From a virus, in IMG/VR virus record IMGVR_UViG_3300045988_137103: a stretch of DNA of 64,000 bases; one strand, given 5' to 3'. The notes below the pieces were generated by a model that was given only the letters and a program-made list of their open reading frames with translations, had not been told where the DNA came from and made no database searches. Positions within the stretch are counted from its first letter, which is position 1; every line of letters begins with the position of its first letter. A program made the position numbers and the translations under genes. This document shows positions 1-64,000 of the stretch, one piece after another.

Positions 1-495
1 AATGATGCCTTCCTGGTTATCGAGAACAATACCGCTTACTCTCGTATGAACAATACCGAGGGCAACCAGTCAGAGCTGTTCTTCCCTATCCTCATCCCTC
101 TCTACAGCAACCTTTATAGTGCCTCCCAGTCCAAGCTGAAGAAGGTGAAGAATATCGAAATGAAATGGGGATTCAACACCAATAAGGCAACAAAGGTGGC
201 AGTAGTGAAGACGATGGCAAGAATCATCCGTGATAGTGGCTATATGGAGCGAGAACTTGCAGCCATTGATGAATGCACCTACTTCCTCTATTACAAACAG
301 AACGACTGTTATGGAGCAGTAGCCGGCAAGCATGATGACCGTGTTATGGCCAGAGCCATAGCCCTCTACGTAGAGAAGGATATGCCTGCACCTGAAATAG
401 TTCCATTCAGGTCAAAGGCAGAGATAGAGCGTGAACGTCTCCGCAACCGCCCACCAGTAGTAGCTGATTTGGCCGGAATAGGTGGGGGCAGCTAG
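1..495 (+). CDS. terL: Terminase large subunit, C-terminal nuclease-domain fragment (5' end cut by window start)
   Basis: Frame 1 is open from nt 1 (NDAFLVIENN...). It carries VIENN and GKHDDRVMA acidic motifs typical of the RNase H-like nuclease half of TerL. The matching ATPase half lies at the other end of the window. Confidence 0.75.
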   Translation, partial: NDAFLVIENNTAYSRMNNTEGNQSELFFPILIPLYSNLYSASQSKLKKVKNIEMKWGFNTNKATKVAVVKTMARIIRDSGYMERELAAIDECTYFLYYKQNDCYGAVAGKHDDRVMARAIALYVEKDMPAPEIVPFRSKAEIERERLRNRPPVVADLAGIGGGS

Positions 496-535
496 CCTCT
501 ATCTAGCCAGCAGCATGATCCGTTCCCTGTATAGT

Positions 536-564
536 CACCGTTCCAGGCGATTCTATCGCCTGTC
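536..564 (+). repeat. Conserved-flank hairpin, copy 1 (CACCGTTCC-AGGCGAT-TCT-ATCGCCT-GTC)
   Basis: 7-bp stem and 3-nt loop directly downstream of the terL stop. It shares 5' CCACCGTTCC and 3' GTC(CCC) flanks with copies at 35026, 42920 and 43057. Confidence 0.6.
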
Positions 565-597
565 AATATAAGTTAATAATTAAAAGTAATAAGAAAA

Positions 598-1065
598 ATG
601 AAACAAAGTTATTCTAACCTGCTGCGTAAGATGCTCATAGCCATCTACCAGCCTATCGTCACTCGTATCGAACTCTTCCGTGCCACACGCATGTGGCAAA
701 AAGGAGTCAAGGCAACCATTTCCAAGTATAAAGAATGTGGTGCGCCTCGTTTCTACATGCTCTACGACCAGTCGCATAAAGATTGGGCGATTATGACCTA
801 CGATCCTAACCGCAAGTGCATGCTTGCCTATCGAAAATTAGTCCAGATGGGCAAGTGGAAAGCTACTCGCTATTTCAAAAATGTAGAAGACATCAAAGCC
901 GCATCCTACTACTATACCCCTTCCAAGTGGGGAGCCATCGGCTGCGATGCAGACAACAAGGTGCGCACAACCAAACTAAAAAACTGGCAAGAGTATTACA
1001 TGTACCGAGTTTCTACCCTTATGTTTAAGTTACGCTTATACAAGAAGAGACATGGTATTGATTAA
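598..1065 (+). CDS. Hypothetical protein (155 aa)
   Basis: ATG ORF after terL on the same strand with protein-like composition. No motif recognised. Confidence 0.6.
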   Translation: MKQSYSNLLRKMLIAIYQPIVTRIELFRATRMWQKGVKATISKYKECGAPRFYMLYDQSHKDWAIMTYDPNRKCMLAYRKLVQMGKWKATRYFKNVEDIKAASYYYTPSKWGAIGCDADNKVRTTKLKNWQEYYMYRVSTLMFKLRLYKKRHGID

Positions 1066-1198
1066 ACAAAAAGAAGAGGAGACCATCACGGCTTCCTCTT
1101 CACAATCTAACAACCTTAAAAACTAATAAACCTAAAAAAATAATTTAAGAACTGAACTACATTTCGTTCGATATTATGAATTAACTAAGAACTTTCTT

Positions 1199-3256
1199 CT
1201 ACATAGCTGCCGAAGGAAGAGCTGCCAAATCATTCGCACCATCACCGGAATCCTTTAGGTGCGTATCTGGTTCTGCTGACAGTTGTTGCTGGCCTCCGTC
1301 TGTAGGTACCTGTCCATTGGCTGCTTGCTGTGCCTGAAGAGCCTCCAACTTTTCCAGTTGCTCCTTGAAGTATTTCCTCATTCTGCCTGTACCAGGGAAA
1401 TTAGCTACCGTAAGCATCGTATATGGGTCCATCTTGCCGCTCACCATCATCTGCCAAGCCATATCTTTATTTGTATCTCTGATGAGTGGGCTGTATGCAT
1501 CCAAGTCGATAGAAACATCTAGATCCATATCCCTCATGGTTTTCGAGTTGAAATGAATCTCAAATTCATCACCTGTCAGTTTTACGCTGTCTTCATCGGT
1601 ACAAAATTCCTGTATCAGGTAAAGTTTCTTCTTGGCCACGCGTACCTTGAAGTTGTTGAAACTCTCCACAAAGTCCTGTATGGTGGTAGATGATGATTCT
1701 CTTTCCAACTGATATTGCTTACCGCTGGTGTTCCGGTGCTGGCCTTGTAGAGCACCCTGCACACCACTACCCTCGCTCGCCATCGTCTTGGCAAAGTTCA
1801 CCATGAAGTCAACACCTGCCGGAATACTCTTGTTGACCAGTGTCTGCGGTGGCTTACCTCCATTCTTGGAGTTCCATAAGATAAAACCATCTGTCTTGGT
1901 ATAGTTCACCTGCATTTCATCGATGCTCTGTTTTTCGCTCAATGCGTTCTCATCAACAAGCATCGTTCCCTTGGCACCATTCGCTACAATGAAGTTGATC
2001 ATCATCATATAATGGTTCAAGGTGCGCTGGTTGTTTTCTGCTCGCATCGTGAAACTTCTTACCTCGCCATTCAAACATGGATAGGCATCGAAGGTGTATG
2101 GATGGATAGAGGTTCTGAATCCGTCCCTGAGCACATAGTATGGTGATTCCCTGGCATCCAGCAGATAGCCATTCGGTGTGATATATCTTCTGAACCAGTA
2201 GGTTTCAGCCTCATCCTTAATCTCGATGGTCTTAAGTTCAGAAGGGTCTACATAGTAGATAGGCTCACCATTCTCATCGAGCACAGGTAGGCCATTCTCA
2301 TCTTTCATGATGTTGGATTCCTCTATCTTACGCTTCTTTTCCTCATAGAAGGCTCGTTGGTCGGGAGATGCATAGCCGCAATCTCCACTCTCCCAGTCAT
2401 GTACCCAGATGGCAGGTCTGGTTTCTTTTGTCCAGATTTCCAATACCCGGTACTTGCCTACTACTGAAGAATGGGTGAAATCATCTATTCCGGCATACTG
2501 GGCTTCACCAGTCGGGTGATAAGTCTGTTCGGGCGCAAAATGGTGCTGCGTCTGTAGATAGATCTCACTGAGTTTATTAGCCTCTTCCTTGCTTCCATTT
2601 GTAAAGGTAGCAATAATCTCACGCCAAGTCAAATCATGAGCCTCAGCAATAAATTCCACATCGCTCAGATCATACTTAAAGAAAGGTGGTATAGCTAGCT
2701 TAAAGATGTCTACAGAATAGTCAAAGATGCCATTTTTGCCATCCCTTCTGCCATAATAGGTTTTCATGCCCACAAAGGCGAATACACAGAAGGCATAGAA
2801 CATTCTCGCATCTAACTCTTGCCTTTCGTTCTGGTTGTCGTTCTGACGAAGATATTCATTGAAGAAACTGATATAGTCTTCCTCGTTTGGATCCACGGCA
2901 CTACATGTAGCAGTACTGCGCTGCTGGCGCACAAGACCAACGAGCGAAAGAAGTTTGTCTCCGATTACATCGTATTCCAGTATTGGCATACCTTTCAGTT
3001 CCATATACTGCCGGATGGTAATCTTTCTTCCGTTCCATTCTATCAGCTCTTCCAACTGTCTTCCCATCACGAAGTCTTGCGCTCGCTTCCACTTCTTTCT
3101 CAGTTCTGCACCATCATAGAAGTATTGGCAAGCCCATTGCAGCAACAGAAGATTGCTTTCGCTCTGCGTAAACCGCTCTCGGCTCACTCCTTCAAGTGAG
3201 TCTGGTCCCGGCTCTGCATAGTTCGATATGTCATTTATTACATGATTGTCAACCAT
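1199..3256 (-). CDS. Putative portal protein (685 aa)
   Basis: The size fits a portal and the gene lies next to the terminase. It sits behind its own late promoter and has an acidic Gln/Gly-rich C-terminal tail. Called from context and size, not from a diagnostic motif. Confidence 0.6.
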   Translation of the reverse strand: MVDNHVINDISNYAEPGPDSLEGVSRERFTQSESNLLLLQWACQYFYDGAELRKKWKRAQDFVMGRQLEELIEWNGRKITIRQYMELKGMPILEYDVIGDKLLSLVGLVRQQRSTATCSAVDPNEEDYISFFNEYLRQNDNQNERQELDARMFYAFCVFAFVGMKTYYGRRDGKNGIFDYSVDIFKLAIPPFFKYDLSDVEFIAEAHDLTWREIIATFTNGSKEEANKLSEIYLQTQHHFAPEQTYHPTGEAQYAGIDDFTHSSVVGKYRVLEIWTKETRPAIWVHDWESGDCGYASPDQRAFYEEKKRKIEESNIMKDENGLPVLDENGEPIYYVDPSELKTIEIKDEAETYWFRRYITPNGYLLDARESPYYVLRDGFRTSIHPYTFDAYPCLNGEVRSFTMRAENNQRTLNHYMMMINFIVANGAKGTMLVDENALSEKQSIDEMQVNYTKTDGFILWNSKNGGKPPQTLVNKSIPAGVDFMVNFAKTMASEGSGVQGALQGQHRNTSGKQYQLERESSSTTIQDFVESFNNFKVRVAKKKLYLIQEFCTDEDSVKLTGDEFEIHFNSKTMRDMDLDVSIDLDAYSPLIRDTNKDMAWQMMVSGKMDPYTMLTVANFPGTGRMRKYFKEQLEKLEALQAQQAANGQVPTDGGQQQLSAEPDTHLKDSGDGANDLAALPSAAM

Positions 3257-3273
3257 AATTCTTAATTTTTCGC

Positions 3274-3355
3274 CAAAAATACTCTTTTTTTTGCCAACCT
3301 TTGTGATAATCTGCGCAAATTATCACTCTTTATGCTCCCTTTTATTGTATTTTTG
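3274..3355. promoter_or_regulatory. Bidirectional late-type promoter (portal on the minus strand, 3403 ORF on the plus strand)
   Basis: Perfect palindrome GTGATAAT-CTGCGCAA-ATTATCAC at 3303-3326. TAnnTTTG boxes lie exactly 29 nt from the octamer on each side: CAAAAATA at 3274-3281, which is TATTTTTG on the minus strand, and TATTTTTG at 3348-3355. Confidence 0.65.
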
Positions 3356-3402
3356 TTCCGCAATTCATTAAAACATGTTGAATTTCTAATATATTAGATA
3401 TT

Positions 3403-3879
3403 ATGGGTAAATCTATCAATGTACATGAAGCCTGCGTCATTACAAAAGATGATAAAGGCAACCTCTCCATGGTAGGCAAGGCAAAAGAAGCCCTTACCAC
3501 CTTGAAGAAGAATAAGGTTTCTGTCTGCATTCTTCTCTGTGACAACAAAAAAGATGATGTAGAAAAGTTCCTTAACGATAATAATGTACCTTTCGCCTCT
3601 CTCAGTACCAAGGAGGAGACCGATAAGGATGGCAACACCAAGCATGTTGATCCACCAAAGGCAGATGTAACCATCATGCCAAGTTCCAAGGTCATCACTC
3701 TTCGAGACGATTGGCAATGGTGCTTGGATGATATTGCCCAACGTCTCTGGGGCGAGAAAAAGAAGGAGAATCCAAAGAGTGAACAACAGCGCATGGATGA
3801 CAGCATGGCTGATTACATACGCTGGGCAACACCAAAGAAAAAGGAACCAGAGAATGCATCTGGTCCTTCTCTCGGATAA
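3403..3879 (+). CDS. Hypothetical protein (158 aa)
   Basis: ATG ORF downstream of the plus-strand -7 box and followed by a hairpin terminator at 3973-4006. It is more protein-like than the two overlapping antisense ORFs. Confidence 0.6.
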   Translation: MGKSINVHEACVITKDDKGNLSMVGKAKEALTTLKKNKVSVCILLCDNKKDDVEKFLNDNNVPFASLSTKEETDKDGNTKHVDPPKADVTIMPSSKVITLRDDWQWCLDDIAQRLWGEKKKENPKSEQQRMDDSMADYIRWATPKKKEPENASGPSLG

Positions 3880-3972
3880 CATCGCTCCAACATCTTCAAC
3901 TTTAAACACACAAATGATTCATTAATCATAACTATTTTAAATTTATTTGGAATTAGATTTTTTATAACTATC

Positions 3973-4006
3973 AAAAAGGGACTCGCTGTGAAGCAAGTCC
4001 CTTTTT
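3973..4006. terminator. Bidirectional intrinsic terminator
   Basis: AAAAA-GGGACT-(12-nt loop)-AGTCCC-TTTTT, lying between convergent genes 3403-3879 (+) and 4098-20528 (-). Confidence 0.7.
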
Positions 4007-4097
4007 CTGTTTGTAGAAATATCGAACATAAAATTGAATTGGCCAAAGCCTATTTTCGGAAATATAGAACATTTCCTAGAATGAAGTAGCCCGAAGG

Positions 4098-7000
4098 CTA
4101 CTCCATTCCGTTCAACGTTTTTAGCAGCTCCTTTCTGGTATTCCGAATCTCTACCAGTTTGGCAGCATCGTTCGTACCATCCATTTGCTTCTTAGCCTTA
4201 TTCATCTTCCTTCTTGCAGCAGAGATAGCCTTTCTAGCCGCAAACAGTCGCTTGTTGGTCTTGCTGTTCTTAAAGGCATTTGCCTTCGCCTTATCAACAT
4301 CCTTCAAACGCTGATACTCCTGATAAGTCTCCATGGTTCCGTTCCAGACGTTCTGTATTCTCCAGTCCTCCGTCACGTCCTCTGCCTTAGCCTTTATCAG
4401 GTACTTGCTTTCAGCCTTCTCCATTTCCTTCAAGTCTTCATCACCGTTCAGATAACCCTGCACCATGTCCAGAGCCTCCTTCTGGGTGAAAGCCTTGTAA
4501 TCACTCTGCGAGAGGAATTTCTTCATCTTCTGGCGCATCTTCTTCTTTTCCGTGATACTCTTGGCAGTATCAAAGCGTTTACTAGCCTCCTGTAAGGAAG
4601 TCACTCCATCGCTCATTTCTGCACTCTCCAGTGCCTTCACCGAACCGATGGCAGCCTTAATCTGAGCCTCAGGATCAATACCATTGCGCTGGCAGCTCTG
4701 ATAGGTCATCACCACGCCCTCCATGTCACCGCTCAGGATAAAGTCCTTGAAGTAACTCTGAGCCTTCCATGGAGAGAAGCCCTTAGAAGAAGGGAAGAAG
4801 AAATCAACGGCCTTGAACTCCTTATTCTCCTGACTCGGAATCAGGAAAGGTGCCCAGTACAAAGCATCCTTATAAAGCAGTCCGATGGTCTTACCATACT
4901 TGCGCTGAATCTCTTGATCCGCATGGCTGGCTTGGAAATCGCTCAGATAGTTTATATCATCCAAGGTCATTCTCACCATAGGGTTAGCCTTACCTATCAT
5001 TCGCTGTACCATAGGTCCAGGGAACTCTAGTTCTCCCTTATGATTGAAAAGGTATTCCGGAACCTCACGGAATTGCTTACCATGTCTCACATACATTTCT
5101 GTACCATCTTCATATCTGCCTAAGAAGATCTTGCTCTGCTGGCCAAGGCTGTTGCCTCTCATCAGATAGTCATACCATTTTATACCCTCATCACCATAAG
5201 CCAGTTCATACATACTCTTATAGCTTGGGTTGGTCTTCCGGATCTCCTCTGCCTTCTTGCGCTCCTTCTCCTCGTCCAGGGCACGGAAAGCAGCATTGAT
5301 GCCATTGGCAATACCCTCATAAAATACCATGAATCCGATACCATAACAGAGCAAAGCCGAAATCTGCCTGCTTCTTCTGCCTTCATCCTCCGGTGCAAGT
5401 TCCTTATGTTTGAGCCTCTTGTAATACTGTTTGAAGTTCTCAAAGGTTGCCTCATTCCAGATAGAACCAAATCCGGTTAATGCCAGAAAATGACGTGTAG
5501 TAGAAGCATTCCAGTCTGAAGAAAGAAGAACTCGTCCGGCATAGCGCAAGGTACGATGGCTGGCTCCCAACACATCCCAGTGCTGACCGCCAAACATATC
5601 GTTTACAAACTGTCCGTCCTCGTCCAAAGCCCGGCTCAGTTCCTCCTCAGTCCAACCCTTCTTCTTGGCACGCTCTTTGGTCTTGTCTGCCCTCATACGA
5701 TAGGTAGCAAGTTTCAGTCCATCATGTAGGAAATCCCACAAAGCAACATCCATACCCTTATTGATGAGAGAAAGCATCTGCGTTGCCACCTTCAATGGCA
5801 TAGAAGCCTTAGCCACCGTTCCGGAAATTTTATTTCCGTCCTTCAACTTCTTCTGCACCTTTATCATCGCATCGCGCATGTTGTCAAACATGTTCTGTAC
5901 ATCCGCTGCAGCATAGTCGTTGGTCGCTCCGAACTTCACCAGATGGCTAGCAGCCTCTTGGAAATCCTCAGGATTGGCGAAGCAAGGAAGTTCATGGTTC
6001 TTGGCTGTATCTGCAAAGATATACTTCATAAAGTTGGCCATAGCCTTCTTAGGTCCAAACTCCACCATATTCTGTACCATATAAACCTCCGTCAAGGCTC
6101 CGGCATGGAAACCGCTAAAGCCCAATTCCAGTTTCTTGGCACTAGAAGCAAGCGTATCAAACGTTTTCCAAAATGGGGAAGACTGATAGGTATCAAACAC
6201 AACTCCAAATCTGTCACCGGCACTGGCCTCGCTATAGAGCACCTTTTCGTTGTCAGTGATAGGATTCTTCACCTTCACTTGCTTTGGAGATACATTATAT
6301 ACCCATACAGGGCCTACGCCCGGAATCTCAAAGTACTTATATTGCTCCAAATTGAATGGAGCAGAAGAAGAAAGTAGTGGATCAGTTGAAATCACCTCTC
6401 CTTTTTCATTCCTCTCAATTACGTTCAGTCCGGTCAACTCCTGTAACATGGTCTTGTTCGCCCATGCCTCAATATTACTTCTGCTGTAATATGCCATCAT
6501 CTTCGTAATGTCAGTAGTTTTTGGCACAAGTCCGGCATAAACACCTTCCATCAAAGTGCTGATGGTTCGCTTCTTCTCATTAGGGCTCTTCGTGCGCTGC
6601 CTATTCTCCACAAAGGTAGCATACGCCTCAGGATCAGATTTCTCTTTATCCCAAATATGATTTACGTAGTCAACATTATAACCAGTGCCAGCTTTCAAAG
6701 TATGATTATCCATCAACCAGTCGTAGGTATAGTTATACCAGTCACGGATGGAATCAATGGCAGCCTGCATTTCAGGAGAAAGTTCCTTATAATTGATACG
6801 TCCAGGCACTACCCTCTCTTTTACGAGTTTCAAAACATGCTTACTGAGGATGTCTGTTCCATCACATGGTACAAAACCTTCCTCGCCCTGGTGATTGGCA
6901 TTAATTGCCTGAGCCATTTTGCTTGCCACCTCGCTCACAGCCTTAGGATCATCGTATACCTCTATCTCCTTGCCTTTTTTAATCTCTGTATGCTTCTTTG

Positions 7001-10000
7001 CTGTCTCGGTAATCAAGTCTGTCACGTATGGCTGGATAGCCTCAACATCAGCTGGCTGAATATGGATATGTCCCTTATCAAAGACACCAGTGGCATTTAA
7101 GTTCTGAGCCATGTCACGCAAACGTCTAGGAGCCTCTATTATATAAGGTATAGTCTCGGCAAGTTTTTCTGCCCTGTTTTTCTTTCCCTTGTAATCAGAA
7201 AGCAACTTGTCAAAAACACCGCTATCAGCCATCTTCTCGATTCTGTTCTTCACATCATTGATATAGATGGCATCATCAGCACTAGCCTCTTCCATGTTCT
7301 TTCTACGATGGATAACGGCATGCTTAACGGTCTTTGCTGCACCTTCCTTGCTCACGTCAGTACTGGTCACTTCTGCCAAATCCTGCATCACTTGCTGCTC
7401 CAGTGCATCAGCCTTCGGATTGGTCTCTGCTGGGTAAATCTTACCCTCATACAAGTCCAGATCGGCTTGTTGCTGCTCCAGCAAATCATGTTTGGCCAGC
7501 CAGTCCTCATACTTGCGTTTCACCTCCTCCTGCTTCTTCTTTTCGAAGGCAAACATATCTGGCAAAGGGTCTTCCTGGTCCTTCATGGCTGACTGCCATT
7601 TCTCATATTCATGAATACGATTCATGTAGGCAGCATCCTCTTCACCTTCCATTCGGATAGGCATACCAGTAGGTTCCTCGCCAACAAGGTGGTGGCGTTC
7701 ACGCCAGTCTTTATTGAGTTTTGCCCATTCCTTCTTGCCTACTTCATCCTTATCAATGTCGTAGAACATAGGAGGCTCTGGGTTCTCTTTATCCTCGCGC
7801 GCATTCTGCCACTTGCGCCATTCCTGTACACGTTTCATGTACTGAATAGTGCTTTCGCCCTTCTTCTGGCGTGGTTTACCCTTACCTGCACCATCACCCA
7901 GCGCATCCTTGATTTCAGCATTGCTAGCCTGCTTCATCATGGCTTCCTGCTTCTCCTGAGGCATTTCGTCCCAAACGTGCAGAGCCTTGCCAGCCTTCAT
8001 TAGGTAGTATCTCAAATCCTTGTCATTGAGAAGTCCCGGCACACGAACACCCAGCTTCTTAAGCACCTTGATAAGATAATGCTTAATCTTGGTCCAAAGA
8101 GAAAAGTCCTCAGCAGTCTTAGGACCCTCCTCGGCCAAATGAGCGATATACTCCTGCGTTCCCACATTCATGCGGTCAGGGTTCTTCCAGTCCGGATCAT
8201 ATTTGTTGGCAAAGTCAATAATCTTGCCTCGAACATCCTTACCTACGGAACGATAAACGAAGTTGGCGAACTTTCTCACGCCATCTTCGCCACCAAGAAG
8301 TACTTCCATACCCTCATGGCCTATCTTTTCATGCAGCACCGTTCTCTCAGCCTCGTTGGCATCAGCACAGTTAGGCAGATAAACATGCACCGTGTGTGTA
8401 GTAGGGTCATACCATCCGGTAGCCCCATTCTTCACATCACTCAGATAAGCATCAGGAACCTCATCCACAGAAGTGTAAACTGTAGCCTCAGCACCACCCA
8501 GTTTGTTGGCAGTGTTCACTACCCGGTCGCTCACTTGTTTCTGCTTGTCTGCATCCCAGTTGTTCTTGAAGATAGAGCTGCCAAGTCGTGCCAATACATT
8601 TCTGCCCGACAAGTCATCCTTATTCAGCAGAGGAGCAATCACGCCCTGAGTCAACTGCACCGGAATACCATTACCAATGATGGTATGTGCCAAAGATTCC
8701 GTCTTAGGCAATTTATAGTCATCGCCCAGTCCGGTAATCCTAGCCAATACCCTGCCATCTGCACGCAATACCTTTCCACCCGGCATGATGATCACATCAC
8801 CACTCTTGGTTCTCAGCGTAGGCAGAATTTCATCCCCATAGGCATGAGGAATCTTGCCATCGGCATAAGCACTACCCATTACATAAAGAGGCTTCTCCAC
8901 CTTCTGCCAGTCGATACCATCAACCTTCAGTCTGGCATCCATCCATGGAGCCACACCGCTTTCTTTCACCGTCAGAGTAGGAAGAATATCCTCCACAGCC
9001 TCTAGCCATCCACCCTTGCGTGGTTGCTTCTTAGGCTTTTCAGGCAGTTCTCCATCCTTCACGGCTCTGACAATTAGTCGCTCCCTGCTGGTATAGCCTC
9101 CAAAATCTGCGGCATTATACACGTCTACATCCCATTTGTAGCCGTTCTTATCCAGCGCCTGGGTGATAATCTTCATCGCCTCAGAGTCCTTGTAACCCTT
9201 CACGTTCTCGATAGTCACCACTCGCGGTTTCACGGCATCAATGAAGTCGGCAGTGCTCTTGGCAGTCTCCTTGTCAAGCTCCACCTCTCCACTATTACTC
9301 TTTGCCTGCGAGTAGTTCTTGCATACAGGAGAAGCGTGAAAATACTCTACCTCACCATCAATCTGCTTCACCAGTTCCTTAGGATCCACATCCCTCACAT
9401 CAGCCGTAACAATATGCTGCCCGAAGTTATTGCGATATACACCGCTTATCTTCCGGTCATACTCTACAGCCACCACTGGGTCGATAATGCCCTTCAATCC
9501 CTCTTCAACCAGTCCACCACCGCTAAAGTAGGTACCTGCCTTCATCAGAGAATCAGGATGCTTCTTCAACTTCTGCTCCAAGATAGGAGATTGCGCATTT
9601 TTACCGTACACCTTGGAATAATGCACACCATCATTCTCACCTCCTACGATTCTGCCTCTGTTATCGGTCTCCACAAACGGCACACCTCGCTTCTCCAACT
9701 CTTTTCTGAGACTTGGAGTAACCACATTCGAAGGCATAGTGATATTCTTGCCCTTGAACATATCATTGACGATAACATCAGCCACCTCGCTGTCAGGCAC
9801 GATACGCACAGGCTTATCCCAACGAGAAAGCACCACTTTGCGCTTGCCTGTCAACTGTCCTTGGATGATACCAGCCTTCCACTCTACTTCGCCCACGGCA
9901 TCCTTGGCTTTATCAGCCTTGTAGCCACTGGTCAGCTCGCTCTTTGGCACCTCAACCTCTACGGTCACGATATTAGGGCGATTCTGAGCCTCGCTAAACT

Positions 10001-13000
10001 GGTCGTTCAGTGGAGTGCGAGAAGTATGAAGGTAAGGATTGTAAGCAGCCTTAAGCGATTTACCATTACCCTTGTTTAGGGTAAACATACCCTTATCATC
10101 AGCAAGTTCTGGTCGCTCATCTGCCTGTTCCCACTTACCGAGTTCGATAGGTTCCACAAACTTGCCCTTCACCTTTGCAGCCATCGGTGGATAGAGTTTT
10201 CCATCTTCGCCTACCTGCATGGCACGATAAACCTTCACCGTGTCTTCTTTATCCAGCTTCTTGATGGTCTCAGGGTCTTTCACGATGCTATAGCTAGCAT
10301 CATTCCCATTCATCACAATCTGCTCGTCACGGTTCACGTCCTCAGTTTCAGATGCCAAGGAGTTTCTGCGCTCCTCGTCCGTCATACCCAAACGCTTCTC
10401 CACATTTCGAGATTCAACTTCACCAGCCAACTTTCTATATTCTTGGTAAGAATCAAAGTCTGTACGCTGGAACCTATCCAAACGGAAACGCTTAATGGCA
10501 TCATCCATACTTCTGTCTGCATAGCCACGTGCGAAGTAGTTGAATCCCTTAATTCGGGTTTCCTTGTCAGGAATGAACTCAGGCATATCCATGTCCTTAT
10601 ATTCCTGAATAAGGGCTTTCTCTACAGCAGATTGGTTATACTCACCACCCATTTCCTTGGCTTTCTCTTCCAATTCAAAGGCATAGGAACGTGCCTTCCA
10701 TTCAACCTTAGCAGCATTGAAATCCCTCTCCACCTGCTCGGGTGTGCCACCATGCGCAAACCCCTCTTCACGCTGAATTACGTGCTGAATTTCATGATTC
10801 AGAATGCTATTCAGATACTTTAATTCATCCGCATGAATGGTAATAGTCTTTGTTTGTGGATTGTATTCCCCATTTGAAGGCATGTCATTCATTACTGCAT
10901 CAGTATGGATTTTAATATTTTTCAACTGAGGATAAGCCTCAAAAAGCTTTGGTGCATCCACAGCATCTTCCAACTTACCATCAGTCCATAGCATATCCTC
11001 TTCGAAACGTTTAACGATGTTTCCACCACCTACATCGATGGTGTCCTTTATCTTGGCATCAGGCATTTCGTATCTCCACTTGCCATCCACGCCTTTCTCC
11101 CAACCTGTAGCCATCTTGATAACCTTGGCATCCTTCTTTGCCTCTTCCATCTGCTTAGCAACATCCAGATTATCCATGCGGATAGTTCGCTCATCAGCCT
11201 TATCAGCCTCAGCAGCTCCCTTTTCTCCAGCAAACATGAAGCGAATATCGCTCTTGCGAGAATTGAAACGCTTAGAAGGAGGAATAACGTCACCCTCATC
11301 ATCATAGGTAACAAGGTCGTTCAACTTTCTATTATTCTTGGCATTCTTGTATTTATACTCCTTGCCATCATCAAAGCCAAACTCGTTTGCGTCATTACCA
11401 TCCCACCACAGTTGAGTAGCCGGAACTTCGTCTTCAATGATACGATATTTGCCTTCCAGTCGGTTCGTTCCGTGCATTTCGGCATATTTCTTAGAAGGAG
11501 TAACCCAGTCACCATTACGCAACTTTCCTTCCTTCACAGAAGTAGGAACAGCACGATAAACCTTTACCTTAACATCCTTCTCGCCATTCTTAATGGCATC
11601 AATAGCCGTATTGATGGCTTTCACAGATTCCAATCCATGAGGAGTGTTCTGCGAATAACGCTCAGGGTGAGAGAAGTAATCATCAGGCTGAGGAGTGTAC
11701 CCCAAAGCCATATCCTCCAGGTTTACATCTGAGCCACTGGATTCCCAATCGTCACGTCTCGCCTTGTCGCTTTCATATCCAGGGTTTCTCGGTGCAGCCC
11801 ATGCACCTACGCCCTGATATGCGCTTTCGGTATCGTCATATCCCTTGCGTCTGGCAGCCTCATCAAGCATTTCCCTGGCTGTAGCATCATCACCCTTAGA
11901 AAGAGCATCCATATACTGCTTGTCAAGTTTATCATCAGGAATCAAAGAAAGTTCCTCCAAGTGCTTTTTGCGTTTGGCTTCCTCTTCCTCTGCTCTCTTT
12001 CTAGCAGCTTCCATAGCATTACGCTCTGCTTCAACCTGCTTTATTCGTTCCTCTATCATTGCATCAAGGTCACCAAAATTCTCCTTCAAGGCTTCATTTA
12101 TAGGTTTGGTGTACTTAACAACATCCTTAAATGAGAAAATGTTACCTTCATTTACCTGCATCAAGTGACGCTTAATATTGGCTCTGGCACGTGCAGCCTC
12201 AGCAGTAGAACCCTTCTTAACAGCATTGGCATACATTGCCACATCTGCCTCATCTACCCCAAATTGCTGAGATACAGCCTTAATTTTATCCTCCACAGAT
12301 AAATTTCCACCATTTTCCTTGGTGATTTCAAAGGAATTGCGTATCTTTGCATCGCTATGAGGATTCAGGACGCTATCCTTTCCGCTTGGGTTATTTGCGG
12401 ATGGAGTTAATGCCGAACCTTGATTCTCGCCCAAGGAATTAGAATCGCCTCTGAAACGATTCCATAGCATTTTTGATTCCGTTAATTCTTTCAACAATTT
12501 TGAAGGCTCTATTTGATGGGCACTGATTGAAACTTCATCCTCGCCTTGCTTTACGGTGATTGATTCAAAATTCAGAATCTTTGTTCCGTCTACTTTCTTG
12601 AAAGACTTTACAAACAGATACTTGGTCTGTCTTTCTGCACCTTCTTTAGGAGCAGGCTTCTCTAAGATAACATCTGGACGCTCCAAGGTAGGTTTCAATA
12701 GACCAAATCGTTTGATTCTGTCTTCTCTACCAGCCTTTTTATATTGGTTTTCACCTAACTTGATGCTACCTATTGGTGTATTGACACGACCATCCTTGCC
12801 GAAATCCTGTAACCAGTTATCCTCTGTATGTTCGAGGATTCTTTCAGGCTCGGCATTATCAGCCATCTGCTGGCGTAAAGACACAGCTTCGTCCTTGGTC
12901 ATTTGACCTTTCAGCACGTTACGTGGGTCCACACCATTAGCCAAGTCTCTCAGCACAAGGTTACGAATATCCTCCAAGGTCATTTTCTTGATGTCCTCAG

Positions 13001-16000
13001 GCTTCCACTTGGTGAAGGTCTCCAAAGTCCAATACCAGAACTTCTTCAACCACTCCTTCAACTTATTGATAACACTCAGTTCCTTAGCTGTATCAAGCGG
13101 ATTCTCCTTGATGGCATCCTTAGCCATCTGTTCAAGTATTGCTTCACCATCCTCACCAGTCAAACGAGCAAAAGCCTCATCGCAAATCTCGTCATCGCTC
13201 AGATGCTTATAGTTAGGATCCTTCTTCAAATCGGCAAATAGCTGGGTCTGCATGATGAGTTTATCACCATGCTCTATAAGTTCCGGATTCATGTTTTTGG
13301 CAGCAGTACGCCAAAGATGTTGATACTCATGAATAGGAGTATTAGGATTCAGATGCTCCGCGTTCAGCACAATCTGCTTGCCATCAGTGTAGCCATAAAC
13401 CACACCCTTTCCCTTCAAATACTGCACTCCAGGCTCAGCAACAGCCTTCAACTGATTATCTAACTCAACATACTTATGGAACAAGTCATCAAGTGTATCT
13501 TGATACTTTTCAAAGGATTTATCCCTGTAGTCAGTCCAAACATCATCTGGAATATCGTTCTCAGAAGATAAACCGTGTTGGTCCATATAGTCCTGCATTA
13601 ACTGATTTTGATACTCTGCTCGCTCTTTCTTCTTGGCATTATAGGAATCCTCGGTTTCTTTAATCTGCTTCTCTAACTCGATTCTCTTATTGAGCAGAGA
13701 TTCAGCCTTGTAAGGGTCAAACTCACTAGGAACATCACCCTTCACGTCCTTGATCTGCTCCTCAAAAGGCTTATTCAGATTAAATGCCTTGTAGTTTCCT
13801 ATCTTCCAGGCATTGGTATAGTACTTGCGCCACTTCTCCGCTAAGTCCTTCTTTTCAAAGTACTGAGGAGGTTGGTTCGGATTATCCATATTGACGATGG
13901 CATACTGCTTAAATTTGTCCGGTCTGTTCTTTGCAGCCCAGTCATAAGCTGCCTTGGCCGCCTCCTTCTGCTCAGGAGTCTTGATATAGAAGCGCAAACG
14001 AGGATCATTCAAAAGCATTTCGACTGCCAAATTATCCTGCGCCTCAGCCACCTTCTCCATATCCTCATTGCTAACAACCTTCACAGGGATGCCAGCCTTC
14101 TTAAGCATAGTAGATACAGTATCATAAGCCACCTTCTGCGCCTCCGTCATTTCCGAAGGCTTCACCTCCTTCACATCGCGGTCAAATTTCGCCTGTTCCT
14201 TCTGTACCATAGCATACTCCGCAAAAGGCTTAGTCTTGCGGTCAGAAGACTCCAGCCACTTATCAAAGGTAGTCTTAGGTACAGAAGTAACCTTACCAAG
14301 TCCCTTCCAGCCCTTGGAGTAGTTGGCAAGATAAGCCTCTGTAGCTGCCTCTTCAGAAGGATAGCCATACATCACCTTATGCTCGTCAAACTCACCAGTC
14401 TCTGGGTTCACTTGGTCAACAACATAAACGTTACCATCAAAAGTATCAAGGTCAGCTGCATCATTGATGAACATATCAATATGATCACCATCAACGCCAA
14501 TTTTACCAAGGATATAGCCGTAAGTATCGTGCATGGTCACACTCCAAGGCTTGCCCTGCTCGTCCTTACCGCTTCGAGTCACGCCCTTTGGTGTTTCTAC
14601 GGTATAATCGTAGCCACCAAAGGACAAATGACCCTTTTTGTAGTTACCAGCCTTCTTCTGAGCCTCTGTAGGTTCGGTCTCAGTTTCGGCAATGGCACTC
14701 TTTAAACGTTCTCCGAAGGATGCTTCTTGCGGTAGATGTGAGCCTCGAACAGCTGAGCCTTCGCCAGGTTCCATGCTGCCAGTCTCTTGTCGCCCTTTGC
14801 GTCCGCTATCAGAGCCTTCTCCAATCTCGGACTCAGAAGATGCTTCTCCGTTACCAACTTCTTCGCCTTGGCTATTTCCTTCATCAACTCCTCTCCGTGA
14901 AGAGTCGCTACCCAGGCTACTGCCTCCTCCATATCCTTCTTCATTGCTTCTGTCATCATAATCTGCTAATTCTGGTAAAATTGATTTGACATATTGTTTG
15001 TACTCTCGTTCACGATCCTCAATCTCCATCATACGGTCAAATTCAAGTCCATTGATGTGATCAAGTTCGCTTTCAGGCGGCAAAGATAACTCTTTTTCGT
15101 GAATATACGATTTATATTTCTCAATTTCTGCCTGTCTTTCGATAATTTCTCGCTCTTTCTGTGCTTCGTAATACTCTTCCTCGCTTGAAAGTTCATCTTC
15201 TGCAGCTGCTATGCGGTTCATCAGAGCCACATTTCTCATTTCCTTCACACAGTCATAAGACTTGAACATATCAAGAAGGGTATTACGAACATCTTGATCG
15301 GTATATCCCATATCCTGCAAGTTTACAGGAAGGTCATTATATACTCTCACAGCAAATTCGTTAACCGACATACCGGTTCCTTTCTTTGCAATAAGATAAT
15401 TGAACTTATTAGAATCATACCCCTTGCCAATACCAAACTTAAAATTGCTCTTGCCCAACTCATATTGAAGAGATTCTGGATTCAAGCTATGAGGAAGCAA
15501 AGACTCTGATACAGCCTCTTCGAGAGTCTGAGGAGTTAAGTCCATCACATCAACGGAAGCATCCTTATATATTTCATGGATAGCTTTCATATCGTTCTTC
15601 TTCAGCGCATCAGCCACCAATGCCTTGCGTTGCTCTGAAGGTGTCATGCCCAGTTTCTCCATTTCCTGCTTGCTAACTTCCGTTTTGTAGAGTCTGCTGA
15701 GTTTATTAGCCTGAGCCTTCAAACCCTTGGCAGCAACAGACAAATTAGTCTGCAGGGCCTCCAGTTGAGCCTTTGTAGTATTCAATTCCATAAGTTGGCT
15801 AGGGTCCAGCTCTGTTTCACCATTGATATACTGATCCAGCATATCATTCACACCATTTATCTTGCGCTCCACATCCTCCTGGGTATGATAGATGTCCTTG
15901 CGCTGAGAGGTAATATAGTCGGTAGCCTCATCCATAGTTGGATATTGCTTCTTCAATTCTTTATCATCAAGTACGAGCACATGGAAATCATCAGATGGCA

Positions 16001-19000
16001 CGATGGCTGATTCATCAACACCAGCCTTCTCTACCTCAGCCTTGCGCTCCTCCTTCATAGCTTTCACCTCATCAGGAGTCATCACACTGTTGCGGATAGT
16101 ATTCCAGTTCTTGAAACGAGCATCAAGATCTGCAATCTGCTCATTAACCAGACTCAACTCATCCTCCACCTTCTTAGCTTTTTCCGGGTCAAGATCGGAA
16201 TTGGTATCAAGCCAGTTCTGATATTCAATAGCAGCCTTTCTCTTGTTGGCAAGTTGCGTTTTGATGTCATCACGGCTGCCATTAACCAGATTCAAAAGTT
16301 TGCCATGGTCTTCCCCAAACTGCTCCTGAAGATACTCAGCCGCCACATTTGGATCTGTATCTTTAGAAGAATAGTCCGGCTGGCCCTCGCTCAGTCCCAC
16401 GATGCCATTGGCATAACGCTGTTTCTTATCAGCCTCAGCCTGAGAAACTGCTTTCTGCTCACGTTCATCGTCCTCGGCATCCAAATGCTCATTGATTGTG
16501 TTGTCGAGCGCATTCTTGCGCCATGCTGCAAACTCTTCTTTAGATAGGGGAAGATAATCTTTGCCATCAGTAAGTACAATCTTTCCGTCCTTGCTATATC
16601 CGGCAAAGGTCATATTGATATTAGCATCACCCTCCTCCATGGCAACTGTAACCTGGTCATTCGGCTTCAAACCGCTGCCATCAAACTGACTAATAAACTG
16701 CTGCGCTCTTGCATCCTTCTGCTGAGCCACCGCATTTTCGATGTATTCATCAAGAGAAACAGGAGTGCCTACCTCTTTAATCTCGGCATTAGATACCTGC
16801 TTAATCATAGGCTGTCCCTGCTCATCAGGAACGACAACAAAGGCTCCACCATATTCGTTAGCCTTCTTCAGGAAGACCTGTTTTCCGCTATCCAGAGTAG
16901 CTGACACGATGTTTCCGTCTTCCGTCTGGTATGGCCAGAGTTGCTGCTTCAACGCCTCACCATAGCCATCATCAGCATGCTGCAGAGCATCAATAGCACC
17001 CTTCTTGGCATCCATAGCCTCCACATACTTACTGATAGCCTCTTTCTGTGCCGGGGTCAGACTGGCACGCTGAGCCACAAACTGCTCCATATCTCTACCC
17101 TCATTATAGGCATTGGCTACAATATCAGGCATCTTCTCGTTATCAGCAAACGCTCGCTTCAAACGTCCTGTAGCTAAATCACTATTATAGTCGATAGCCT
17201 GCAAAGCCTCAGAATCCCCATTCTTATAGGCATTCTGTCCCATAACAAAAGCATCAGAGCTTGCAACCTTAGGCTCATTTCCTGCACCCTCAGCAGCAGA
17301 GTTTGCAGGGTTTGCAGCAACTTCTGCATCACTCGGAGTTGGTACGGAGTTGGTACGGTCTTGATATGGAGCAGGTTCCTCTGAAACTGGAGGCTCCTGA
17401 CCACTAGCAGAACCCTCTACAGAAGCAGGTCCCTCAACAGGAGTAGGTGGTTTTGCGCCATCAACATCGCCCTGCTCTATACGTTTTTTATCATCCTCTA
17501 TCTGCTTCATTTCACGTTTCAGTTCAATGGAATTGTAAAGCTCCTTAAGATAAGACTCAACCAAAGGCGCATATTTCTTATCTTTCGACTCCAAAGCCTT
17601 ACGAAGTGTACCGCGCGCCACGCCATGGGAATCCTCAAACGTGTTGACAAACTCCCTCATCACAGAACTATTCTCCAGAGCACTGTCATAATAATGACGG
17701 TAGGCGTTAACCTGCTTCTGCTCCTCATCAGTAAGGATTACACCCTTCTGCTGCTTATCCATGATCTCCTTGATGGCACCAGCATTCTGATGAAGATAAA
17801 CCGCTGCCTTATCCTCATCTGTCAATTTCTCACCCATATTATATTTCTGGGCTGCCTTGTTGTATAAGCCATCAAGATGCTCCTGCGTAAACTCATTGTG
17901 GAACTCACCTTCCAGCACAGAAGCCAAACCAAGAGTCTTATCATACTCCAGTTTCTTATCTGCTTTCTGAGCCTCATCAAGAGAAGAATACTCCTTTCTG
18001 TCAACAACACCGCCATCCTTGTTCAAAGTTTCGAGATAAACCTTGCCACCATTATCCATTGGTTGCACGATGATGGAATCTACAATAGGCGAGAAAGAAG
18101 AAGGTCGTTTGCCTTCTACAACTGCCATCATCTTAGCCTTCAACACCTCCGGAACACTCTTGTCGTTCATCAGGTCCATATACTTCTGGGTTAACTGCCC
18201 ATCAAGTCGCTGAGCATTCTCACCAACCATAGCATACTCCCCGATGCCCATCTTCTCAAAAGCATCACGAAGACCATCATAGCCGAATCTCTTCAACTCG
18301 GCAATATCCTGATCAGTGAAATCAAACTTCTTGTTAAACTCCCTTGCATCCTTGAATCGGGCATACTTGCCCACAAAACCAGGGAAACCAATAGACAAAA
18401 GATTAGCACCACTCTCCAAGAAAGTTTCAGCAGCATCCTTGCCAGTAGGCTTGAAATTCGGGTCGTGCGCCATACGCTCCAACAACTGCTGACCGGTCAT
18501 AATACCGGAATCCACAACCTTACCACCAATATCAGCCAGAATATTGGTAGCTAAGCCTCTGCCTTTACCTACCATGTTAGCGATTGTTCCACCCTGCATG
18601 ATAGCACCTACGGCACTCTGTTTAGCCACTTCGCCCAAAGTGTTGGCAATAACCTTACCCACGGAAGGATTGTAAATCTTGCCATTCTCATCGAACTGAC
18701 CTGTACGATAAATCTCATCAATAGGCTTCGAGATTGCAGACTGACCACCAAAGGTAACAGCACCATGCGCGGCTCCACCCTTCAAAGCCGCGGCCTTGCT
18801 CTTGCCGATAAGCACCTTGGCAGCTCGCTCAGCCATCTTGCGCTCCATACCCTTAGCCATGAGGTCACCAGCCAGTTTACCCTCTGCCTTGGCTACCATG
18901 CTCTTAGTCAACTTGCCACCTGCGGCTCCCGGCAGCCAATAACTCCAGGCATCACCTGCAAAGGTCAGAGCACCACTAGCTACGTTTTCCCAGAAGCCCG

Positions 19001-20528
19001 GCTGATACTGCTGATTGGCAATATCCTCCAGCCAGTTCTGGTAGTCCGTCTGAACAGCCTTGCGAGTAATCTTACCCACAATAGTGTTACCCAAGCCATT
19101 CTTCCAGATGTACTCAGCACTACCCTTAGGCATCATACCCTTAATCTCCAACTGATCGAGTTCATTTTTAAGAACAGAATTGATCATCGGCTTGAACTGC
19201 TTAGGATCACTACTCTGAGTGCCATTCAAGCCATATCGCTGCATCACCTTAAATGCCGCATTGCTCATATCATTCAGGAACTCCGGATTCCGGTAGAGCC
19301 TGCCAAACTTCTTCTGCAAACTAGAAAGCACCTTTGCAGGATCCTTGGCCTCGTTTGCCTCATACTGAGCACCAAGTGCTGTACCCAGACGAAGATTAGC
19401 CGGAATAAACTGGCTTCCTTCCATTCCCTCCGTAAATGCCTTACTGCCTGCCTCCTGAGCCTTGTTGTACTCATCCACTACAGATGGATTCACATACTTA
19501 CTGATAACGCTAGAAAGCGCATCATTGATGTCCTGATTCATCAGTCTGTCCTGCACATGCTCATCATGAGAATAGAGGCGTGTAGCAATACCCTCAGCGA
19601 TGTCACGATAGTTCGGGCCATACTTGTTAACCAAACTCTGCACCATAGCTGGTTTCAAGAATTGTCCCACATAGTCATCATAGCTGATACCCATGCTGTC
19701 AGCCTCCTGCTTCAACTTATCCTGCACACCATGGCTATACCATTGTGCTTCGATACTCTTCTCAGCATCCTGCACAGTATCATCAGGCAAAGAAGAAACA
19801 ACCTGGTTAGTTACGTCCATGGCTGAACGGTTGGCATATCTGCCCAGAGCAGACTGCACCATCTTAACAGCCTCCTCATTGTTATTGGCAGTACCATCAG
19901 CTAACAAGTCGGCAACCATATTTTCGAAGTAAGTACCCTGCTTATCCGGTCTCTGCTTCCAGTTCTCCAGATAGTTGGCAAACTTGGCATCCATCATGCC
20001 TTCATTATTCACCACACCAGTTGGAGTTGTAACAGGAGCCACTTCCTTAGATTCAGGAGAAGCGTGCTGCACAGTACTTTGCGGTTGATTATTGTTCACA
20101 CTTGGCTGGTTAGCCTCTTGTGGCTGATTGTCTCCACCAAACAAGCCTGAAACAGTAGAAATCATCTTTCCTGGCATTTCCTTCAATTTATCCACAAAGT
20201 CATTACCAAAGTCTTTCACTGCTTCGGGAACCCTGTCTTTTCCTTCATTAGAAGAAGACGGATGCGCTGAAGGTTGCGCCACCTGCTGTTTTGTCTCAGT
20301 AGAAGCACTCTGATTCGTAGCAGAAGTAGATGGAGCTGGCTCCAACACCATCTTATCAAAGTCTGCCTGTGTTCCTACATCATAACCCATGTTCTTGGCC
20401 TCATTGTAGTACCAGTCACGATCTTCCTTGTTGTTCAAGTCCTTTTTAAAGTCATCATAGCTACCTACTTCATAGCCATTGTTCTTGAACTCATTATAAA
20501 AATATTGTCTGTCTTGCTCGTCAAACAT
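4098..20528 (-). CDS. Giant polyvalent multidomain protein (5,476 aa), probably a virion-packaged or ejected effector
   Basis: Uninterrupted 16,431-nt ORF under the standard code. Embedded motifs are listed as sub-features below. It is the last gene of a three-gene operon behind a late promoter. Confidence 0.9.
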   Translation of the reverse strand: MFDEQDRQYFYNEFKNNGYEVGSYDDFKKDLNNKEDRDWYYNEAKNMGYDVGTQADFDKMVLEPAPSTSATNQSASTETKQQVAQPSAHPSSSNEGKDRVPEAVKDFGNDFVDKLKEMPGKMISTVSGLFGGDNQPQEANQPSVNNNQPQSTVQHASPESKEVAPVTTPTGVVNNEGMMDAKFANYLENWKQRPDKQGTYFENMVADLLADGTANNNEEAVKMVQSALGRYANRSAMDVTNQVVSSLPDDTVQDAEKSIEAQWYSHGVQDKLKQEADSMGISYDDYVGQFLKPAMVQSLVNKYGPNYRDIAEGIATRLYSHDEHVQDRLMNQDINDALSSVISKYVNPSVVDEYNKAQEAGSKAFTEGMEGSQFIPANLRLGTALGAQYEANEAKDPAKVLSSLQKKFGRLYRNPEFLNDMSNAAFKVMQRYGLNGTQSSDPKQFKPMINSVLKNELDQLEIKGMMPKGSAEYIWKNGLGNTIVGKITRKAVQTDYQNWLEDIANQQYQPGFWENVASGALTFAGDAWSYWLPGAAGGKLTKSMVAKAEGKLAGDLMAKGMERKMAERAAKVLIGKSKAAALKGGAAHGAVTFGGQSAISKPIDEIYRTGQFDENGKIYNPSVGKVIANTLGEVAKQSAVGAIMQGGTIANMVGKGRGLATNILADIGGKVVDSGIMTGQQLLERMAHDPNFKPTGKDAAETFLESGANLLSIGFPGFVGKYARFKDAREFNKKFDFTDQDIAELKRFGYDGLRDAFEKMGIGEYAMVGENAQRLDGQLTQKYMDLMNDKSVPEVLKAKMMAVVEGKRPSSFSPIVDSIIVQPMDNGGKVYLETLNKDGGVVDRKEYSSLDEAQKADKKLEYDKTLGLASVLEGEFHNEFTQEHLDGLYNKAAQKYNMGEKLTDEDKAAVYLHQNAGAIKEIMDKQQKGVILTDEEQKQVNAYRHYYDSALENSSVMREFVNTFEDSHGVARGTLRKALESKDKKYAPLVESYLKELYNSIELKREMKQIEDDKKRIEQGDVDGAKPPTPVEGPASVEGSASGQEPPVSEEPAPYQDRTNSVPTPSDAEVAANPANSAAEGAGNEPKVASSDAFVMGQNAYKNGDSEALQAIDYNSDLATGRLKRAFADNEKMPDIVANAYNEGRDMEQFVAQRASLTPAQKEAISKYVEAMDAKKGAIDALQHADDGYGEALKQQLWPYQTEDGNIVSATLDSGKQVFLKKANEYGGAFVVVPDEQGQPMIKQVSNAEIKEVGTPVSLDEYIENAVAQQKDARAQQFISQFDGSGLKPNDQVTVAMEEGDANINMTFAGYSKDGKIVLTDGKDYLPLSKEEFAAWRKNALDNTINEHLDAEDDEREQKAVSQAEADKKQRYANGIVGLSEGQPDYSSKDTDPNVAAEYLQEQFGEDHGKLLNLVNGSRDDIKTQLANKRKAAIEYQNWLDTNSDLDPEKAKKVEDELSLVNEQIADLDARFKNWNTIRNSVMTPDEVKAMKEERKAEVEKAGVDESAIVPSDDFHVLVLDDKELKKQYPTMDEATDYITSQRKDIYHTQEDVERKINGVNDMLDQYINGETELDPSQLMELNTTKAQLEALQTNLSVAAKGLKAQANKLSRLYKTEVSKQEMEKLGMTPSEQRKALVADALKKNDMKAIHEIYKDASVDVMDLTPQTLEEAVSESLLPHSLNPESLQYELGKSNFKFGIGKGYDSNKFNYLIAKKGTGMSVNEFAVRVYNDLPVNLQDMGYTDQDVRNTLLDMFKSYDCVKEMRNVALMNRIAAAEDELSSEEEYYEAQKEREIIERQAEIEKYKSYIHEKELSLPPESELDHINGLEFDRMMEIEDREREYKQYVKSILPELADYDDRSNEEGYGGGSSLGSDSSRRGVDEGNSQGEEVGNGEASSESEIGEGSDSGRKGRQETGSMEPGEGSAVRGSHLPQEASFGERLKSAIAETETEPTEAQKKAGNYKKGHLSFGGYDYTVETPKGVTRSGKDEQGKPWSVTMHDTYGYILGKIGVDGDHIDMFINDAADLDTFDGNVYVVDQVNPETGEFDEHKVMYGYPSEEAATEAYLANYSKGWKGLGKVTSVPKTTFDKWLESSDRKTKPFAEYAMVQKEQAKFDRDVKEVKPSEMTEAQKVAYDTVSTMLKKAGIPVKVVSNEDMEKVAEAQDNLAVEMLLNDPRLRFYIKTPEQKEAAKAAYDWAAKNRPDKFKQYAIVNMDNPNQPPQYFEKKDLAEKWRKYYTNAWKIGNYKAFNLNKPFEEQIKDVKGDVPSEFDPYKAESLLNKRIELEKQIKETEDSYNAKKKERAEYQNQLMQDYMDQHGLSSENDIPDDVWTDYRDKSFEKYQDTLDDLFHKYVELDNQLKAVAEPGVQYLKGKGVVYGYTDGKQIVLNAEHLNPNTPIHEYQHLWRTAAKNMNPELIEHGDKLIMQTQLFADLKKDPNYKHLSDDEICDEAFARLTGEDGEAILEQMAKDAIKENPLDTAKELSVINKLKEWLKKFWYWTLETFTKWKPEDIKKMTLEDIRNLVLRDLANGVDPRNVLKGQMTKDEAVSLRQQMADNAEPERILEHTEDNWLQDFGKDGRVNTPIGSIKLGENQYKKAGREDRIKRFGLLKPTLERPDVILEKPAPKEGAERQTKYLFVKSFKKVDGTKILNFESITVKQGEDEVSISAHQIEPSKLLKELTESKMLWNRFRGDSNSLGENQGSALTPSANNPSGKDSVLNPHSDAKIRNSFEITKENGGNLSVEDKIKAVSQQFGVDEADVAMYANAVKKGSTAEAARARANIKRHLMQVNEGNIFSFKDVVKYTKPINEALKENFGDLDAMIEERIKQVEAERNAMEAARKRAEEEEAKRKKHLEELSLIPDDKLDKQYMDALSKGDDATAREMLDEAARRKGYDDTESAYQGVGAWAAPRNPGYESDKARRDDWESSGSDVNLEDMALGYTPQPDDYFSHPERYSQNTPHGLESVKAINTAIDAIKNGEKDVKVKVYRAVPTSVKEGKLRNGDWVTPSKKYAEMHGTNRLEGKYRIIEDEVPATQLWWDGNDANEFGFDDGKEYKYKNAKNNRKLNDLVTYDDEGDVIPPSKRFNSRKSDIRFMFAGEKGAAEADKADERTIRMDNLDVAKQMEEAKKDAKVIKMATGWEKGVDGKWRYEMPDAKIKDTIDVGGGNIVKRFEEDMLWTDGKLEDAVDAPKLFEAYPQLKNIKIHTDAVMNDMPSNGEYNPQTKTITIHADELKYLNSILNHEIQHVIQREEGFAHGGTPEQVERDFNAAKVEWKARSYAFELEEKAKEMGGEYNQSAVEKALIQEYKDMDMPEFIPDKETRIKGFNYFARGYADRSMDDAIKRFRLDRFQRTDFDSYQEYRKLAGEVESRNVEKRLGMTDEERRNSLASETEDVNRDEQIVMNGNDASYSIVKDPETIKKLDKEDTVKVYRAMQVGEDGKLYPPMAAKVKGKFVEPIELGKWEQADERPELADDKGMFTLNKGNGKSLKAAYNPYLHTSRTPLNDQFSEAQNRPNIVTVEVEVPKSELTSGYKADKAKDAVGEVEWKAGIIQGQLTGKRKVVLSRWDKPVRIVPDSEVADVIVNDMFKGKNITMPSNVVTPSLRKELEKRGVPFVETDNRGRIVGGENDGVHYSKVYGKNAQSPILEQKLKKHPDSLMKAGTYFSGGGLVEEGLKGIIDPVVAVEYDRKISGVYRNNFGQHIVTADVRDVDPKELVKQIDGEVEYFHASPVCKNYSQAKSNSGEVELDKETAKSTADFIDAVKPRVVTIENVKGYKDSEAMKIITQALDKNGYKWDVDVYNAADFGGYTSRERLIVRAVKDGELPEKPKKQPRKGGWLEAVEDILPTLTVKESGVAPWMDARLKVDGIDWQKVEKPLYVMGSAYADGKIPHAYGDEILPTLRTKSGDVIIMPGGKVLRADGRVLARITGLGDDYKLPKTESLAHTIIGNGIPVQLTQGVIAPLLNKDDLSGRNVLARLGSSIFKNNWDADKQKQVSDRVVNTANKLGGAEATVYTSVDEVPDAYLSDVKNGATGWYDPTTHTVHVYLPNCADANEAERTVLHEKIGHEGMEVLLGGEDGVRKFANFVYRSVGKDVRGKIIDFANKYDPDWKNPDRMNVGTQEYIAHLAEEGPKTAEDFSLWTKIKHYLIKVLKKLGVRVPGLLNDKDLRYYLMKAGKALHVWDEMPQEKQEAMMKQASNAEIKDALGDGAGKGKPRQKKGESTIQYMKRVQEWRKWQNAREDKENPEPPMFYDIDKDEVGKKEWAKLNKDWRERHHLVGEEPTGMPIRMEGEEDAAYMNRIHEYEKWQSAMKDQEDPLPDMFAFEKKKQEEVKRKYEDWLAKHDLLEQQQADLDLYEGKIYPAETNPKADALEQQVMQDLAEVTSTDVSKEGAAKTVKHAVIHRRKNMEEASADDAIYINDVKNRIEKMADSGVFDKLLSDYKGKKNRAEKLAETIPYIIEAPRRLRDMAQNLNATGVFDKGHIHIQPADVEAIQPYVTDLITETAKKHTEIKKGKEIEVYDDPKAVSEVASKMAQAINANHQGEEGFVPCDGTDILSKHVLKLVKERVVPGRINYKELSPEMQAAIDSIRDWYNYTYDWLMDNHTLKAGTGYNVDYVNHIWDKEKSDPEAYATFVENRQRTKSPNEKKRTISTLMEGVYAGLVPKTTDITKMMAYYSRSNIEAWANKTMLQELTGLNVIERNEKGEVISTDPLLSSSAPFNLEQYKYFEIPGVGPVWVYNVSPKQVKVKNPITDNEKVLYSEASAGDRFGVVFDTYQSSPFWKTFDTLASSAKKLELGFSGFHAGALTEVYMVQNMVEFGPKKAMANFMKYIFADTAKNHELPCFANPEDFQEAASHLVKFGATNDYAAADVQNMFDNMRDAMIKVQKKLKDGNKISGTVAKASMPLKVATQMLSLINKGMDVALWDFLHDGLKLATYRMRADKTKERAKKKGWTEEELSRALDEDGQFVNDMFGGQHWDVLGASHRTLRYAGRVLLSSDWNASTTRHFLALTGFGSIWNEATFENFKQYYKRLKHKELAPEDEGRRSRQISALLCYGIGFMVFYEGIANGINAAFRALDEEKERKKAEEIRKTNPSYKSMYELAYGDEGIKWYDYLMRGNSLGQQSKIFLGRYEDGTEMYVRHGKQFREVPEYLFNHKGELEFPGPMVQRMIGKANPMVRMTLDDINYLSDFQASHADQEIQRKYGKTIGLLYKDALYWAPFLIPSQENKEFKAVDFFFPSSKGFSPWKAQSYFKDFILSGDMEGVVMTYQSCQRNGIDPEAQIKAAIGSVKALESAEMSDGVTSLQEASKRFDTAKSITEKKKMRQKMKKFLSQSDYKAFTQKEALDMVQGYLNGDEDLKEMEKAESKYLIKAKAEDVTEDWRIQNVWNGTMETYQEYQRLKDVDKAKANAFKNSKTNKRLFAARKAISAARRKMNKAKKQMDGTNDAAKLVEIRNTRKELLKTLNGME
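5290..5380 (-). other. Predicted transmembrane helix within the giant protein
   Basis: Hydrophobic stretch ISALLCYGIGFMVFYEGIANGINAAF flanked by basic residues (RRSRQ...). Confidence 0.4.
8300..8340 (-). other. Degenerate metal-binding motif LHEKIGHEG within the giant protein
   Basis: HExxxH-type motif in the context TVLHEKIGHEGMEVLLGG. It resembles N-terminal modules I recall from large plasmid and phage polyvalent proteins. Function not established. Confidence 0.3.
8640..9550 (-). other. C5 cytosine DNA methyltransferase core domain inside the giant protein
   Basis: Ordered motifs: I AGTYFSGGGL (about 9511-9540), IV HASPVCKNYS, VI VVTIENVKGY (about 9190-9225), X IIGNGIPVQL (about 8645-8690). 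Confidence 0.8.
10380..11115 (-). other. Zincin-like metallopeptidase module inside the giant protein
   Basis: ATGWEKGVDGKWRYE, then NHEIQHVIQREEGF (HExxH at about 10781-10797), then YRKLAGEVESRNVEKR. I recognise this combination from polyvalent proteins of phages and plasmids. Confidence 0.55.
13311..13337 (-). other. Second HExxH zincin motif (PIHEYQHLW) inside the giant protein
   Basis: HEYQH read directly from the reverse complement of 13311-13337, preceded by a short beta-rich segment (VVYGYTDGKQIVLNAEHL). Confidence 0.45.
14250..14660 (-). other. Inorganic pyrophosphatase-like segment inside the giant protein
   Basis: AGNYKKGH, then GVDGDHIDMFIND, then VDQVNPETGEFDEHKV, then YSKGWKGLGKV. 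This resembles the DGDPxDxxV acidic core and the C-terminal KGKW region of family I PPases. Catalytic competence is unknown. Confidence 0.4.
20343..20528 (-). repeat. N-terminal tandem ~30-aa repeat of the giant protein
   Basis: RQYFYNEFKNNGYEVGSYDDFKKDL followed by RDWYYNEAKNMGYDVGTQADFDKMV. Confidence 0.6.
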
Positions 20529-20557
20529 ACTTTATCTGATTTTTGATTAATATTCCG

Positions 20558-21853
20558 TTACTTTCTTCTCGATGGTGGAACCTTGCTTCCACCGCCCCTA
20601 CGTGAAGGAGGAACCTTACTGCCACCTCTGCCTCTACGAGAAGGAGGAGTTCGGTCAAACTTCATCTGAGCCTTTGCCCATCTTGAAGCCTGCTGGCGGT
20701 TCTTCTCGTTAGCCCAGGTTCCACCCCTGCCATCATTTCCACCGATAGACATACCATTATTCTCTGCCCACTTGTTTACAAGTTTCTTAAACTTCGGGTC
20801 ATTAACATACTGGGTGTTGAAATCGTCAGCCTCTTTCTGGTTGGCATTTTTCTGATTCTGTCCCTCGGTTTGCGAATTGATATGCCTTACTTGCGCTCCC
20901 TTAACGACAACGCTAGCATTATGGTCGGCTGCTCCGGCATTGGCATTGTTTGCTTGAGCATCAAGTAATTTTCCCTTCTTGCCTCTCAAAGCATCCTCAG
21001 TCTCCTTCTTAGAAGTACTAAGTGCAGCCTGTGCGGCAGCAGCATTGCCTCTCTCTTTCTCCGTCTGAACCTTAACAGGAGTAAGAGCATCCTCTTGTGC
21101 TTTCTGTGAGCCACGATAAGCAGCCAGAGCCTCATTAGCCTTTACAGCAGCCTCTGCTTGCATCTGTGCTTGCTTGTTTTGTCTATCCTTCCAGATATTC
21201 ACCATCATCTGTTTATATCCCTTGGCACGAAGAGCATCAGTAGCCTCTCTTATCTTGCGCTGGCGATCAGTAAGGTCTTGCGCTGATTCTATCTTCTGCG
21301 ATGGAGCACCTTGAACTGTACCAAAGAAATTACCCAAGTGCATGAAAAGGTTACCCCATTGTTCCCATTTGGCTTGCTTTTCTGCCTTCTTTTGCAGAGC
21401 TGCATTTGACGCCACGGTTTTATCCGCATCACCAAGTGAAGAGAGCCAAGGCATGAAGGCAGACCAGTTTCCATCACCATTCTTCTGGTAGTCCCTCATG
21501 ATGTCATACGGCTTCATCTGCTGCAAGATAGGATTCTGCTCTATCTCGGCATAAGGCCTGCTCCAGTCGATTGTGATACCTGTATTAGGCGTTACTTTAG
21601 TAACAGCTTCTGCTGGCTGTTCTGCGAAAGATTCATGACCGGCATTCCCAGTAATACCAGTAGTATCAATAGCTGTATTCTTAACTGGTTCTGTAGGTGT
21701 AGTATCAATAGCCGTATTATTCACCTGCTCAGTAGTCGTATTCTGAACAGGTGTTTCTTCCGGCTGATCCACATTATCAGAAGAAAAATCAGTAAAAGGA
21801 GTTGTTGCTGTTGCCGGGCGTTTAGGAGTTAAATCATCAAAAGTAAATCCCAT
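20558..21853 (-). CDS. Hypothetical internal-virion or ejection protein candidate (431 aa)
   Basis: Lys/Ala/Gln-rich coiled-coil centre. N-terminal NTAIDTT repeats. C-terminal tandem GGSKVPPSRR repeats giving a basic tail. Middle gene of the operon that ends in the giant ORF. Confidence 0.7.
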   Translation of the reverse strand: MGFTFDDLTPKRPATATTPFTDFSSDNVDQPEETPVQNTTTEQVNNTAIDTTPTEPVKNTAIDTTGITGNAGHESFAEQPAEAVTKVTPNTGITIDWSRPYAEIEQNPILQQMKPYDIMRDYQKNGDGNWSAFMPWLSSLGDADKTVASNAALQKKAEKQAKWEQWGNLFMHLGNFFGTVQGAPSQKIESAQDLTDRQRKIREATDALRAKGYKQMMVNIWKDRQNKQAQMQAEAAVKANEALAAYRGSQKAQEDALTPVKVQTEKERGNAAAAQAALSTSKKETEDALRGKKGKLLDAQANNANAGAADHNASVVVKGAQVRHINSQTEGQNQKNANQKEADDFNTQYVNDPKFKKLVNKWAENNGMSIGGNDGRGGTWANEKNRQQASRWAKAQMKFDRTPPSRRGRGGSKVPPSRRGGGSKVPPSRRK

Positions 21854-21867
21854 AATAACCTCCTTTT

Positions 21868-22371
21868 TTAAATTGGTAACTTACTTGCTGCTCCAGCCAA
21901 TCCACCAGCAGCATCTGTGATACCCTGTGCAGTAGAAAGAGCTTTCTCCTTCTTGGCAGTGGCGATGTAGTTAGTCATCTGGTCTATCTGCGAATCAGCA
22001 GTATTCCAGACATTTTCTTTCGTTTGAGCACCTTGCACGGCAGCCTCTTGCATCATCTTGCCAACCTGTTCTTGGGCAGCCTGCTTACTCAGCGCAACAG
22101 ATTCATCTGAGCCGCCACTAACAATATTGGTATTCTTTGCTGTCTGCGTAGCATTATCCAATACCTTCTGGGCATTGGTCACGGCAACCTGATTCTCAGC
22201 AGACTGAGTAGGATCCTGGTAATACAAATTGTCCCGATGATCCTTCACCTGTTGCATACGGTCTTGAAACATTTTGATATATTCATTATATCCCTTGTTT
22301 CTTGCTTTGGCTGCTAGAGCACCACCTACAGCAGAGGTTACTCCACCAGCAATACTTCCTATTAATCCCAT
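21868..22371 (-). CDS. Small Gly-zipper protein (167 aa), first gene of the giant-protein operon
   Basis: GxxxG-rich hydrophobic segments at both termini (GLIGSIAGGVTSAVGGALAA and AAGGLAGAASKL). Lies directly downstream of a late promoter. Confidence 0.7.
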   Translation of the reverse strand: MGLIGSIAGGVTSAVGGALAAKARNKGYNEYIKMFQDRMQQVKDHRDNLYYQDPTQSAENQVAVTNAQKVLDNATQTAKNTNIVSGGSDESVALSKQAAQEQVGKMMQEAAVQGAQTKENVWNTADSQIDQMTNYIATAKKEKALSTAQGITDAAGGLAGAASKLPI

Positions 22372-22400
22372 AAAATTCGAATTTTAATGTTTAAACTGTT

Positions 22401-22482
22401 CAAAAGTAATGCGTTTTTTGCAAAGGTTATTGATAAATTGCGCAACTCAAACACCCATATATGATATTTTTCTGTATATTTG
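22401..22482. promoter_or_regulatory. Bidirectional promoter centred on palindrome TTGCGCAA (22438-22445)
   Basis: The minus-strand -7 box TACTTTTG (CAAAAGTA at 22401-22408) and the plus-strand TATATTTG (22475-22482) each lie exactly 29 nt from the octamer. TTTATCA flanks the octamer on the minus-strand side. Confidence 0.65.
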
Positions 22483-22522
22483 CACCCGAAAACTATCAGT
22501 AAACATTAAAAATCAATAGAAT

Positions 22523-22906
22523 ATGGCAGTAAAACAAGAAAATAATAATGAGCCAAAGCCAAAAAGGAAGAAGACTGGCGGACGCAAGGCAGGCACACCT
22601 AATAAGGTTACCAAAAGTGTTCGTGAAAGTCTACGTGATGCCCTTACTGGCTACATCAATGGTATCAATGAGAAGAACTATTCTCTTTTCACGGATCTCA
22701 TGCAGATTCAAGAGCCTGCCGGACGTCTGGCGATGGTGGCAAAGTTCCTTCCATACGTGGCTCCTAAACTCCAGTCTGTATCGTTCAATAATGATGAATC
22801 CAGAAACTTATCTGTGGAGGAATCTTTCATGCAGTTGGAAGAGAAATTTGAGAAACAAGAAACCACTATCAACATCAAAAATCTCAAAATTGTTAATAAT
22901 GGCTAA
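22523..22906 (+). CDS. Basic DNA-binding-like protein (127 aa), function unknown
   Basis: N-terminal KRKKTGGRKAGTPNKVTK motif. Convergent with the integrase. Could be a small-terminase-like or recombination-directionality-type protein, but nothing decisive supports either. Confidence 0.65.
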   Translation: MAVKQENNNEPKPKRKKTGGRKAGTPNKVTKSVRESLRDALTGYINGINEKNYSLFTDLMQIQEPAGRLAMVAKFLPYVAPKLQSVSFNNDESRNLSVEESFMQLEEKFEKQETTINIKNLKIVNNG

Positions 22907-22917
22907 TTATAAAAAAT

Positions 22918-22962
22918 GGGTAGCCCTCTCTAAATTTTCTTCAACTTTAGAGAAGACTACCC
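22918..22962. terminator. Long imperfect hairpin between convergent genes
   Basis: GGGTAGCCCTCTCTAAA, then loop, then TTTAGAGAAGACTACCC, lying between the 22523-22906 ORF and the integrase stop. Confidence 0.5.
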
Positions 22963-23039
22963 TTGACTTGGTTATCGAGCAAAAACGCTCTATTTTAACT
23001 TATATTGGGTCAATTTTAATCTGTATTAACACAAAATAG

Positions 23040-24542
23040 CTATTTTATGTCCCTGACTCGTTCAAAGTACTTCGTCTGGTCCTTGGTGATATTCTTCACC
23101 TTGATCTGTATCGTGCAGTTCTTAGGCACAGTATCATTTATGCTGGCCATGAGCTGCTCTATTATCTCATCTGTGTTCTTGTAGCCCTTGCCATCCACAT
23201 GAGCCACAACCTCGCCCATGAAGTAGGCATCAGCACAAAGTTCAAACGTCTCCTCGACCTTATCAAATTCAGGCACATGATACTCCTGCATTCGCCTGCT
23301 TGGATCATTGGTAAAGAAGACCTTCTCCACCACCTTCTCATTTAGTTCCCAAGCCCTAGAGAAATCTGGCTTCACATATCCGCTTGTTATCCTATGAGCT
23401 GTTGCATGATTCATAGCAAAGCCAATCTCTGCATAGTTGGCACCAATATCATTCTGGGCTACTGTGGCCCAAGTGTGCCGGAATGTATAAGGAGTATAAA
23501 AATTATCATCAGGCATACCCAAATAGTTCTTACAGATAGCTTTAATGAAATGTACCAAATTCGTATCCATAGAACGATTAGTGGAATACATTTTATGAAA
23601 AATAAATAGATAAGGGTCACTTTCCTCAGAAAAATATTTCTCCAAGGTTGGTAAAAGCATATCCGGCACCCTCATTTCTATATACGCTTTATCATAACGA
23701 CGCGTACTTGTTTTCTTTCTCTCATAGTGCAAGATTCCATCATAATAGTCCACCTTTTTCATTTTCATGAGGTCAGCTACATTGATGCCAGCCAAGCACA
23801 ATATCATCTTGCAAACATCCAGAGCCAACTGCTGCCGTGGATATTCAGGAGTAACGGCAAAAAACTTTCTACACTCCTCCAGCGATATGGCACGCTTGTG
23901 TGGACCTGCTTTTTTCTCTATCTTTATCTTATTCCAAGGATTGAATTTTATTGGCATAAGACCTGCCTCCTCATCATTAAATTTCTTGATACCTTCCAAA
24001 TAAATACGCTTAACCAAAGAAGGATAATAATTTCTGCTACTAGGCTTATTCTCCATGGTTTTCATCCATGCTGTCAGAAAACGTACAGTTAAGTGCGAAA
24101 ACATTACCTTATCAGTACCAGCAAAGTTTTCCAAATGTTTCAAAGCACTTTCATAAATTTGGCGTGATGAAGGCTGCAAAGAAAGTGATTGAAGATAAGA
24201 ACGAGCAAATTCAGAAAAACAAATATCCTGGGCAGAAGTCAAAAGGTAATCTCTAACCTTATAAACAGACCAGTCAGTTATATCAAGTCTGTTCAATTTG
24301 TCAACCCAGCCATTTATTTGGCTCATACAGGCTGCGAGCACGAATGAGTCCTTCACCTCTTTCGTGCCCTTAACCAATCCTTTGTCTGTTACAAACTTAT
24401 CGGTCTTAACTACCAACTTTTGACGGTTATGCAGTATTCTAATGTAAACTGGATAATAACCATCAGAACGTTTCTTTGAAACTACCACTTTAAATGTTGC
24501 CATATTACCATATTTTTTTGCAACTGTTTTGCAACATTGCAT
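23040..24542 (-). CDS. int: Tyrosine recombinase / phage integrase (Bacteroides type)
   Basis: N-terminal arm-binding-like MATFKVVVSKKRSDGYYPVYIRI. Catalytic-region motifs YERKKT, FRHTWAT and MNHATAHRITSGY. The start is more likely ATG at 24503 (MATFKV) than at 24542. About 110 extra residues follow the catalytic Tyr. Confidence 0.85.
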   Translation of the reverse strand: MQCCKTVAKKYGNMATFKVVVSKKRSDGYYPVYIRILHNRQKLVVKTDKFVTDKGLVKGTKEVKDSFVLAACMSQINGWVDKLNRLDITDWSVYKVRDYLLTSAQDICFSEFARSYLQSLSLQPSSRQIYESALKHLENFAGTDKVMFSHLTVRFLTAWMKTMENKPSSRNYYPSLVKRIYLEGIKKFNDEEAGLMPIKFNPWNKIKIEKKAGPHKRAISLEECRKFFAVTPEYPRQQLALDVCKMILCLAGINVADLMKMKKVDYYDGILHYERKKTSTRRYDKAYIEMRVPDMLLPTLEKYFSEESDPYLFIFHKMYSTNRSMDTNLVHFIKAICKNYLGMPDDNFYTPYTFRHTWATVAQNDIGANYAEIGFAMNHATAHRITSGYVKPDFSRAWELNEKVVEKVFFTNDPSRRMQEYHVPEFDKVEETFELCADAYFMGEVVAHVDGKGYKNTDEIIEQLMASINDTVPKNCTIQIKVKNITKDQTKYFERVRDIK

Positions 24543-24766
24543 TGCACATGTCCTATTTAACGTGTCAAACGTAAAATTTTAGCACGAAGATAAGTGCTTA
24601 TACATCAATACATTAGATATATATAGCTGATATTCAGATAATTATCAAAAACCATGATATAAAATCACAGTTTTAATCATATTACCCTTTATTTACTAAT
24701 ACCCTATAATGTAGTGCGCAACTATCTTGCAACACATTGCGATTTATTATTTACTAAATTATTTTT

Positions 24767-24961
24767 CTATTTTCCACACCAGCCACACAAGGTTTTGACT
24801 TGATCAATGGCACTAGCCTCATCTGTAAAAGTTATCTTGCCTGTACTTCTCTTAAGAGCTGGGCAATTTCTGTCCTTGTGGTACCGCTTAGAACCTGGAC
24901 TGTCTGATACATAGTCTGCAAGCGTGTGAGGTCTCATTCTTTCAGCTAACGGTTCACTCAT
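24767..24961 (-). CDS. Small Cys/His protein (64 aa), possibly Ada-like Zn-binding fold
   Basis: Pattern RYHKDRNCPALKR...ITFTDEASAI...LCGWCGK resembles the YH..C...F..EA...C..C pattern of Ada-type metal-binding domains. Weak. Confidence 0.4.
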   Translation of the reverse strand: MSEPLAERMRPHTLADYVSDSPGSKRYHKDRNCPALKRSTGKITFTDEASAIDQVKTLCGWCGK

Positions 24962-25011
24962 AGTAATATCCTATAATCACTATAGTTTTGAAGCATTTCT
25001 CTAAACTATCT

Positions 25012-25638
25012 CTATTCTTTTGATAAATCAAAGATATAAATGTTTCCATTAACAGGAACCTTCACTATCAAGTTCTGAGCCTTTGGATTCTTCGCCACAA
25101 CCATACCATAGCGCATTTGACCGGCATTGATAGTTACACGCTTGAAGTATCTGCTATTGATACTTGCCTCTGCTTGTGCCCTAGCCTCATCATTAGCGTT
25201 AGTTACAATCTGTGCTTTAGTCTCGATGGTCGTAGTCTTGCCATCAGCTCCTTTAACATTAGTGCTTACAGACTGCTCCTCTACATTATTTGGACCCCAT
25301 AACAGAATCCTTGTCTTTTCTTTCTTTACCCATTCATCACAAGTGTACACTTCGCAAGACTCAGTCTTATTCTTGTTAATAGCCTCAACTTGTATTTTTG
25401 ATGGGTCAAAGTTAAATCTATTCTTACTCTGGTTAATAATCGAAACATAAAACTCCTGATGTTTGGTTATCTTCCGATCATCTTTTTTAGAGACAACAAC
25501 TATTACACCATCATCACCATCAACCTGTATACCTTTATTACCTGATTCATAGCCGACAGTATACTTCTCAAATGTTTTCTGTGCCATTACAGGAACACTC
25601 AAAAGAAACATTGAAAGAGCAAATAAAATCTTCTTCAT
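25012..25638 (-). CDS. Secreted protein (208 aa), moron candidate
   Basis: Classical signal peptide MKKILFALSMFLLSVPVMA-QK. Lies in the AT-rich lysogeny module. Confidence 0.7.
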   Translation of the reverse strand: MKKILFALSMFLLSVPVMAQKTFEKYTVGYESGNKGIQVDGDDGVIVVVSKKDDRKITKHQEFYVSIINQSKNRFNFDPSKIQVEAINKNKTESCEVYTCDEWVKKEKTRILLWGPNNVEEQSVSTNVKGADGKTTTIETKAQIVTNANDEARAQAEASINSRYFKRVTINAGQMRYGMVVAKNPKAQNLIVKVPVNGNIYIFDLSKE

Positions 25639-25685
25639 ATCTTAATCCTTTTGAAATTTAACTATATATCATTTACCGCACCAGC

Positions 25686-26426
25686 CTATTTTAAAAGAGA
25701 AGCATCAAATACTTTCTTTGGAGGAAAGGATGTGCTAATATGATAAACCTTACCTGTCTCATTGTCTAAAACATACCTATCCTGTAAAGTATATCTTTTG
25801 TTACTATCCATGATAGTTTTATTATTCAACAAAAAGATGCAGCAACAATATATAAATACAGAAGCTACAATCATACTTAGCACCATATAGTAATATTTGA
25901 GCCAATTTTGCCCAGAATGTGTATCAATTTTATAAAGATGAAAAATTCTATTCATAACACTTTTAGAGTTTAATTTATTACCGAAGCACTCCCAATACCT
26001 ACTAGTTATATGCATAACTGCAGTCATTTTCCGATAATCGGGATTGAAGTGGGTAAAAATAGATATACTCAACAAAGGGTTCAAATATCCATATTTTATT
26101 GCATCATGATTCGATGAAGAATTGTTAATAACAAACAAATTGGAATCCAGCATCCCCATTAATACATTTACCGCATCCCATACATTTGCAGTTCTGTCTG
26201 TGCAACTTTCAATTGTTATATCGACACATTTATTATTGTCGAATTTATATAATATTGAAACATACAGATTGGCATTTATCTTGTAACTAGGGATAATAAT
26301 TTCAATCATATCAGTTTTGCCATCATATAAAGAAGCGATTTCCATTACGTGCTGAAAATCGTCACCTATCGTGATTCCTAAAACTGTTACATTGCCATTA
26401 GAATAGCAATTTATAAAATTCTTCAT
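25686..26426 (-). CDS. Single-pass membrane protein (246 aa), moron or exclusion candidate
   Basis: TM helix YYYMVLSMIVASVFIYCCCIFLL near the C-terminus. Very AT-rich coding sequence. Adjacent to the repressor. Confidence 0.6.
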   Translation of the reverse strand: MKNFINCYSNGNVTVLGITIGDDFQHVMEIASLYDGKTDMIEIIIPSYKINANLYVSILYKFDNNKCVDITIESCTDRTANVWDAVNVLMGMLDSNLFVINNSSSNHDAIKYGYLNPLLSISIFTHFNPDYRKMTAVMHITSRYWECFGNKLNSKSVMNRIFHLYKIDTHSGQNWLKYYYMVLSMIVASVFIYCCCIFLLNNKTIMDSNKRYTLQDRYVLDNETGKVYHISTSFPPKKVFDASLLK

Positions 26427-26442
26427 TCCTTTCTCATTTTAA

Positions 26443-26772
26443 TTATCCTACATGTACCTGGCTTCTAGCCGAAAGACCCTGAATCTCCCTCAGCACCTTA
26501 TTTTCCGCTCTTAGAGCTATTACTTCTCGTTCCAATTCATTCATATCTACTACACTTCTATTGGACAAAGAAGGCGTTTTCTTATCTGAACTAAAAAACT
26601 CAGCAACATCTACACCAAGGACTTCAGCAAGGTTTTCAACTGTACTAACCTTCACATCAGCACCGTTCAGAAGGTTATCCAACGTAGTTCGACTAACCTT
26701 CATCCTAGAAGCAATATCAATTTTGCTAAGTTTGTTGGACGTTATGATGTCCACTATTCTTTGCACATTCAT
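26443..26772 (-). CDS. XRE-family HTH repressor (CI-like)
   Basis: HTH segment LSKIDIASRMKVSRTTLDNLLNG...VENLAEVLGVDVAEFF with a coiled-coil C-terminus. Divergent from the plus-strand early operon. Confidence 0.75.
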   Translation of the reverse strand: MNVQRIVDIITSNKLSKIDIASRMKVSRTTLDNLLNGADVKVSTVENLAEVLGVDVAEFFSSDKKTPSLSNRSVVDMNELEREVIALRAENKVLREIQGLSARSQVHVG

Positions 26773-26857
26773 ATTAAAATCCTTTAAATGTTCAACAAAG
26801 TGGGTTAATATATACTAATAATGCCCACCAAACCATACACTTTCAAAAAGTTTATTG

Positions 26858-26865
26858 TACTTTTG
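26858..26865 (+). promoter_or_regulatory. Candidate early promoter -7 box TACTTTTG
   Basis: Matches the Bacteroides TAnnTTTG consensus, 52 nt upstream of the ATG at 26918. An inverted repeat GTGGG...CCCAC (about 26799-26829) lies upstream and is a possible operator. Confidence 0.45.
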
Positions 26866-26917
26866 CACCGTAAAGTTAGTAAATAAATAAATAAGTACCA
26901 AATAAATTTGAAGAAAA

Positions 26918-27340
26918 ATGAAGAATGAAGATAAAAAAGTTCCAGATGCGCCTAAAAGGTTATGGGTTTTTCCATATCATTTAAATCGGTTAGGAGGCCT
27001 AGTATATGCATATGGGCATTCCTATAAAGAATATTGGGAAGGGCATGAATATCCAAAGAATTTGGATAAAGATGTGGAATACGTCAGCCTCAGCCAATCT
27101 TGGCATAAGGCAAAGGAAGTTCCAAAAGATTTGCACACCTATATCATTGGTGTTTCCAAAAACTTCACTCATCCGGTTCTTATTGACTTAGAAAAGAAAT
27201 GCCTGCATAAGTTTTATGATGCTGTCAAAATAAGCGATAAGATGAAGTGGAACGGAATCATCCGGAAAGATTTTCGCTTCGCTTACTGGGCTTACATTAG
27301 GGACTTAGTTCCTACTATTGAGGAAGGAGGCACAAAATGA
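26918..27340 (+). CDS. Hypothetical early protein (140 aa)
   Basis: First ORF of the plus-strand early block. Its stop overlaps the next ATG (ATGA). Confidence 0.65.
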   Translation: MKNEDKKVPDAPKRLWVFPYHLNRLGGLVYAYGHSYKEYWEGHEYPKNLDKDVEYVSLSQSWHKAKEVPKDLHTYIIGVSKNFTHPVLIDLEKKCLHKFYDAVKISDKMKWNGIIRKDFRFAYWAYIRDLVPTIEEGGTK

Positions 27341-27507
27341 AAAAGAATAAAGCTCTATTCCTCGATATTATGCTCAATAACAGATTTGTATGCACACTGA
27401 AATACATGTATTGTCCATTGTTCGTGATAAGATACGAGGAGTTATTAAAGTTTGTTCTCGATAAGAGGCCATCTTTGAAAGGCAAACCATTCAGAATAAT
27501 GTTTTGA
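27337..27507 (+). CDS. Small hypothetical protein (56 aa, below the ORF-track cutoff)
   Basis: ATGA overlap with the upstream stop at 27337-27340. Translates to MKKNKALFLDIMLNNRF...KPFRIMF. Preferred over the antisense ORF 27315-27515. Confidence 0.45.
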   Translation: MKKNKALFLDIMLNNRFVCTLKYMYCPLFVIRYEELLKFVLDKRPSLKGKPFRIMF

Positions 27508-27529
27508 AACAACAAACGAAATCAGGCGT

Positions 27530-28114
27530 ATGAAAAAGATAATGTTCAATGACCAGTACGGTCTCACCGAAGCCGTTCTAGATGGTCGCAAGACTCAAAC
27601 CAGAAGAATCGCTTACGAAAAGCCTTTCAAGTATTACTGCAATTGCGGTTTCTATATGGAAGGAAAAGACAAAGGCAAACTCGCCATCAATGATGGAAAT
27701 GAGATTGTAGCAAAGTCCACTTATAAAATAGGTGAAGTCGTAGCAGTCGCACAAAGATACAGCGATATTCCGTATATCAAAGAACTACACCCAAGGATAA
27801 ATACTTCCGAAGGATGGGGAAACAAGATGTTTGTGAAGTCTGATTTGATGCCTCATCAAATCAAAATTACCAAAATTTGGTGTGAAAGACTTCAGTACAT
27901 CAGCACCGATGACTGCATGAAGGAAGGAATCTTATGTTGTCACATGGAATGGTATCATGATACCTATTCATACGATGCCACTAACGATAGCAAACGTAAG
28001 AAATGGTGGTACAATACTCCTATCGAAGCATACAAAATGCTTAGCTGTAAACTTCACCTCCATTGGGATGCCAATCCTCTCGTTTTCGTTTACGATTTCA
28101 AACTAGTAAAATAA
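27530..28114 (+). CDS. ASCH/PUA-like domain protein (194 aa)
   Basis: N-terminal LTEAVLDGRKTQTRR matches the G-x-K-T-x-E/T-x-R signature I associate with ASCH domains. Confidence 0.45.
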   Translation: MKKIMFNDQYGLTEAVLDGRKTQTRRIAYEKPFKYYCNCGFYMEGKDKGKLAINDGNEIVAKSTYKIGEVVAVAQRYSDIPYIKELHPRINTSEGWGNKMFVKSDLMPHQIKITKIWCERLQYISTDDCMKEGILCCHMEWYHDTYSYDATNDSKRKKWWYNTPIEAYKMLSCKLHLHWDANPLVFVYDFKLVK

Positions 28115-28132
28115 TAATTAAAATCAAGCAAT

Positions 28133-28324
28133 ATGTCAGAAGAAAAAGTACCACTCAGACCTCAGATCAGAGAACTGGAGCTGGGTAAATCAATTTCATT
28201 CCCTATCAGAAGAATGAGAACGATCAAAACAACCTGCTCGGAATTAGGTGTAATTTACTGTCGTAAGTTCAGAACCAAAATCAACCGGGAGAAAGAGATC
28301 ATCACAGTTACAAGAACAAAATAA
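28133..28324 (+). CDS. Hypothetical protein (63 aa)
   Basis: ATG ORF in the co-oriented early block. Confidence 0.5.
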   Translation: MSEEKVPLRPQIRELELGKSISFPIRRMRTIKTTCSELGVIYCRKFRTKINREKEIITVTRTK

Positions 28325-28335
28325 AAACAATAGTC

Positions 28336-28635
28336 ATGAACGAAGTAGTACAAATCCAGTTTGCAGATAAGATGCTATCCTTTGATACATTCCTGTCAGC
28401 CATACGTAACGTTGTGAAAGAAGAAGTCTGCAAGGCTGTGGGTAAACGTCCGTTCCTCACACAAGCCAAGGCATACGACATCTACGGAAGAAAAAACGTA
28501 GAGCGATGGAAACGTGAAGGAAAGGTGAAGGATTTTGCTAGAGGCAGAAATGGCAAAATTACTCGCCACGAATACAAAGTATCAGAGCTGGAAGCTTGTG
28601 CCTGCCAAGTTCAAGATTATCTGTGTCCCAAATAA
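28336..28635 (+). CDS. Hypothetical protein (99 aa)
   Basis: ATG ORF in the co-oriented early block. Confidence 0.55.
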   Translation: MNEVVQIQFADKMLSFDTFLSAIRNVVKEEVCKAVGKRPFLTQAKAYDIYGRKNVERWKREGKVKDFARGRNGKITRHEYKVSELEACACQVQDYLCPK

Positions 28636-28696
28636 GATTTTACTTTTAGGATAGATATAAGGCTGATATTGATTAGTACAAATTATGCGAAACTAT

Positions 28697-28837
28697 GGTA
28701 GGTAACAGTTGCTTTGCCCATTGGGGGCGATGTTCAAGTTATAACGTTTAAATTACTTCTATGGGTGTTAATCAAAAAAGACTGCGAAAAAGGACTAAGC
28801 AGCCGGGCACGGGGTTCGAATCCCTTTACCTACCGCA
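28697..28837 (+). ncRNA. tRNA-like element: 8-bp terminal stem plus canonical T-arm, but about 139 nt long
   Basis: GGGGTTCGAATCCC T-arm at about 28810-28826. The 3' strand TACCTACC (28827-28834) pairs with GGTAGGTA (28697-28704). No canonical anticodon arm could be folded. Confidence 0.3.
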
Positions 28838-28865
28838 AATATAAACAATATAAAAAGATAAAGTT

Positions 28866-29084
28866 ATGAAAACAATTAAGATCTTCTTCTGCATTGCCAT
28901 CTGGCTAGTCCTTGGATGGCTCTGCCTCAGTAAACTCTCTCAGGGCATTCATGATGAGAACCTCATTTCACAGATGCCTCAGAGCACCTATGATGAGATA
29001 GTAGATACTCTTACCACTCGTAATGGCTTTCAGCCTACTGAACATCAGATAGTAACTTACTATTATGAGCGATTCCAGAAGTAA
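28866..29084 (+). CDS. Small membrane protein (72 aa)
   Basis: N-terminal TM helix IFFCIAIWLVLGWLCL. Confidence 0.55.
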   Translation: MKTIKIFFCIAIWLVLGWLCLSKLSQGIHDENLISQMPQSTYDEIVDTLTTRNGFQPTEHQIVTYYYERFQK

Positions 29085-29202
29085 GAGCTATGCAGCTCGC
29101 AAGTGCCTCCTCTGCCCTGATGTGCGTAATTGCATCAATGGCAAGTATTGCCTAAAGTACAAAAGGTACGTGCAGCATCAGGAGAAACTGCCGTGTGAAT
29201 GA
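29065..29202 (+). CDS. Small Cys-rich protein (45 aa, below the ORF-track cutoff)
   Basis: MSDSRSKSYAARKCLLCPDVRNCINGKYCLKYKRYVQHQEKLPCE. Overlaps the previous ORF by 20 nt. Confidence 0.3.
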   Translation: MSDSRSKSYAARKCLLCPDVRNCINGKYCLKYKRYVQHQEKLPCE

Positions 29203-29233
29203 AAAGTAGATTAACTAATAAACAGTTAGCAAT

Positions 29234-29449
29234 ATGGATAAACAAAAATTAGAAAGAGCAAAAGATATTGAATCTTTATTGTCCAAATTAAATAGTGTAG
29301 ATTTTTGGTCGAGAAATAAAAACACTACTGACATTCTAGGAAATTATCTTTATCATTTATGCTACAGAGATAAAGAATTCGGTGGCAAGTTACACCAGCT
29401 TATTTCTGAAACTATAAATAGATTAAAAAAAGAGCTTGATGAACTTTAG
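29234..29449 (+). CDS. Hypothetical protein (71 aa)
   Basis: ATG ORF, helical and charged. Confidence 0.5.
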   Translation: MDKQKLERAKDIESLLSKLNSVDFWSRNKNTTDILGNYLYHLCYRDKEFGGKLHQLISETINRLKKELDEL

Positions 29450-29497
29450 TAGTAACCACCCTATCCTGCAATAGGGAGAGGGTAAAAAGAAGATAAT

Positions 29498-29674
29498 ATG
29501 GCAAAAATGAATGTAACAGAAAAGGACTTTGAAGCTTTCTTACAAGCTACAGAATCCCTTATGTCTATGTCTGGTACTTTAGATGAAGGATTCGATGAAG
29601 AAGTTCATGCTATAAACAGGCAGTTCAAAAGTTTTGAACGAAGATACTTAAAGGCAAAGGAGAATAAGAAATGA
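29498..29674 (+). CDS. Small hypothetical protein (58 aa, below the ORF-track cutoff)
   Basis: MAKMNVTEKDFEAFLQATE... ending in an ATGA overlap with the 29671 start. Confidence 0.45.
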   Translation: MAKMNVTEKDFEAFLQATESLMSMSGTLDEGFDEEVHAINRQFKSFERRYLKAKENKK

Positions 29675-30303
29675 GCAAAGAAAAAGCTATTGAGAAAATC
29701 GATAAAAGTATTGACATACTTAAATGGTATCGCGTATCAAAGAATGAGAAAAATAAAGCTATTTGTTTTTTGCGTGAGGCACTTGAAGAGTTGGAGGACA
29801 ATATGGAACAGAACAACAAACAGACGATGCCATGTTTCGAACTTGGCAACCTCTACGTCTTCAAAGAAGAAGACGAGGATGGTGAATTGACCATTATCGG
29901 CAAACTCATCGCCAAGAACGAGAGCCAAGACACATTGACATTTGGCAATCAGTATGAGATTGAGACCGAGAACTTTGTTACCGATCAGGCATTTGACCTT
30001 CGCATTAGTGTAAACAAGGATCTGCGAGAAGCTACAGAGGATGAAGCCAGTTTGTTCCAAGAGGCTTACACTCTCTGGAAAAAGAGCAAAGAACAGCCCT
30101 CGTTCAAACCTTTCGACAAGGTGCTGGTACGTAACAGCGGTTTTCACAAATGGAGACCAGCTATCTTCGTACAAACACGTATAGGTGAATCCCCATATAA
30201 ATACAATGCTTTGCTATTATCTACGGGGCACGTAGGTGACTTTACCCAATGCATTCCATACGAAGGAAATGAGAAAATGGCATTCACTCCTGTCCCATTC
30301 TAG
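29671..30303 (+). CDS. Hypothetical protein (210 aa)
   Basis: ATG ORF, acidic in its central part. No motif recognised. Confidence 0.65.
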   Translation: MSKEKAIEKIDKSIDILKWYRVSKNEKNKAICFLREALEELEDNMEQNNKQTMPCFELGNLYVFKEEDEDGELTIIGKLIAKNESQDTLTFGNQYEIETENFVTDQAFDLRISVNKDLREATEDEASLFQEAYTLWKKSKEQPSFKPFDKVLVRNSGFHKWRPAIFVQTRIGESPYKYNALLLSTGHVGDFTQCIPYEGNEKMAFTPVPF

Positions 30304-30341
30304 CTAAACAGAAATGTGGTTTTTATATAATATCAATCATC

Positions 30342-30770
30342 ATGGAATCAGAAGAAGCAAAGTCCAAACAAAAAGAAAGGCAGCGAGAATACTATCTTAA
30401 GCATCGTGAAAAGTTGCTCGCCTATTCTCGCAAATACATCCAGGAGCATCCCGAAAAGATGAAGCTGTATAAGGAAAATGCTGCCAAGAAACGAGCCAAC
30501 GGCACTGGATATTATCAGAGATACTATCAGCGCAACAAAGAAAAATTGCTGGAAAAATCTAAGAGCTGGAGACAGAATCACCCCGAAAAGGTGAAGGAGT
30601 ACCAGCGCAGATACTATCAGAAGAAAAGAGCAGCAGCAAAGAAAGAGAAGAAGATAATGCTGAATCCAGATATAGATAAGGCAAAATCCCTCTTCCGTGA
30701 TCCTTCCAAGGCTGTTCATCTACAGTGGCTCCTGGAGCACAACAAAATTAAGCAATATGAATCATGCTAG
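30342..30770 (+). CDS. Basic repeat protein (142 aa) with three YY..K/N.EK...HPEK units
   Basis: The units are REYYLKHREKLLAYSRKYIQEHPEK, YYQRYYQRNKEKLLEKSKSWRQNHPEK and VKEYQRRYYQKKR. Confidence 0.65.
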   Translation: MESEEAKSKQKERQREYYLKHREKLLAYSRKYIQEHPEKMKLYKENAAKKRANGTGYYQRYYQRNKEKLLEKSKSWRQNHPEKVKEYQRRYYQKKRAAAKKEKKIMLNPDIDKAKSLFRDPSKAVHLQWLLEHNKIKQYESC

Positions 30771-31803
30771 TTTATTCAGCGGAATCGGTGGTGCAGAGGT
30801 CGCGGCATCCATGATGGGATGGCAGAACCTCTTCCATTGCGAGATACAAGAGTCCCCTCGCAAGGTGCTCCAATACTGGTTCCCAAATTCAGAAAGTTAT
30901 GAAGACATTACCAAAACAGACTTCCATCAGTGGCAGGGAAAAGTCGATATTCTCACCGGAGGATTCCCATGCCAGCCTTTTAGCGTTGCAGGCAGAAGAA
31001 AGGGAGAAGACGATCACCGCTATCTCTGGCCACAGATGCTACGAGCGATTCGGGAGATTAAGCCCACTTGGGTCGTTGGTGAAAACGTTATTGGAATCAG
31101 AACTATGGTGGAGCCCGGTCAAGAGATTAAAATGGGACGCACAGACGATTTCTTCGAAGAGAATTACATATATCGAGAGGAAAGCAGGTTCACACTCGAA
31201 AAAATCTGCCAAGAACTTGAAGCAGCAGGATATTCCGTCCAACCGCTTAATATTCCAGCTTGCAGTGTCGGAGCACCCCACAGAAGAGAACGCGTCTGGA
31301 TTGTTGCCCACCGTACAGACTCAGGGGCTGAAACGCTGCAACAAGAAAGGAAAAACAGAGTTCATGCCTCTAGATCTCCTTCCTACGCCAACAGCAACAG
31401 ACAAAGGAAGTGGAAGAATAAACAGAAGTCCTTCTCCCGGTGCTGCAGAACGTCCAACACTGGCCCTTGCCGCAAAACAAGGACTCTTGCCGACTCCTTG
31501 CGCCATAGAAGCAACAAAGTTCACCAAGACCTTCAACCCAAATTCTCAGATGGGGAAAAGTCTTACGGCATTGGCAAACAGCGGAATATTACCTTCTCGG
31601 TCCCAAAAGAAGATTTCTGGAAAGACTTCCCAACTCAATCCCCTCTATGTCGAAGAAATGATGGGATTCCCTTTGATGTGGACCGCCTTACCATTTCTTT
31701 CCCAAAGTGGCGAACAGAATCAATAAAGGCTTATGGCAACGCTTGGGTACCACAAGTTGCTTATGAGATATTCCGGGCAATAGAGGCAGAAGAAAAGAAA
31801 TAA
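30757..31803 (+). CDS. Stand-alone C5 cytosine DNA methyltransferase
   Basis: Motifs in one frame: I LFSGIGG, IV GGFPCQPFS, VI WVVGENV, VIII PHRRERVWIV, X YGNAWVPQV. The start is taken at MNHASLF (30757). The segment at about 31320-31620 translates to basic low-complexity sequence in this frame. Confidence 0.85.
   Translation: MNHASLFSGIGGAEVAASMMGWQNLFHCEIQESPRKVLQYWFPNSESYEDITKTDFHQWQGKVDILTGGFPCQPFSVAGRRKGEDDHRYLWPQMLRAIREIKPTWVVGENVIGIRTMVEPGQEIKMGRTDDFFEENYIYREESRFTLEKICQELEAAGYSVQPLNIPACSVGAPHRRERVWIVAHRTDSGAETLQQERKNRVHASRSPSYANSNRQRKWKNKQKSFSRCCRTSNTGPCRKTRTLADSLRHRSNKVHQDLQPKFSDGEKSYGIGKQRNITFSVPKEDFWKDFPTQSPLCRRNDGIPFDVDRLTISFPKWRTESIKAYGNAWVPQVAYEIFRAIEAEEKK
30899..31726 (+). CDS. 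Nested +1-frame ORF (275 aa) inside the methyltransferase gene, with LLPTP repeats and an MGFPLMW motif
   Basis: Open for 828 nt entirely within 30757-31803. Encodes LLPTVQT, LLPTPTATD, LLPTPCA and LNPLYVEEMMGFPLMWT. The last resembles the RLMGFPDxW element that normally precedes motif X of C5 methyltransferases. Confidence 0.45.
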   Translation: MKTLPKQTSISGREKSIFSPEDSHASLLALQAEEREKTITAISGHRCYERFGRLSPLGSLVKTLLESELWWSPVKRLKWDAQTISSKRITYIERKAGSHSKKSAKNLKQQDIPSNRLIFQLAVSEHPTEENASGLLPTVQTQGLKRCNKKGKTEFMPLDLLPTPTATDKGSGRINRSPSPGAAERPTLALAAKQGLLPTPCAIEATKFTKTFNPNSQMGKSLTALANSGILPSRSQKKISGKTSQLNPLYVEEMMGFPLMWTALPFLSQSGEQNQ

Positions 31804-31841
31804 GATAGTAAATTCTATATTCCAAATAAAAGAAACAGCAA

Positions 31842-33227
31842 ATGAAAACAGATGGCTACATTCTTACTCCAGAGCTGCTGCAGTGGCGTTACTTTCATCG
31901 TCCGGTGGTGGTACAGGTGCTCATCTATGTGCTCCTGTCTGCCACCCACAATGAGGCTTCCGCTGCTACGCTCTCCTTACGTCTGTTGGCTGATCGGCTC
32001 CATACCTCTGTCAAGTCTATCCGCTGTGCCATCGATGTTCTCATACAGGAACGAATCATCACGAAATGCAGCTCTCCCAAAGCCTCAACAATCGTGTATG
32101 TTAACAGTTCGCATCCCCTCTCCCACTGCATCCTACCATACCAAAACCCACTTGGGGCACAGAATGGGGCACTCTTTGGGGCACAGATAGGGGCACAATC
32201 AGGGGCACAGATTTTAACTTCACAAGTTACTGATACACAAGGTTGTGCAGCATATCTTCAAGACAACAAGGGCACAGATAGGGGCACGATTAAGGGCAAA
32301 GATGGGGCACGCTCTAGGGCACACCCTAAACAAGGGGCACGCCAAAAGGCACAGTCTAGGGCACAGATTAACAATCCCGAAACCCCTTTAAATAAAGGTG
32401 ATTCCGAAGATTCTGCCGAAGTTGAGGGCACAGATAAGGGCAAGGGTAAGGGCACAGAAGTAAGAGGAAAGAAACAAATAAAAGAAAACATTTCCCCCGA
32501 ACCCCCTATAAAAGAAAACAAACAAAGAAAGGAGAAAGCCCACACCCACACACAAAAAAAAGAAAAAGAAAAAAAGTCGCAGGATCCGGAAGTTCAGTTC
32601 TCGGAAGTGCTAAGACTCTTCAATCGCCTATTCCTGGGCACGCAGGTCAAGCCAATCTCAAAGATGACTCCCGACCGCAAGAAGATGGTAGCCAAGTTTA
32701 TCTCAGACTACTCCTTCGAGGATATAGAACCAATGCTTCGCAAGGCTCTCAACTCAGATCTTCTCTCAGGGCGCAAGGATGGTGGATGCTATATCTCCTT
32801 CAACTGGATCTTCAATCCGAAGAACTACGAGGCTCTGATGGAAGGTACCTTCGACAACCCTACAGTTGCAGCCTCAGCCGGGAAGAAGCCTCAGCCTTCA
32901 AGTTCTCCACCATCTGCTCCTCCACAGCCTCAACGCGAGGAGACTAACGAGGAAATAGAAGCTCGCCTAAGAATGAAAGAAGAGCGCAAGAAGGAATTGA
33001 AGAAAGAACAGACCGAAGCCCTACGGCAGAAGTATCTAGGCTGGATAGAAGCCGCCAAGAAGAACCCGAATGGTTCCATGGCAAAGATGGTAAAAGATGC
33101 CTACAAGAATGGCACTCTAGCCAAACTGGGCATCGTCTGGAATCCATCGGTGGCAGAAGAAGAACAGTCACTGGCCGACTTGGATGATAAGACACAGAGT
33201 TATCTCCAGTCTCTCCTCGGCGACTAA
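31842..33227 (+). CDS. Putative replication initiator / replisome organiser (461 aa)
   Basis: N-terminal winged-helix-like segment (LADRLHTSVKSIRCAIDVLIQERII). Central Gly/Ala/Gln/Lys low-complexity region encoded by the iterons. The C-terminal module (ISFNWIFNPKNYEALMEG) is reminiscent of DnaD or phage O-type C-termini. Confidence 0.5.
   Translation: MKTDGYILTPELLQWRYFHRPVVVQVLIYVLLSATHNEASAATLSLRLLADRLHTSVKSIRCAIDVLIQERIITKCSSPKASTIVYVNSSHPLSHCILPYQNPLGAQNGALFGAQIGAQSGAQILTSQVTDTQGCAAYLQDNKGTDRGTIKGKDGARSRAHPKQGARQKAQSRAQINNPETPLNKGDSEDSAEVEGTDKGKGKGTEVRGKKQIKENISPEPPIKENKQRKEKAHTHTQKKEKEKKSQDPEVQFSEVLRLFNRLFLGTQVKPISKMTPDRKKMVAKFISDYSFEDIEPMLRKALNSDLLSGRKDGGCYISFNWIFNPKNYEALMEGTFDNPTVAASAGKKPQPSSSPPSAPPQPQREETNEEIEARLRMKEERKKELKKEQTEALRQKYLGWIEAAKKNPNGSMAKMVKDAYKNGTLAKLGIVWNPSVAEEEQSLADLDDKTQSYLQSLLGD
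32154..32460 (+). repeat. Iteron-like array of about 13 GGGCAC cores (consensus RGGGCACAGAT) plus variants
   Basis: Cores start at 32154, 32166, 32178, 32190, 32202, 32270, 32281, 32304, 32317, 32334, 32359, 32426 and 32450. GGGCAA and AGGCAC variants lie between them. All are within the initiator-like ORF. Confidence 0.6.
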
Positions 33228-33261
33228 GATACAAGTAATAAACAATTTAATTCATACGATT

Positions 33262-33840
33262 ATGGACAGACAAGAATTAATCGACCGCCTCAGCGGAAAT
33301 CATTCTGAATACACCAAGAAATCTGCTACCAAACAGAAGAAGGTGCAACATGAAGGGCAGCTACAGATAGCTTGTGTACGCTGGTTCCGGCTTCAGTACC
33401 CGGCTTATGCCTCTCTCCTCTTCCATCCCAAGAATGAGGCAGATGGTGCTACCAGTGGTAAGAAGATAGCCATCAACGCTGCATCAGGAGTTGTGCCGGG
33501 CGTTCCAGATCTCATCCTGGCTCTCCCTTCATACAAGAATGGCAAAAATGGAGTTATCAACAGGGGTACAGAAGTATTCTACGGCTTGGGCATTGAATTG
33601 AAGTATGGCAAGACAAACAATCAGACAGCTCATCAGAAACGTTTCCAGGGCTACTGGCAGTGTGCTGGCTATAAATACGCCCTCTGTCGATCTCTGGAAG
33701 ACTTTATCAAAGTAGTCAATGATTACATGCTGTCAGTTGATTTAGGCATCCTTAAGGAAATAAGTTCTTACCATCAGAGCAACGATGATACAGAACACAA
33801 CAAGCAAGTATTAAACAAAATCATTAAAAACAAGAAGTAA
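33262..33840 (+). CDS. VRR-NUC domain nuclease
   Basis: GVVPGVPDLILALP followed by GLGIELKYGKTNNQTAHQKRFQ, a PD-(D/E)xK pattern typical of VRR-NUC. Start taken at MDRQELI (33262). Confidence 0.7.
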   Translation: MDRQELIDRLSGNHSEYTKKSATKQKKVQHEGQLQIACVRWFRLQYPAYASLLFHPKNEADGATSGKKIAINAASGVVPGVPDLILALPSYKNGKNGVINRGTEVFYGLGIELKYGKTNNQTAHQKRFQGYWQCAGYKYALCRSLEDFIKVVNDYMLSVDLGILKEISSYHQSNDDTEHNKQVLNKIIKNKK

Positions 33841-33841
33841 T

Positions 33842-34069
33842 ATGGAAATCGGATTTATCATTATCATGGTGTGCCTTGTATATATTGCCGGCACATTCGT
33901 ATATCTAGTATACCACCATAACCATCGCTCATGCAAGAACTGCAAGTTCTTCCACCCTAAGGCTGACAGTAAGTACAGCGGAACATGCAATGGCTTCGGC
34001 CATCATCGCTTTCACTGGGAATGCTGTGGGGAATGGAAACGTAAAACTACCAAACAGGATGAACTTTAA
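33842..34069 (+). CDS. Small membrane / Cys-His-rich protein (75 aa)
   Basis: N-terminal TM helix, then CKNCKFFHP...CNGFGHHRFHWECCGEW. Confidence 0.55.
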   Translation: MEIGFIIIMVCLVYIAGTFVYLVYHHNHRSCKNCKFFHPKADSKYSGTCNGFGHHRFHWECCGEWKRKTTKQDEL

Positions 34070-34081
34070 AATCATACATCT

Positions 34082-34648
34082 ATGGGCAATTACATCAAAC
34101 AAAACCTGATGCAGCCAACACCATCGGTTGCTGAGCAGGAGCAAATGAGGATGTGCAAGTTCTGTGTACATAGCCACATCAGCGACCTCGGCTACAACCA
34201 TTGCTGGAAGTCAGATAGTGCTAATTACAACGGAGATTCCCCTACAGGCGTCTGCTGGTCTTTCAGAGATAATCGGATATGGAAGCCCTATTATTTCTCT
34301 AGACTCATGTCTAGCTACAGGGGGAATATCTGCTGGGTAAGACCGATTTACAGCTCTTCTAAAAAGAGAAAGAACCGTATTATCCAATACGAAGTCGTCG
34401 ACCCGGTAGCCTCAACAATAGATAAAGTTTCCCCCAAGGAGTTCGCTAGGGATTACATTCCAGCCACACCTGGCTCCAAGCCTCCACATACGATGAAGGA
34501 GTATGAGAAATGGGACACCTATTGTTTCGGTGGCTACGATTCACAGCTTTCAGAAAAACAGGAGGCAAGAAATTATCATGAAGCCAACTGGCAGCAAATC
34601 CTTGCTCAGGAAGCAATAGAAGAACAATTAAAACAAGAAGCAATATGA
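34082..34648 (+). CDS. Hypothetical protein (188 aa)
   Basis: ATG ORF whose stop overlaps the next start (ATGA at 34645). Confidence 0.6.
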   Translation: MGNYIKQNLMQPTPSVAEQEQMRMCKFCVHSHISDLGYNHCWKSDSANYNGDSPTGVCWSFRDNRIWKPYYFSRLMSSYRGNICWVRPIYSSSKKRKNRIIQYEVVDPVASTIDKVSPKEFARDYIPATPGSKPPHTMKEYEKWDTYCFGGYDSQLSEKQEARNYHEANWQQILAQEAIEEQLKQEAI

Positions 34649-34905
34649 AGAAAAGATATTTTTATGTAGTCGCATCATTCATGCGCAAAGACATAGCCAA
34701 CACATGGCGTAAGGTTGACTTTACAATCATGAAGGATGATGGCTCATCATTGTTTCCTCTTATGGAGGCTATCAGAGTGATTAATGAAGGATATTCAGAG
34801 ATTGCTGATCCTGCAACTATCCAGTTCGACAATTACCTTGAAATTAGCAAGGAAGACTACGAGGCTTACAACAAACTCAATAATTTAGTCAAAAAGAATA
34901 AGTAG
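34645..34905 (+). CDS. Hypothetical protein (86 aa)
   Basis: ATG ORF ending in the conserved TAGCGTATG junction. Confidence 0.55.
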   Translation: MKKRYFYVVASFMRKDIANTWRKVDFTIMKDDGSSLFPLMEAIRVINEGYSEIADPATIQFDNYLEISKEDYEAYNKLNNLVKKNK

Positions 34906-34908
34906 CGT

Positions 34909-35022
34909 ATGAAAAGAACAATGATGACAGTTGATGAGTATTTATCTTTTATGAAAAAGTTAGAGAATGCTGCAAAGCGACATAAAAGAATAATTATTTT
35001 GAAAACTAGGAAGATTTGGTAA
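34909..35022 (+). CDS. Very small ORF (37 aa)
   Basis: Starts at the TAGCGTATG junction. Followed immediately by hairpin repeat copy 2. Confidence 0.3.
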   Translation: MKRTMMTVDEYLSFMKKLENAAKRHKRIIILKTRKIW

Positions 35023-35025
35023 AAT

Positions 35026-35059
35026 CCACCGTTCCCAGCGATTCTATCGCTGGTCCCTC
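35026..35059 (+). repeat. Conserved-flank hairpin, copy 2 (CCACCGTTCC-CAGCGAT-TCT-ATCGCTG-GTCCCTC)
   Basis: Same flanks and loop as copy 1. Two stem positions are changed compensatorily (A-T to C-G and G-C to A-T). Confidence 0.6.
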
Positions 35060-35076
35060 AAAAAGAATATAAGCGT

Positions 35077-35409
35077 ATGACAAAGGAAGAATATGAAGAA
35101 ATGCGTAACACCATCGACTCCGTAGGCAAATACTTCAATTCCATCGAAGAGCTAACCAAGGTCAGAGATCTTGTAGAAGAAGTAGATGCATCAAACAACA
35201 TGGCTATGCTAGAAAGCCCTATAAAGCTGAATATATCCCTCGAGGGAATATGCCGTGTTGCAAACGAAGACATCACCAAGTATCTTGATGCAGAAACAAT
35301 TCTCTACATCAGAAATGCCATCCTACGAAGATTAAATGGCCGTATCGCATTCTTCGAAAATCAGATAGAAAACATTAATTACACCAAACGTAAAACAAAG
35401 AAAAAATAG
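35077..35409 (+). CDS. Hypothetical protein (110 aa)
   Basis: Starts at an AAGCGTATG junction and ends at a TAGCGTATG junction. Confidence 0.6.
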   Translation: MTKEEYEEMRNTIDSVGKYFNSIEELTKVRDLVEEVDASNNMAMLESPIKLNISLEGICRVANEDITKYLDAETILYIRNAILRRLNGRIAFFENQIENINYTKRKTKKK

Positions 35410-35412
35410 CGT

Positions 35413-35892
35413 ATGGAAAAGACAATTTATATACCAGGAGATCTGGTTATGACAAACGGCATTCCTATCGGAACCAAAAAGGGCATCGTTTACCAAGTCA
35501 CAGAAAGTAATGCTGACAAATGTGCAAAAGTGAAAGATGAAAATGCATTCACTGAACTGAAAGGTTCCGTCACTCTTTCCAACTTAAAAGGAAAAACCAT
35601 TAAAGATGATGGATTCCTGTTCTGTGATAGTGGTGCATGGGTGAAGGATATTGTTCCTATCCCTCTTACTCCTTCCATACTAGAGAAGAATGGGTGGAAG
35701 AGGGATGATTATGATTGGTATAGATTACCTGTAAAAAGAGCTTATCTGTACATAACTAAAGATACTGAAGTTAAGGATGAGTTCTTGGTGTGTGCAGGTT
35801 TAGAAAAGCATAACCTGGCAAGTGTTAGTTTCGTTCACGAACTTCAACACCTTTTCTATGGATTAAAAATCAACTCAGAAATGGAGATATAG
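35413..35892 (+). CDS. Hypothetical protein (159 aa)
   Basis: Bounded by TAGCGTATG junctions on both sides. Confidence 0.6.
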   Translation: MEKTIYIPGDLVMTNGIPIGTKKGIVYQVTESNADKCAKVKDENAFTELKGSVTLSNLKGKTIKDDGFLFCDSGAWVKDIVPIPLTPSILEKNGWKRDDYDWYRLPVKRAYLYITKDTEVKDEFLVCAGLEKHNLASVSFVHELQHLFYGLKINSEMEI

Positions 35893-35895
35893 CGT

Positions 35896-36045
35896 ATGAC
35901 AGAGAAAGAGTTAAAAGCCAAATTAAGAGTTGATATGCTCATCTTAGAGATAGAATCCGCATTAAATATTTCTGGCTCCAAGTACATCAATGCAGAGCAT
36001 GTCTTATCACAGTTGAGAATTATTAAACAAGAATTAGATCAATGA
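35896..36045 (+). CDS. Small coiled-coil ORF (49 aa, below the ORF-track cutoff)
   Basis: MTEKELKAKLRVDMLILEIES... Starts at a TAGCGTATG junction and ends in an ATGA overlap with the 36042 start. Confidence 0.4.
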   Translation: MTEKELKAKLRVDMLILEIESALNISGSKYINAEHVLSQLRIIKQELDQ

Positions 36046-36290
36046 AGATAAAATTAATCAAACCAACGAAGTGCGCTCAGGATGTTCACGAAACAACCAA
36101 ATATCCTCGCCCATGGTTCAAGCCAAAGCCAAAGCTTCCAGCAGGTACGACTTTGGAGGTGGGTGATGTATGGACGAATTTCGTTGGTATATATTATCGC
36201 TGTATATTGCCAGACGAAATGAAGGACAAAGGATATTCCATCCCTTACTACGACATTCCTGCCGACAAAGCAAAAGTAATAGAACTATAA
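36042..36290 (+). CDS. Hypothetical protein (82 aa)
   Basis: ATG ORF coupled to the upstream ORF. Confidence 0.55.
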   Translation: MKIKLIKPTKCAQDVHETTKYPRPWFKPKPKLPAGTTLEVGDVWTNFVGIYYRCILPDEMKDKGYSIPYYDIPADKAKVIEL

Positions 36291-36311
36291 TTATTTTAAA
36301 TATTTACAATT

Positions 36312-36992
36312 ATGGAAGTAAAAATTGCACTAATTATTTGCCTCAGCGTGGTCTTTATATTCACGCTAGGCATCGTCTCTTGCACGCTAAGAGACAAGAA
36401 CTTCAAGGCTCGATTTGACAAAAGTAACGAGCGTTTAAAGAGAATCATCAAAGAGCAGCATGATGAACTTATCTCGTACAGAGAGGCTATCAAGAAAAAT
36501 GATGCCAATCTAGAAAGATCTCTAGAGGTGTTAGCTTCTGCTTCTGATGTAATCAAAACCAGAATGTCTCGTTTGAAAGATACGGAAGAAGCTCTATCCA
36601 TGTTAAAGGTTGAAGTTGCAGACCTCAATTTGGGGCAGGATAAGTCTTTAAAGAAGATGGATGAAGCTATTCGGTCATTCTCTTCATGCGTAAAGAAAAT
36701 TGAGAATAATAATGAGGTATCATTCAAACACTTTGAACAATATCTTGTCAGTCGTCCTTCCTACCTCTCTAAGGAAGAGAAGAAGCATTTCAAGGAATAT
36801 ATGCAATCATGTGCCAGAGGCTATACATATATTAGCAATATGCCAAACAAAATGGACTTAGATTTTGTCTGTCTTGAAGATGTAGTAAAAGCACTTGAAT
36901 TTGTAGGTAGAGACCAATGGGATTCATTATACATTAAATACCCATCAGAAGAAGAATATGCCAATGGACAGAATACAGAACGAAATCAGTAA
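36312..36992 (+). CDS. Putative lipoprotein / membrane-anchored coiled-coil protein (226 aa)
   Basis: N-terminal hydrophobic segment ending in a lipobox-like GIVSC, followed by a long heptad-rich region. Confidence 0.6.
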   Translation: MEVKIALIICLSVVFIFTLGIVSCTLRDKNFKARFDKSNERLKRIIKEQHDELISYREAIKKNDANLERSLEVLASASDVIKTRMSRLKDTEEALSMLKVEVADLNLGQDKSLKKMDEAIRSFSSCVKKIENNNEVSFKHFEQYLVSRPSYLSKEEKKHFKEYMQSCARGYTYISNMPNKMDLDFVCLEDVVKALEFVGRDQWDSLYIKYPSEEEYANGQNTERNQ

Positions 36993-37194
36993 ACTTCGTC
37001 ATGAGCAGCATTTGCATGAAAGACTGCAAGAAGCCCAACTTCGACAGATAAAGCGTGAGCACGATGGTCTTCACAAGTGGATTACCATTAAGCCAAATCT
37101 CAGGCTCCTCTGCCGGATAGACGAACATGGCAAACTCCTCCCTATAGAACAGGAGCGCATTAACAAGATAAAGAAAACATTAGGCATCAAATAA
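36958..37194 (+). CDS. Hypothetical protein (78 aa)
   Basis: ATG ORF overlapping the previous gene by 35 nt. Confidence 0.5.
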   Translation: MPMDRIQNEISKLRHEQHLHERLQEAQLRQIKREHDGLHKWITIKPNLRLLCRIDEHGKLLPIEQERINKIKKTLGIK

Positions 37195-37195
37195 T

Positions 37196-37771
37196 ATGAG
37201 TGAACAGGCAGCCCTCGCATTTCGTAAGCTAGTAGCTTCTATGCGAACATTAGAAAAGCAGTATTGGGCACACCGCGATAAAGCCGCCCTCCGGAAATCC
37301 ATTGAACTGGAAAAGCGCGTTGACGATACCATCATGAAGGTTGATCCCAAAAACGTACCGCAAACAGACAATGGGAACTTCTTTATCCTGGTAGCTGAAC
37401 TTCGGGTGGCAACTAAGCAGTATTTCTCTGAGAAGAAGAAACCTGATCCTGACAAAGAACTGGTGAAGACTCTCTTTAACACCATCAAGGAGAAGGAAGC
37501 AAAGATTGATCAGCAGCTCATACGCTTTCAGGAAGAAGACTTTCGCAAACAAGGCTACACAATTCAGTACCATGTCATGGAACGTCCATACAAATGCCCT
37601 CCTCATAGCCTCTTCCAGTCCACTGATGAACAGTTGGCAAATGTGATGTTTAATGATTACTTGCGCCATCCCTCACCCGGTACAATGATCTTCATGATGA
37701 AGAAGTACATCGGCAAGGATGGTAAACCTCTCTCAGACGAAGAAATCGATAAATTAACGTATAACAATTAA
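37196..37771 (+). CDS. Hypothetical protein (191 aa)
   Basis: ATG ORF with protein-like composition. Confidence 0.6.
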   Translation: MSEQAALAFRKLVASMRTLEKQYWAHRDKAALRKSIELEKRVDDTIMKVDPKNVPQTDNGNFFILVAELRVATKQYFSEKKKPDPDKELVKTLFNTIKEKEAKIDQQLIRFQEEDFRKQGYTIQYHVMERPYKCPPHSLFQSTDEQLANVMFNDYLRHPSPGTMIFMMKKYIGKDGKPLSDEEIDKLTYNN

Positions 37772-37919
37772 AAACAAAGAATTATGAAAAAAATCAGAAA
37801 AGAAAGAAGAGTCTGCACAAAATGTTGCAGCCAAAGTAAACGTTGCAACCGAGAAAATCATCGGCACAGGCAATTACCAATCTCTCCGCTCTCGCTCCTC
37901 AACCTGGTTTGAGTGCAAA

Positions 37920-38366
37920 GTGAGATACGAAAAAACACGTGAAGATGGCTCCGAAAAAATGACAACGGAACATTACACTGTAGATGCGCTCTCTTTCACC
38001 GAAGCAGAAGCAAAAATCATTGAAGAAATGGCAGTCTACGTCTCTGGTGAACTGAGGGTAGATAACATCAACAGAGCTGCCTATGGAGAAATCTTCTTCT
38101 CCGACATCAGCGATGATGATCTCTGGTTCAAGGCTCGTCTTGCTTTCATCACCATTGATGAGAAGAGTGAAAAGGAGAAACGTTCCTACGTTACCTATCT
38201 CGTACAGGCAAAGAGTCTAGAACGTGCTCGCCGCTATATTGACGAGGTGATGGGTAAAACCATGATAGATTACGAGGTCAAAGGCCTCAACGAGACTAAT
38301 ATCATGGATGTTTTCGAACATAAATCCTCTTCTGACGAGAAAAAGGATGAGAAGTCCGAAAAATAA
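37920..38366 (+). CDS. DUF4494-like protein; 5' end uncertain (apparent frameshift at an A7 tract)
   Basis: RYEKTREDGSEKMTTEHYTVDALSFTEAEAKIIEEM...FITIDEKSEKEK...YLVQA matches my recollection of Bacteroides DUF4494. The conserved TWFECK lies upstream of the GTG at 37920. That frame is open back to 37788 but has no ATG. Confidence 0.65.
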   Translation: MRYEKTREDGSEKMTTEHYTVDALSFTEAEAKIIEEMAVYVSGELRVDNINRAAYGEIFFSDISDDDLWFKARLAFITIDEKSEKEKRSYVTYLVQAKSLERARRYIDEVMGKTMIDYEVKGLNETNIMDVFEHKSSSDEKKDEKSEK

Positions 38367-38374
38367 GTAGTAAT

Positions 38375-38413
38375 CTTGCGCATTTCGGTCTACTATGGCC
38401 GAAGTTGCGCAAG
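38375..38413 (+). terminator. Hairpin after the DUF4494-like gene, built from two TTGCGCA half-sites
   Basis: CTTGCGCA-T-TTCGG-(loop)-CCGAA-G-TTGCGCAAG. The 3' arm is the upstream element of the 38405 late promoter. Confidence 0.45.
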
Positions 38414-38449
38414 TTATCACTTTTTATTCTCATTTTTCTCGTACCTTTA
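38405..38449 (+). promoter_or_regulatory. Late-type promoter for the plus-strand block 38481-42911
   Basis: TTGCGCAA-GTTATCA, with the -7-like TACCTTTA (38442-38449) exactly 29 nt after the octamer. Confidence 0.55.
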
Positions 38450-38480
38450 CCCACATTATTAATATATAACATCATTCTAT

Positions 38481-38813
38481 ATGAAAAAGTTGAAACGTTT
38501 TATCATTTACCTACGCCTCTGGTTTATCCGCCAGATGGGGTACAATCTCCCATCCCTCCGTGAGGCTACCTTTATCGTTCCCGGTCAGCTCTATGACCAC
38601 TTTGGCCGTGTTGTCAGGGCAGTACCAAGTAAGATGCCTGCAACTGATAATGGAGACAGCAAAGAACAGGAAGAAGTGCCTGAGCATTGCCTTCAGTGCG
38701 ATCTGTACAACAAGCACATTCCTTGCTCCTTCAATCATCGCATGGCCAACGGCAACGACATCTGCGAAAAGCACCATTTCGAAATCATCTGCCTCAACTC
38801 TGGCAACATCTAA
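38481..38813 (+). CDS. Hypothetical protein (110 aa)
   Basis: First ORF after the 38405 promoter. Cys/His-rich C-terminal half. Confidence 0.6.
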   Translation: MKKLKRFIIYLRLWFIRQMGYNLPSLREATFIVPGQLYDHFGRVVRAVPSKMPATDNGDSKEQEEVPEHCLQCDLYNKHIPCSFNHRMANGNDICEKHHFEIICLNSGNI

Positions 38814-38825
38814 AGATTACTCATT

Positions 38826-39575
38826 ATGGAAAAGCAAAAACCAAGATACAAACTTGATAAGAAAACTGGTCATCTTCTGGAAATACCTTCTAAGAAGCAG
38901 GTTCGTGAAAACGTCAAGAAGATTCGTGAGCAAAAGGGAAAAGATCAGTTACCTCAATCTCCGGTCACTATTCATGAGACTCAGGCAGAGAAAAACTTCA
39001 AAAAGGTCCAGAAGGTAATCGACCGCATGCACGCCAAGGCAAAACTGCCTGATTTCCTCTCCATGGCTCGACATAAGTTCCTCTCCACCGTCTGTGTCAT
39101 CAATAAGCCGGGCAAACAGCGTAGCCTACTTCCTGATAAGAAAGGCCGCTTCGTAATGCTCTGCCATGGCAAGATGGCTAAAGTTTTCACGGCTGATGTT
39201 TGCCTTCTCGTCAAGATTCAGAAGTCCATCATCAAGAAACATGAAATGGCACCAGGTGGAGAAGTGACCACAGAGCATTGGCAGGATGGTAGCTGGAGTA
39301 TCGTTCCATGCCGGGCAGACAAGAGTAATTACACCACCATTCAGGAGGTTCGTCTTCGTCCATGGTTCTTTCTCCACCGCTACTGGTATGAGATTTCCTT
39401 CGATGGCAGAGTAGAGCCAGCTATGATGTTGAACGATTACAACCTCAACCCTACTCTCAGCAAGAAGCATTTCTATGTTACCAGAGAATACGTCAAAGTA
39501 CGAAACCAGGATGCCGAAAACGATTATTTCCGTTTCTGGCTCCACAAACCTACAGATCATGAAGCAAACAAATGA
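38826..39575 (+). CDS. Hypothetical protein (249 aa)
   Basis: ATG ORF with a basic N-terminus. Confidence 0.65.
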   Translation: MEKQKPRYKLDKKTGHLLEIPSKKQVRENVKKIREQKGKDQLPQSPVTIHETQAEKNFKKVQKVIDRMHAKAKLPDFLSMARHKFLSTVCVINKPGKQRSLLPDKKGRFVMLCHGKMAKVFTADVCLLVKIQKSIIKKHEMAPGGEVTTEHWQDGSWSIVPCRADKSNYTTIQEVRLRPWFFLHRYWYEISFDGRVEPAMMLNDYNLNPTLSKKHFYVTREYVKVRNQDAENDYFRFWLHKPTDHEANK

Positions 39576-39981
39576 TGTCATTATTCTCAATCGTCCTCGC
39601 GTACAGAAGCGAGGACTTGCCCTTAATCTGAATGGGCGTATCACTCTAAGGTCTAGTCCGTGCAAACTGCTAGACCTCAAACCGGGTGATAAGATTTGCT
39701 TCTGTCTCTATACGCCAAGTAAGCAGATGTATGTAATCAAGTCCACACCGGAGTTAGAAACTAAAGATATATGCATCAAACTGTCTGGCCGTAAGGGGCA
39801 GCTCCATGCCAGTAACGTTTCTACCGTCAGTTTCTTGCTTAGCTATATACCGAATATCCCGACTGGTACTAAGCAGATAGAACTGGTTACGGCTAATGAA
39901 ACCATCAATCTCAATGTAGATGGCGTCAGTTGTCCAGCCCTAGCGATCGTCAATAGGGCCGACAGCGAGCATTGCCGATAG
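39559..39981 (+). CDS. Hypothetical protein (140 aa), possibly AbrB/SpoVT-like N-terminus
   Basis: Start chosen at MKQTNDV (39559), overlapping the upstream stop. ITLRSSPCKLLDLKPGDKICF resembles a swapped-hairpin DNA-binding segment. Weak. Confidence 0.5.
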   Translation: MKQTNDVIILNRPRVQKRGLALNLNGRITLRSSPCKLLDLKPGDKICFCLYTPSKQMYVIKSTPELETKDICIKLSGRKGQLHASNVSTVSFLLSYIPNIPTGTKQIELVTANETINLNVDGVSCPALAIVNRADSEHCR

Positions 39982-40004
39982 TAAAATATTAAACATTAAG
40001 AAAT

Positions 40005-42911
40005 ATGCAACAATCAATTAGATACAAAGGCCTCAGCCTCACTCCTGATGAAATGGCAGTAGAAAACGGTGCGCTATCCCTCTGCGGCAATCTAGAGCTG
40101 CATGATGGCGCATTGCGCCCTTCTATTGTCACAGGAACACCCCTCTCTCAGCCACTCACCATTAATGGTGTAGTGGCTAAGATTCTTTATGTACACGAAA
40201 CAGGCAATTACCGCCACCTCATAGCCATAGCCTCATCAGCCATCTACTGGTTCCTTCAGGATGGCTCTCTTGGCTCAACCACCCCTATCAAGTCCTTCGA
40301 CTACGAAGCATCGGTTCTTTCCGTTAATTCCATCGGTAATACGCTTATCATTGTAGCTACAGATGGTATTCACTATGCTTTATGGGTGGATGGTGGCTAT
40401 AAATATCTGTCACAGAAGCCTCCATTCGTAGAAATCGCCTTTTCTATTTCCGATGATTACCCAGAGAACTACAGTAATGGTGGAATAGTAACAGAAGGTA
40501 GTGTTAAAGGTTTCCGGGAAGTCTTCCAACAAACCACATACTCCTGCAATGACGTTTTTGATAAGGTAAAAATTTCCACGAACATAACAGATCTTTTTAT
40601 CAGAGAATTTGAATGTCTTACAATTAAAGAAGACAAGCAGTCCGATCTTACACAGAGCATCTATGCACTTGTCAATCGAACAAACAATCTTATTGCTCGT
40701 AATGGACGTTTCTATGCAAATTTCTTTGTTAGATATTGCTATAGAATGTTTGATGGTTCCATGATTATGCACTCTTCACCTGTATTTATACCAGTGCAAA
40801 TTCCTGATAGCTATATGGTGCTGTCGGCTAACGCTTTATCAAGTTTTACTAATAATGTCGTCGATACCAGTGATGACTTTACCCTTCAGCGCATAGATGG
40901 AAATAATAACAAATTCAGTGTACATATCACAAAGGCAGCATTTATTTATTATCCACGAAATGTAGATTTAAACTATACTATACTGGACGCAAAACGTGAA
41001 GAACTTGAAGAATGGAAGGATGTCATCAAATCGGTAGATATATTCATTACGCCTCCTATTTCTAACGTTGACACATCTAAGCAAATTTCAAGTATCAGGT
41101 ATAATAGAAGAAATTTCATGCTAGGAAAAGGTTTACTATCACTCACTTTTGAAACATCTCTCACTTCTGATGAAGGTAAACAATATATTGGAGGCGCTTC
41201 TGTAGATTTCCCTTCACTTAGTCCAGATGCCTATCGTAACAAATTAAAGAACACCTCTGCTTTCTACAAGGTCTGTTCGTTGAAACTATCAGATTTAGCA
41301 ATTTGCTCAGCGAAGAAATTACCTGTTGACAAGAATGCAGTCTATCAGGTATCATTACAGGAACAGATGAAGGATGACTACAAAACTCATAACTCGCTCT
41401 TCGCACAAGGTGGCTATGTCTATAACCACCGCCTCAATCTGTACGGCATGAAAGAGAAACTGTTTCAAGGATTCAGCGGCTATGTTATGCTACCAGGTCA
41501 GTACAGCCTTAAATACGATGATAGTACGAATTACCAGGGATTAAGGTACAAAATTCAGAAAATTGTAGTTAGCCTCAACACCACTTCCGGAACGAAATAT
41601 GTTGAAAGTAGCGACAAATTCTTCTCTCGTCAGGATATTGATGGCTTCATGATCGGCAACCTTGTCAAGTTCTACCCGGATTCCAGAGCTGATAAAATGG
41701 CTATCTTCTGTAAGGATTATTCTGATAATGATGCCATCTTCGTCTTCCCTCTGGAACAATGCGAAGAACTGAATGGAGCCATGCACATGGGAGATTTCAC
41801 CGACATTTTTTTAACCGACAATTTCGAGCAATATAGGGTTGATTCGTTTGATTATACGGTTGATGATGTAGTGGAACTGTCCAATAAGATCTACACATCA
41901 GAGTCCGATAATGCCTTCTATTTCCCATTAAACGGAATCAATACCGTAGGTATCGGAACCATACAAGGTATAGCCTCTACCACGCGTGCGCTCTCTCAGG
42001 GACAGTTCGGTCAGTATCCATTAATGGCATTCTCTACCGATGGTATCTGGGCGATGGAAGTCTCTTCCAAAGGTACTTATAGCAGCATCCACCCGATTAG
42101 TCGTGAGGTTTGTAGCAATCCGAAGTCTATCACTCAGCTAGACCAGTCCGTGCTTTTCGCCACAAACCGCTCAATCAGTCGCATAGCAGAGTCACAAGTG
42201 GTTTCCATGTCCGATGTCTTAGATGGTCCCGGCTTCAATATTTCCGGCACTCTAGGCAAATTTCTCAACTTCTTCAATGACACAGATGAAGATAGTGATT
42301 CCGTCAAGACTATCAAGGCTCAGATGCGACAACTCATAGATTTCACCTCATCGCCAATAGAGTTCTTCCAGCATTGTCAGGTTATCTACGATTACAAAAA
42401 CTCTCGCATCTTCTGCCTGGATGTTACACAGACGAGTAAGACCTCTACGGCTGATACGGTGGCCCTCTGCTATTCTATCAAGGATAATGCCTGGAGCACT
42501 TTCCTCATACAAAACGTGCTTACTGCTATCAATTCTTATCCTCACCCCTACATACAATATAGGGATGGCAGCGTGATAGTGCTAGATAAGGGCTACGATT
42601 ACGAAGATCCAACAGAGTATCATGGTATCATAGTTACTCGCACCTTGAAGTTCGATGAAGACAATGTACCTGATTCCATTACAGGCTACATCCACTCCCT
42701 TACCTCAGGTACCGTACCTGTCATGTGGCTCTATGGTAGCAACGATAATCAAAATTGGCATTACATCGGTCGCTTGGGCGGTATGAAGTCCAGCTACATG
42801 GCTACTCACAGCTATCGTTTCTTCCGCATCGCCCTATACCTTAAGATGAAATCCATGAATCAATACTTTGCCACTCGCCTCGAAATCATCAGGCGTTTCA
42901 GCAAGTTCTAA
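40005..42911 (+). CDS. Large late protein (968 aa), beta-propeller-like repeats; possible virion or tail component
   Basis: Long ORF behind a late promoter with recurrent beta-strand blades (GNTLIIVATDGIHYALW, AFSTDGIWAMEVS, VLFATNRSISRI). Followed by three hairpins. Confidence 0.8.
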   Translation: MQQSIRYKGLSLTPDEMAVENGALSLCGNLELHDGALRPSIVTGTPLSQPLTINGVVAKILYVHETGNYRHLIAIASSAIYWFLQDGSLGSTTPIKSFDYEASVLSVNSIGNTLIIVATDGIHYALWVDGGYKYLSQKPPFVEIAFSISDDYPENYSNGGIVTEGSVKGFREVFQQTTYSCNDVFDKVKISTNITDLFIREFECLTIKEDKQSDLTQSIYALVNRTNNLIARNGRFYANFFVRYCYRMFDGSMIMHSSPVFIPVQIPDSYMVLSANALSSFTNNVVDTSDDFTLQRIDGNNNKFSVHITKAAFIYYPRNVDLNYTILDAKREELEEWKDVIKSVDIFITPPISNVDTSKQISSIRYNRRNFMLGKGLLSLTFETSLTSDEGKQYIGGASVDFPSLSPDAYRNKLKNTSAFYKVCSLKLSDLAICSAKKLPVDKNAVYQVSLQEQMKDDYKTHNSLFAQGGYVYNHRLNLYGMKEKLFQGFSGYVMLPGQYSLKYDDSTNYQGLRYKIQKIVVSLNTTSGTKYVESSDKFFSRQDIDGFMIGNLVKFYPDSRADKMAIFCKDYSDNDAIFVFPLEQCEELNGAMHMGDFTDIFLTDNFEQYRVDSFDYTVDDVVELSNKIYTSESDNAFYFPLNGINTVGIGTIQGIASTTRALSQGQFGQYPLMAFSTDGIWAMEVSSKGTYSSIHPISREVCSNPKSITQLDQSVLFATNRSISRIAESQVVSMSDVLDGPGFNISGTLGKFLNFFNDTDEDSDSVKTIKAQMRQLIDFTSSPIEFFQHCQVIYDYKNSRIFCLDVTQTSKTSTADTVALCYSIKDNAWSTFLIQNVLTAINSYPHPYIQYRDGSVIVLDKGYDYEDPTEYHGIIVTRTLKFDEDNVPDSITGYIHSLTSGTVPVMWLYGSNDNQNWHYIGRLGGMKSSYMATHSYRFFRIALYLKMKSMNQYFATRLEIIRRFSKF

Positions 42912-42919
42912 AAAGAAAA

Positions 42920-42955
42920 GCCACCGTTCCATGGCTTTTTAAGCCATGTCCCCCC
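42920..42955 (+). repeat. Conserved-flank hairpin, copy 3 (GCCACCGTTCC-ATGGCTT-TTTA-AAGCCAT-GTCCCCCC)
   Basis: Flanks are conserved. The whole 7-bp stem is replaced by a different but fully complementary sequence. Confidence 0.6.
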
Positions 42956-42961
42956 AAAACA

Positions 42962-43004
42962 AGAGCCTTCGCAAATCAGGAGTAATCCCGAAAGCGAAGG
43001 CTCT
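42962..43004. terminator. 11-bp-stem hairpin between convergent operons
   Basis: AGAGCCTTCGC-(21-nt loop)-GCGAAGGCTCT followed by TTCC. Confidence 0.5.
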
Positions 43005-43056
43005 TTCCATAAACACACCTAAAACGAAAGAAGAAAAAAAAGTTTCATTAAGTAAA

Positions 43057-43090
43057 GCCACCGTTCCAGGCGATTCCATCGCCTGTCCCC
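43057..43090 (+). repeat. Conserved-flank hairpin, copy 4 (GCCACCGTTCC-AGGCGAT-TCC-ATCGCCT-GTCCCC)
   Basis: Same stem as copy 1. Lies 10 nt from the stop of the convergent minus-strand gene at 43100. Confidence 0.6.
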
Positions 43091-43099
43091 AGCAGCCTC

Positions 43100-43741
43100 C
43101 TACGTAAAGCTAGGTCTTCTCAAAGTATAGTTATCCCGGCTCAACAGGTTGCTCTTCATATTATTGAAGTCTGCTGTAGCACTATTCCCATACTGTCCAG
43201 CCTTATCTGCATACTGATCCTGCAAAAATTGGCTCATCGTATAGTCAACCATATACCGGTGCATATTGCTCTTAAGCGCATCCGTCACAGCCACATTCCA
43301 GTTCGGAATCTCCAGTTTCAGGGTAACAGTCTCATAGATACTTTCCTCCCGATCATTACCAGCCTTATTTACGGTAGAAGTCACTTCCTCATCTTCCTGT
43401 CCGATGATGCTTGTGGTCACTACCTCCGTCCAAGTTCCGTTCTTGTTATCGGTGTACACATACTTCTTCGTACCCTTCACCAGTCGCTCCAGATTGTTGT
43501 TATCCTCCACTCTACCTGAGGTCAGATAACGCTGAGCTGCAACCTTGATATTACCGATAGCTTCTGTTACTGCACGGTTGATAATACTGCGAGTCTCTTT
43601 ACTGTCAGGACTTTCGATAGTGGCTCTGATGTCCTTCTGGGCATCATTCACCAGTCCTTGGCTCAATACATAGCATCTGGCAAGTATGTCATTACATACC
43701 TGCTCCATGCTAAAGTTCAGTGTAACTAATTTACTATCCAT
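43100..43741 (-). CDS. Hypothetical late protein (213 aa)
   Basis: Last ORF of the minus-strand operon that starts with the holin. Confidence 0.65.
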   Translation of the reverse strand: MDSKLVTLNFSMEQVCNDILARCYVLSQGLVNDAQKDIRATIESPDSKETRSIINRAVTEAIGNIKVAAQRYLTSGRVEDNNNLERLVKGTKKYVYTDNKNGTWTEVVTTSIIGQEDEEVTSTVNKAGNDREESIYETVTLKLEIPNWNVAVTDALKSNMHRYMVDYTMSQFLQDQYADKAGQYGNSATADFNNMKSNLLSRDNYTLRRPSFT

Positions 43742-43770
43742 ATTTCGAAATATTTAGATGATTAATAAAT

Positions 43771-44625
43771 CTACCTCAGTTCATAAGGCGGCCTGCCTCC
43801 GCTCCAGTCAACACGATCCTGATGAAAATGCTGCGAAACGAAGTCCTGATTGCGCTCAGATCCTTTCGGCCCACTCTGGGCATCTTTGTCTACTTCGTCC
43901 ACATTTCGAGCCTCAGCATCCTGTTCATTCTGACTTTTAGCCTCAGTATCTATACTGCGACTTTGAACAGCAAGTTCGCCATTCTCTTTTTCATCAGTAT
44001 CTACAGAACGCCCGGCTGTAGCCTGCGCATTCTTCTGCTTACCTATCTCATCCCCACTTCTTGCCAAAGCTGTAGGAGTAGAACCAGCCTTTTCATCACC
44101 ATCCGCTGCTCTAGAAGAAGTGTTCCCAGACGAAGAGCCTTCTTTCGTTGTATCATCTGCTTTTCTTTCAGCCTCAGCAAAGTTAAAGTCTTTCTTCAAT
44201 AAGATTTCCTTAATGGCATCAAGGTCACTCGCTCCCATACCGGCATAGTCTGTATGAGCCATTTCAGGGAAATCACTCAGCCATCCAGCAATAATGGCAT
44301 GCACCAGGTAGTTCTGAATCTGATTGCTCAATACTCCACTTAACCTTGGTGGCCAAGCCGCAAGTGTCACTATAGTGATTGAGAAATCATCAGCCAGAGC
44401 CTGCAAATCAAACTTCTGTGTGGTAGAAGAAGAAAACCTCGCAAGAAAGTTCTCTAGGTCGGTTATTGCCTCCCTATAATATATATCCAGTCTAGCCTCC
44501 TCTGCATCACTTGCCCATACACTTTGGAAGTCCACCTCTGGGTTATGCTGTGCAATGGTGGCAGAAAGTCCTTCTACCACGCCCATCACGCTCTTCTTGA
44601 TGATTTTAATTGTTATTGTCTTCAT
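43771..44625 (-). CDS. Hypothetical late protein (about 284 aa) with an acidic repeat tail
   Basis: Start taken at MKTITIKII (44625), which avoids overlap with the spanin. C-terminal R(S/N)(V/I)D(T/E)..K repeats. Confidence 0.65.
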   Translation of the reverse strand: MKTITIKIIKKSVMGVVEGLSATIAQHNPEVDFQSVWASDAEEARLDIYYREAITDLENFLARFSSSTTQKFDLQALADDFSITIVTLAAWPPRLSGVLSNQIQNYLVHAIIAGWLSDFPEMAHTDYAGMGASDLDAIKEILLKKDFNFAEAERKADDTTKEGSSSGNTSSRAADGDEKAGSTPTALARSGDEIGKQKNAQATAGRSVDTDEKENGELAVQSRSIDTEAKSQNEQDAEARNVDEVDKDAQSGPKGSERNQDFVSQHFHQDRVDWSGGRPPYELR

Positions 44626-44629
44626 ACGC

Positions 44630-45199
44630 TCATTTTTTTCTATGCCACAACCAAACAAGAATACCTATTATGGCTATGATGATACCTGCTAACGCGCCAA
44701 GACTTACCTTCCCTATAGTCACAAGTCGCTGCTCATTCTTGGTCAGTTCTCGCCTCATGATATTGATAGAGTCTTGCTTTAACCGAATCAGCGAATCTTT
44801 TTGAACCACAAGATGTTGATATTTATCTACCTTCTTAGATATAATATTGATGGAATCCTTTAGCCTCAGCACCTCTTTTGTGTCCCTGTTGGTTACTACA
44901 GAGTGCCATGACTCTGTCTTGATAGGCTTACCATTCTGGTCAACAGTCGTAGATGTACTGTCTTTTGTATGTGTAGTTTCCCTGACTGATGTTTCATGCT
45001 CCTGAGTTCGGCTATTCGCCATCTGCTCAAAAGCAGAGATAAACCGCTCCTGCCAGGAGGCATCCAACCCCTTGCTAACGGTGTTGTCTGTGATATAGTG
45101 TTCCTGTGTCACTGTCTTCGTCTTACAACTCGTCAGAAACAACATCGAGAAATAAGCTATCCATACAAACAGATAGATAATTAAATGTTTCGATTTCAT
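44630..45199 (-). CDS. Unimolecular spanin candidate
   Basis: N-terminal lipoprotein signal with lipobox LTSC. C-terminal TM helix LGALAGIIIAIIGILVWLW plus a basic tail. Immediately downstream of the endolysin. Confidence 0.6.
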   Translation of the reverse strand: MKSKHLIIYLFVWIAYFSMLFLTSCKTKTVTQEHYITDNTVSKGLDASWQERFISAFEQMANSRTQEHETSVRETTHTKDSTSTTVDQNGKPIKTESWHSVVTNRDTKEVLRLKDSINIISKKVDKYQHLVVQKDSLIRLKQDSINIMRRELTKNEQRLVTIGKVSLGALAGIIIAIIGILVWLWHRKK

Positions 45200-45202
45200 A
45201 AG

Positions 45203-45739
45203 CTATGAGATATTGAGTGCTCGCTTTGACCTTTTCAAATACTCCTCGCATTCGTCCAGACCATTGTAGCCACCGTTAATTTTCCGTCTTATTGCTTTCA
45301 GATTATCCTCGTCAGCCAATTTATTGCATCCGAAAGTATCGAATATCCACATCGATGAACGTGTGGCACCAAGAGGCTGTTCCAATAGTTCTGGCTTCTC
45401 CACTACATCATAGCCGCAATATCTGGCATACTTGCTGTAGTTGGCTCGTCCTGTTATCTGTATCAGTCCACGCCCCTTATACCTCACACCATCGCCCTTA
45501 TGGGTATTGCCCAAGTCCTTGCGACCCTCATAAGCCTTTCCGCTGGCTATCTCCTTGGTATATCTCAGTTCACCGCTCTCATGGGCAATCTGAGCCAAGT
45601 AGTGCGCCCATCTTAAAGGCGTGTTAATTTCGAATTCCTCGGCAAATCGGTTCAGGTATGGCAGAAACTTCTCCGCCCTCTTCCCTGCGTTAGGCATTGC
45701 CATCAGTAGCTGTTCCAATCTGATTTCCTTCATTTCCAT
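45203..45739 (-). CDS. Endolysin, glycoside hydrolase family 19-like
   Basis: YLAQIAHESGELRYTKE...LGNTHKGDGVRYKGRGLIQITGRANY matches the GH19 (chitinase-like) phage lysin signature. Confidence 0.85.
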   Translation of the reverse strand: MEMKEIRLEQLLMAMPNAGKRAEKFLPYLNRFAEEFEINTPLRWAHYLAQIAHESGELRYTKEIASGKAYEGRKDLGNTHKGDGVRYKGRGLIQITGRANYSKYARYCGYDVVEKPELLEQPLGATRSSMWIFDTFGCNKLADEDNLKAIRRKINGGYNGLDECEEYLKRSKRALNIS

Positions 45740-46208
45740 TTCCTGTATTGTTTTTATATTCTTGATACTTCTTAAACATCGGGAATTTCTCTACGAATCC
45801 TAGTGTCAGTGCATAATAGGCATAGTCAACCAATTTATAGAAAGGTGTTTCTGGAACCAGCATACGCCTCAGATTCTTAAGAATATTGGTTCCAAACAGA
45901 TAAGTAGCTGCTATACATACCCATTTCACGCAAAACAAAGCCTCTGTGTCTGAGTGAAGGAAATGTCCGATGATGAACAGGGCTGCCACCGTCACAAAGA
46001 ACACCGCACAACAGACAAAGAACATCCCGAATTTCTTCCAGCTCCATTCTTCGCTATTAAACACTGCTGCCACGATGCCAAACACCAGGTTTAGCCCAAA
46101 TAATACCATCATGGCAATCATAAAATCCCTGATGGGAACCAGCAGACTCAGAAAAGTCCATAAAGTCCCAATTAAGTAACCTCGAATATCATTCATTTTC
46201 TTTTTCAT
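45690..46208 (-). CDS. Holin candidate (172 aa, 3-4 TM helices)
   Basis: Multi-TM small protein directly upstream of, and overlapping, the endolysin gene. First gene after a late promoter. Confidence 0.6.
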   Translation of the reverse strand: MKKKMNDIRGYLIGTLWTFLSLLVPIRDFMIAMMVLFGLNLVFGIVAAVFNSEEWSWKKFGMFFVCCAVFFVTVAALFIIGHFLHSDTEALFCVKWVCIAATYLFGTNILKNLRRMLVPETPFYKLVDYAYYALTLGFVEKFPMFKKYQEYKNNTGNGNEGNQIGTATDGNA

Positions 46209-46240
46209 TTATCCGTCCCCACTACGTTATGGAAACGATG

Positions 46241-46285
46241 CAAATTTAAGTCATCATTTCCGATTCTCTGTGATAAATTGCGCAA
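46241..46285 (-). promoter_or_regulatory. Late promoter of the lysis operon
   Basis: On the minus strand, TTGCGCAA-TTTATCA (octamer 46278-46285), with TAAATTTG (46241-46248) exactly 29 nt after the octamer. Confidence 0.6.
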
Positions 46286-46418
46286 CTTCAAACGAAAAAA
46301 GAGAACGCAAGCCCATTTTTCGCCTGCATTCTCTTCTTCTGATAGTTTTCTTTTATATATCTCTAGTCATTATGGAATTTCCCACAAACTCTACATTCAA
46401 CACTCAACATTCAACATT

Positions 46419-46910
46419 TCAATGGTTGAAGTACCCCCAAGCCTTACAATGCCCATAAGGGTTATCATCATCCCTTAGCCAGTTCACGGCAAGGTCCACC
46501 ATTCTGTCCATCATCTGCTCCTCGCTGTCCTCCGGGAACCATTTCTTCATCAGATTATAGTTGTCAGAGTAGATCATGTTCAGCACCACGGCAAAATCCC
46601 ATTGGTTGTAAGGTCTGATCTCGTCCTTCACCGTCTCATAGATCTCCTGAGTCTTAGCTGCGGTATAGTAAGGAGCACGATGTTCTACCTCCTTGTCATC
46701 CTCAAACACCATCTTCTTGATCTGAGCCTCAGCAAAGAAGTCGTTAAAGTGGCCGTTACCCACAACCCCATAAATCTCCTTATAGAGTTTCAGAAGGTCA
46801 TTTTCCTCTGCGTGCATGGCCACAAACTTGCCGATGATCTTGGTTACCTTCACCATCTGCTCCGGTGTGGCGTCACTCTGATATTTTGTGATAAGTTCTA
46901 CTAAGTTCAT
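46419..46910 (-). CDS. Hypothetical protein (163 aa)
   Basis: Start set at MNLVELI (46910), abutting the upstream stop. The 59-aa N-terminal extension in the ORF track overlaps the previous gene. Confidence 0.65.
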   Translation of the reverse strand: MNLVELITKYQSDATPEQMVKVTKIIGKFVAMHAEENDLLKLYKEIYGVVGNGHFNDFFAEAQIKKMVFEDDKEVEHRAPYYTAAKTQEIYETVKDEIRPYNQWDFAVVLNMIYSDNYNLMKKWFPEDSEEQMMDRMVDLAVNWLRDDDNPYGHCKAWGYFNH

Positions 46911-46911
46911 A

Positions 46912-47403
46912 TCATTCTTGTTTTTGTGATTTGACAAATTTGAAAATCTCGTCCAGCTTGTTCTCCATCTGGTCGAGTCTTTCGTTGGTTTTCTGCTGGT
47001 CACGAAACGTTGTGTCCAGTTCTGAGAGAAGATGATCACAGTCCTTAACGGTCTGCTCGAAGTCCGGCATCTTATTGATGATGTCATTGGCTTGATTCTT
47101 CAAGGCGTTCACCTCGTTGATGATACTCTCCTTGCTACAGGAGATTACAAGGGTGTCGCTGTATGCTGTTTGCTCAGTATCTACAACCGAGTAGATAGAC
47201 TGCTTGCCATCCTCAGTTTGCACGTTTACTTTCACGTTCCTTGCCCCATAATTCGGCATTCCAGGCATAGCAGCCATAACGTTCTGCTTGCCATTCTCAA
47301 AGTCAGGGCATGGATTGGTCGTCACCTTACCTTGTTTAAATTTTCTGCTGGCTCTATCAAATAGATAGATTGGAAATCCAGCCTTCAAGTCTCTGAATAT
47401 CAT
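46912..47403 (-). CDS. Hypothetical protein (163 aa) with a C-terminal coiled coil
   Basis: ATG ORF in the co-oriented late block. Confidence 0.65.
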   Translation of the reverse strand: MIFRDLKAGFPIYLFDRASRKFKQGKVTTNPCPDFENGKQNVMAAMPGMPNYGARNVKVNVQTEDGKQSIYSVVDTEQTAYSDTLVISCSKESIINEVNALKNQANDIINKMPDFEQTVKDCDHLLSELDTTFRDQQKTNERLDQMENKLDEIFKFVKSQKQE

Positions 47404-47480
47404 AATCGTATCTTTTTAAATGGATAATGCGAGGGAAACAATGGCTAACAAACCATCCATCATTTCCCCCTATAATGATA

Positions 47481-47924
47481 CTAAGCAGTAGTCAATGCTA
47501 CGGTTAGACTGTCAAATATGCTCAGGCCTCTAGCCTTTCCGCATACCACATCGTTAGCCTTTTGCGTTCTGCCTACACTGGTGATGGTCACAGCCGTTGG
47601 CAGAGCTGTCTGCCCTTGGAAGGCTGCTACCCATTTTTCCGTGTAAATCAACGGCTGTGCTCTCATCATGTTTTTGTTGCCTGTTACAGGCGAAATGATG
47701 GAGATAGTTGCCACGATAGGCACAAACACCGTTGTACCATTCAGGATAGGCTGCTCATAACTGTAGGTTATGCTTGCCTGTGGCTGCACACTGCCATTCA
47801 CGCAATAAGGTCTGCAAAGCTTCTCATTGTAAGTAGCTAAGACTGAAACTTGGTTGGCTACCAATGCTGTAGTAGCCAAACCCACTGGAGAAATCTTGTT
47901 CATACCACTACGCTTCTGTTTCAT
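47481..47924 (-). CDS. Hypothetical beta-rich protein (147 aa)
   Basis: ATG ORF in the late block. Confidence 0.6.
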   Translation of the reverse strand: MKQKRSGMNKISPVGLATTALVANQVSVLATYNEKLCRPYCVNGSVQPQASITYSYEQPILNGTTVFVPIVATISIISPVTGNKNMMRAQPLIYTEKWVAAFQGQTALPTAVTITSVGRTQKANDVVCGKARGLSIFDSLTVALTTA

Positions 47925-47935
47925 TCTTTACTTTT

Positions 47936-48802
47936 TTACTGATAGCCACCTGCTACACCTGCGCCACATCCGCAACCGCCATTCATCAGATTGGCAAGGT
48001 AGATGTTCTGCTGCAACTGCGAGTTCTTAAACTTCAAGTCCTGAATCTCGTTAGCTTGCTCCTGGCTCCAATGACCTGTCAAGGTATCGATGATACGCTG
48101 GGTGTTGTTCTCACCTGCACGGATGATGTCACACTTGTCTTGCTGCATCTGGAAACCGAGGTTCGAAGCTGCTCTTTCTATACCAGTGTTGGTATAGCTA
48201 AAGCCCTGCTGCATCTGGTTAACGATGTCCTTCTGACCAAGCTGGTTGTCGTACCCCATCTTGATGATGTTCTGCTGCGTCTGGCAGCAGCAATCCTTCA
48301 ATGCTATGGTCATCTGCAAGTTACCCTGCGAGATAGCGTTAATTACTCGCTCTGCCGAGAATCCTACCTGACCGCCAAGCTGCTGGATGCCTGCCTGGAT
48401 GCCACAGATAGAGTTCTGCAAGGCGTTGAAGTCACAGTTCAGATTGCTTGCTAACATCTTAAGGTCGTTGCCATTACCCTGGATGGCACCCATCAGCAAG
48501 TTGCTGTTTTGGTTGTCTGCCATCTGGTTGCGCAAACTTTCAATTTGGCTCTGAATCTCCGCACGCTGTACGTCTGCACCGTTGTCACGATTGTTCCAGT
48601 CTGCACCATACATATAGCGCATCATGCCCATCATCATCATGTAGGCAAATGGATTGTTCCACATGTCGGCATCGTCACGGTCTCGCATCATAGCTGCCAT
48701 TGCCAAAGGATTGTTGTTGTCACGATTTGCCATCGCTCCAAGCAAACCACCCATCATTGCATCGTTGCAACAAGAGGTAGTCTTAATTACTTCTTCTGCC
48801 AT
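47936..48802 (-). CDS. Met/Asn/Gln/Cys-rich protein (288 aa)
   Basis: Unusual composition: AMMGGLLGAM, MMMMGMMRYMYG, CCCQTQQ and C-terminal GGCGCGAGVAGGYQ. A -7-like box TAACTTTG lies on the minus strand at 48865-48872. Confidence 0.65.
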   Translation of the reverse strand: MAEEVIKTTSCCNDAMMGGLLGAMANRDNNNPLAMAAMMRDRDDADMWNNPFAYMMMMGMMRYMYGADWNNRDNGADVQRAEIQSQIESLRNQMADNQNSNLLMGAIQGNGNDLKMLASNLNCDFNALQNSICGIQAGIQQLGGQVGFSAERVINAISQGNLQMTIALKDCCCQTQQNIIKMGYDNQLGQKDIVNQMQQGFSYTNTGIERAASNLGFQMQQDKCDIIRAGENNTQRIIDTLTGHWSQEQANEIQDLKFKNSQLQQNIYLANLMNGGCGCGAGVAGGYQ

Positions 48803-48958
48803 AATTCCTAAAGTAATAAAAGTTTTACATTTTGTTTATTAACACATGTAACCGATTACGGCAGCAAAGTTATCCCAAAATATCTACATGTTTCATAACT
48901 CTGTCAAACATTCTTTTAGTGGCTGAGTTCCAATGATTTAAGGTGACATAGACCCATA

Positions 48959-48989
48959 TCAAAAAAAGAGAAGCCTCATCAGCTTCTCT
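48959..48989 (-). terminator. Intrinsic terminator after the 49001-49183 gene
   Basis: On the minus strand, AGAGAAGC-(7-nt loop)-GCTTCTCT followed by a T7 run. Confidence 0.7.
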
Positions 48990-49000
48990 TCATTATTCTG

Positions 49001-49183
49001 TTATTTACCCATAAAATAAGTGATGATGGTTCCAGCAATCACTATCACATTGATAAATGTTAGCCACGCAAACAACCACTTCTTGCGTTTATAATCTCCT
49101 GTCCACCAAACAAAGATATTAAACGAAACGCTCAACATTATAATGATAGCACACTCTACAAATAAAAATGTTACCATATTCAT
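49001..49183 (-). CDS. Small membrane protein (60 aa, 2 TM)
   Basis: Two hydrophobic helices separated by a KRKK loop. Confidence 0.55.
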   Translation of the reverse strand: MNMVTFLFVECAIIIMLSVSFNIFVWWTGDYKRKKWLFAWLTFINVIVIAGTIITYFMGK

Positions 49184-49209
49184 ATCGCTTATCCGTGTTG
49201 CGATAGGGC

Positions 49210-49560
49210 TTAGTTCTTGTTTCTTTTCAGTCTTTTCTTGATAAACTCCTTAACGTCCCACTTCTTGAAGAAATGAGAATGATCCCCAGCGTTCCCCACG
49301 CTCTCCAGCTCCCCATCAGCGATAGCCCTTCTTAGGGTAGATTCGCTGATATGCGCCTCCTTCTTCACCTGTCCAGCAGTCATCATTGGGTTGAGAGCAT
49401 ACGGCAGATAGTTCTCACAAAGGTCTTCTATCTCATCGCTACTCATTCCGCAAGCAGTTACCTTCTCCCCTCTCTTCTCTTGCTCGTCTGCTCGAAAGCA
49501 AGAGTCAGACAACGATTTTAATAACACTCCCGCGGTGTGATAACCAAATAACTTTCCCAT
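49210..49560 (-). CDS. HTH DNA-binding protein (MerR/excisionase-like)
   Basis: MTAGQVKKEAHISESTLRRAIADGELESV...FFKKWDVKEFI fits the helix-turn-helix_17 / Xis-type pattern. Confidence 0.55.
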   Translation of the reverse strand: MGKLFGYHTAGVLLKSLSDSCFRADEQEKRGEKVTACGMSSDEIEDLCENYLPYALNPMMTAGQVKKEAHISESTLRRAIADGELESVGNAGDHSHFFKKWDVKEFIKKRLKRNKN

Positions 49561-49564
49561 ATCA

Positions 49565-50116
49565 TTATAATCTAGAGATTAAACTTTGACAGCCCTTGCC
49601 TGAGAAATACTTATCAGCAAACCCATATACATAAAATATAATGGTCATTACAAGTATTACAACATTAGCTTCCAACATTTCGTTGGTAGTAAAAACATTC
49701 CAATATACAATGTGTATAGCATTAATACCGAATAGGTATATAATCATAGGAATACGCCATCTGTAGCAGAGCCAGAAGAACCTACTTGCAAGTATAAGCA
49801 CAAGCGGATGGATGTAAACTGAGAAATATATAAATGCTGCCGATACCCAATTCTCCTTAAACCATACGCACATTTCTTTTTCATGAGACGCAAATGTTAC
49901 CATGCATGCAATATGAAAAAGCATGATAAACAGAGGCATCACTTCACAATAATACTTGAACCAAGTGAGTAGCTTCACGCTGTAGCCTCTACCTGCAAGG
50001 ATAATGACGTTAATCATTTCGCTAACGTCCATACCCTTAAACATTACTCTTGACAACTGTACTACACCGACTGATTGAACTAACCGATGGACTTCATCTT
50101 CTTCCTCTTTAGTCAT
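49565..50116 (-). CDS. Polytopic membrane protein (183 aa)
   Basis: Four to five hydrophobic helices. A -7 box TATTTTTG lies on the minus strand at 50191-50198. Confidence 0.6.
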   Translation of the reverse strand: MTKEEEDEVHRLVQSVGVVQLSRVMFKGMDVSEMINVIILAGRGYSVKLLTWFKYYCEVMPLFIMLFHIACMVTFASHEKEMCVWFKENWVSAAFIYFSVYIHPLVLILASRFFWLCYRWRIPMIIYLFGINAIHIVYWNVFTTNEMLEANVVILVMTIIFYVYGFADKYFSGKGCQSLISRL

Positions 50117-50434
50117 AAATTCTTCTCCTTTTGTTTTTGGGTTTATTATTTGTTCTTAGTTCCTCATTCTTAATAATAAGGAAAGTGCTGCAAAAATAAA
50201 CAATTCTGCACAAAAACATTCATTTTGTGCCATTTTTTATAGTTAAACTTTGCTAAAGTAACAATCCGTAAGCAGATATTAGCGGAGCTTACTAATAAAC
50301 ACACCATTTGATTGATTGATTGACACAGTTTTTTATGTAGTATTCAGATAGAGGTTATCTCTTCTACTATGTCGTTTCCTCTCATGTAAATTTCTACTAC
50401 CTTATGCTGGCTGATGATGCGACTGATTTCACTC

Positions 50435-51706
50435 TCACTTGGAATTTCGTTTAATATTTTTATTTGACGTTTCTCGTAATCCATAGTAATTATCCATTAA
50501 AAATTCGAAATCTCTGCTATTTTTCTTCTTTAGCAGCTTTCGATTAATCATATCTCTCTTGTATTTATTCTTTACGCAAACACATTCATAATGACCTTTG
50601 ATATAAAGATGTCTGTAAAATCTTAAATCCATTTCTAACATAACACACTTTCTGATCTCGTAGCTGTCGCAGTGTCTCATTAACCCAAGATAACTGTTGA
50701 TAGAGCAAATGTAATGTTGCAACTCCTCTATGCTATAGTTTTCGGGTAATGTGTTCATGTGATGTATCAATTGCTTAAAATTACTCACCATGCGGTTACT
50801 GGCATAAATTCTATCTCGTTTCACTACCATGCCTGTAAACTTGATTCCCTTGTATACGGATTGCAGCTCTATCTTCCTTGGATGTAAGGTCACACCTATA
50901 TTGGCAAGATATTTTCTTATTTTAGGCGCAGAAGCTAGTAATACTTGCTTATCCTGATGAATCAGGAAGAAATCGTCAACGTATCTACCATGATAATAGA
51001 TATGCAGAATTATTTCAAGCATCCAGTCAAAATCGTTAAGCCAGAAGTTGGCATCATGCTGGCTTGTAAGATTGCCGATAGGAAGACCGTGATTCTCCTT
51101 CGCCCCTCGCAAAGTTTTGCCTAGTGGTACTTTTGCCATAGATTCTTCAGAAGAACGCTTAATACAGTTCTTTGTCGGATCGTTCATTATTGTGACACGA
51201 GATAAGTAGCGCAAGTCTTCTATATCATCACCCTTGTAATTATCTACAATAAAAGCATCCACTTTATCAGCGAGTTCTGTTCTCGGAATACTCATAAAGA
51301 AGCCTTTCATGTCGCATTTCAAATACCAGCACGGCTTGGTAAAGTTCTCGGAACATTCTTTGATGTCTGCTGCAAGTTGTTTTACTCCATAGAGTTGACC
51401 CTTACCTGTGCGACAATTATATGTTCTATCACTAAACACTCCTTCAAACAAAGGTTCTAATCTGAGCGCAATATAATGATGGATAACTCTATCACGAAAA
51501 TTAGCAGCGAAAACCTCACGGTAAACAGGTCGAGAGACAACAAAGGTAATGGATGGCATCGGCTCATAAGTCCTGGAGTTTATCCTTTCAACCAAATCCG
51601 TTATATTTTCGAATAAGTACGTTTCAAACCTTATTGCATCTGGCGATGATGCCTTGCCTTTTCGGCAGTCTTCGTAGGCTGCCATTATATATTCTGCCTT
51701 TACCAT
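50435..51706 (-). CDS. DGR reverse transcriptase
   Basis: RT motifs including LPIGNLTSQ (the DGR-type motif 4) and GRYVDDFFLIH (YxDD). Lies 31 nt downstream of TR. Confidence 0.9.
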   Translation of the reverse strand: MVKAEYIMAAYEDCRKGKASSPDAIRFETYLFENITDLVERINSRTYEPMPSITFVVSRPVYREVFAANFRDRVIHHYIALRLEPLFEGVFSDRTYNCRTGKGQLYGVKQLAADIKECSENFTKPCWYLKCDMKGFFMSIPRTELADKVDAFIVDNYKGDDIEDLRYLSRVTIMNDPTKNCIKRSSEESMAKVPLGKTLRGAKENHGLPIGNLTSQHDANFWLNDFDWMLEIILHIYYHGRYVDDFFLIHQDKQVLLASAPKIRKYLANIGVTLHPRKIELQSVYKGIKFTGMVVKRDRIYASNRMVSNFKQLIHHMNTLPENYSIEELQHYICSINSYLGLMRHCDSYEIRKCVMLEMDLRFYRHLYIKGHYECVCVKNKYKRDMINRKLLKKKNSRDFEFLMDNYYGLRETSNKNIKRNSK

Positions 51707-51737
51707 TACTATTATCTCCCTAACTCTCCTAACTAGT

Positions 51738-51864
51738 GCTGTAACAGGACGAACCCGATTCGAATTGTCAACCTTACCGTTGTTGTTCCGATTGCCATTC
51801 GAGAAATTCAGATTCCACGCATTCGTGCCAGAATTCTCAACGCACGACCAGTAATTCGTCCGCT
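51738..51864 (-). repeat. DGR template repeat (TR), 127 nt
   Basis: Gap-free alignment to 52503-52629. All 15 mismatches are T on the plus strand in TR, which is A on the coding strand. TR carries 12 AAY codons. Confidence 0.9.
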
Positions 51865-52015
51865 ATTTTCTCGCTCTTTATTATACATCTTAGCTGCTTC
51901 GCTACACCGAACAAATGATGATGCGACTTGACAGCAGCGAGACCATTATTTATGGAGAATCACATTCTATAATAAGCCTTGACCTAATTATACTCTAGCT
52001 TTATTCGAAGAAGGA

Positions 52016-52363
52016 CTAACCTTTCTTCGAATTTCCCCAAGCTGTAGCCTGTCTACCGATGGCGGTTGTCAGTCTGCAAATATCAGCAGCTTGCTTCTCT
52101 GAGAATAATTTCCTCTTGAAGCAAAGGCGAAGGACAGTTTTGAGGAGTTCGAATTTTACTCGGAATCCCATCATATACTGATGCCTGTTATCCGCATACA
52201 TATTCGCTAGCTGGATGTACTCGAAAAGTTCAAGAGCAACGCTTGTCATTTTCTCACCCAAATCGTAACGATACATTCTCGGAAAGCTAACCTTCATCGC
52301 GGTGAGTTTATCGACCAATTCAAACGTATCTTTATATATTTGTAAATCCTTCGCTAATGCCAT
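52016..52363 (-). CDS. avd: DGR accessory variability determinant (four-helix-bundle protein)
   Basis: 115-aa basic helical protein lying between the target gene and TR. LQIYKDTFELV...FPRMYRYDLGEKM fits the Avd / 23S-rRNA-IVS protein family pattern. Confidence 0.75.
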   Translation of the reverse strand: MALAKDLQIYKDTFELVDKLTAMKVSFPRMYRYDLGEKMTSVALELFEYIQLANMYADNRHQYMMGFRVKFELLKTVLRLCFKRKLFSEKQAADICRLTTAIGRQATAWGNSKKG

Positions 52364-52449
52364 AGATATTCCAGCTTATTGCCACTAATTATTCGTGATA
52401 TTGTTATTATTTATATGTTCGTATCTCTCTATCTCTTAACCTTGCTTGA

Positions 52450-52464
52450 CCGACCTGCGGTCGG
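52450..52464 (-). promoter_or_regulatory. GC-rich hairpin 38 nt downstream of VR
   Basis: CCGACC-TGC-GGTCGG, a 6-bp stem and 3-nt loop. It has no U-tract on the minus strand. Confidence 0.35.
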
Positions 52465-52495
52465 AAAGAGATAAAGAGGTGAAGAGATAAAATGA

Positions 52496-53272
52496 TTAAA
52501 ATGCTGTAACAGGACGAACCCGATACGAAGTGTCAACCTTACCGTCGTAGCTCCGATTGCCAGTCGAGAAACCCAGACCCCACGCACGCGTGCCAGAACC
52601 CTCAACGCACGACCAGTAATACGTCCGCTGCAAGAGTGATACAGACTGCTTTCCAGCATCCCTGATACGCTGTAGGGCGAGATTGATAGTCTCGAAGTGC
52701 TGATGGATGAGAGATAAATCTCCCATCGTTGGCAACCACCAGTGATGCTTGCCAATCTGGCATATCTTGCTACCTTCAGCACGCTTCGTCATATAGTTCC
52801 AGCAGTATGCAACCGCATACGTTGCAGGATCATCGTTCTTATAGTAGCTGCTCGCCATGACGCCAGCAGTACGTGTTGCACCATCGAAGGTATTCATGTC
52901 GCCTGATGTCTGATACCCGACAGAGCTGCTATTCTGCACGCTTCCCCATTTCATCGCTGCCGACGGCTCAGTCAGAGCAATACCCAGTCTGTAGCCACCA
53001 TGCTGGATAACGATAGCATCAGCATCGGCAGATGAAATGCCAATTGATGTTGTCTGCCATGGTTCTATGCGCATGTACGAGCCGATATTGTCGGTATCGC
53101 CTCCGCTCTGCGTTCCCCATCCGTCATTCTGTATCTTACCGATATACACTCCATCCTGCAAAGGACGAAGGTTCTGATTAAGATAAGCCTGCATGCTTGC
53201 CTTGCTTGCGTTCGTGACCGCTTCTCCGTTCTGAGATAGCCAGTCACTCATTCTTTTTGTTTTTATTCCCAT
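52496..53272 (-). CDS. DGR variable (target) protein, DUF1566/C-type-lectin-fold-like
   Basis: VR occupies the last 42 codons (...YYWSCVEGSGTRAWGLGFSTGNRSYDGKVDTSYRVRPVTAF). HHWWLPTMGDLSLI resembles the W-x-LPT motif of DUF1566. Confidence 0.85.
   Translation of the reverse strand: MGIKTKRMSDWLSQNGEAVTNASKASMQAYLNQNLRPLQDGVYIGKIQNDGWGTQSGGDTDNIGSYMRIEPWQTTSIGISSADADAIVIQHGGYRLGIALTEPSAAMKWGSVQNSSSVGYQTSGDMNTFDGATRTAGVMASSYYKNDDPATYAVAYCWNYMTKRAEGSKICQIGKHHWWLPTMGDLSLIHQHFETINLALQRIRDAGKQSVSLLQRTYYWSCVEGSGTRAWGLGFSTGNRSYDGKVDTSYRVRPVTAF
52503..52629 (-). repeat. DGR variable repeat (VR), 127 nt
   Basis: Identical to TR except at 15 TR-adenine positions. The 3' end (coding sense), CGGGTTCGTCCTGTTACAGC, is invariant and is IMH-like. 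Confidence 0.9.
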
Positions 53273-53290
53273 TTTACTTCTGTGTTTATA

Positions 53291-54457
53291 TTAACTAATT
53301 TCATCACTGGCATCTACCAGAAAATTCAAATCCTTTGCACTACAAATTGATATGTCAAATTCAGCCTCTGTGCTGACGAAATTACCAGACATACCAATGT
53401 AACCACAATTAAACCGTATTTGATTTGATGTTTTGTTTATCCATATCAATCTTCCAATTCTAGGAGTAATATTAACAATAGCATCCCCAGCAGCACCATT
53501 AAACCATTGTGATGGTAATGTAAGCGTGTATTCTCCTCTATCATCATAGGTGATACTCATTTTTCGATTGTCGAATGTTAGCTGACTCATCGTTACAGTA
53601 CCGGTATCTTTTATTTGCTTTCCTGTTATATGAGCATAAGCAAGAACATGTGAACTGTGTCCGTACAGGTATTGCGTCCCAATATAGGCTCTATTGAGTA
53701 CTATCCATCCATAGAAGGTGTCTGGGGTTCCATATCCCAGCAATTCTACAGCTTCCCTAGATATAACTAGTTTTTTCTTCTTCACACCGTCCTCGTAGAA
53801 ATAACATCCATCTGGGGCACTAATAGTTCCATACATATCGGCATATTCTCCATTCCAAAGATAGTTGACAAGTGTGACTCTACGACCACTCTGATTGGTA
53901 GTCCACTTAATGCTGAAGTTGTTGCCAAAAATATGGTTCCATCCAGATTCATCTGAAATAAGAGCAACATTGTCGCTATAATCAATATCCGTAGACGATG
54001 ACGCTAAAGTGAAAGGCACTCTTGTGGATCCTGTTATCTTTACATTTTCAAAATTACCACTCTTGCACACAATTCCATCTTTATCCGCCTTGAGAAGAAC
54101 ATTACCATTTCCTTCACCTTGGTCTGTGATAAGGATATTGTCAACACCAAGGTTATGGATATACGCCTTCCGTGCAAGGAATAGTCCAGTTGCAAGCCGC
54201 TTGTAGTCTGTGATAGGCTTGAAATAAATCGTGTTCGTAGGTACGACACCATTTCCCTTCACGAATGATCTGATGCACTGGTAAATGTTATCTCCATACA
54301 GAACAATGTCAATCCACTGCTCATCTCCTGTACCTGATTCTATTGCGGATCCATCGGGGATGTCTTCCCAAGGGCGAGGGCGTTCTGTTGCGCCCTTCGC
54401 TCCTTTTTCTATCTCTGCAATAGATCCAGTCGTTGTTGCTAAGATATTACTTCCCAT
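53291..54457 (-). CDS. Tail fibre / receptor-binding candidate (388 aa)
   Basis: Beta-rich with beta-helix-like repeats (GNGNVLLKADKDGIVCKSGNFENVKITG). Lies directly upstream of the DGR target. Confidence 0.55.
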   Translation of the reverse strand: MGSNILATTTGSIAEIEKGAKGATERPRPWEDIPDGSAIESGTGDEQWIDIVLYGDNIYQCIRSFVKGNGVVPTNTIYFKPITDYKRLATGLFLARKAYIHNLGVDNILITDQGEGNGNVLLKADKDGIVCKSGNFENVKITGSTRVPFTLASSSTDIDYSDNVALISDESGWNHIFGNNFSIKWTTNQSGRRVTLVNYLWNGEYADMYGTISAPDGCYFYEDGVKKKKLVISREAVELLGYGTPDTFYGWIVLNRAYIGTQYLYGHSSHVLAYAHITGKQIKDTGTVTMSQLTFDNRKMSITYDDRGEYTLTLPSQWFNGAAGDAIVNITPRIGRLIWINKTSNQIRFNCGYIGMSGNFVSTEAEFDISICSAKDLNFLVDASDEIS

Positions 54458-54460
54458 AGG

Positions 54461-55564
54461 CTAATCTGATGTTTGAATAATATAGGTTGCTCCACCATGA
54501 CCAACAATCATTTCGCTAGTAACCTCAAAGGTTTCTGCAGGAGTTTCGAACTTCTGCAGCGAAACACCGGCATTGTCGTAAATCCACATCTTGAACTTTT
54601 GATTTTTGACGGTATTACGTACACCATTATCATTATACCAGAGAATAGGCTTGTAGTAGATGGTCTTTCCATCTCCTCGGGTAAACTGCTCCACTGTAGG
54701 GAATCCGTTTTCGTCACAAGGGTTTGCGTGAATATTATAAGGGTCGGAAGCATCATTTACAGTCTGCACGTCCTGACCATACAAGTCGTCATTCTTATAT
54801 ACTTCTACTTTAACCAAAGCAGATGAATTTACCTGAGACTCCAATATCGTGAATACATCAGATGTTTCTGTCTGTAGGGTCCATGCTCCACTTTCTTCAA
54901 TATACCATTTAAATGTATATCCAAGACCTGCGGCAGATTTGTTATCAACCTGTGCCCGAAGTTTACAAGTTCCGTTCTTTGTGCGAATGGTAAAATAATT
55001 AGTATCACCTGCAACAATCGTTACCATCTTGGTGTTTTCTGTTCCAAGGGTAATTGATACCTGGTATGCACTTGATAGTTTAACAGAAGAGTTAACAACG
55101 GAAACATCTGCCTCACCTCTAATAAGGAAGGAATTGCATCCGTTCACCTTTACAAGGTTTTTATTTACTTGCAAAGCTTGAACTTTAATGTAGCCACTTT
55201 CAGCGTCACCAATCTGCTGCGTTGTCTTTGTGAAATGACCAGTATCCCCACCGAAGGTGTTTTTCGATACTCCCTGCGAATCAAACAGGATTTCAGTAGT
55301 ACCAATAAACCAGTGCATGTTAGCATTTTCTATGGATGCGAGACCATTTCCACTACCAACCTCGGAAGAGTAGGCCAGAAAAACTAACATAGGCTTGGTT
55401 ACTCCACTGGCTTCAAAGTCAGGAGCAATATTTGTGGGCGCATCAGCATCACCAAGATATGTTTGATATAAGTCACCTAATTGACATTGTATAACGGTAT
55501 AGAAAGTAGTACCATTGCTTACAACGGTAATCTGTCCGGTTGTAGACGCTTTTGCATTAACCAT
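54461..55564 (-). CDS. Tail-associated beta-rich protein (367 aa)
   Basis: Ig-like, beta-sandwich-type composition in the co-oriented structural block. Confidence 0.5.
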   Translation of the reverse strand: MVNAKASTTGQITVVSNGTTFYTVIQCQLGDLYQTYLGDADAPTNIAPDFEASGVTKPMLVFLAYSSEVGSGNGLASIENANMHWFIGTTEILFDSQGVSKNTFGGDTGHFTKTTQQIGDAESGYIKVQALQVNKNLVKVNGCNSFLIRGEADVSVVNSSVKLSSAYQVSITLGTENTKMVTIVAGDTNYFTIRTKNGTCKLRAQVDNKSAAGLGYTFKWYIEESGAWTLQTETSDVFTILESQVNSSALVKVEVYKNDDLYGQDVQTVNDASDPYNIHANPCDENGFPTVEQFTRGDGKTIYYKPILWYNDNGVRNTVKNQKFKMWIYDNAGVSLQKFETPAETFEVTSEMIVGHGGATYIIQTSD

Positions 55565-55847
55565 TATTCACCTCGCTTTCCTTTTTAGCAGCATCCTCTT
55601 TTACCTCATCAGGGTCATAGCACTTTGCTGGATTTTCTGTAGTACCATCAATCTCCATACGAGCCTGCTCTGGGGTGAGGAGTGCACCACCGACTTTCTC
55701 TGCACGTTCACTAAGTGTAAGCCCAGTCACACCATTCAAGTCGCTTTGAAACAAAATAATGTTTCCATCAGCACTTTTTGTGCCAGTTACGAAAGAAGGA
55801 AGAATCCTCTTCTTCACCTCTGGCTTAACTTTTACATAATATGCCAT
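55557..55847 (-). CDS. Hypothetical structural-block protein (96 aa)
   Basis: ATG ORF overlapping the downstream start by 8 nt. Confidence 0.55.
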   Translation of the reverse strand: MAYYVKVKPEVKKRILPSFVTGTKSADGNIILFQSDLNGVTGLTLSERAEKVGGALLTPEQARMEIDGTTENPAKCYDPDEVKEDAAKKESEVNNG

Positions 55848-55864
55848 ACTGAATTATATTTAGA

Positions 55865-57082
55865 TTAAACAATTACTGGCTTTTCAATGATTCTAGCATC
55901 TTCATCTACGAGATAGCTGCCTTCATCGTCAACCATAGCTGCGGTAGCACCACGATCACATATCTCCAGTTGAACAAACTTAGCCTTATCTGCTTCTACA
56001 GAAATTTCAGCTCCAGTACCGATGAGAGTTTTGGTTGTTGAAATGCTACCATCACTATTCCTGGCAGAAGTACAGATATACCAATTAGCGAAAGCTATGC
56101 TCTCCCAATTAGGTATCTCACCTTGCGTGTCAGAGACTATCGCTTTCAAAAGAATATTCACGTTACCGGTTACCCTTGCATTGGAATTGGTGAACATTGC
56201 TCTGATTGGAGGAAAACATCTTATGAGGGTAGTAGATGCAACAGGATCACCCGGCTCTGGTTCAGACGGAAGATTTCCATCTGTTCTGTAAGCACACTTA
56301 ACTTCATAGGTGATTTCCTCTCCCATTTTATCGCGGTCTACTGTGATAGACTTAATCTGACCATTTTCCCCAGTCGTAGCAGATGTTATCTCCCAGTTTT
56401 CTTCATCATCTACGCTAGTGATTAGTTTCTTGGTCTTATCGTTCATTACTCGATACCAGAAAATCTTTACCTTTGTGCTTTCCGTCATATTATGCGAGCC
56501 TACCATTACCAATGCTTTAATTGTTCTGGTAGGCTGTTGACGGAAGGGGTTCCATTTATCGGTGTTAGGCATATCAAGAGTTATGGAAGCTCTGGCATCC
56601 GTAACATCTTCTAGTACCAAAGGAATATCCTTTGTAAACCTGTAAGAATATCCGCTAACGGAATCCTCCCATGTGCCTACAAAACGAAGCGTTCTTCTTA
56701 CGCCCACAACAGCGTTGGAACTGACGGTTATCTGTCCCTTGCTATCACCTGATACGACAACCTGATAACCTTCCTTTGTACTTCCACTCTGCGTGGCAAT
56801 TTCAGTCTGTCCCGATGATGTAACCTCAATCCATCTGAACGAAGCGAGGGAAGAGTTTACCATGATAGACGAGACAGGGCTATCTGGGTCTATAAGTTGG
56901 CATTCAGGGAATACCACCAGATTAGAAGTGCTGTAGTCTGGTGTATAGAGATTGGTAACCGCATCATAAGTCTGGCGGTTAACTGTATTAGTCCTTACAA
57001 CCATGTTGCAGCATTGATGATAGCATACCGGCTGAATGTCTATCTTCTTTTGTTCTGACTGCGCTAAAATATTATTTGCCAT
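55865..57082 (-). CDS. Tail-associated beta-rich protein (405 aa)
   Basis: Beta-sandwich-like composition in the structural block. Confidence 0.5.
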   Translation of the reverse strand: MANNILAQSEQKKIDIQPVCYHQCCNMVVRTNTVNRQTYDAVTNLYTPDYSTSNLVVFPECQLIDPDSPVSSIMVNSSLASFRWIEVTSSGQTEIATQSGSTKEGYQVVVSGDSKGQITVSSNAVVGVRRTLRFVGTWEDSVSGYSYRFTKDIPLVLEDVTDARASITLDMPNTDKWNPFRQQPTRTIKALVMVGSHNMTESTKVKIFWYRVMNDKTKKLITSVDDEENWEITSATTGENGQIKSITVDRDKMGEEITYEVKCAYRTDGNLPSEPEPGDPVASTTLIRCFPPIRAMFTNSNARVTGNVNILLKAIVSDTQGEIPNWESIAFANWYICTSARNSDGSISTTKTLIGTGAEISVEADKAKFVQLEICDRGATAAMVDDEGSYLVDEDARIIEKPVIV

Positions 57083-57100
57083 AACAATAAATATTAAATA

Positions 57101-57970
57101 TTAAAATTGAACAGAATATGTAGCTGCCTTAGCTTCCGTTGTTGTCTGGTATTCTGCCGAGCAAGTAAAATATACTTGCCCTACTCTATATTCATCTCCG
57201 CCTAGGTCTTCATAGGTAATTGGAAGAGTTAAACCAACGTTATTATGAGCCTTATTCCATGCTAAATCTAATTCTTCATTTCCCGTATCTCGCTGCCAAA
57301 TTATATTTTTTAGTTTTTTAGTAACATCCAAACCATTATATCTTGCTTGCAAAGATAGCCTTGTAAAGGCCTTATAGCTGCCATCCGCATTGAGGACTCG
57401 TAACTGATAAGTCTTCCAGGTCCAGCCCATAGATGAAGACATCGCCAAAACAAAGCCTGAAGCTACAATACTTTCTGCTAAATTATTAATAGCTTCAGTA
57501 GTAGCTTTTTGACTCATTATTGAGCCAGGATTATTACCCATTTCTTGTTCTAGCTTGACCAGGTTATAAATCTCCCAATTATTGCCGAAAGTATAGATGA
57601 TACTGACACCTGCGTCAGCTATTACGCCTTTACCAAAATTGGAATATTCGCCTTCTTCCTTTGCTATATAAAACATTTTTGCTCCATCAGTCTTATCAGG
57701 AATGGTGGATGTTGTCGCAATCCCCATAAAGGTTGCTCCTCGTATTTTGCTTACGATATTAACTATATTAGTAATCAATTCATCCCAATAAGAATCACGC
57801 TTAGCATTAACACACCATGTTGCCCTATCAGCATTCCAATAGTGCGCCCATCCTTCTATATCTACGAAATCACCATCCACACCGCCATTGGGGTAACGGC
57901 GTTCTACAGCGTAAATATCGGGGAAAGTCCCTTTAAAATGGGAAGAAGATGTGTCCATATTACTAGCCAT
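57101..57970 (-). CDS. Tail or fibre protein candidate (289 aa)
   Basis: The N-terminal KGTFPDIYAVERRYPNGGVDGDFVDIEGWAHYWN pattern resembles N-termini I recall from phage fibre and collar proteins. Confidence 0.45.
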   Translation of the reverse strand: MASNMDTSSSHFKGTFPDIYAVERRYPNGGVDGDFVDIEGWAHYWNADRATWCVNAKRDSYWDELITNIVNIVSKIRGATFMGIATTSTIPDKTDGAKMFYIAKEEGEYSNFGKGVIADAGVSIIYTFGNNWEIYNLVKLEQEMGNNPGSIMSQKATTEAINNLAESIVASGFVLAMSSSMGWTWKTYQLRVLNADGSYKAFTRLSLQARYNGLDVTKKLKNIIWQRDTGNEELDLAWNKAHNNVGLTLPITYEDLGGDEYRVGQVYFTCSAEYQTTTEAKAATYSVQF

Positions 57971-57976
57971 AAAATA

Positions 57977-58708
57977 TTATATTTGAGATAATTGGTTATA
58001 CTTTTCTGCCAGCTCGCTCTCCTTCTTGCTTACAAGGAAGATGGAAACGGCACGATAAATGAGATATTTCTTGCATTCATCAGTTAGGGCAAGGATGATT
58101 TTCTGACCTATCACTTCGTTTTCATGCCCAGTTTCAGTAGAATGCACATCCTCCAACTTCTGATAAGGAATATAAGTGAACAGTTCAACCTCATGATCAT
58201 ATACAGCTCCAACAGGCGCATGGTTGGCATCATACCTACCAGCAGTCCAATACATCAGCACTCGTTTGCCTGTTATTGGTGATGTAGTAATCATACCTTT
58301 AGGCTTCTGGGGAGTTCCCCTGGTCCATCGGGATGCTTGCATCTGAGCCTCCTTGCTGCCCGGTTCCATCAGCATAGTCAGCGTACTTTGCCAACTTTTC
58401 AGTTTCAGTTCTACCAGTCTCAGCCAATCTTCAGGAATTGTCAGGCATCCATGACCATCTGTAAACTGCGTTTGGATGGCATCATAATCCTGTTTTCCAC
58501 TTTCATTCAGCGACACTTCTACCCTTTGGGGGAGAATCATCTGTGCCGGTGCTTGCAGCAAAATCTGTTGTGCTGCCGTTTCAATGGCTTGCTTCATTTC
58601 CGTGTCCGAGTCATCCGTAATGATGTCATTCACCTCATCATGGATCACTTCGTCCATAGCTATGCGCATTTCCTTCACAAGGTCACTCATAAGAACTTCC
58701 ATAAGCAA
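57977..58708 (-). CDS. Head-tail joining / head completion candidate (243 aa)
   Basis: Called from position only, two genes downstream of the capsid gene. Confidence 0.35.
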   Translation of the reverse strand: MLMEVLMSDLVKEMRIAMDEVIHDEVNDIITDDSDTEMKQAIETAAQQILLQAPAQMILPQRVEVSLNESGKQDYDAIQTQFTDGHGCLTIPEDWLRLVELKLKSWQSTLTMLMEPGSKEAQMQASRWTRGTPQKPKGMITTSPITGKRVLMYWTAGRYDANHAPVGAVYDHEVELFTYIPYQKLEDVHSTETGHENEVIGQKIILALTDECKKYLIYRAVSIFLVSKKESELAEKYNQLSQI

Positions 58709-58741
58709 GAAACCTATTAACTATAAATTATAAACTATAAA

Positions 58742-59119
58742 CTAAAACTCTATCACCACGCCCAGCTCTTTAGCCTTCTCCTTCACACTCTCAGGTGATT
58801 TCAGTTTCCTTACATCTACCTTAAAAGTCTTCTGGAGATAGTTCTTGGCCTTGGTGATATTCTCGAAACGAAGGGCATTCTCGTCCTTCACCTGCTCTTC
58901 TTTTTGTTGCTGAATCTGCACCTCTTCCGGCTGGCTCTCATCAATGATACGGCCTGCCTTCGTAAGAGGATGTTTCCTGATGCATTCTGCCACCTGCTTG
59001 TTATCCGTAATGTACGAATAGGCATCGTTGCTGCACCGTTCAAACTCAATGTTCTTGATCAGTCCGCTCGGCAGAGTCACAACAAAGATGAGCATGCTCT
59101 TAGCTACAAATCTATACAT
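58742..59119 (-). CDS. Hypothetical structural-block protein (125 aa)
   Basis: ATG ORF immediately downstream of the capsid gene. Confidence 0.55.
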   Translation of the reverse strand: MYRFVAKSMLIFVVTLPSGLIKNIEFERCSNDAYSYITDNKQVAECIRKHPLTKAGRIIDESQPEEVQIQQQKEEQVKDENALRFENITKAKNYLQKTFKVDVRKLKSPESVKEKAKELGVVIEF

Positions 59120-59221
59120 ATCTATTTGTGTTTATGGTGAGAAGGGATAGTGAGGCTGTATTAGCCTCAACTATCCCCTAGATTGATATATGTAGAAAAC
59201 TATCAGTTTCCTATACGATGA

Positions 59222-60802
59222 TTACGCTGCCTCCAAAATCTGCTCATCTGTAACGCCATCACCAGTGAAGACTGGGCGGGCTACACGCGCATGAGCATCA
59301 GGGAAGGTCAGTACCCAGCAGCTATACTCCTCCATCACAACACCTGCAGTATTACGAATCAAGAGATCCTTGGCGTTAAACTCGTTTCTGCTCCATACAC
59401 CAAATACGTATTTGTCAAGATAACGAGCATCCAGCAAGAACGCTCTACCATCCATACCCCAGGAGTTAAAAGCATCGTGACGATAAATCAGTATCTTTGT
59501 ACCCATGCTCTCGAACTTCTCAAAATCAAGTTTCCATCCCTGATAATCCTTTTCGGTCTGTGTAATGATGCGCTTATTAGAACGAAGATTTGCAAATGCC
59601 TGATAAATCAAGTTGTCAACGAAGAGAAGTTTCGTACGGCTGGAGTTACCAGCACCCTTCAATACTGCTGCAATAAAAGCAGAAAGTTCCTTCTCGCTGA
59701 TCACATACTCATATACTGTTTTTTCCTGCTCTACAGTTTCGCCATCGGAACCACCTGGCTTAGGTACTTTTACCTTTGCCTTTACAATTTCACCATTCTC
59801 ATCTTTCTTGACAGCCCAATGGCCAATCTGCAAGTCCTTGCCTGCTTCCCAGTAAATACCGCCCATGGTATAGGTCAAACCAACTTTCTCGCCACCATTC
59901 GACATGCTCTTTACACCGAACAGACCACTTCGCTCCTGGCCATAACGCATATCGTCCATAGCCATTTTTTCCTGTCGTGTGAAGTCCCATTTTACCTGAG
60001 TCTTACTCATGCGGTTGATAAGAGACTCCTCAACCTGCATGATAAATCGCTGGCAATACTGGAAACTCTTATCTGGCATAGAGTAATAACTACCAGTTTC
60101 AACCTCTTTCTCGCCTGCGGCTCTTCCGAGGCGCATCAGAGTTGTACCTACCGGAATATTGTCTTCAAAGTCACGGTTGCCACGCGAAGGGTTTTTCTTT
60201 CCATTCAGAGCGTAGGCAATAGGGTTATTGTCATTATCATGGCTGATTACACGGAACTGAAGAGGAATCAAAGTGCTCTTGTTTGTACCAGTCTCGTCAT
60301 AGCCATAGATGCCATCTACCATAATAACATCACCATTATCGAAAGCTGCCGGATTCTCCACGATGAAAGTTACAGAGTTACCATTGGTCTGCTTATTAAC
60401 CTGAGTAGTAAGTTTTGACATGATAGGCTTCTGACCGATAGAATAGTATTCTACTCGAACAGAGTCGATAGGAGTCATCTTCTTGGATGCACGTAAAATC
60501 TGATCAATAGGACAACTCTCCAGTTTCATCTCTACGACTGTTGGGTTAACGTGAGCAACATAGTAATCCCAGTTACCCATAGCTTCCTGCTGCTCCTGGC
60601 TACCACCCTGCCACTGAGGACCAGAGCCACCTACACCGGGACCATCCAAAGGACCTGTCGCACCACCGCCACCTGCACCAGCAGGAATACCACCACCTGG
60701 TACAGGTGGAGCCGTTTCAGCCATTGCATAAGAACTTCCACCACTAAGGATCATGACGAGCACCGCCATCATGAAACCAAACCATTTCTTAAACTGTTTC
60801 AT
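59222..60802 (-). CDS. Major capsid protein candidate (526 aa) with an atypical signal-peptide-like, Gly-rich N-terminus
   Basis: Position directly after a scaffold-like gene, and a size compatible with an HK97-fold capsid protein. The first 75 aa are a hydrophobic helix followed by G/P-rich low complexity. Confidence 0.55.
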   Translation of the reverse strand: MKQFKKWFGFMMAVLVMILSGGSSYAMAETAPPVPGGGIPAGAGGGGATGPLDGPGVGGSGPQWQGGSQEQQEAMGNWDYYVAHVNPTVVEMKLESCPIDQILRASKKMTPIDSVRVEYYSIGQKPIMSKLTTQVNKQTNGNSVTFIVENPAAFDNGDVIMVDGIYGYDETGTNKSTLIPLQFRVISHDNDNNPIAYALNGKKNPSRGNRDFEDNIPVGTTLMRLGRAAGEKEVETGSYYSMPDKSFQYCQRFIMQVEESLINRMSKTQVKWDFTRQEKMAMDDMRYGQERSGLFGVKSMSNGGEKVGLTYTMGGIYWEAGKDLQIGHWAVKKDENGEIVKAKVKVPKPGGSDGETVEQEKTVYEYVISEKELSAFIAAVLKGAGNSSRTKLLFVDNLIYQAFANLRSNKRIITQTEKDYQGWKLDFEKFESMGTKILIYRHDAFNSWGMDGRAFLLDARYLDKYVFGVWSRNEFNAKDLLIRNTAGVVMEEYSCWVLTFPDAHARVARPVFTGDGVTDEQILEAA

Positions 60803-60842
60803 AATCTATACATTTAAAATTATTAATTATAAATTTCTTATT

Positions 60843-61655
60843 CTACATTCCAATCATCTTGCTGTACACCTGTTCTGTACGGCTCTTTTCCTTTGGGAGT
60901 GAAGGCGCACCACCGCCACCATCGATATTGATGTTCTTCTTGCCTCCCTGTTTGCCATCATGCAGTTGTTTCTGCTGGTCAATCTTCTCATTCTTACCAC
61001 GCTTGTAGCCTCGCTCTTCTGCATCAGCCACAGCCTTGTCGAAGTCCTTGATCTGGAAGAGGCGTAAGAAGTCTTCCTTTTTCAAGCCATAACGAGCTGC
61101 ACGCCATACGAAACCATCATCATCGTGATCCTCGCCATCATCGCTACGCTTGTAAAGCCATTCTATCAAATCACTAATCGCCTCAGGCTTCAATTTCGCT
61201 TCTTTAATAGCTGCGTCAAGTTCGGCATCTTCCTGCTCCATATTGGCAGCAAGTTGCTCATTGTCCTTTGCTAGTTTCTCGCTGGCTTCAAGTTTCTCTT
61301 TCTCGCTAGCTTTCAAACGTGCTTTAGCCTTCTCATCACCATTGATGGCATCAACATAGTCCTGACCCAACTCATCAATAATGAAATCGATAAAATTGAA
61401 GTCGCTGCCATCGGCATTTTTCTTGGTCACAAGACCTGTCACCAGACTTGGAGCATGAGGGTTGTCCTGCAACATTTTGTTGAAGTCATCCATTTTTTGC
61501 TTATTCTGGTCATACTGGTCGTAATCGGTCGAAAGTTGACCATAAACAGCCTCATCATCGTCCATATTCAAGTCCGGATAACGCTGAGCAAGACGCTCTC
61601 GGAAAGAATCTCGCTTTGACTTAACATTCTGATTATCAATAGTTTCTTTTGCCAT
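60843..61655 (-). CDS. Scaffolding protein candidate (270 aa)
   Basis: Highly acidic and helical with a coiled-coil centre (KARLKASEKEKLEASEKLAKDNEQLAANMEQE). First gene after a late promoter and immediately upstream of the capsid candidate. Confidence 0.5.
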   Translation of the reverse strand: MAKETIDNQNVKSKRDSFRERLAQRYPDLNMDDDEAVYGQLSTDYDQYDQNKQKMDDFNKMLQDNPHAPSLVTGLVTKKNADGSDFNFIDFIIDELGQDYVDAINGDEKAKARLKASEKEKLEASEKLAKDNEQLAANMEQEDAELDAAIKEAKLKPEAISDLIEWLYKRSDDGEDHDDDGFVWRAARYGLKKEDFLRLFQIKDFDKAVADAEERGYKRGKNEKIDQQKQLHDGKQGGKKNINIDGGGGAPSLPKEKSRTEQVYSKMIGM

Positions 61656-61681
61656 AAATATTCATTTTTAATATTTGTGTG

Positions 61682-61726
61682 CTAAATTAAGGAAAATTTC
61701 GCATAACTTATTGATAAAATGCGCAA
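61682..61726 (-). promoter_or_regulatory. Late promoter of the scaffold/capsid/tail operon
   Basis: On the minus strand, TTGCGCAT-TTTATCA (octamer 61719-61726), with TAATTTAG (61682-61689) exactly 29 nt after the octamer. Confidence 0.55.
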
Positions 61727-61736
61727 GTTGCTATAT

Positions 61737-61744
61737 TAACTTTG
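61737..61744 (+). promoter_or_regulatory. -7 box TAACTTTG for the packaging operon
   Basis: Matches TAnnTTTG, 5 nt upstream of the ATG at 61750. This implies a leaderless or very short-leader mRNA. Confidence 0.4.
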
Positions 61745-61749
61745 CTAGC

Positions 61750-62181
61750 ATGAAACATAAAAATTCTATATCCCAAATAAACCCGATACGAGACCGTGAA
61801 ATGATCATCCTCTATCGCAAGGCTCTCGAAGTGGTAGAATATCCTACTACTACGGATAAGATATGCGAAGTTGTTTCATCGCTACCTACCACCTGCTACT
61901 ATATCTCAGATACATCAGCATTCAGGTACGTTTCGCTGCGTCTCAAAGGTATCATTCCTAAGTTCGATTTGGCTTCCTATCGCAAACAGCAATTATATGA
62001 AGCTCTGTATGAAGAAGTGCTCAGACTTAGGGAACAGCGAAGGGAAAAATCTCCATGCTTGTATAAACTGGTAGACTTAGCCCTGGAGCGGCCTGCTCCG
62101 TGCTTGGGGCTTTCTCCTCGTACCATCAGGCAGAAACTTTCTGCCTATTTCAATCAAAATCGAAAAAACGATTCCAAATAG
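61750..62181 (+). CDS. Hypothetical protein upstream of terL (small terminase candidate by position)
   Basis: Start chosen at ATG 61750 (MKHKNSI) rather than TTG at 61675. First gene of the operon containing terL. No diagnostic motif. Confidence 0.55.
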   Translation: MKHKNSISQINPIRDREMIILYRKALEVVEYPTTTDKICEVVSSLPTTCYYISDTSAFRYVSLRLKGIIPKFDLASYRKQQLYEALYEEVLRLREQRREKSPCLYKLVDLALERPAPCLGLSPRTIRQKLSAYFNQNRKNDSK

Positions 62182-62194
62182 TAATATTCTGTCT

Positions 62195-62674
62195 ATGCGA
62201 ACATTATATATAACTCTCATCTGTATTTTTCTGATGGCTATCATCGTACCGCTACATGCCTCGCTGGCTGTGTCTCCATCATCGCCATTATACACCCATT
62301 TCGCCTATATGTTCGGTCATGCCAACTTTATACACTGGGGTATCAACGGCTGGTGCATATTGATGGTTCATCATCAGTTCCGCTTCCATCGCCTACTGGC
62401 AGCATGGCTCTGCTCGGTGTTGTTGTCGTTCATATACTATCCGGCATTACCTGTATTGGGTGCATCCGTATTGATTTCTTTCTTCATGGGATTCTCTGCG
62501 CAATGGTATTATCGGTATCACCGCATCTACTTCTGGCAGATGGTGCTCGGTATGGCTATAGGTTTCCTTCTCCCTTACATAGCTGGTATCTTCCACATAG
62601 TTCTATTCTGTTTAGGTTTCATCTATGCCAAGGCAGAGAGATTTATCCGACATGCCAATACACTTAACATTTAA
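62195..62674 (+). CDS. Rhomboid-family intramembrane serine protease-like protein (159 aa, 6 TM)
   Basis: HANFIHWGIN matches the rhomboid TM2 signature HxxxxHxxxN exactly. LGASVLISFFMG fits the TM4 GxS motif and GIFHIVLFCLG the TM6 His. Spacings are N51 to S91 to H134. Confidence 0.5.
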   Translation: MRTLYITLICIFLMAIIVPLHASLAVSPSSPLYTHFAYMFGHANFIHWGINGWCILMVHHQFRFHRLLAAWLCSVLLSFIYYPALPVLGASVLISFFMGFSAQWYYRYHRIYFWQMVLGMAIGFLLPYIAGIFHIVLFCLGFIYAKAERFIRHANTLNI

Positions 62675-62704
62675 CATTCAACACTTACATTATTATATAT
62701 AACG

Positions 62705-63999
62705 AATGCCAGTAGCAAAATCCTCCTTAAAGGTTCGACCTCAGCAGCAGATTTCAGAAAAGAAGCTCAAAGAGATTCTTGAAGAAGATAAGAGAAGACT
62801 CCAAAGTCTCCTCGCTACTTATCGTCCAATTACAGGAGAGAATGCCCCTGGTCTCCGCTTTGAATGTGTCATCACAGACTTCCTAAAGGGAAAGAAACTC
62901 TGGCTCCCGGTAGAAATGCTGAAGGAAAAGAAGTTCTGCGCTATCATTAAGTGCGGATCTATTGAGGCTTTCTGCGATAAGTACATGCCGGATTATGATC
63001 AGGAGAAGGCACGTGATGCTGTCTTCCGCTATCTCATCCGCCTGCGCTGTAAGCACGATTTCTACTTCTTTGCATACGCCTACGCCCGAATCAAAAATAA
63101 GGATGGTGGTGAAGATATTCCTTTTCTTCTTCGCAATGCCCAGATTAAACTAGCCAAGGTATTCGAACAGTTGCGCCTTCATAGTCAGTACCACTATATC
63201 CGTGTCATTCTCTTGAAGTGCCGCCAATGGGGTGGTTCTACCCTTACCGACATCTACATGGCATGGCTGCAGATCTTCTGGAAGACAAACTGGAATAGTA
63301 ATATCGTTGGCCACCAGTCTTCATCTGCCACACAGGTATTCGATATGTACGAGAAGTTAATTAATGCCATTCCTACATGGCTCTTCTACGACATTGGTGT
63401 ACCATTCAAGAACGACCCTCGCAAAATCAAGACATCAGGAACCATACAGAATATCAAGTATCTCATTCCACGCGATTGCAAGATACAGACTGGTTCTGCC
63501 CGTAACCCAGAATCTTGTCGTTCTGGTGATGCTGCTCTTGCTCATATTACTGAGGAAGCCTTCTTCCCTAACACCACAGAGTGGACTCCAGCTAAGGTTA
63601 TTAAGGCTGCATCATCATCTATCCAACCGGATCCTCTAACCTTTATTGTCAGAGAGTCAACGCCAAACGGACGAGAAAACGAGTTCCACGATGCCTGGGT
63701 AGCTGCAAACTCAGTAGATAAGGATGGTAAACCTCTGTCAGCATTTACTCCTGTCTTCGTGGCATGGTTCGAAATTGAAAAATATATATTGCCATTTGCT
63801 TCCGAGGATGAACGTGCCGATTTCGCCATCTGGCTGTGGAAGAATCGCAATGACGAGCAAGGTCATGGTAAGTACTATTGGTGGCTCTACGAATGTAAAG
63901 GAGCATCTTTCGAGGGCATCCATTGGTATATTGAGAAGTCCAAGGAGTATGAGACTCTTGACGATATGCGTCAGGAGTTCCCTTCTGATGATGTAGAAG
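62705..63999 (+). CDS. terL: Terminase large subunit, N-terminal ATPase half (3' end cut by the window; absent from the ORF track)
   Basis: I translated this frame by hand from ATG 62705 to the last base and found no stop. Walker A-like LLKCRQWGGST, Walker B-like ALAHITEEAF and coupling motif ESTPNG are present. Confidence 0.8.
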
Positions 64000-64000
64000 C

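Follow-up and report, generated by a model that had tools for sequence, protein, structure and literature searches.

A very probably functional diversity-generating retroelement with a lectin-like target in a temperate phage, apparently of Prevotella/Segatella copri

The locus described here lies in a window of 64 kb, i.e., the whole stretch of viral DNA that was analysed, and raises the question of whether two similar repeats beside a reverse transcriptase (RT) gene constitute a working diversity-generating retroelement (DGR) and, if so, which protein is diversified. On the minus strand, which is the coding one, a template repeat (TR; 51737..51864) and a variable repeat (VR; 52502..52629), the latter spanning the final ~43 codons of the target gene, aligned without gaps over 128 nt with a start-to-start spacing of 765, and all 15 mismatches were found at TR adenines. 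Given 35 adenines in the 128 nt of TR, the hypergeometric probability that 15 mismatches would all fall on A is 2.5e-10. TR carries 12 AAY codons in the frame of the target, 11 of which are altered in VR (N to Y, G, R, G, G, T, S, Y, D, T, Y). An earlier note on this DNA had described an ungapped 127-nt repeat pair with 15 mismatches, every one at a TR adenine of the coding strand, and changes in 11 of the 12 AAY codons; our realignment returned the same count, the same gapless pairing, no mismatch outside adenines, and the same list of residues, while the length had to be corrected to 128 nt. A search of both strands of the 64-kb window yielded no second VR. The bias also extended to 32 related loci, with 425 TR/VR mismatches at adenine sites vs 32 elsewhere, and 23 of these loci had mismatches at adenines only.

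Two such segments of 128 nt might have arisen by ordinary duplication followed by point mutation, with the nearby RT being an unrelated retron, group II, or defence enzyme. Weak sub-threshold matches of the RT to group II, retron, and DRT/UG families could be read in this way, though they are expected for any RT, and this explanation is contradicted by the adenine bias both in the window and in the 32 related loci, as well as by the identity of the neighbouring genes. The RT gene (50435..51706, minus strand), whose start codon is located 31 nt after TR, encodes 423 amino acids with LPIGNLTSQ and YVDD(F) motifs and matched the profiles RVT_1 (1.3e-18) and phrog_1423 (1.6e-80). Its best relative in the PDB was Brt of BPP-1 (8ub7_A, E 1.5e-19), whose E-value was 15 orders of magnitude below that of a group II maturase (3.5e-4), and the closest RTs among cultured phages were those of the Bacteroides uniformis DGR phages F2, F4, and F1 (44-48% identity). 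The curated group II, retron, and DRT cut-offs of the NCBIfam and PADLOC models were all unreached, and an assignment to the group II, retron, or DRT/UG families was rejected as sub-threshold generic similarity (e.g., 75.6 bits for group II vs a cut-off of 300). Judging by its motifs ([ILV]GxxxSQ as motif 4, and YxDD) and database matches, the RT belongs to the DGR clade and is more closely related to Brt than it is to group II, retron, or DRT enzymes. The adjoining gene (52016..52363, minus strand) encodes a 115-aa accessory variability determinant (Avd) that passed the cut-off of 40 for Pfam bAvd (1.8e-13, 51.4 bits) and matched phrog_3206, "Avd protein of DGR" (1.2e-20), while it scored 42.7 bits with NCBIfam DivGenRetAVD (NF033474), short of the cut-off of 80. 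Both protein assignments made previously from the letters of the sequence, namely a DGR-type RT with IGNLTSQ and YVDDF motifs and an Avd-like protein beside TR and RT, were thereby borne out, and the order on the minus strand is target, Avd, TR, and RT. The adenine bias, the presence of Avd, and the relationship with Brt together refute an ordinary duplication, to which we assign a negligible probability. A consensus scan of the 318 nt that follow the RT gene also indicated a terminator-like hairpin (50208..50230, minus strand), and this weak evidence suggests that the DGR transcription unit may end there.

Whether the retroelement still operates can be judged from its natural variation. Over 3164 nt, two public contigs from two samples (L039 and L040) shared 99.3% identity with the window, and 18 of the 21 differences were located in VR, every one of the 18 at a TR-A site, as the earlier note had anticipated for VR polymorphism. 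No differences were found in TR (100% identical), avd, or the RT gene of these contigs. Another contig (L042) showed one difference in 2034 nt, again in VR and at a TR-A site. Among 96 homologues, entropy amounted to 2.81 bits at the 12 AAY-templated codons vs 0.20 elsewhere. Since L039, L040, and L042 differ from the window almost only at TR-A sites of VR, homing would be more recent than nearly all other mutations, and the DGR looks active, as far as differences between public assemblies can tell; near-isogenic natural variants point to recent activity without read mapping. The same data bear on the possibility that the cassette is a recently inactivated relic, in which homing has stopped and an old adenine pattern persists. 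Signs of decay or stalling do occur in some relatives, with 11 non-A mismatches in L002, a G in TR where VR retains an A in L010 and L023, and a loss of TR adenines in L026 and L003. In the window lineage, however, RT and Avd are intact and non-A mismatches are zero, and contigs sharing 99.3-99.95% identity with the window vary almost exclusively at the TR-A positions of VR, so that we consider a relic very improbable.

The target of the retroelement is a protein of 258 amino acids (ORF 52496..53272, minus strand), with helices at the N-terminus ahead of a beta-rich, C-type-lectin-like (Lcl_C/DUF1566) body; its translation confirmed the WWLPT motif. Residues 168-255 matched Pfam Lcl_C with an E-value of 1.4e-6 and 29 bits, which is below the gathering cut-off of 34.9; PF07603 was found precomputed on most homologues. 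No Mtd family match was obtained in Pfam, and a comparison with the PDB by sequence alone gave nothing meaningful (a Fab chain, E 0.09). An AF2 model, calculated from a 131-sequence alignment for which the homologue search had been seeded with the most divergent locus (L030), had a pLDDT of 87.6 and a pTM of 0.83, whereas the use of 96 close homologues (84-95% identity) instead resulted in a pLDDT of only 31. In a Foldseek search with this model, the top PDB match was the C-terminal domain of Legionella Lcl (8q4e_A, E 4.4e-4), followed among solved structures by a Bacteroides type V pilin (4eps, E 1.2e-3, TMq 0.40, 202 columns), and snake-venom C-type lectin-like proteins, the carbohydrate-recognition domain of the mannose receptor, and InvE were also retrieved; TM-scores against solved structures were modest (TMq 0.25-0.40). 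Both the sub-threshold Lcl_C match and the similarity of the model to the Lcl C-terminal domain and to C-type-lectin-like folds agree with the DUF1566/CLec type proposed before for this protein, and VR is, in terms of the predicted fold, the C-terminal part of a C-type-lectin-like (DUF1566/Lcl_C) domain; in DGR targets generally, the variable domain has a C-type-lectin or an Ig fold and is mostly C-terminal. Hypervariation at the 12 AAY-templated residues corresponds to ~15^12 = 1.3e14 protein variants, to which a few other A-containing codons add. This target class, DUF1566/CLec2, is category "d", exemplified by Legionella LdtA (Wu 2018, PMC5758913), and the protein family forms >1100 clusters at 90% identity in public metagenomes.

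The neighbourhood indicates where such a protein might act. The target gene shares its strand with the tail genes, and 18 nt separate its start from the gene upstream (53291..54457, minus strand), which encodes a fibre-like protein of 388 amino acids that had no family match in Pfam, PHROG, or NCBIfam. Residues 1-144 of this protein were 92% identical to its L039 counterpart and the remainder was unrelated. Phages that are otherwise almost the same carry exchanged C-terminal parts of this protein, in the manner of modular fibres or receptor-binding proteins. Next to it are two paralogous "tail protein" genes (54461-55564 and 55865-57082, minus strand) with a small ORF between them, which matched phrog_3267 (3.7e-11 and 6.4e-15), the tail label being the name of that PHROG family only. 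The phage, which encodes an integrase at 23040-24542, is temperate. Its host appears to be Prevotella/Segatella copri. Relatives reside in Prevotella and Segatella copri genomes, including the complete genome of the isolate S. copri G8, in which the related prophage lies at around 3.10-3.12 Mb of NZ_CP146523.1. When positions 48000-56000 were compared with deposited phages by megablast, MT836190 alone matched, over 0.9 kb and outside the DGR, and a literature search for an earlier account of a DGR in a Prevotella/Segatella prophage yielded nothing specific.

Most likely, the target belongs to the virion, where it would occupy the end of the tail/fibre module and bind a ligand on the host surface, as its modelled fold and its neighbourhood suggest. 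A different role for a genuine DGR would be the diversification of a protein made in the lysogen or during infection, e.g., a pilus-tip-like host adhesin or a factor of phage-host conflict. This is consistent with the temperate lifestyle, with the second-best solved match of the target being the type V pilin 4eps, with the grouping of similar pilin-fold variable proteins ("domain group 1"), 70% of which are prophage-encoded (10.1101/2024.11.15.621889), and with the precedent of Quimbyvirus, the second DGR target of which is non-structural (Benler 2021, PMC8008677); the target is, moreover, short, stand-alone, and encoded last in the structural block. On the other hand, its first 30 residues are hydrophilic, and as no signal peptide or lipobox could be read in its sequence, it is unlikely to be exported to the cell surface. 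The shared strand and the distance of only 18 nt to the fibre-like gene also argue for a structural protein, as does the outcome of a comparison with phage proteins, in which Foldseek matched the target to DUF1566 proteins and tail-fibre C-termini (E down to 5.7e-10); its whole fold recurs as the C-terminus of proteins annotated as phage tail fibre, peptidase S74, or collagen-repeat fibre. We regard a role outside the virion as unlikely, and a location in the tail module is preferred.

How VR is recognised as the recipient was approached through the sequences at and after the 3' end of the repeats. The last 22 nt of VR (52502..52523, minus strand; TCGGGTTCGTCCTGTTACAGCA) form an IMH-like segment with a GC-rich start, which is the same in TR and the adenines of which were never seen mutated. 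The 3' ends of TR and VR match up to the last shared base, and no difference between IMH and IMH* was found. Identical IMH and IMH* are known in some DGRs, for which recognition was inferred to extend downstream (Wu 2018, PMC5758913); such identity is a variant among DGRs and does not exclude the locus from them. A GC-rich hairpin, CCGACC-GCA-GGTCGG (52450..52464, minus strand), is located 38 nt after the last base shared by TR and VR, and has no counterpart after TR; it is the candidate target-recognition hairpin or cruciform. In an alignment of 24 loci (A2), 98.6% of its cells were paired, with compensatory changes in one pair (AU/UA/GC/CG) and in another (CG/UA); none of 500 shuffles reached its score and slid controls gave 9-49%. 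Its loop reads GTTA, GTA, TTGT, CCCTAAA, or ATTTAG in other lineages. The hairpin is surrounded by an extended imperfect stem (52425..52478, minus strand), the 5' arm of which is rich in pyrimidines and the 3' arm in purines. Its DNA folding z-scores ranged between -2.4 and -3.8 in seven divergent lineages, the arm sequences of which differ; this stem is missing from the L014/L016/L019-L022 lineage, and its support is weaker than that of the apical hairpin. A GC-rich inverted repeat downstream of VR occurs in only 34% of DGRs (Wu 2018, PMC5758913), and the pattern described for BPP-1-type phage DGRs consists of a 7-10 bp stem, a 4-nt GRNA loop, and a distance of 4-34 bp after VR (PMC3240598). 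With its 6-bp stem, non-GRNA 3-nt loop, and distance of 38 nt, the present hairpin departs from that pattern in all three respects, and its role is for this reason ascribed by analogy. Recognition of VR probably involves the shared 22-nt GC-rich segment together with the hairpin, and because the 3' ends of the repeats are identical, it is the hairpin that probably marks the recipient.

A second structured element was found 5' of TR. The avd-TR spacer (51869..51999, minus strand) folds into an RNA with two hairpin domains, closed by UCUCGC/GCGAGA directly 5' of TR. It comprises 30 pairs (98.8% paired), with compensatory changes in 15 of them; none of 500 shuffles equalled it and slid controls were at 31-51%. 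A covariance model of this RNA (R1) matched five loci outside its training set (L029 and L035-L038) with 110-181 bits and gave no match at E up to 1 in F2, F4, and BS-TP1, which are more distant Bacteroides phage DGRs. RNAalifold gave no conserved structure in 180 nt 3' of TR (-1.0 kcal/mol, four invariant pairs), an analysis that non-covarying structure within coding sequence would escape. Two long-range pairings proposed by the same program, GAUUCU/GGAAUC inside TR and one between the avd-stop region and the TR 3' end, had no compensatory change and were rejected. Rfam contained no known RNA family matching positions 49000-54000, apart from a chance snoRNA match (E 0.24).

It is possible, though rather doubtful, that the RNA organising the RT-Avd RNP is permuted with respect to BPP-1, with the structure 5' of TR as the equivalent of Sp, the hairpin alone discriminating between the repeats, and erosion of TR adenines as the cost. 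The 5' RNA may then include an element that positions or primes cDNA synthesis. Avd, spacer, TR, and RT are spaced alike in the B. uniformis phage DGRs, where the same permutation may occur. As the TR and VR 3' ends are identical, only the hairpin, irrespective of its loop, would distinguish the donor from the recipient, and the occasional loss of TR adenines (L026, L003, and L010/L023) would be the price of weak discrimination.

We therefore consider it highly probable that the locus is a functional DGR of a temperate Prevotella/Segatella phage that diversifies a lectin-fold tail-module protein by mutagenic retrohoming. The anatomy of TR and VR, the identities of the proteins, the fold, the covariation of hairpin and RNA, and the adenine-restricted natural polymorphism of VR support this. 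By analogy with BPP-1, a transcript spanning the structured avd-TR spacer and TR would be bound by the RT-Avd complex, reverse transcription of TR would then begin at its 3' end and place random nucleotides opposite adenines, and the resulting cDNA would take the place of VR in the 3'-terminal part of the target gene. The DGR belongs to a kind that is already common and well catalogued in gut phages, so its existence as such is unsurprising. Few phages of Prevotella/Segatella have been characterised, and this DGR family is very abundant, while the relative in S. copri G8 provides an experimental handle. The 5' RNA, the identical TR/VR 3' ends, and the hairpin with its variable loop constitute a natural test of which BPP-1 features are general, i.e., the position of Sp, the difference between IMH and IMH*, and the GRNA loop.

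Among known systems, Quimbyvirus and Hankyphage (Benler 2018, 2021) are likewise temperate phages of gut Bacteroidota, abundant in the gut, with a structural DGR target just downstream of tail-fibre genes. Unlike the frameshifted RT of Quimbyvirus, that of the window is a single intact ORF, and compared with this set the window has one VR only. The "domain group 1" variable proteins of Bacteroides (type V pilin-like, 4EPS/4QB7/5NF4; 10.1101/2024.11.15.621889) resemble the target via the fold match to 4eps and belong to another host than Prevotella/Segatella. LdtA of Legionella pneumophila has the same VR-bearing class, DUF1566/Lcl_C (CLec2), and about half of category "d" proteins are short and essentially domain only, like the present target (Wu 2018, PMC5758913); LdtA is, however, a chromosomal or ICE-borne surface lipoprotein, whereas our target has no lipobox and lies in a phage tail module. 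The canonical BPP-1-type layout ascribed to this locus in the earlier note stood as regards gene order (mtd-avd-TR-brt), and the likeness extends to A-to-N mutagenesis, the pair of Avd and RT, the position of VR at the C-terminus of a lectin-fold tail-module protein, and a GC-rich hairpin present after VR and missing after TR. It did not stand for the target class (Mtd in BPP-1, DUF1566/CLec2 here), for IMH and IMH*, which differ in BPP-1 and are identical here, for the hairpin, the loop of which is GRNA in BPP-1 and non-GRNA and variable between lineages here, or for the side of the structured RNA: the 140-nt structured spacer (Sp) of BPP-1 is 3' of TR (PMC6182149; 10.1101/2023.10.23.563531), where BPP-1-type DGRs in the narrow sense also have an Avd-binding stem-loop, whereas the RNA described here is 5' and the TR-RT gap is 31 nt. 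The RTs also differ in length (328 aa in BPP-1 vs 423 aa). Nearest among cultured phages by RT are B. uniformis F1, F2, and F4 (Hedzet et al. 2021, PMC8143477; records MT806186, MT806185, and MT635598), which have another phage backbone and another host genus. In F2 the hairpin after VR is canonical (8 bp, GAAA loop), whereas in the window a GCA loop caps a 6-bp stem that is itself part of a longer pyrimidine/purine stem. These phages nevertheless have the same order of a ~250-aa target, avd, a ~125-150-nt spacer, TR, ~30 nt, and RT, a TR 3' end similar to that of the window (GTTCGCCCCGTTTCAGCA), and the same adenine bias, with TR/VR mismatches at A in 13 of 13 cases in F2 and 13 of 14 in F4.

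Re-alignment of the two repeats of the diversity-generating retroelement (DGR) delimited a template repeat (TR, 51737-51864) and a variable repeat (VR, 52502-52629), both on the minus strand, 128 nt long, ungapped with respect to each other and with starts 765 nt apart, which bears out the positions proposed in an earlier note on this DNA to within one base. That note had also claimed that the mismatches were adenine-specific, and TR indeed carried A on the coding strand at all 15 of the 15 mismatched positions (hypergeometric probability 2.5e-10, with 35 A in 128 nt). TR contains 12 AAY codons in the frame of the target gene, 11 of which were changed in VR, asparagine being replaced in turn by Y, G, R, G, G, T, S, Y, D, T and Y, the same series as had been listed before. 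When the entire window was scanned on both strands with adenine mismatches tolerated, no second VR emerged. The claimed gene order was likewise confirmed on the minus strand: the target gene (52496-53272, 258 aa), the gene for the accessory variability determinant (Avd; 52016-52363, 115 aa), a 151-nt spacer, TR, 31 nt, and the reverse transcriptase (RT) gene (50435-51706, 423 aa). The protein described as Avd-like matched Pfam bAvd with 51.4 bits (cut-off, 40 bits) and the PHROG family "Avd protein of DGR", while its score was under the NCBIfam equivalog cut-off. The RT, taken from its motifs to be of the DGR type, carries LPIGNLTSQ and YVDD and matched RVT_1 (1.3e-18) and phrog_1423 (1.6e-80). 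Its closest relative of solved structure was 8ub7_A (E 1.5e-19), a chain verified as Brt of Bordetella phage BPP-1, followed by a Cas6-RT-Cas1 fusion (9e-6) and a group II maturase (3.5e-4), and among cultured phages the nearest RTs (44-48% identity) came from three DGR phages of Bacteroides uniformis, F2, F4 and F1. A group II, retron or Drt identity was rejected, as the curated models of these types all scored far under their cut-offs.

The DUF1566/CLec fold suggested earlier for the target was recovered from both sequence and predicted structure. Residues 168-255 matched Lcl_C/DUF1566 (1.4e-6) with a score slightly below the gathering cut-off, and this domain is precomputed for most target homologues. 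AF2 prediction on 96 near-identical homologues gave a pLDDT of 31; before the second run, the alignment was widened with two further lineages found via a divergent seed, and the resulting model had a pLDDT of 87.6 and a pTM of 0.83. A Foldseek search of this model against the PDB returned first the C-terminal domain of Legionella Lcl (8q4e_A, E 4.4e-4) and second a type V pilin of Bacteroides ovatus (4eps, E 1.2e-3, TMq 0.40 over 202 columns), with C-type-lectin-like snake-venom proteins, InvE and the carbohydrate-recognition domain of the mannose receptor among the lower matches. Among predicted viral structures, the model matched phage "DUF1566 domain-containing" proteins and the C-terminal ends of long proteins whose annotation is tail fibre, peptidase-S74 or collagen-repeat protein (E down to 5.7e-10). 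These matches assign the target to category "d" (DUF1566/CLec2) of DGR targets, whose exemplar is Legionella LdtA (Wu et al. 2018, PMC5758913), and put it close to "domain group 1", the pilin-fold group of variable proteins from Bacteroides DGRs, of which prophages encode 70% (10.1101/2024.11.15.621889). Inspection of the first 30 residues, which are hydrophilic, indicated neither a signal peptide nor a lipobox.

Evidence of activity was sought by comparing public assemblies. The protein P0004 differed from the target at 12 residues, 11 of them at AAY-templated codons and one at another A-containing codon. The two near-isogenic contigs encoding it (L039 and L040, from two sequencing runs) showed 21 differences from the window over 3164 nt, from the target through the RT; 18 of these fell in the 128-nt VR, all 18 where TR has A, and TR, avd and RT were identical to those of the window. 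Contig L042 had a single difference in 2034 nt, in VR at a TR-A site. Related loci from IMG/VR and GTDB genomes, 32 in all, showed 425 TR/VR mismatches at adenines vs 32 elsewhere; the mismatches were adenine-only in 23 loci, and no two VRs were alike. In the 96-homologue alignment, mean column entropy was 2.81 bits at the 12 AAY positions vs 0.20 elsewhere. These natural variants provide strong evidence that this complete DGR was recently active. Some relatives (L026, L003, L010/L023, L012 and L013, with TR at ~5843-5970) have lost TR adenines: L026 deviates from the consensus at 11 A sites and its sister loci, L025 and L027, at 1-2, and in L010 and L023 TR has G at sites where VR keeps A. 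This suggests that TR itself is occasionally subject to mutagenic homing or to conversion by VR, which agrees with the identical 3' ends of TR and VR. In another relative, L002 (VR 5079-5206, TR 5843-5970), VR differs from the TR of its own cassette at 11 non-adenine positions and looks like a TR from a different lineage (L016/L019 type); this cassette appears to be a recombinant without homing after the recombination.

The last 22 nt common to TR and VR (TCGGGTTCGTCCTGTTACAGCA) have a GC-rich start and adenines that are unmutated in every locus, so that the segment looks like an IMH. Since the 3' ends of TR and VR are identical, there is no IMH/IMH* distinction, as in some other DGRs, for which recognition was inferred to extend downstream (Wu 2018, PMC5758913). 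Downstream of VR, starting 38 nt after the last shared base, we found a hairpin, CCGACC-GCA-GGTCGG (52464-52450, minus strand), whose six pairs were 98.6% intact in 24 distinct relatives, with compensatory changes at one pair (AU/UA/GC/CG) and at another (CG/UA); its covariation score was reached by 0 of 500 shuffles, and sliding the partner strand lowered pairing to 9-49%. In most lineages it lies within a longer imperfect stem (DNA folding z -2.4 to -3.8), whose 5' arm is rich in pyrimidines and whose 3' arm is rich in purines. Loci L014, L016 and L019-L022 form a lineage without the purine arm, in which another hairpin, a very strong one (AGTCTGGCGGC...GCCGCCAGACT), lies instead ~70-105 nt after VR and the VR-to-TR interval is ~95 nt longer. 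In BPP-1, a hairpin/cruciform is required for efficient homing, and phage DGR hairpins were described as having 7-10 bp stems, a GRNA tetraloop and a position 4-34 bp from VR (Guo et al. 2011, PMC3240598). Unlike these, the hairpin here has a 6-bp stem and a GCA loop, which varies by lineage (GTTA, GTA, TTGT, CCCTAAA, ATTTAG), whereas the hairpin of Bacteroides phage F2 is a canonical 8-bp stem with GAAA. No comparable structure was found in the 180 nt following TR. The hairpin probably marks VR as the recipient. Two independent metagenome contigs (L041 and L042) end 36 nt past the stop codon of the target, inside this hairpin (window ~52460); the assemblies may have broken at the palindrome or at heterogeneous sequence downstream.

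A second conserved structure, an RNA at 51869-51999 (minus strand), occupies the avd-TR spacer and has its counterpart at ~5700-5850 in the related loci L001-L038. Its two hairpin domains are closed, right next to TR, by UCUCGC/GCGAGA, and it has 30 pairs (98.8% paired), with compensatory changes at 15 of them; 0 of 500 shuffles reached the observed values, and slid controls gave 31-51% pairing. A covariance model built from 18 sequences detected it in five relatives outside the model set (110-181 bits) and had no match in F2, F4 and BS-TP1, Bacteroides phages that are more distantly related. F2 and F4 have the same avd-spacer-TR-30 nt-RT spacing. In BPP-1, the structured RNA that is essential (Sp, 140 nt) is located on the 3' side of TR and wraps around the RT, and Handa et al. 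identified putative Avd-binding stem-loops shortly after TR in 207 of 278 DGRs that contain Avd. The arrangement here is the opposite, with the covarying RNA 5' of TR and no conserved structure 3' of it in the 180 nt examined (the 31-nt gap and the start of the RT gene). That the Sp equivalent sits 5' of TR in this DGR clade is a tentative and rather doubtful reading, because a non-covarying structure may lie inside the RT coding sequence.

The window makes up the greater part of a temperate phage, with an integrase (23040-24542), a portal (1199-3256) and an SU10-type/DUF5309 major capsid protein (59222-60802) that is 30-33% identical to those of temperate Bacteroides phages. Two paralogous phrog_3267 "tail proteins" are encoded upstream of the target and on its strand, as is a 388-aa gene directly adjacent to the target (53291-54457, minus strand). 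Compared with L039 (5024-5995), the N-terminal 144 aa of this gene product are 92% identical and the C-terminal part is unrelated, while the contig is otherwise 96.5-99.3% identical; this is the pattern expected of a putative modular fibre or receptor-binding protein, and this module swapping adjoins the DGR-driven variation. The host is likely Prevotella/Segatella, since relatives of the RT were found in a Prevotella sp. MAG (L035, 90% identity) and in an isolate with a complete chromosome, Segatella copri G8 (L036, NZ_CP146523.1, 3103826-3117091; 82%), both related prophages with intact DGRs, the latter with 14 TR/VR mismatches, adenine-only. Within 48000-56000, the only similarity to a deposited phage at the nucleotide level is to MT836190.1 (human faeces, 94.3% identity), at 49381-50277, which spans an HTH gene and a membrane-protein gene downstream of the DGR. 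Adjoining the portal gene on its upstream side, a single 5476-aa ORF (4098-20528, minus strand) with InPase (1.7e-50), C-5 cytosine DNA methylase (5.4e-27), LPD23 and sub-threshold PBECR2 nuclease domains looks like a giant "polyvalent protein". A 288-aa ORF (47936-48802, minus strand), unusually rich in Met, Asn, Gly and Gln and with a C-terminal Cys/Gly run, matched only phrog_16490 (function not assigned).

Taken together, the TR/VR anatomy, the RT, the Avd, the target fold and the A-site variation of VR support the earlier reading of the locus as a complete DGR. The protein that it diversifies has a lectin fold and closes the tail module. As DGRs with targets of the DUF1566 or pilin fold are a familiar and common feature of gut phages (PMC8143477, PMC8008677, 10.1101/2024.11.15.621889), it joins an already known type. 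It departs from the BPP-1 paradigm in its 5' structured RNA, its identical TR and VR 3' ends and its loop-variable hairpin, and these three features, whose functional roles are putative, merit specialist attention.
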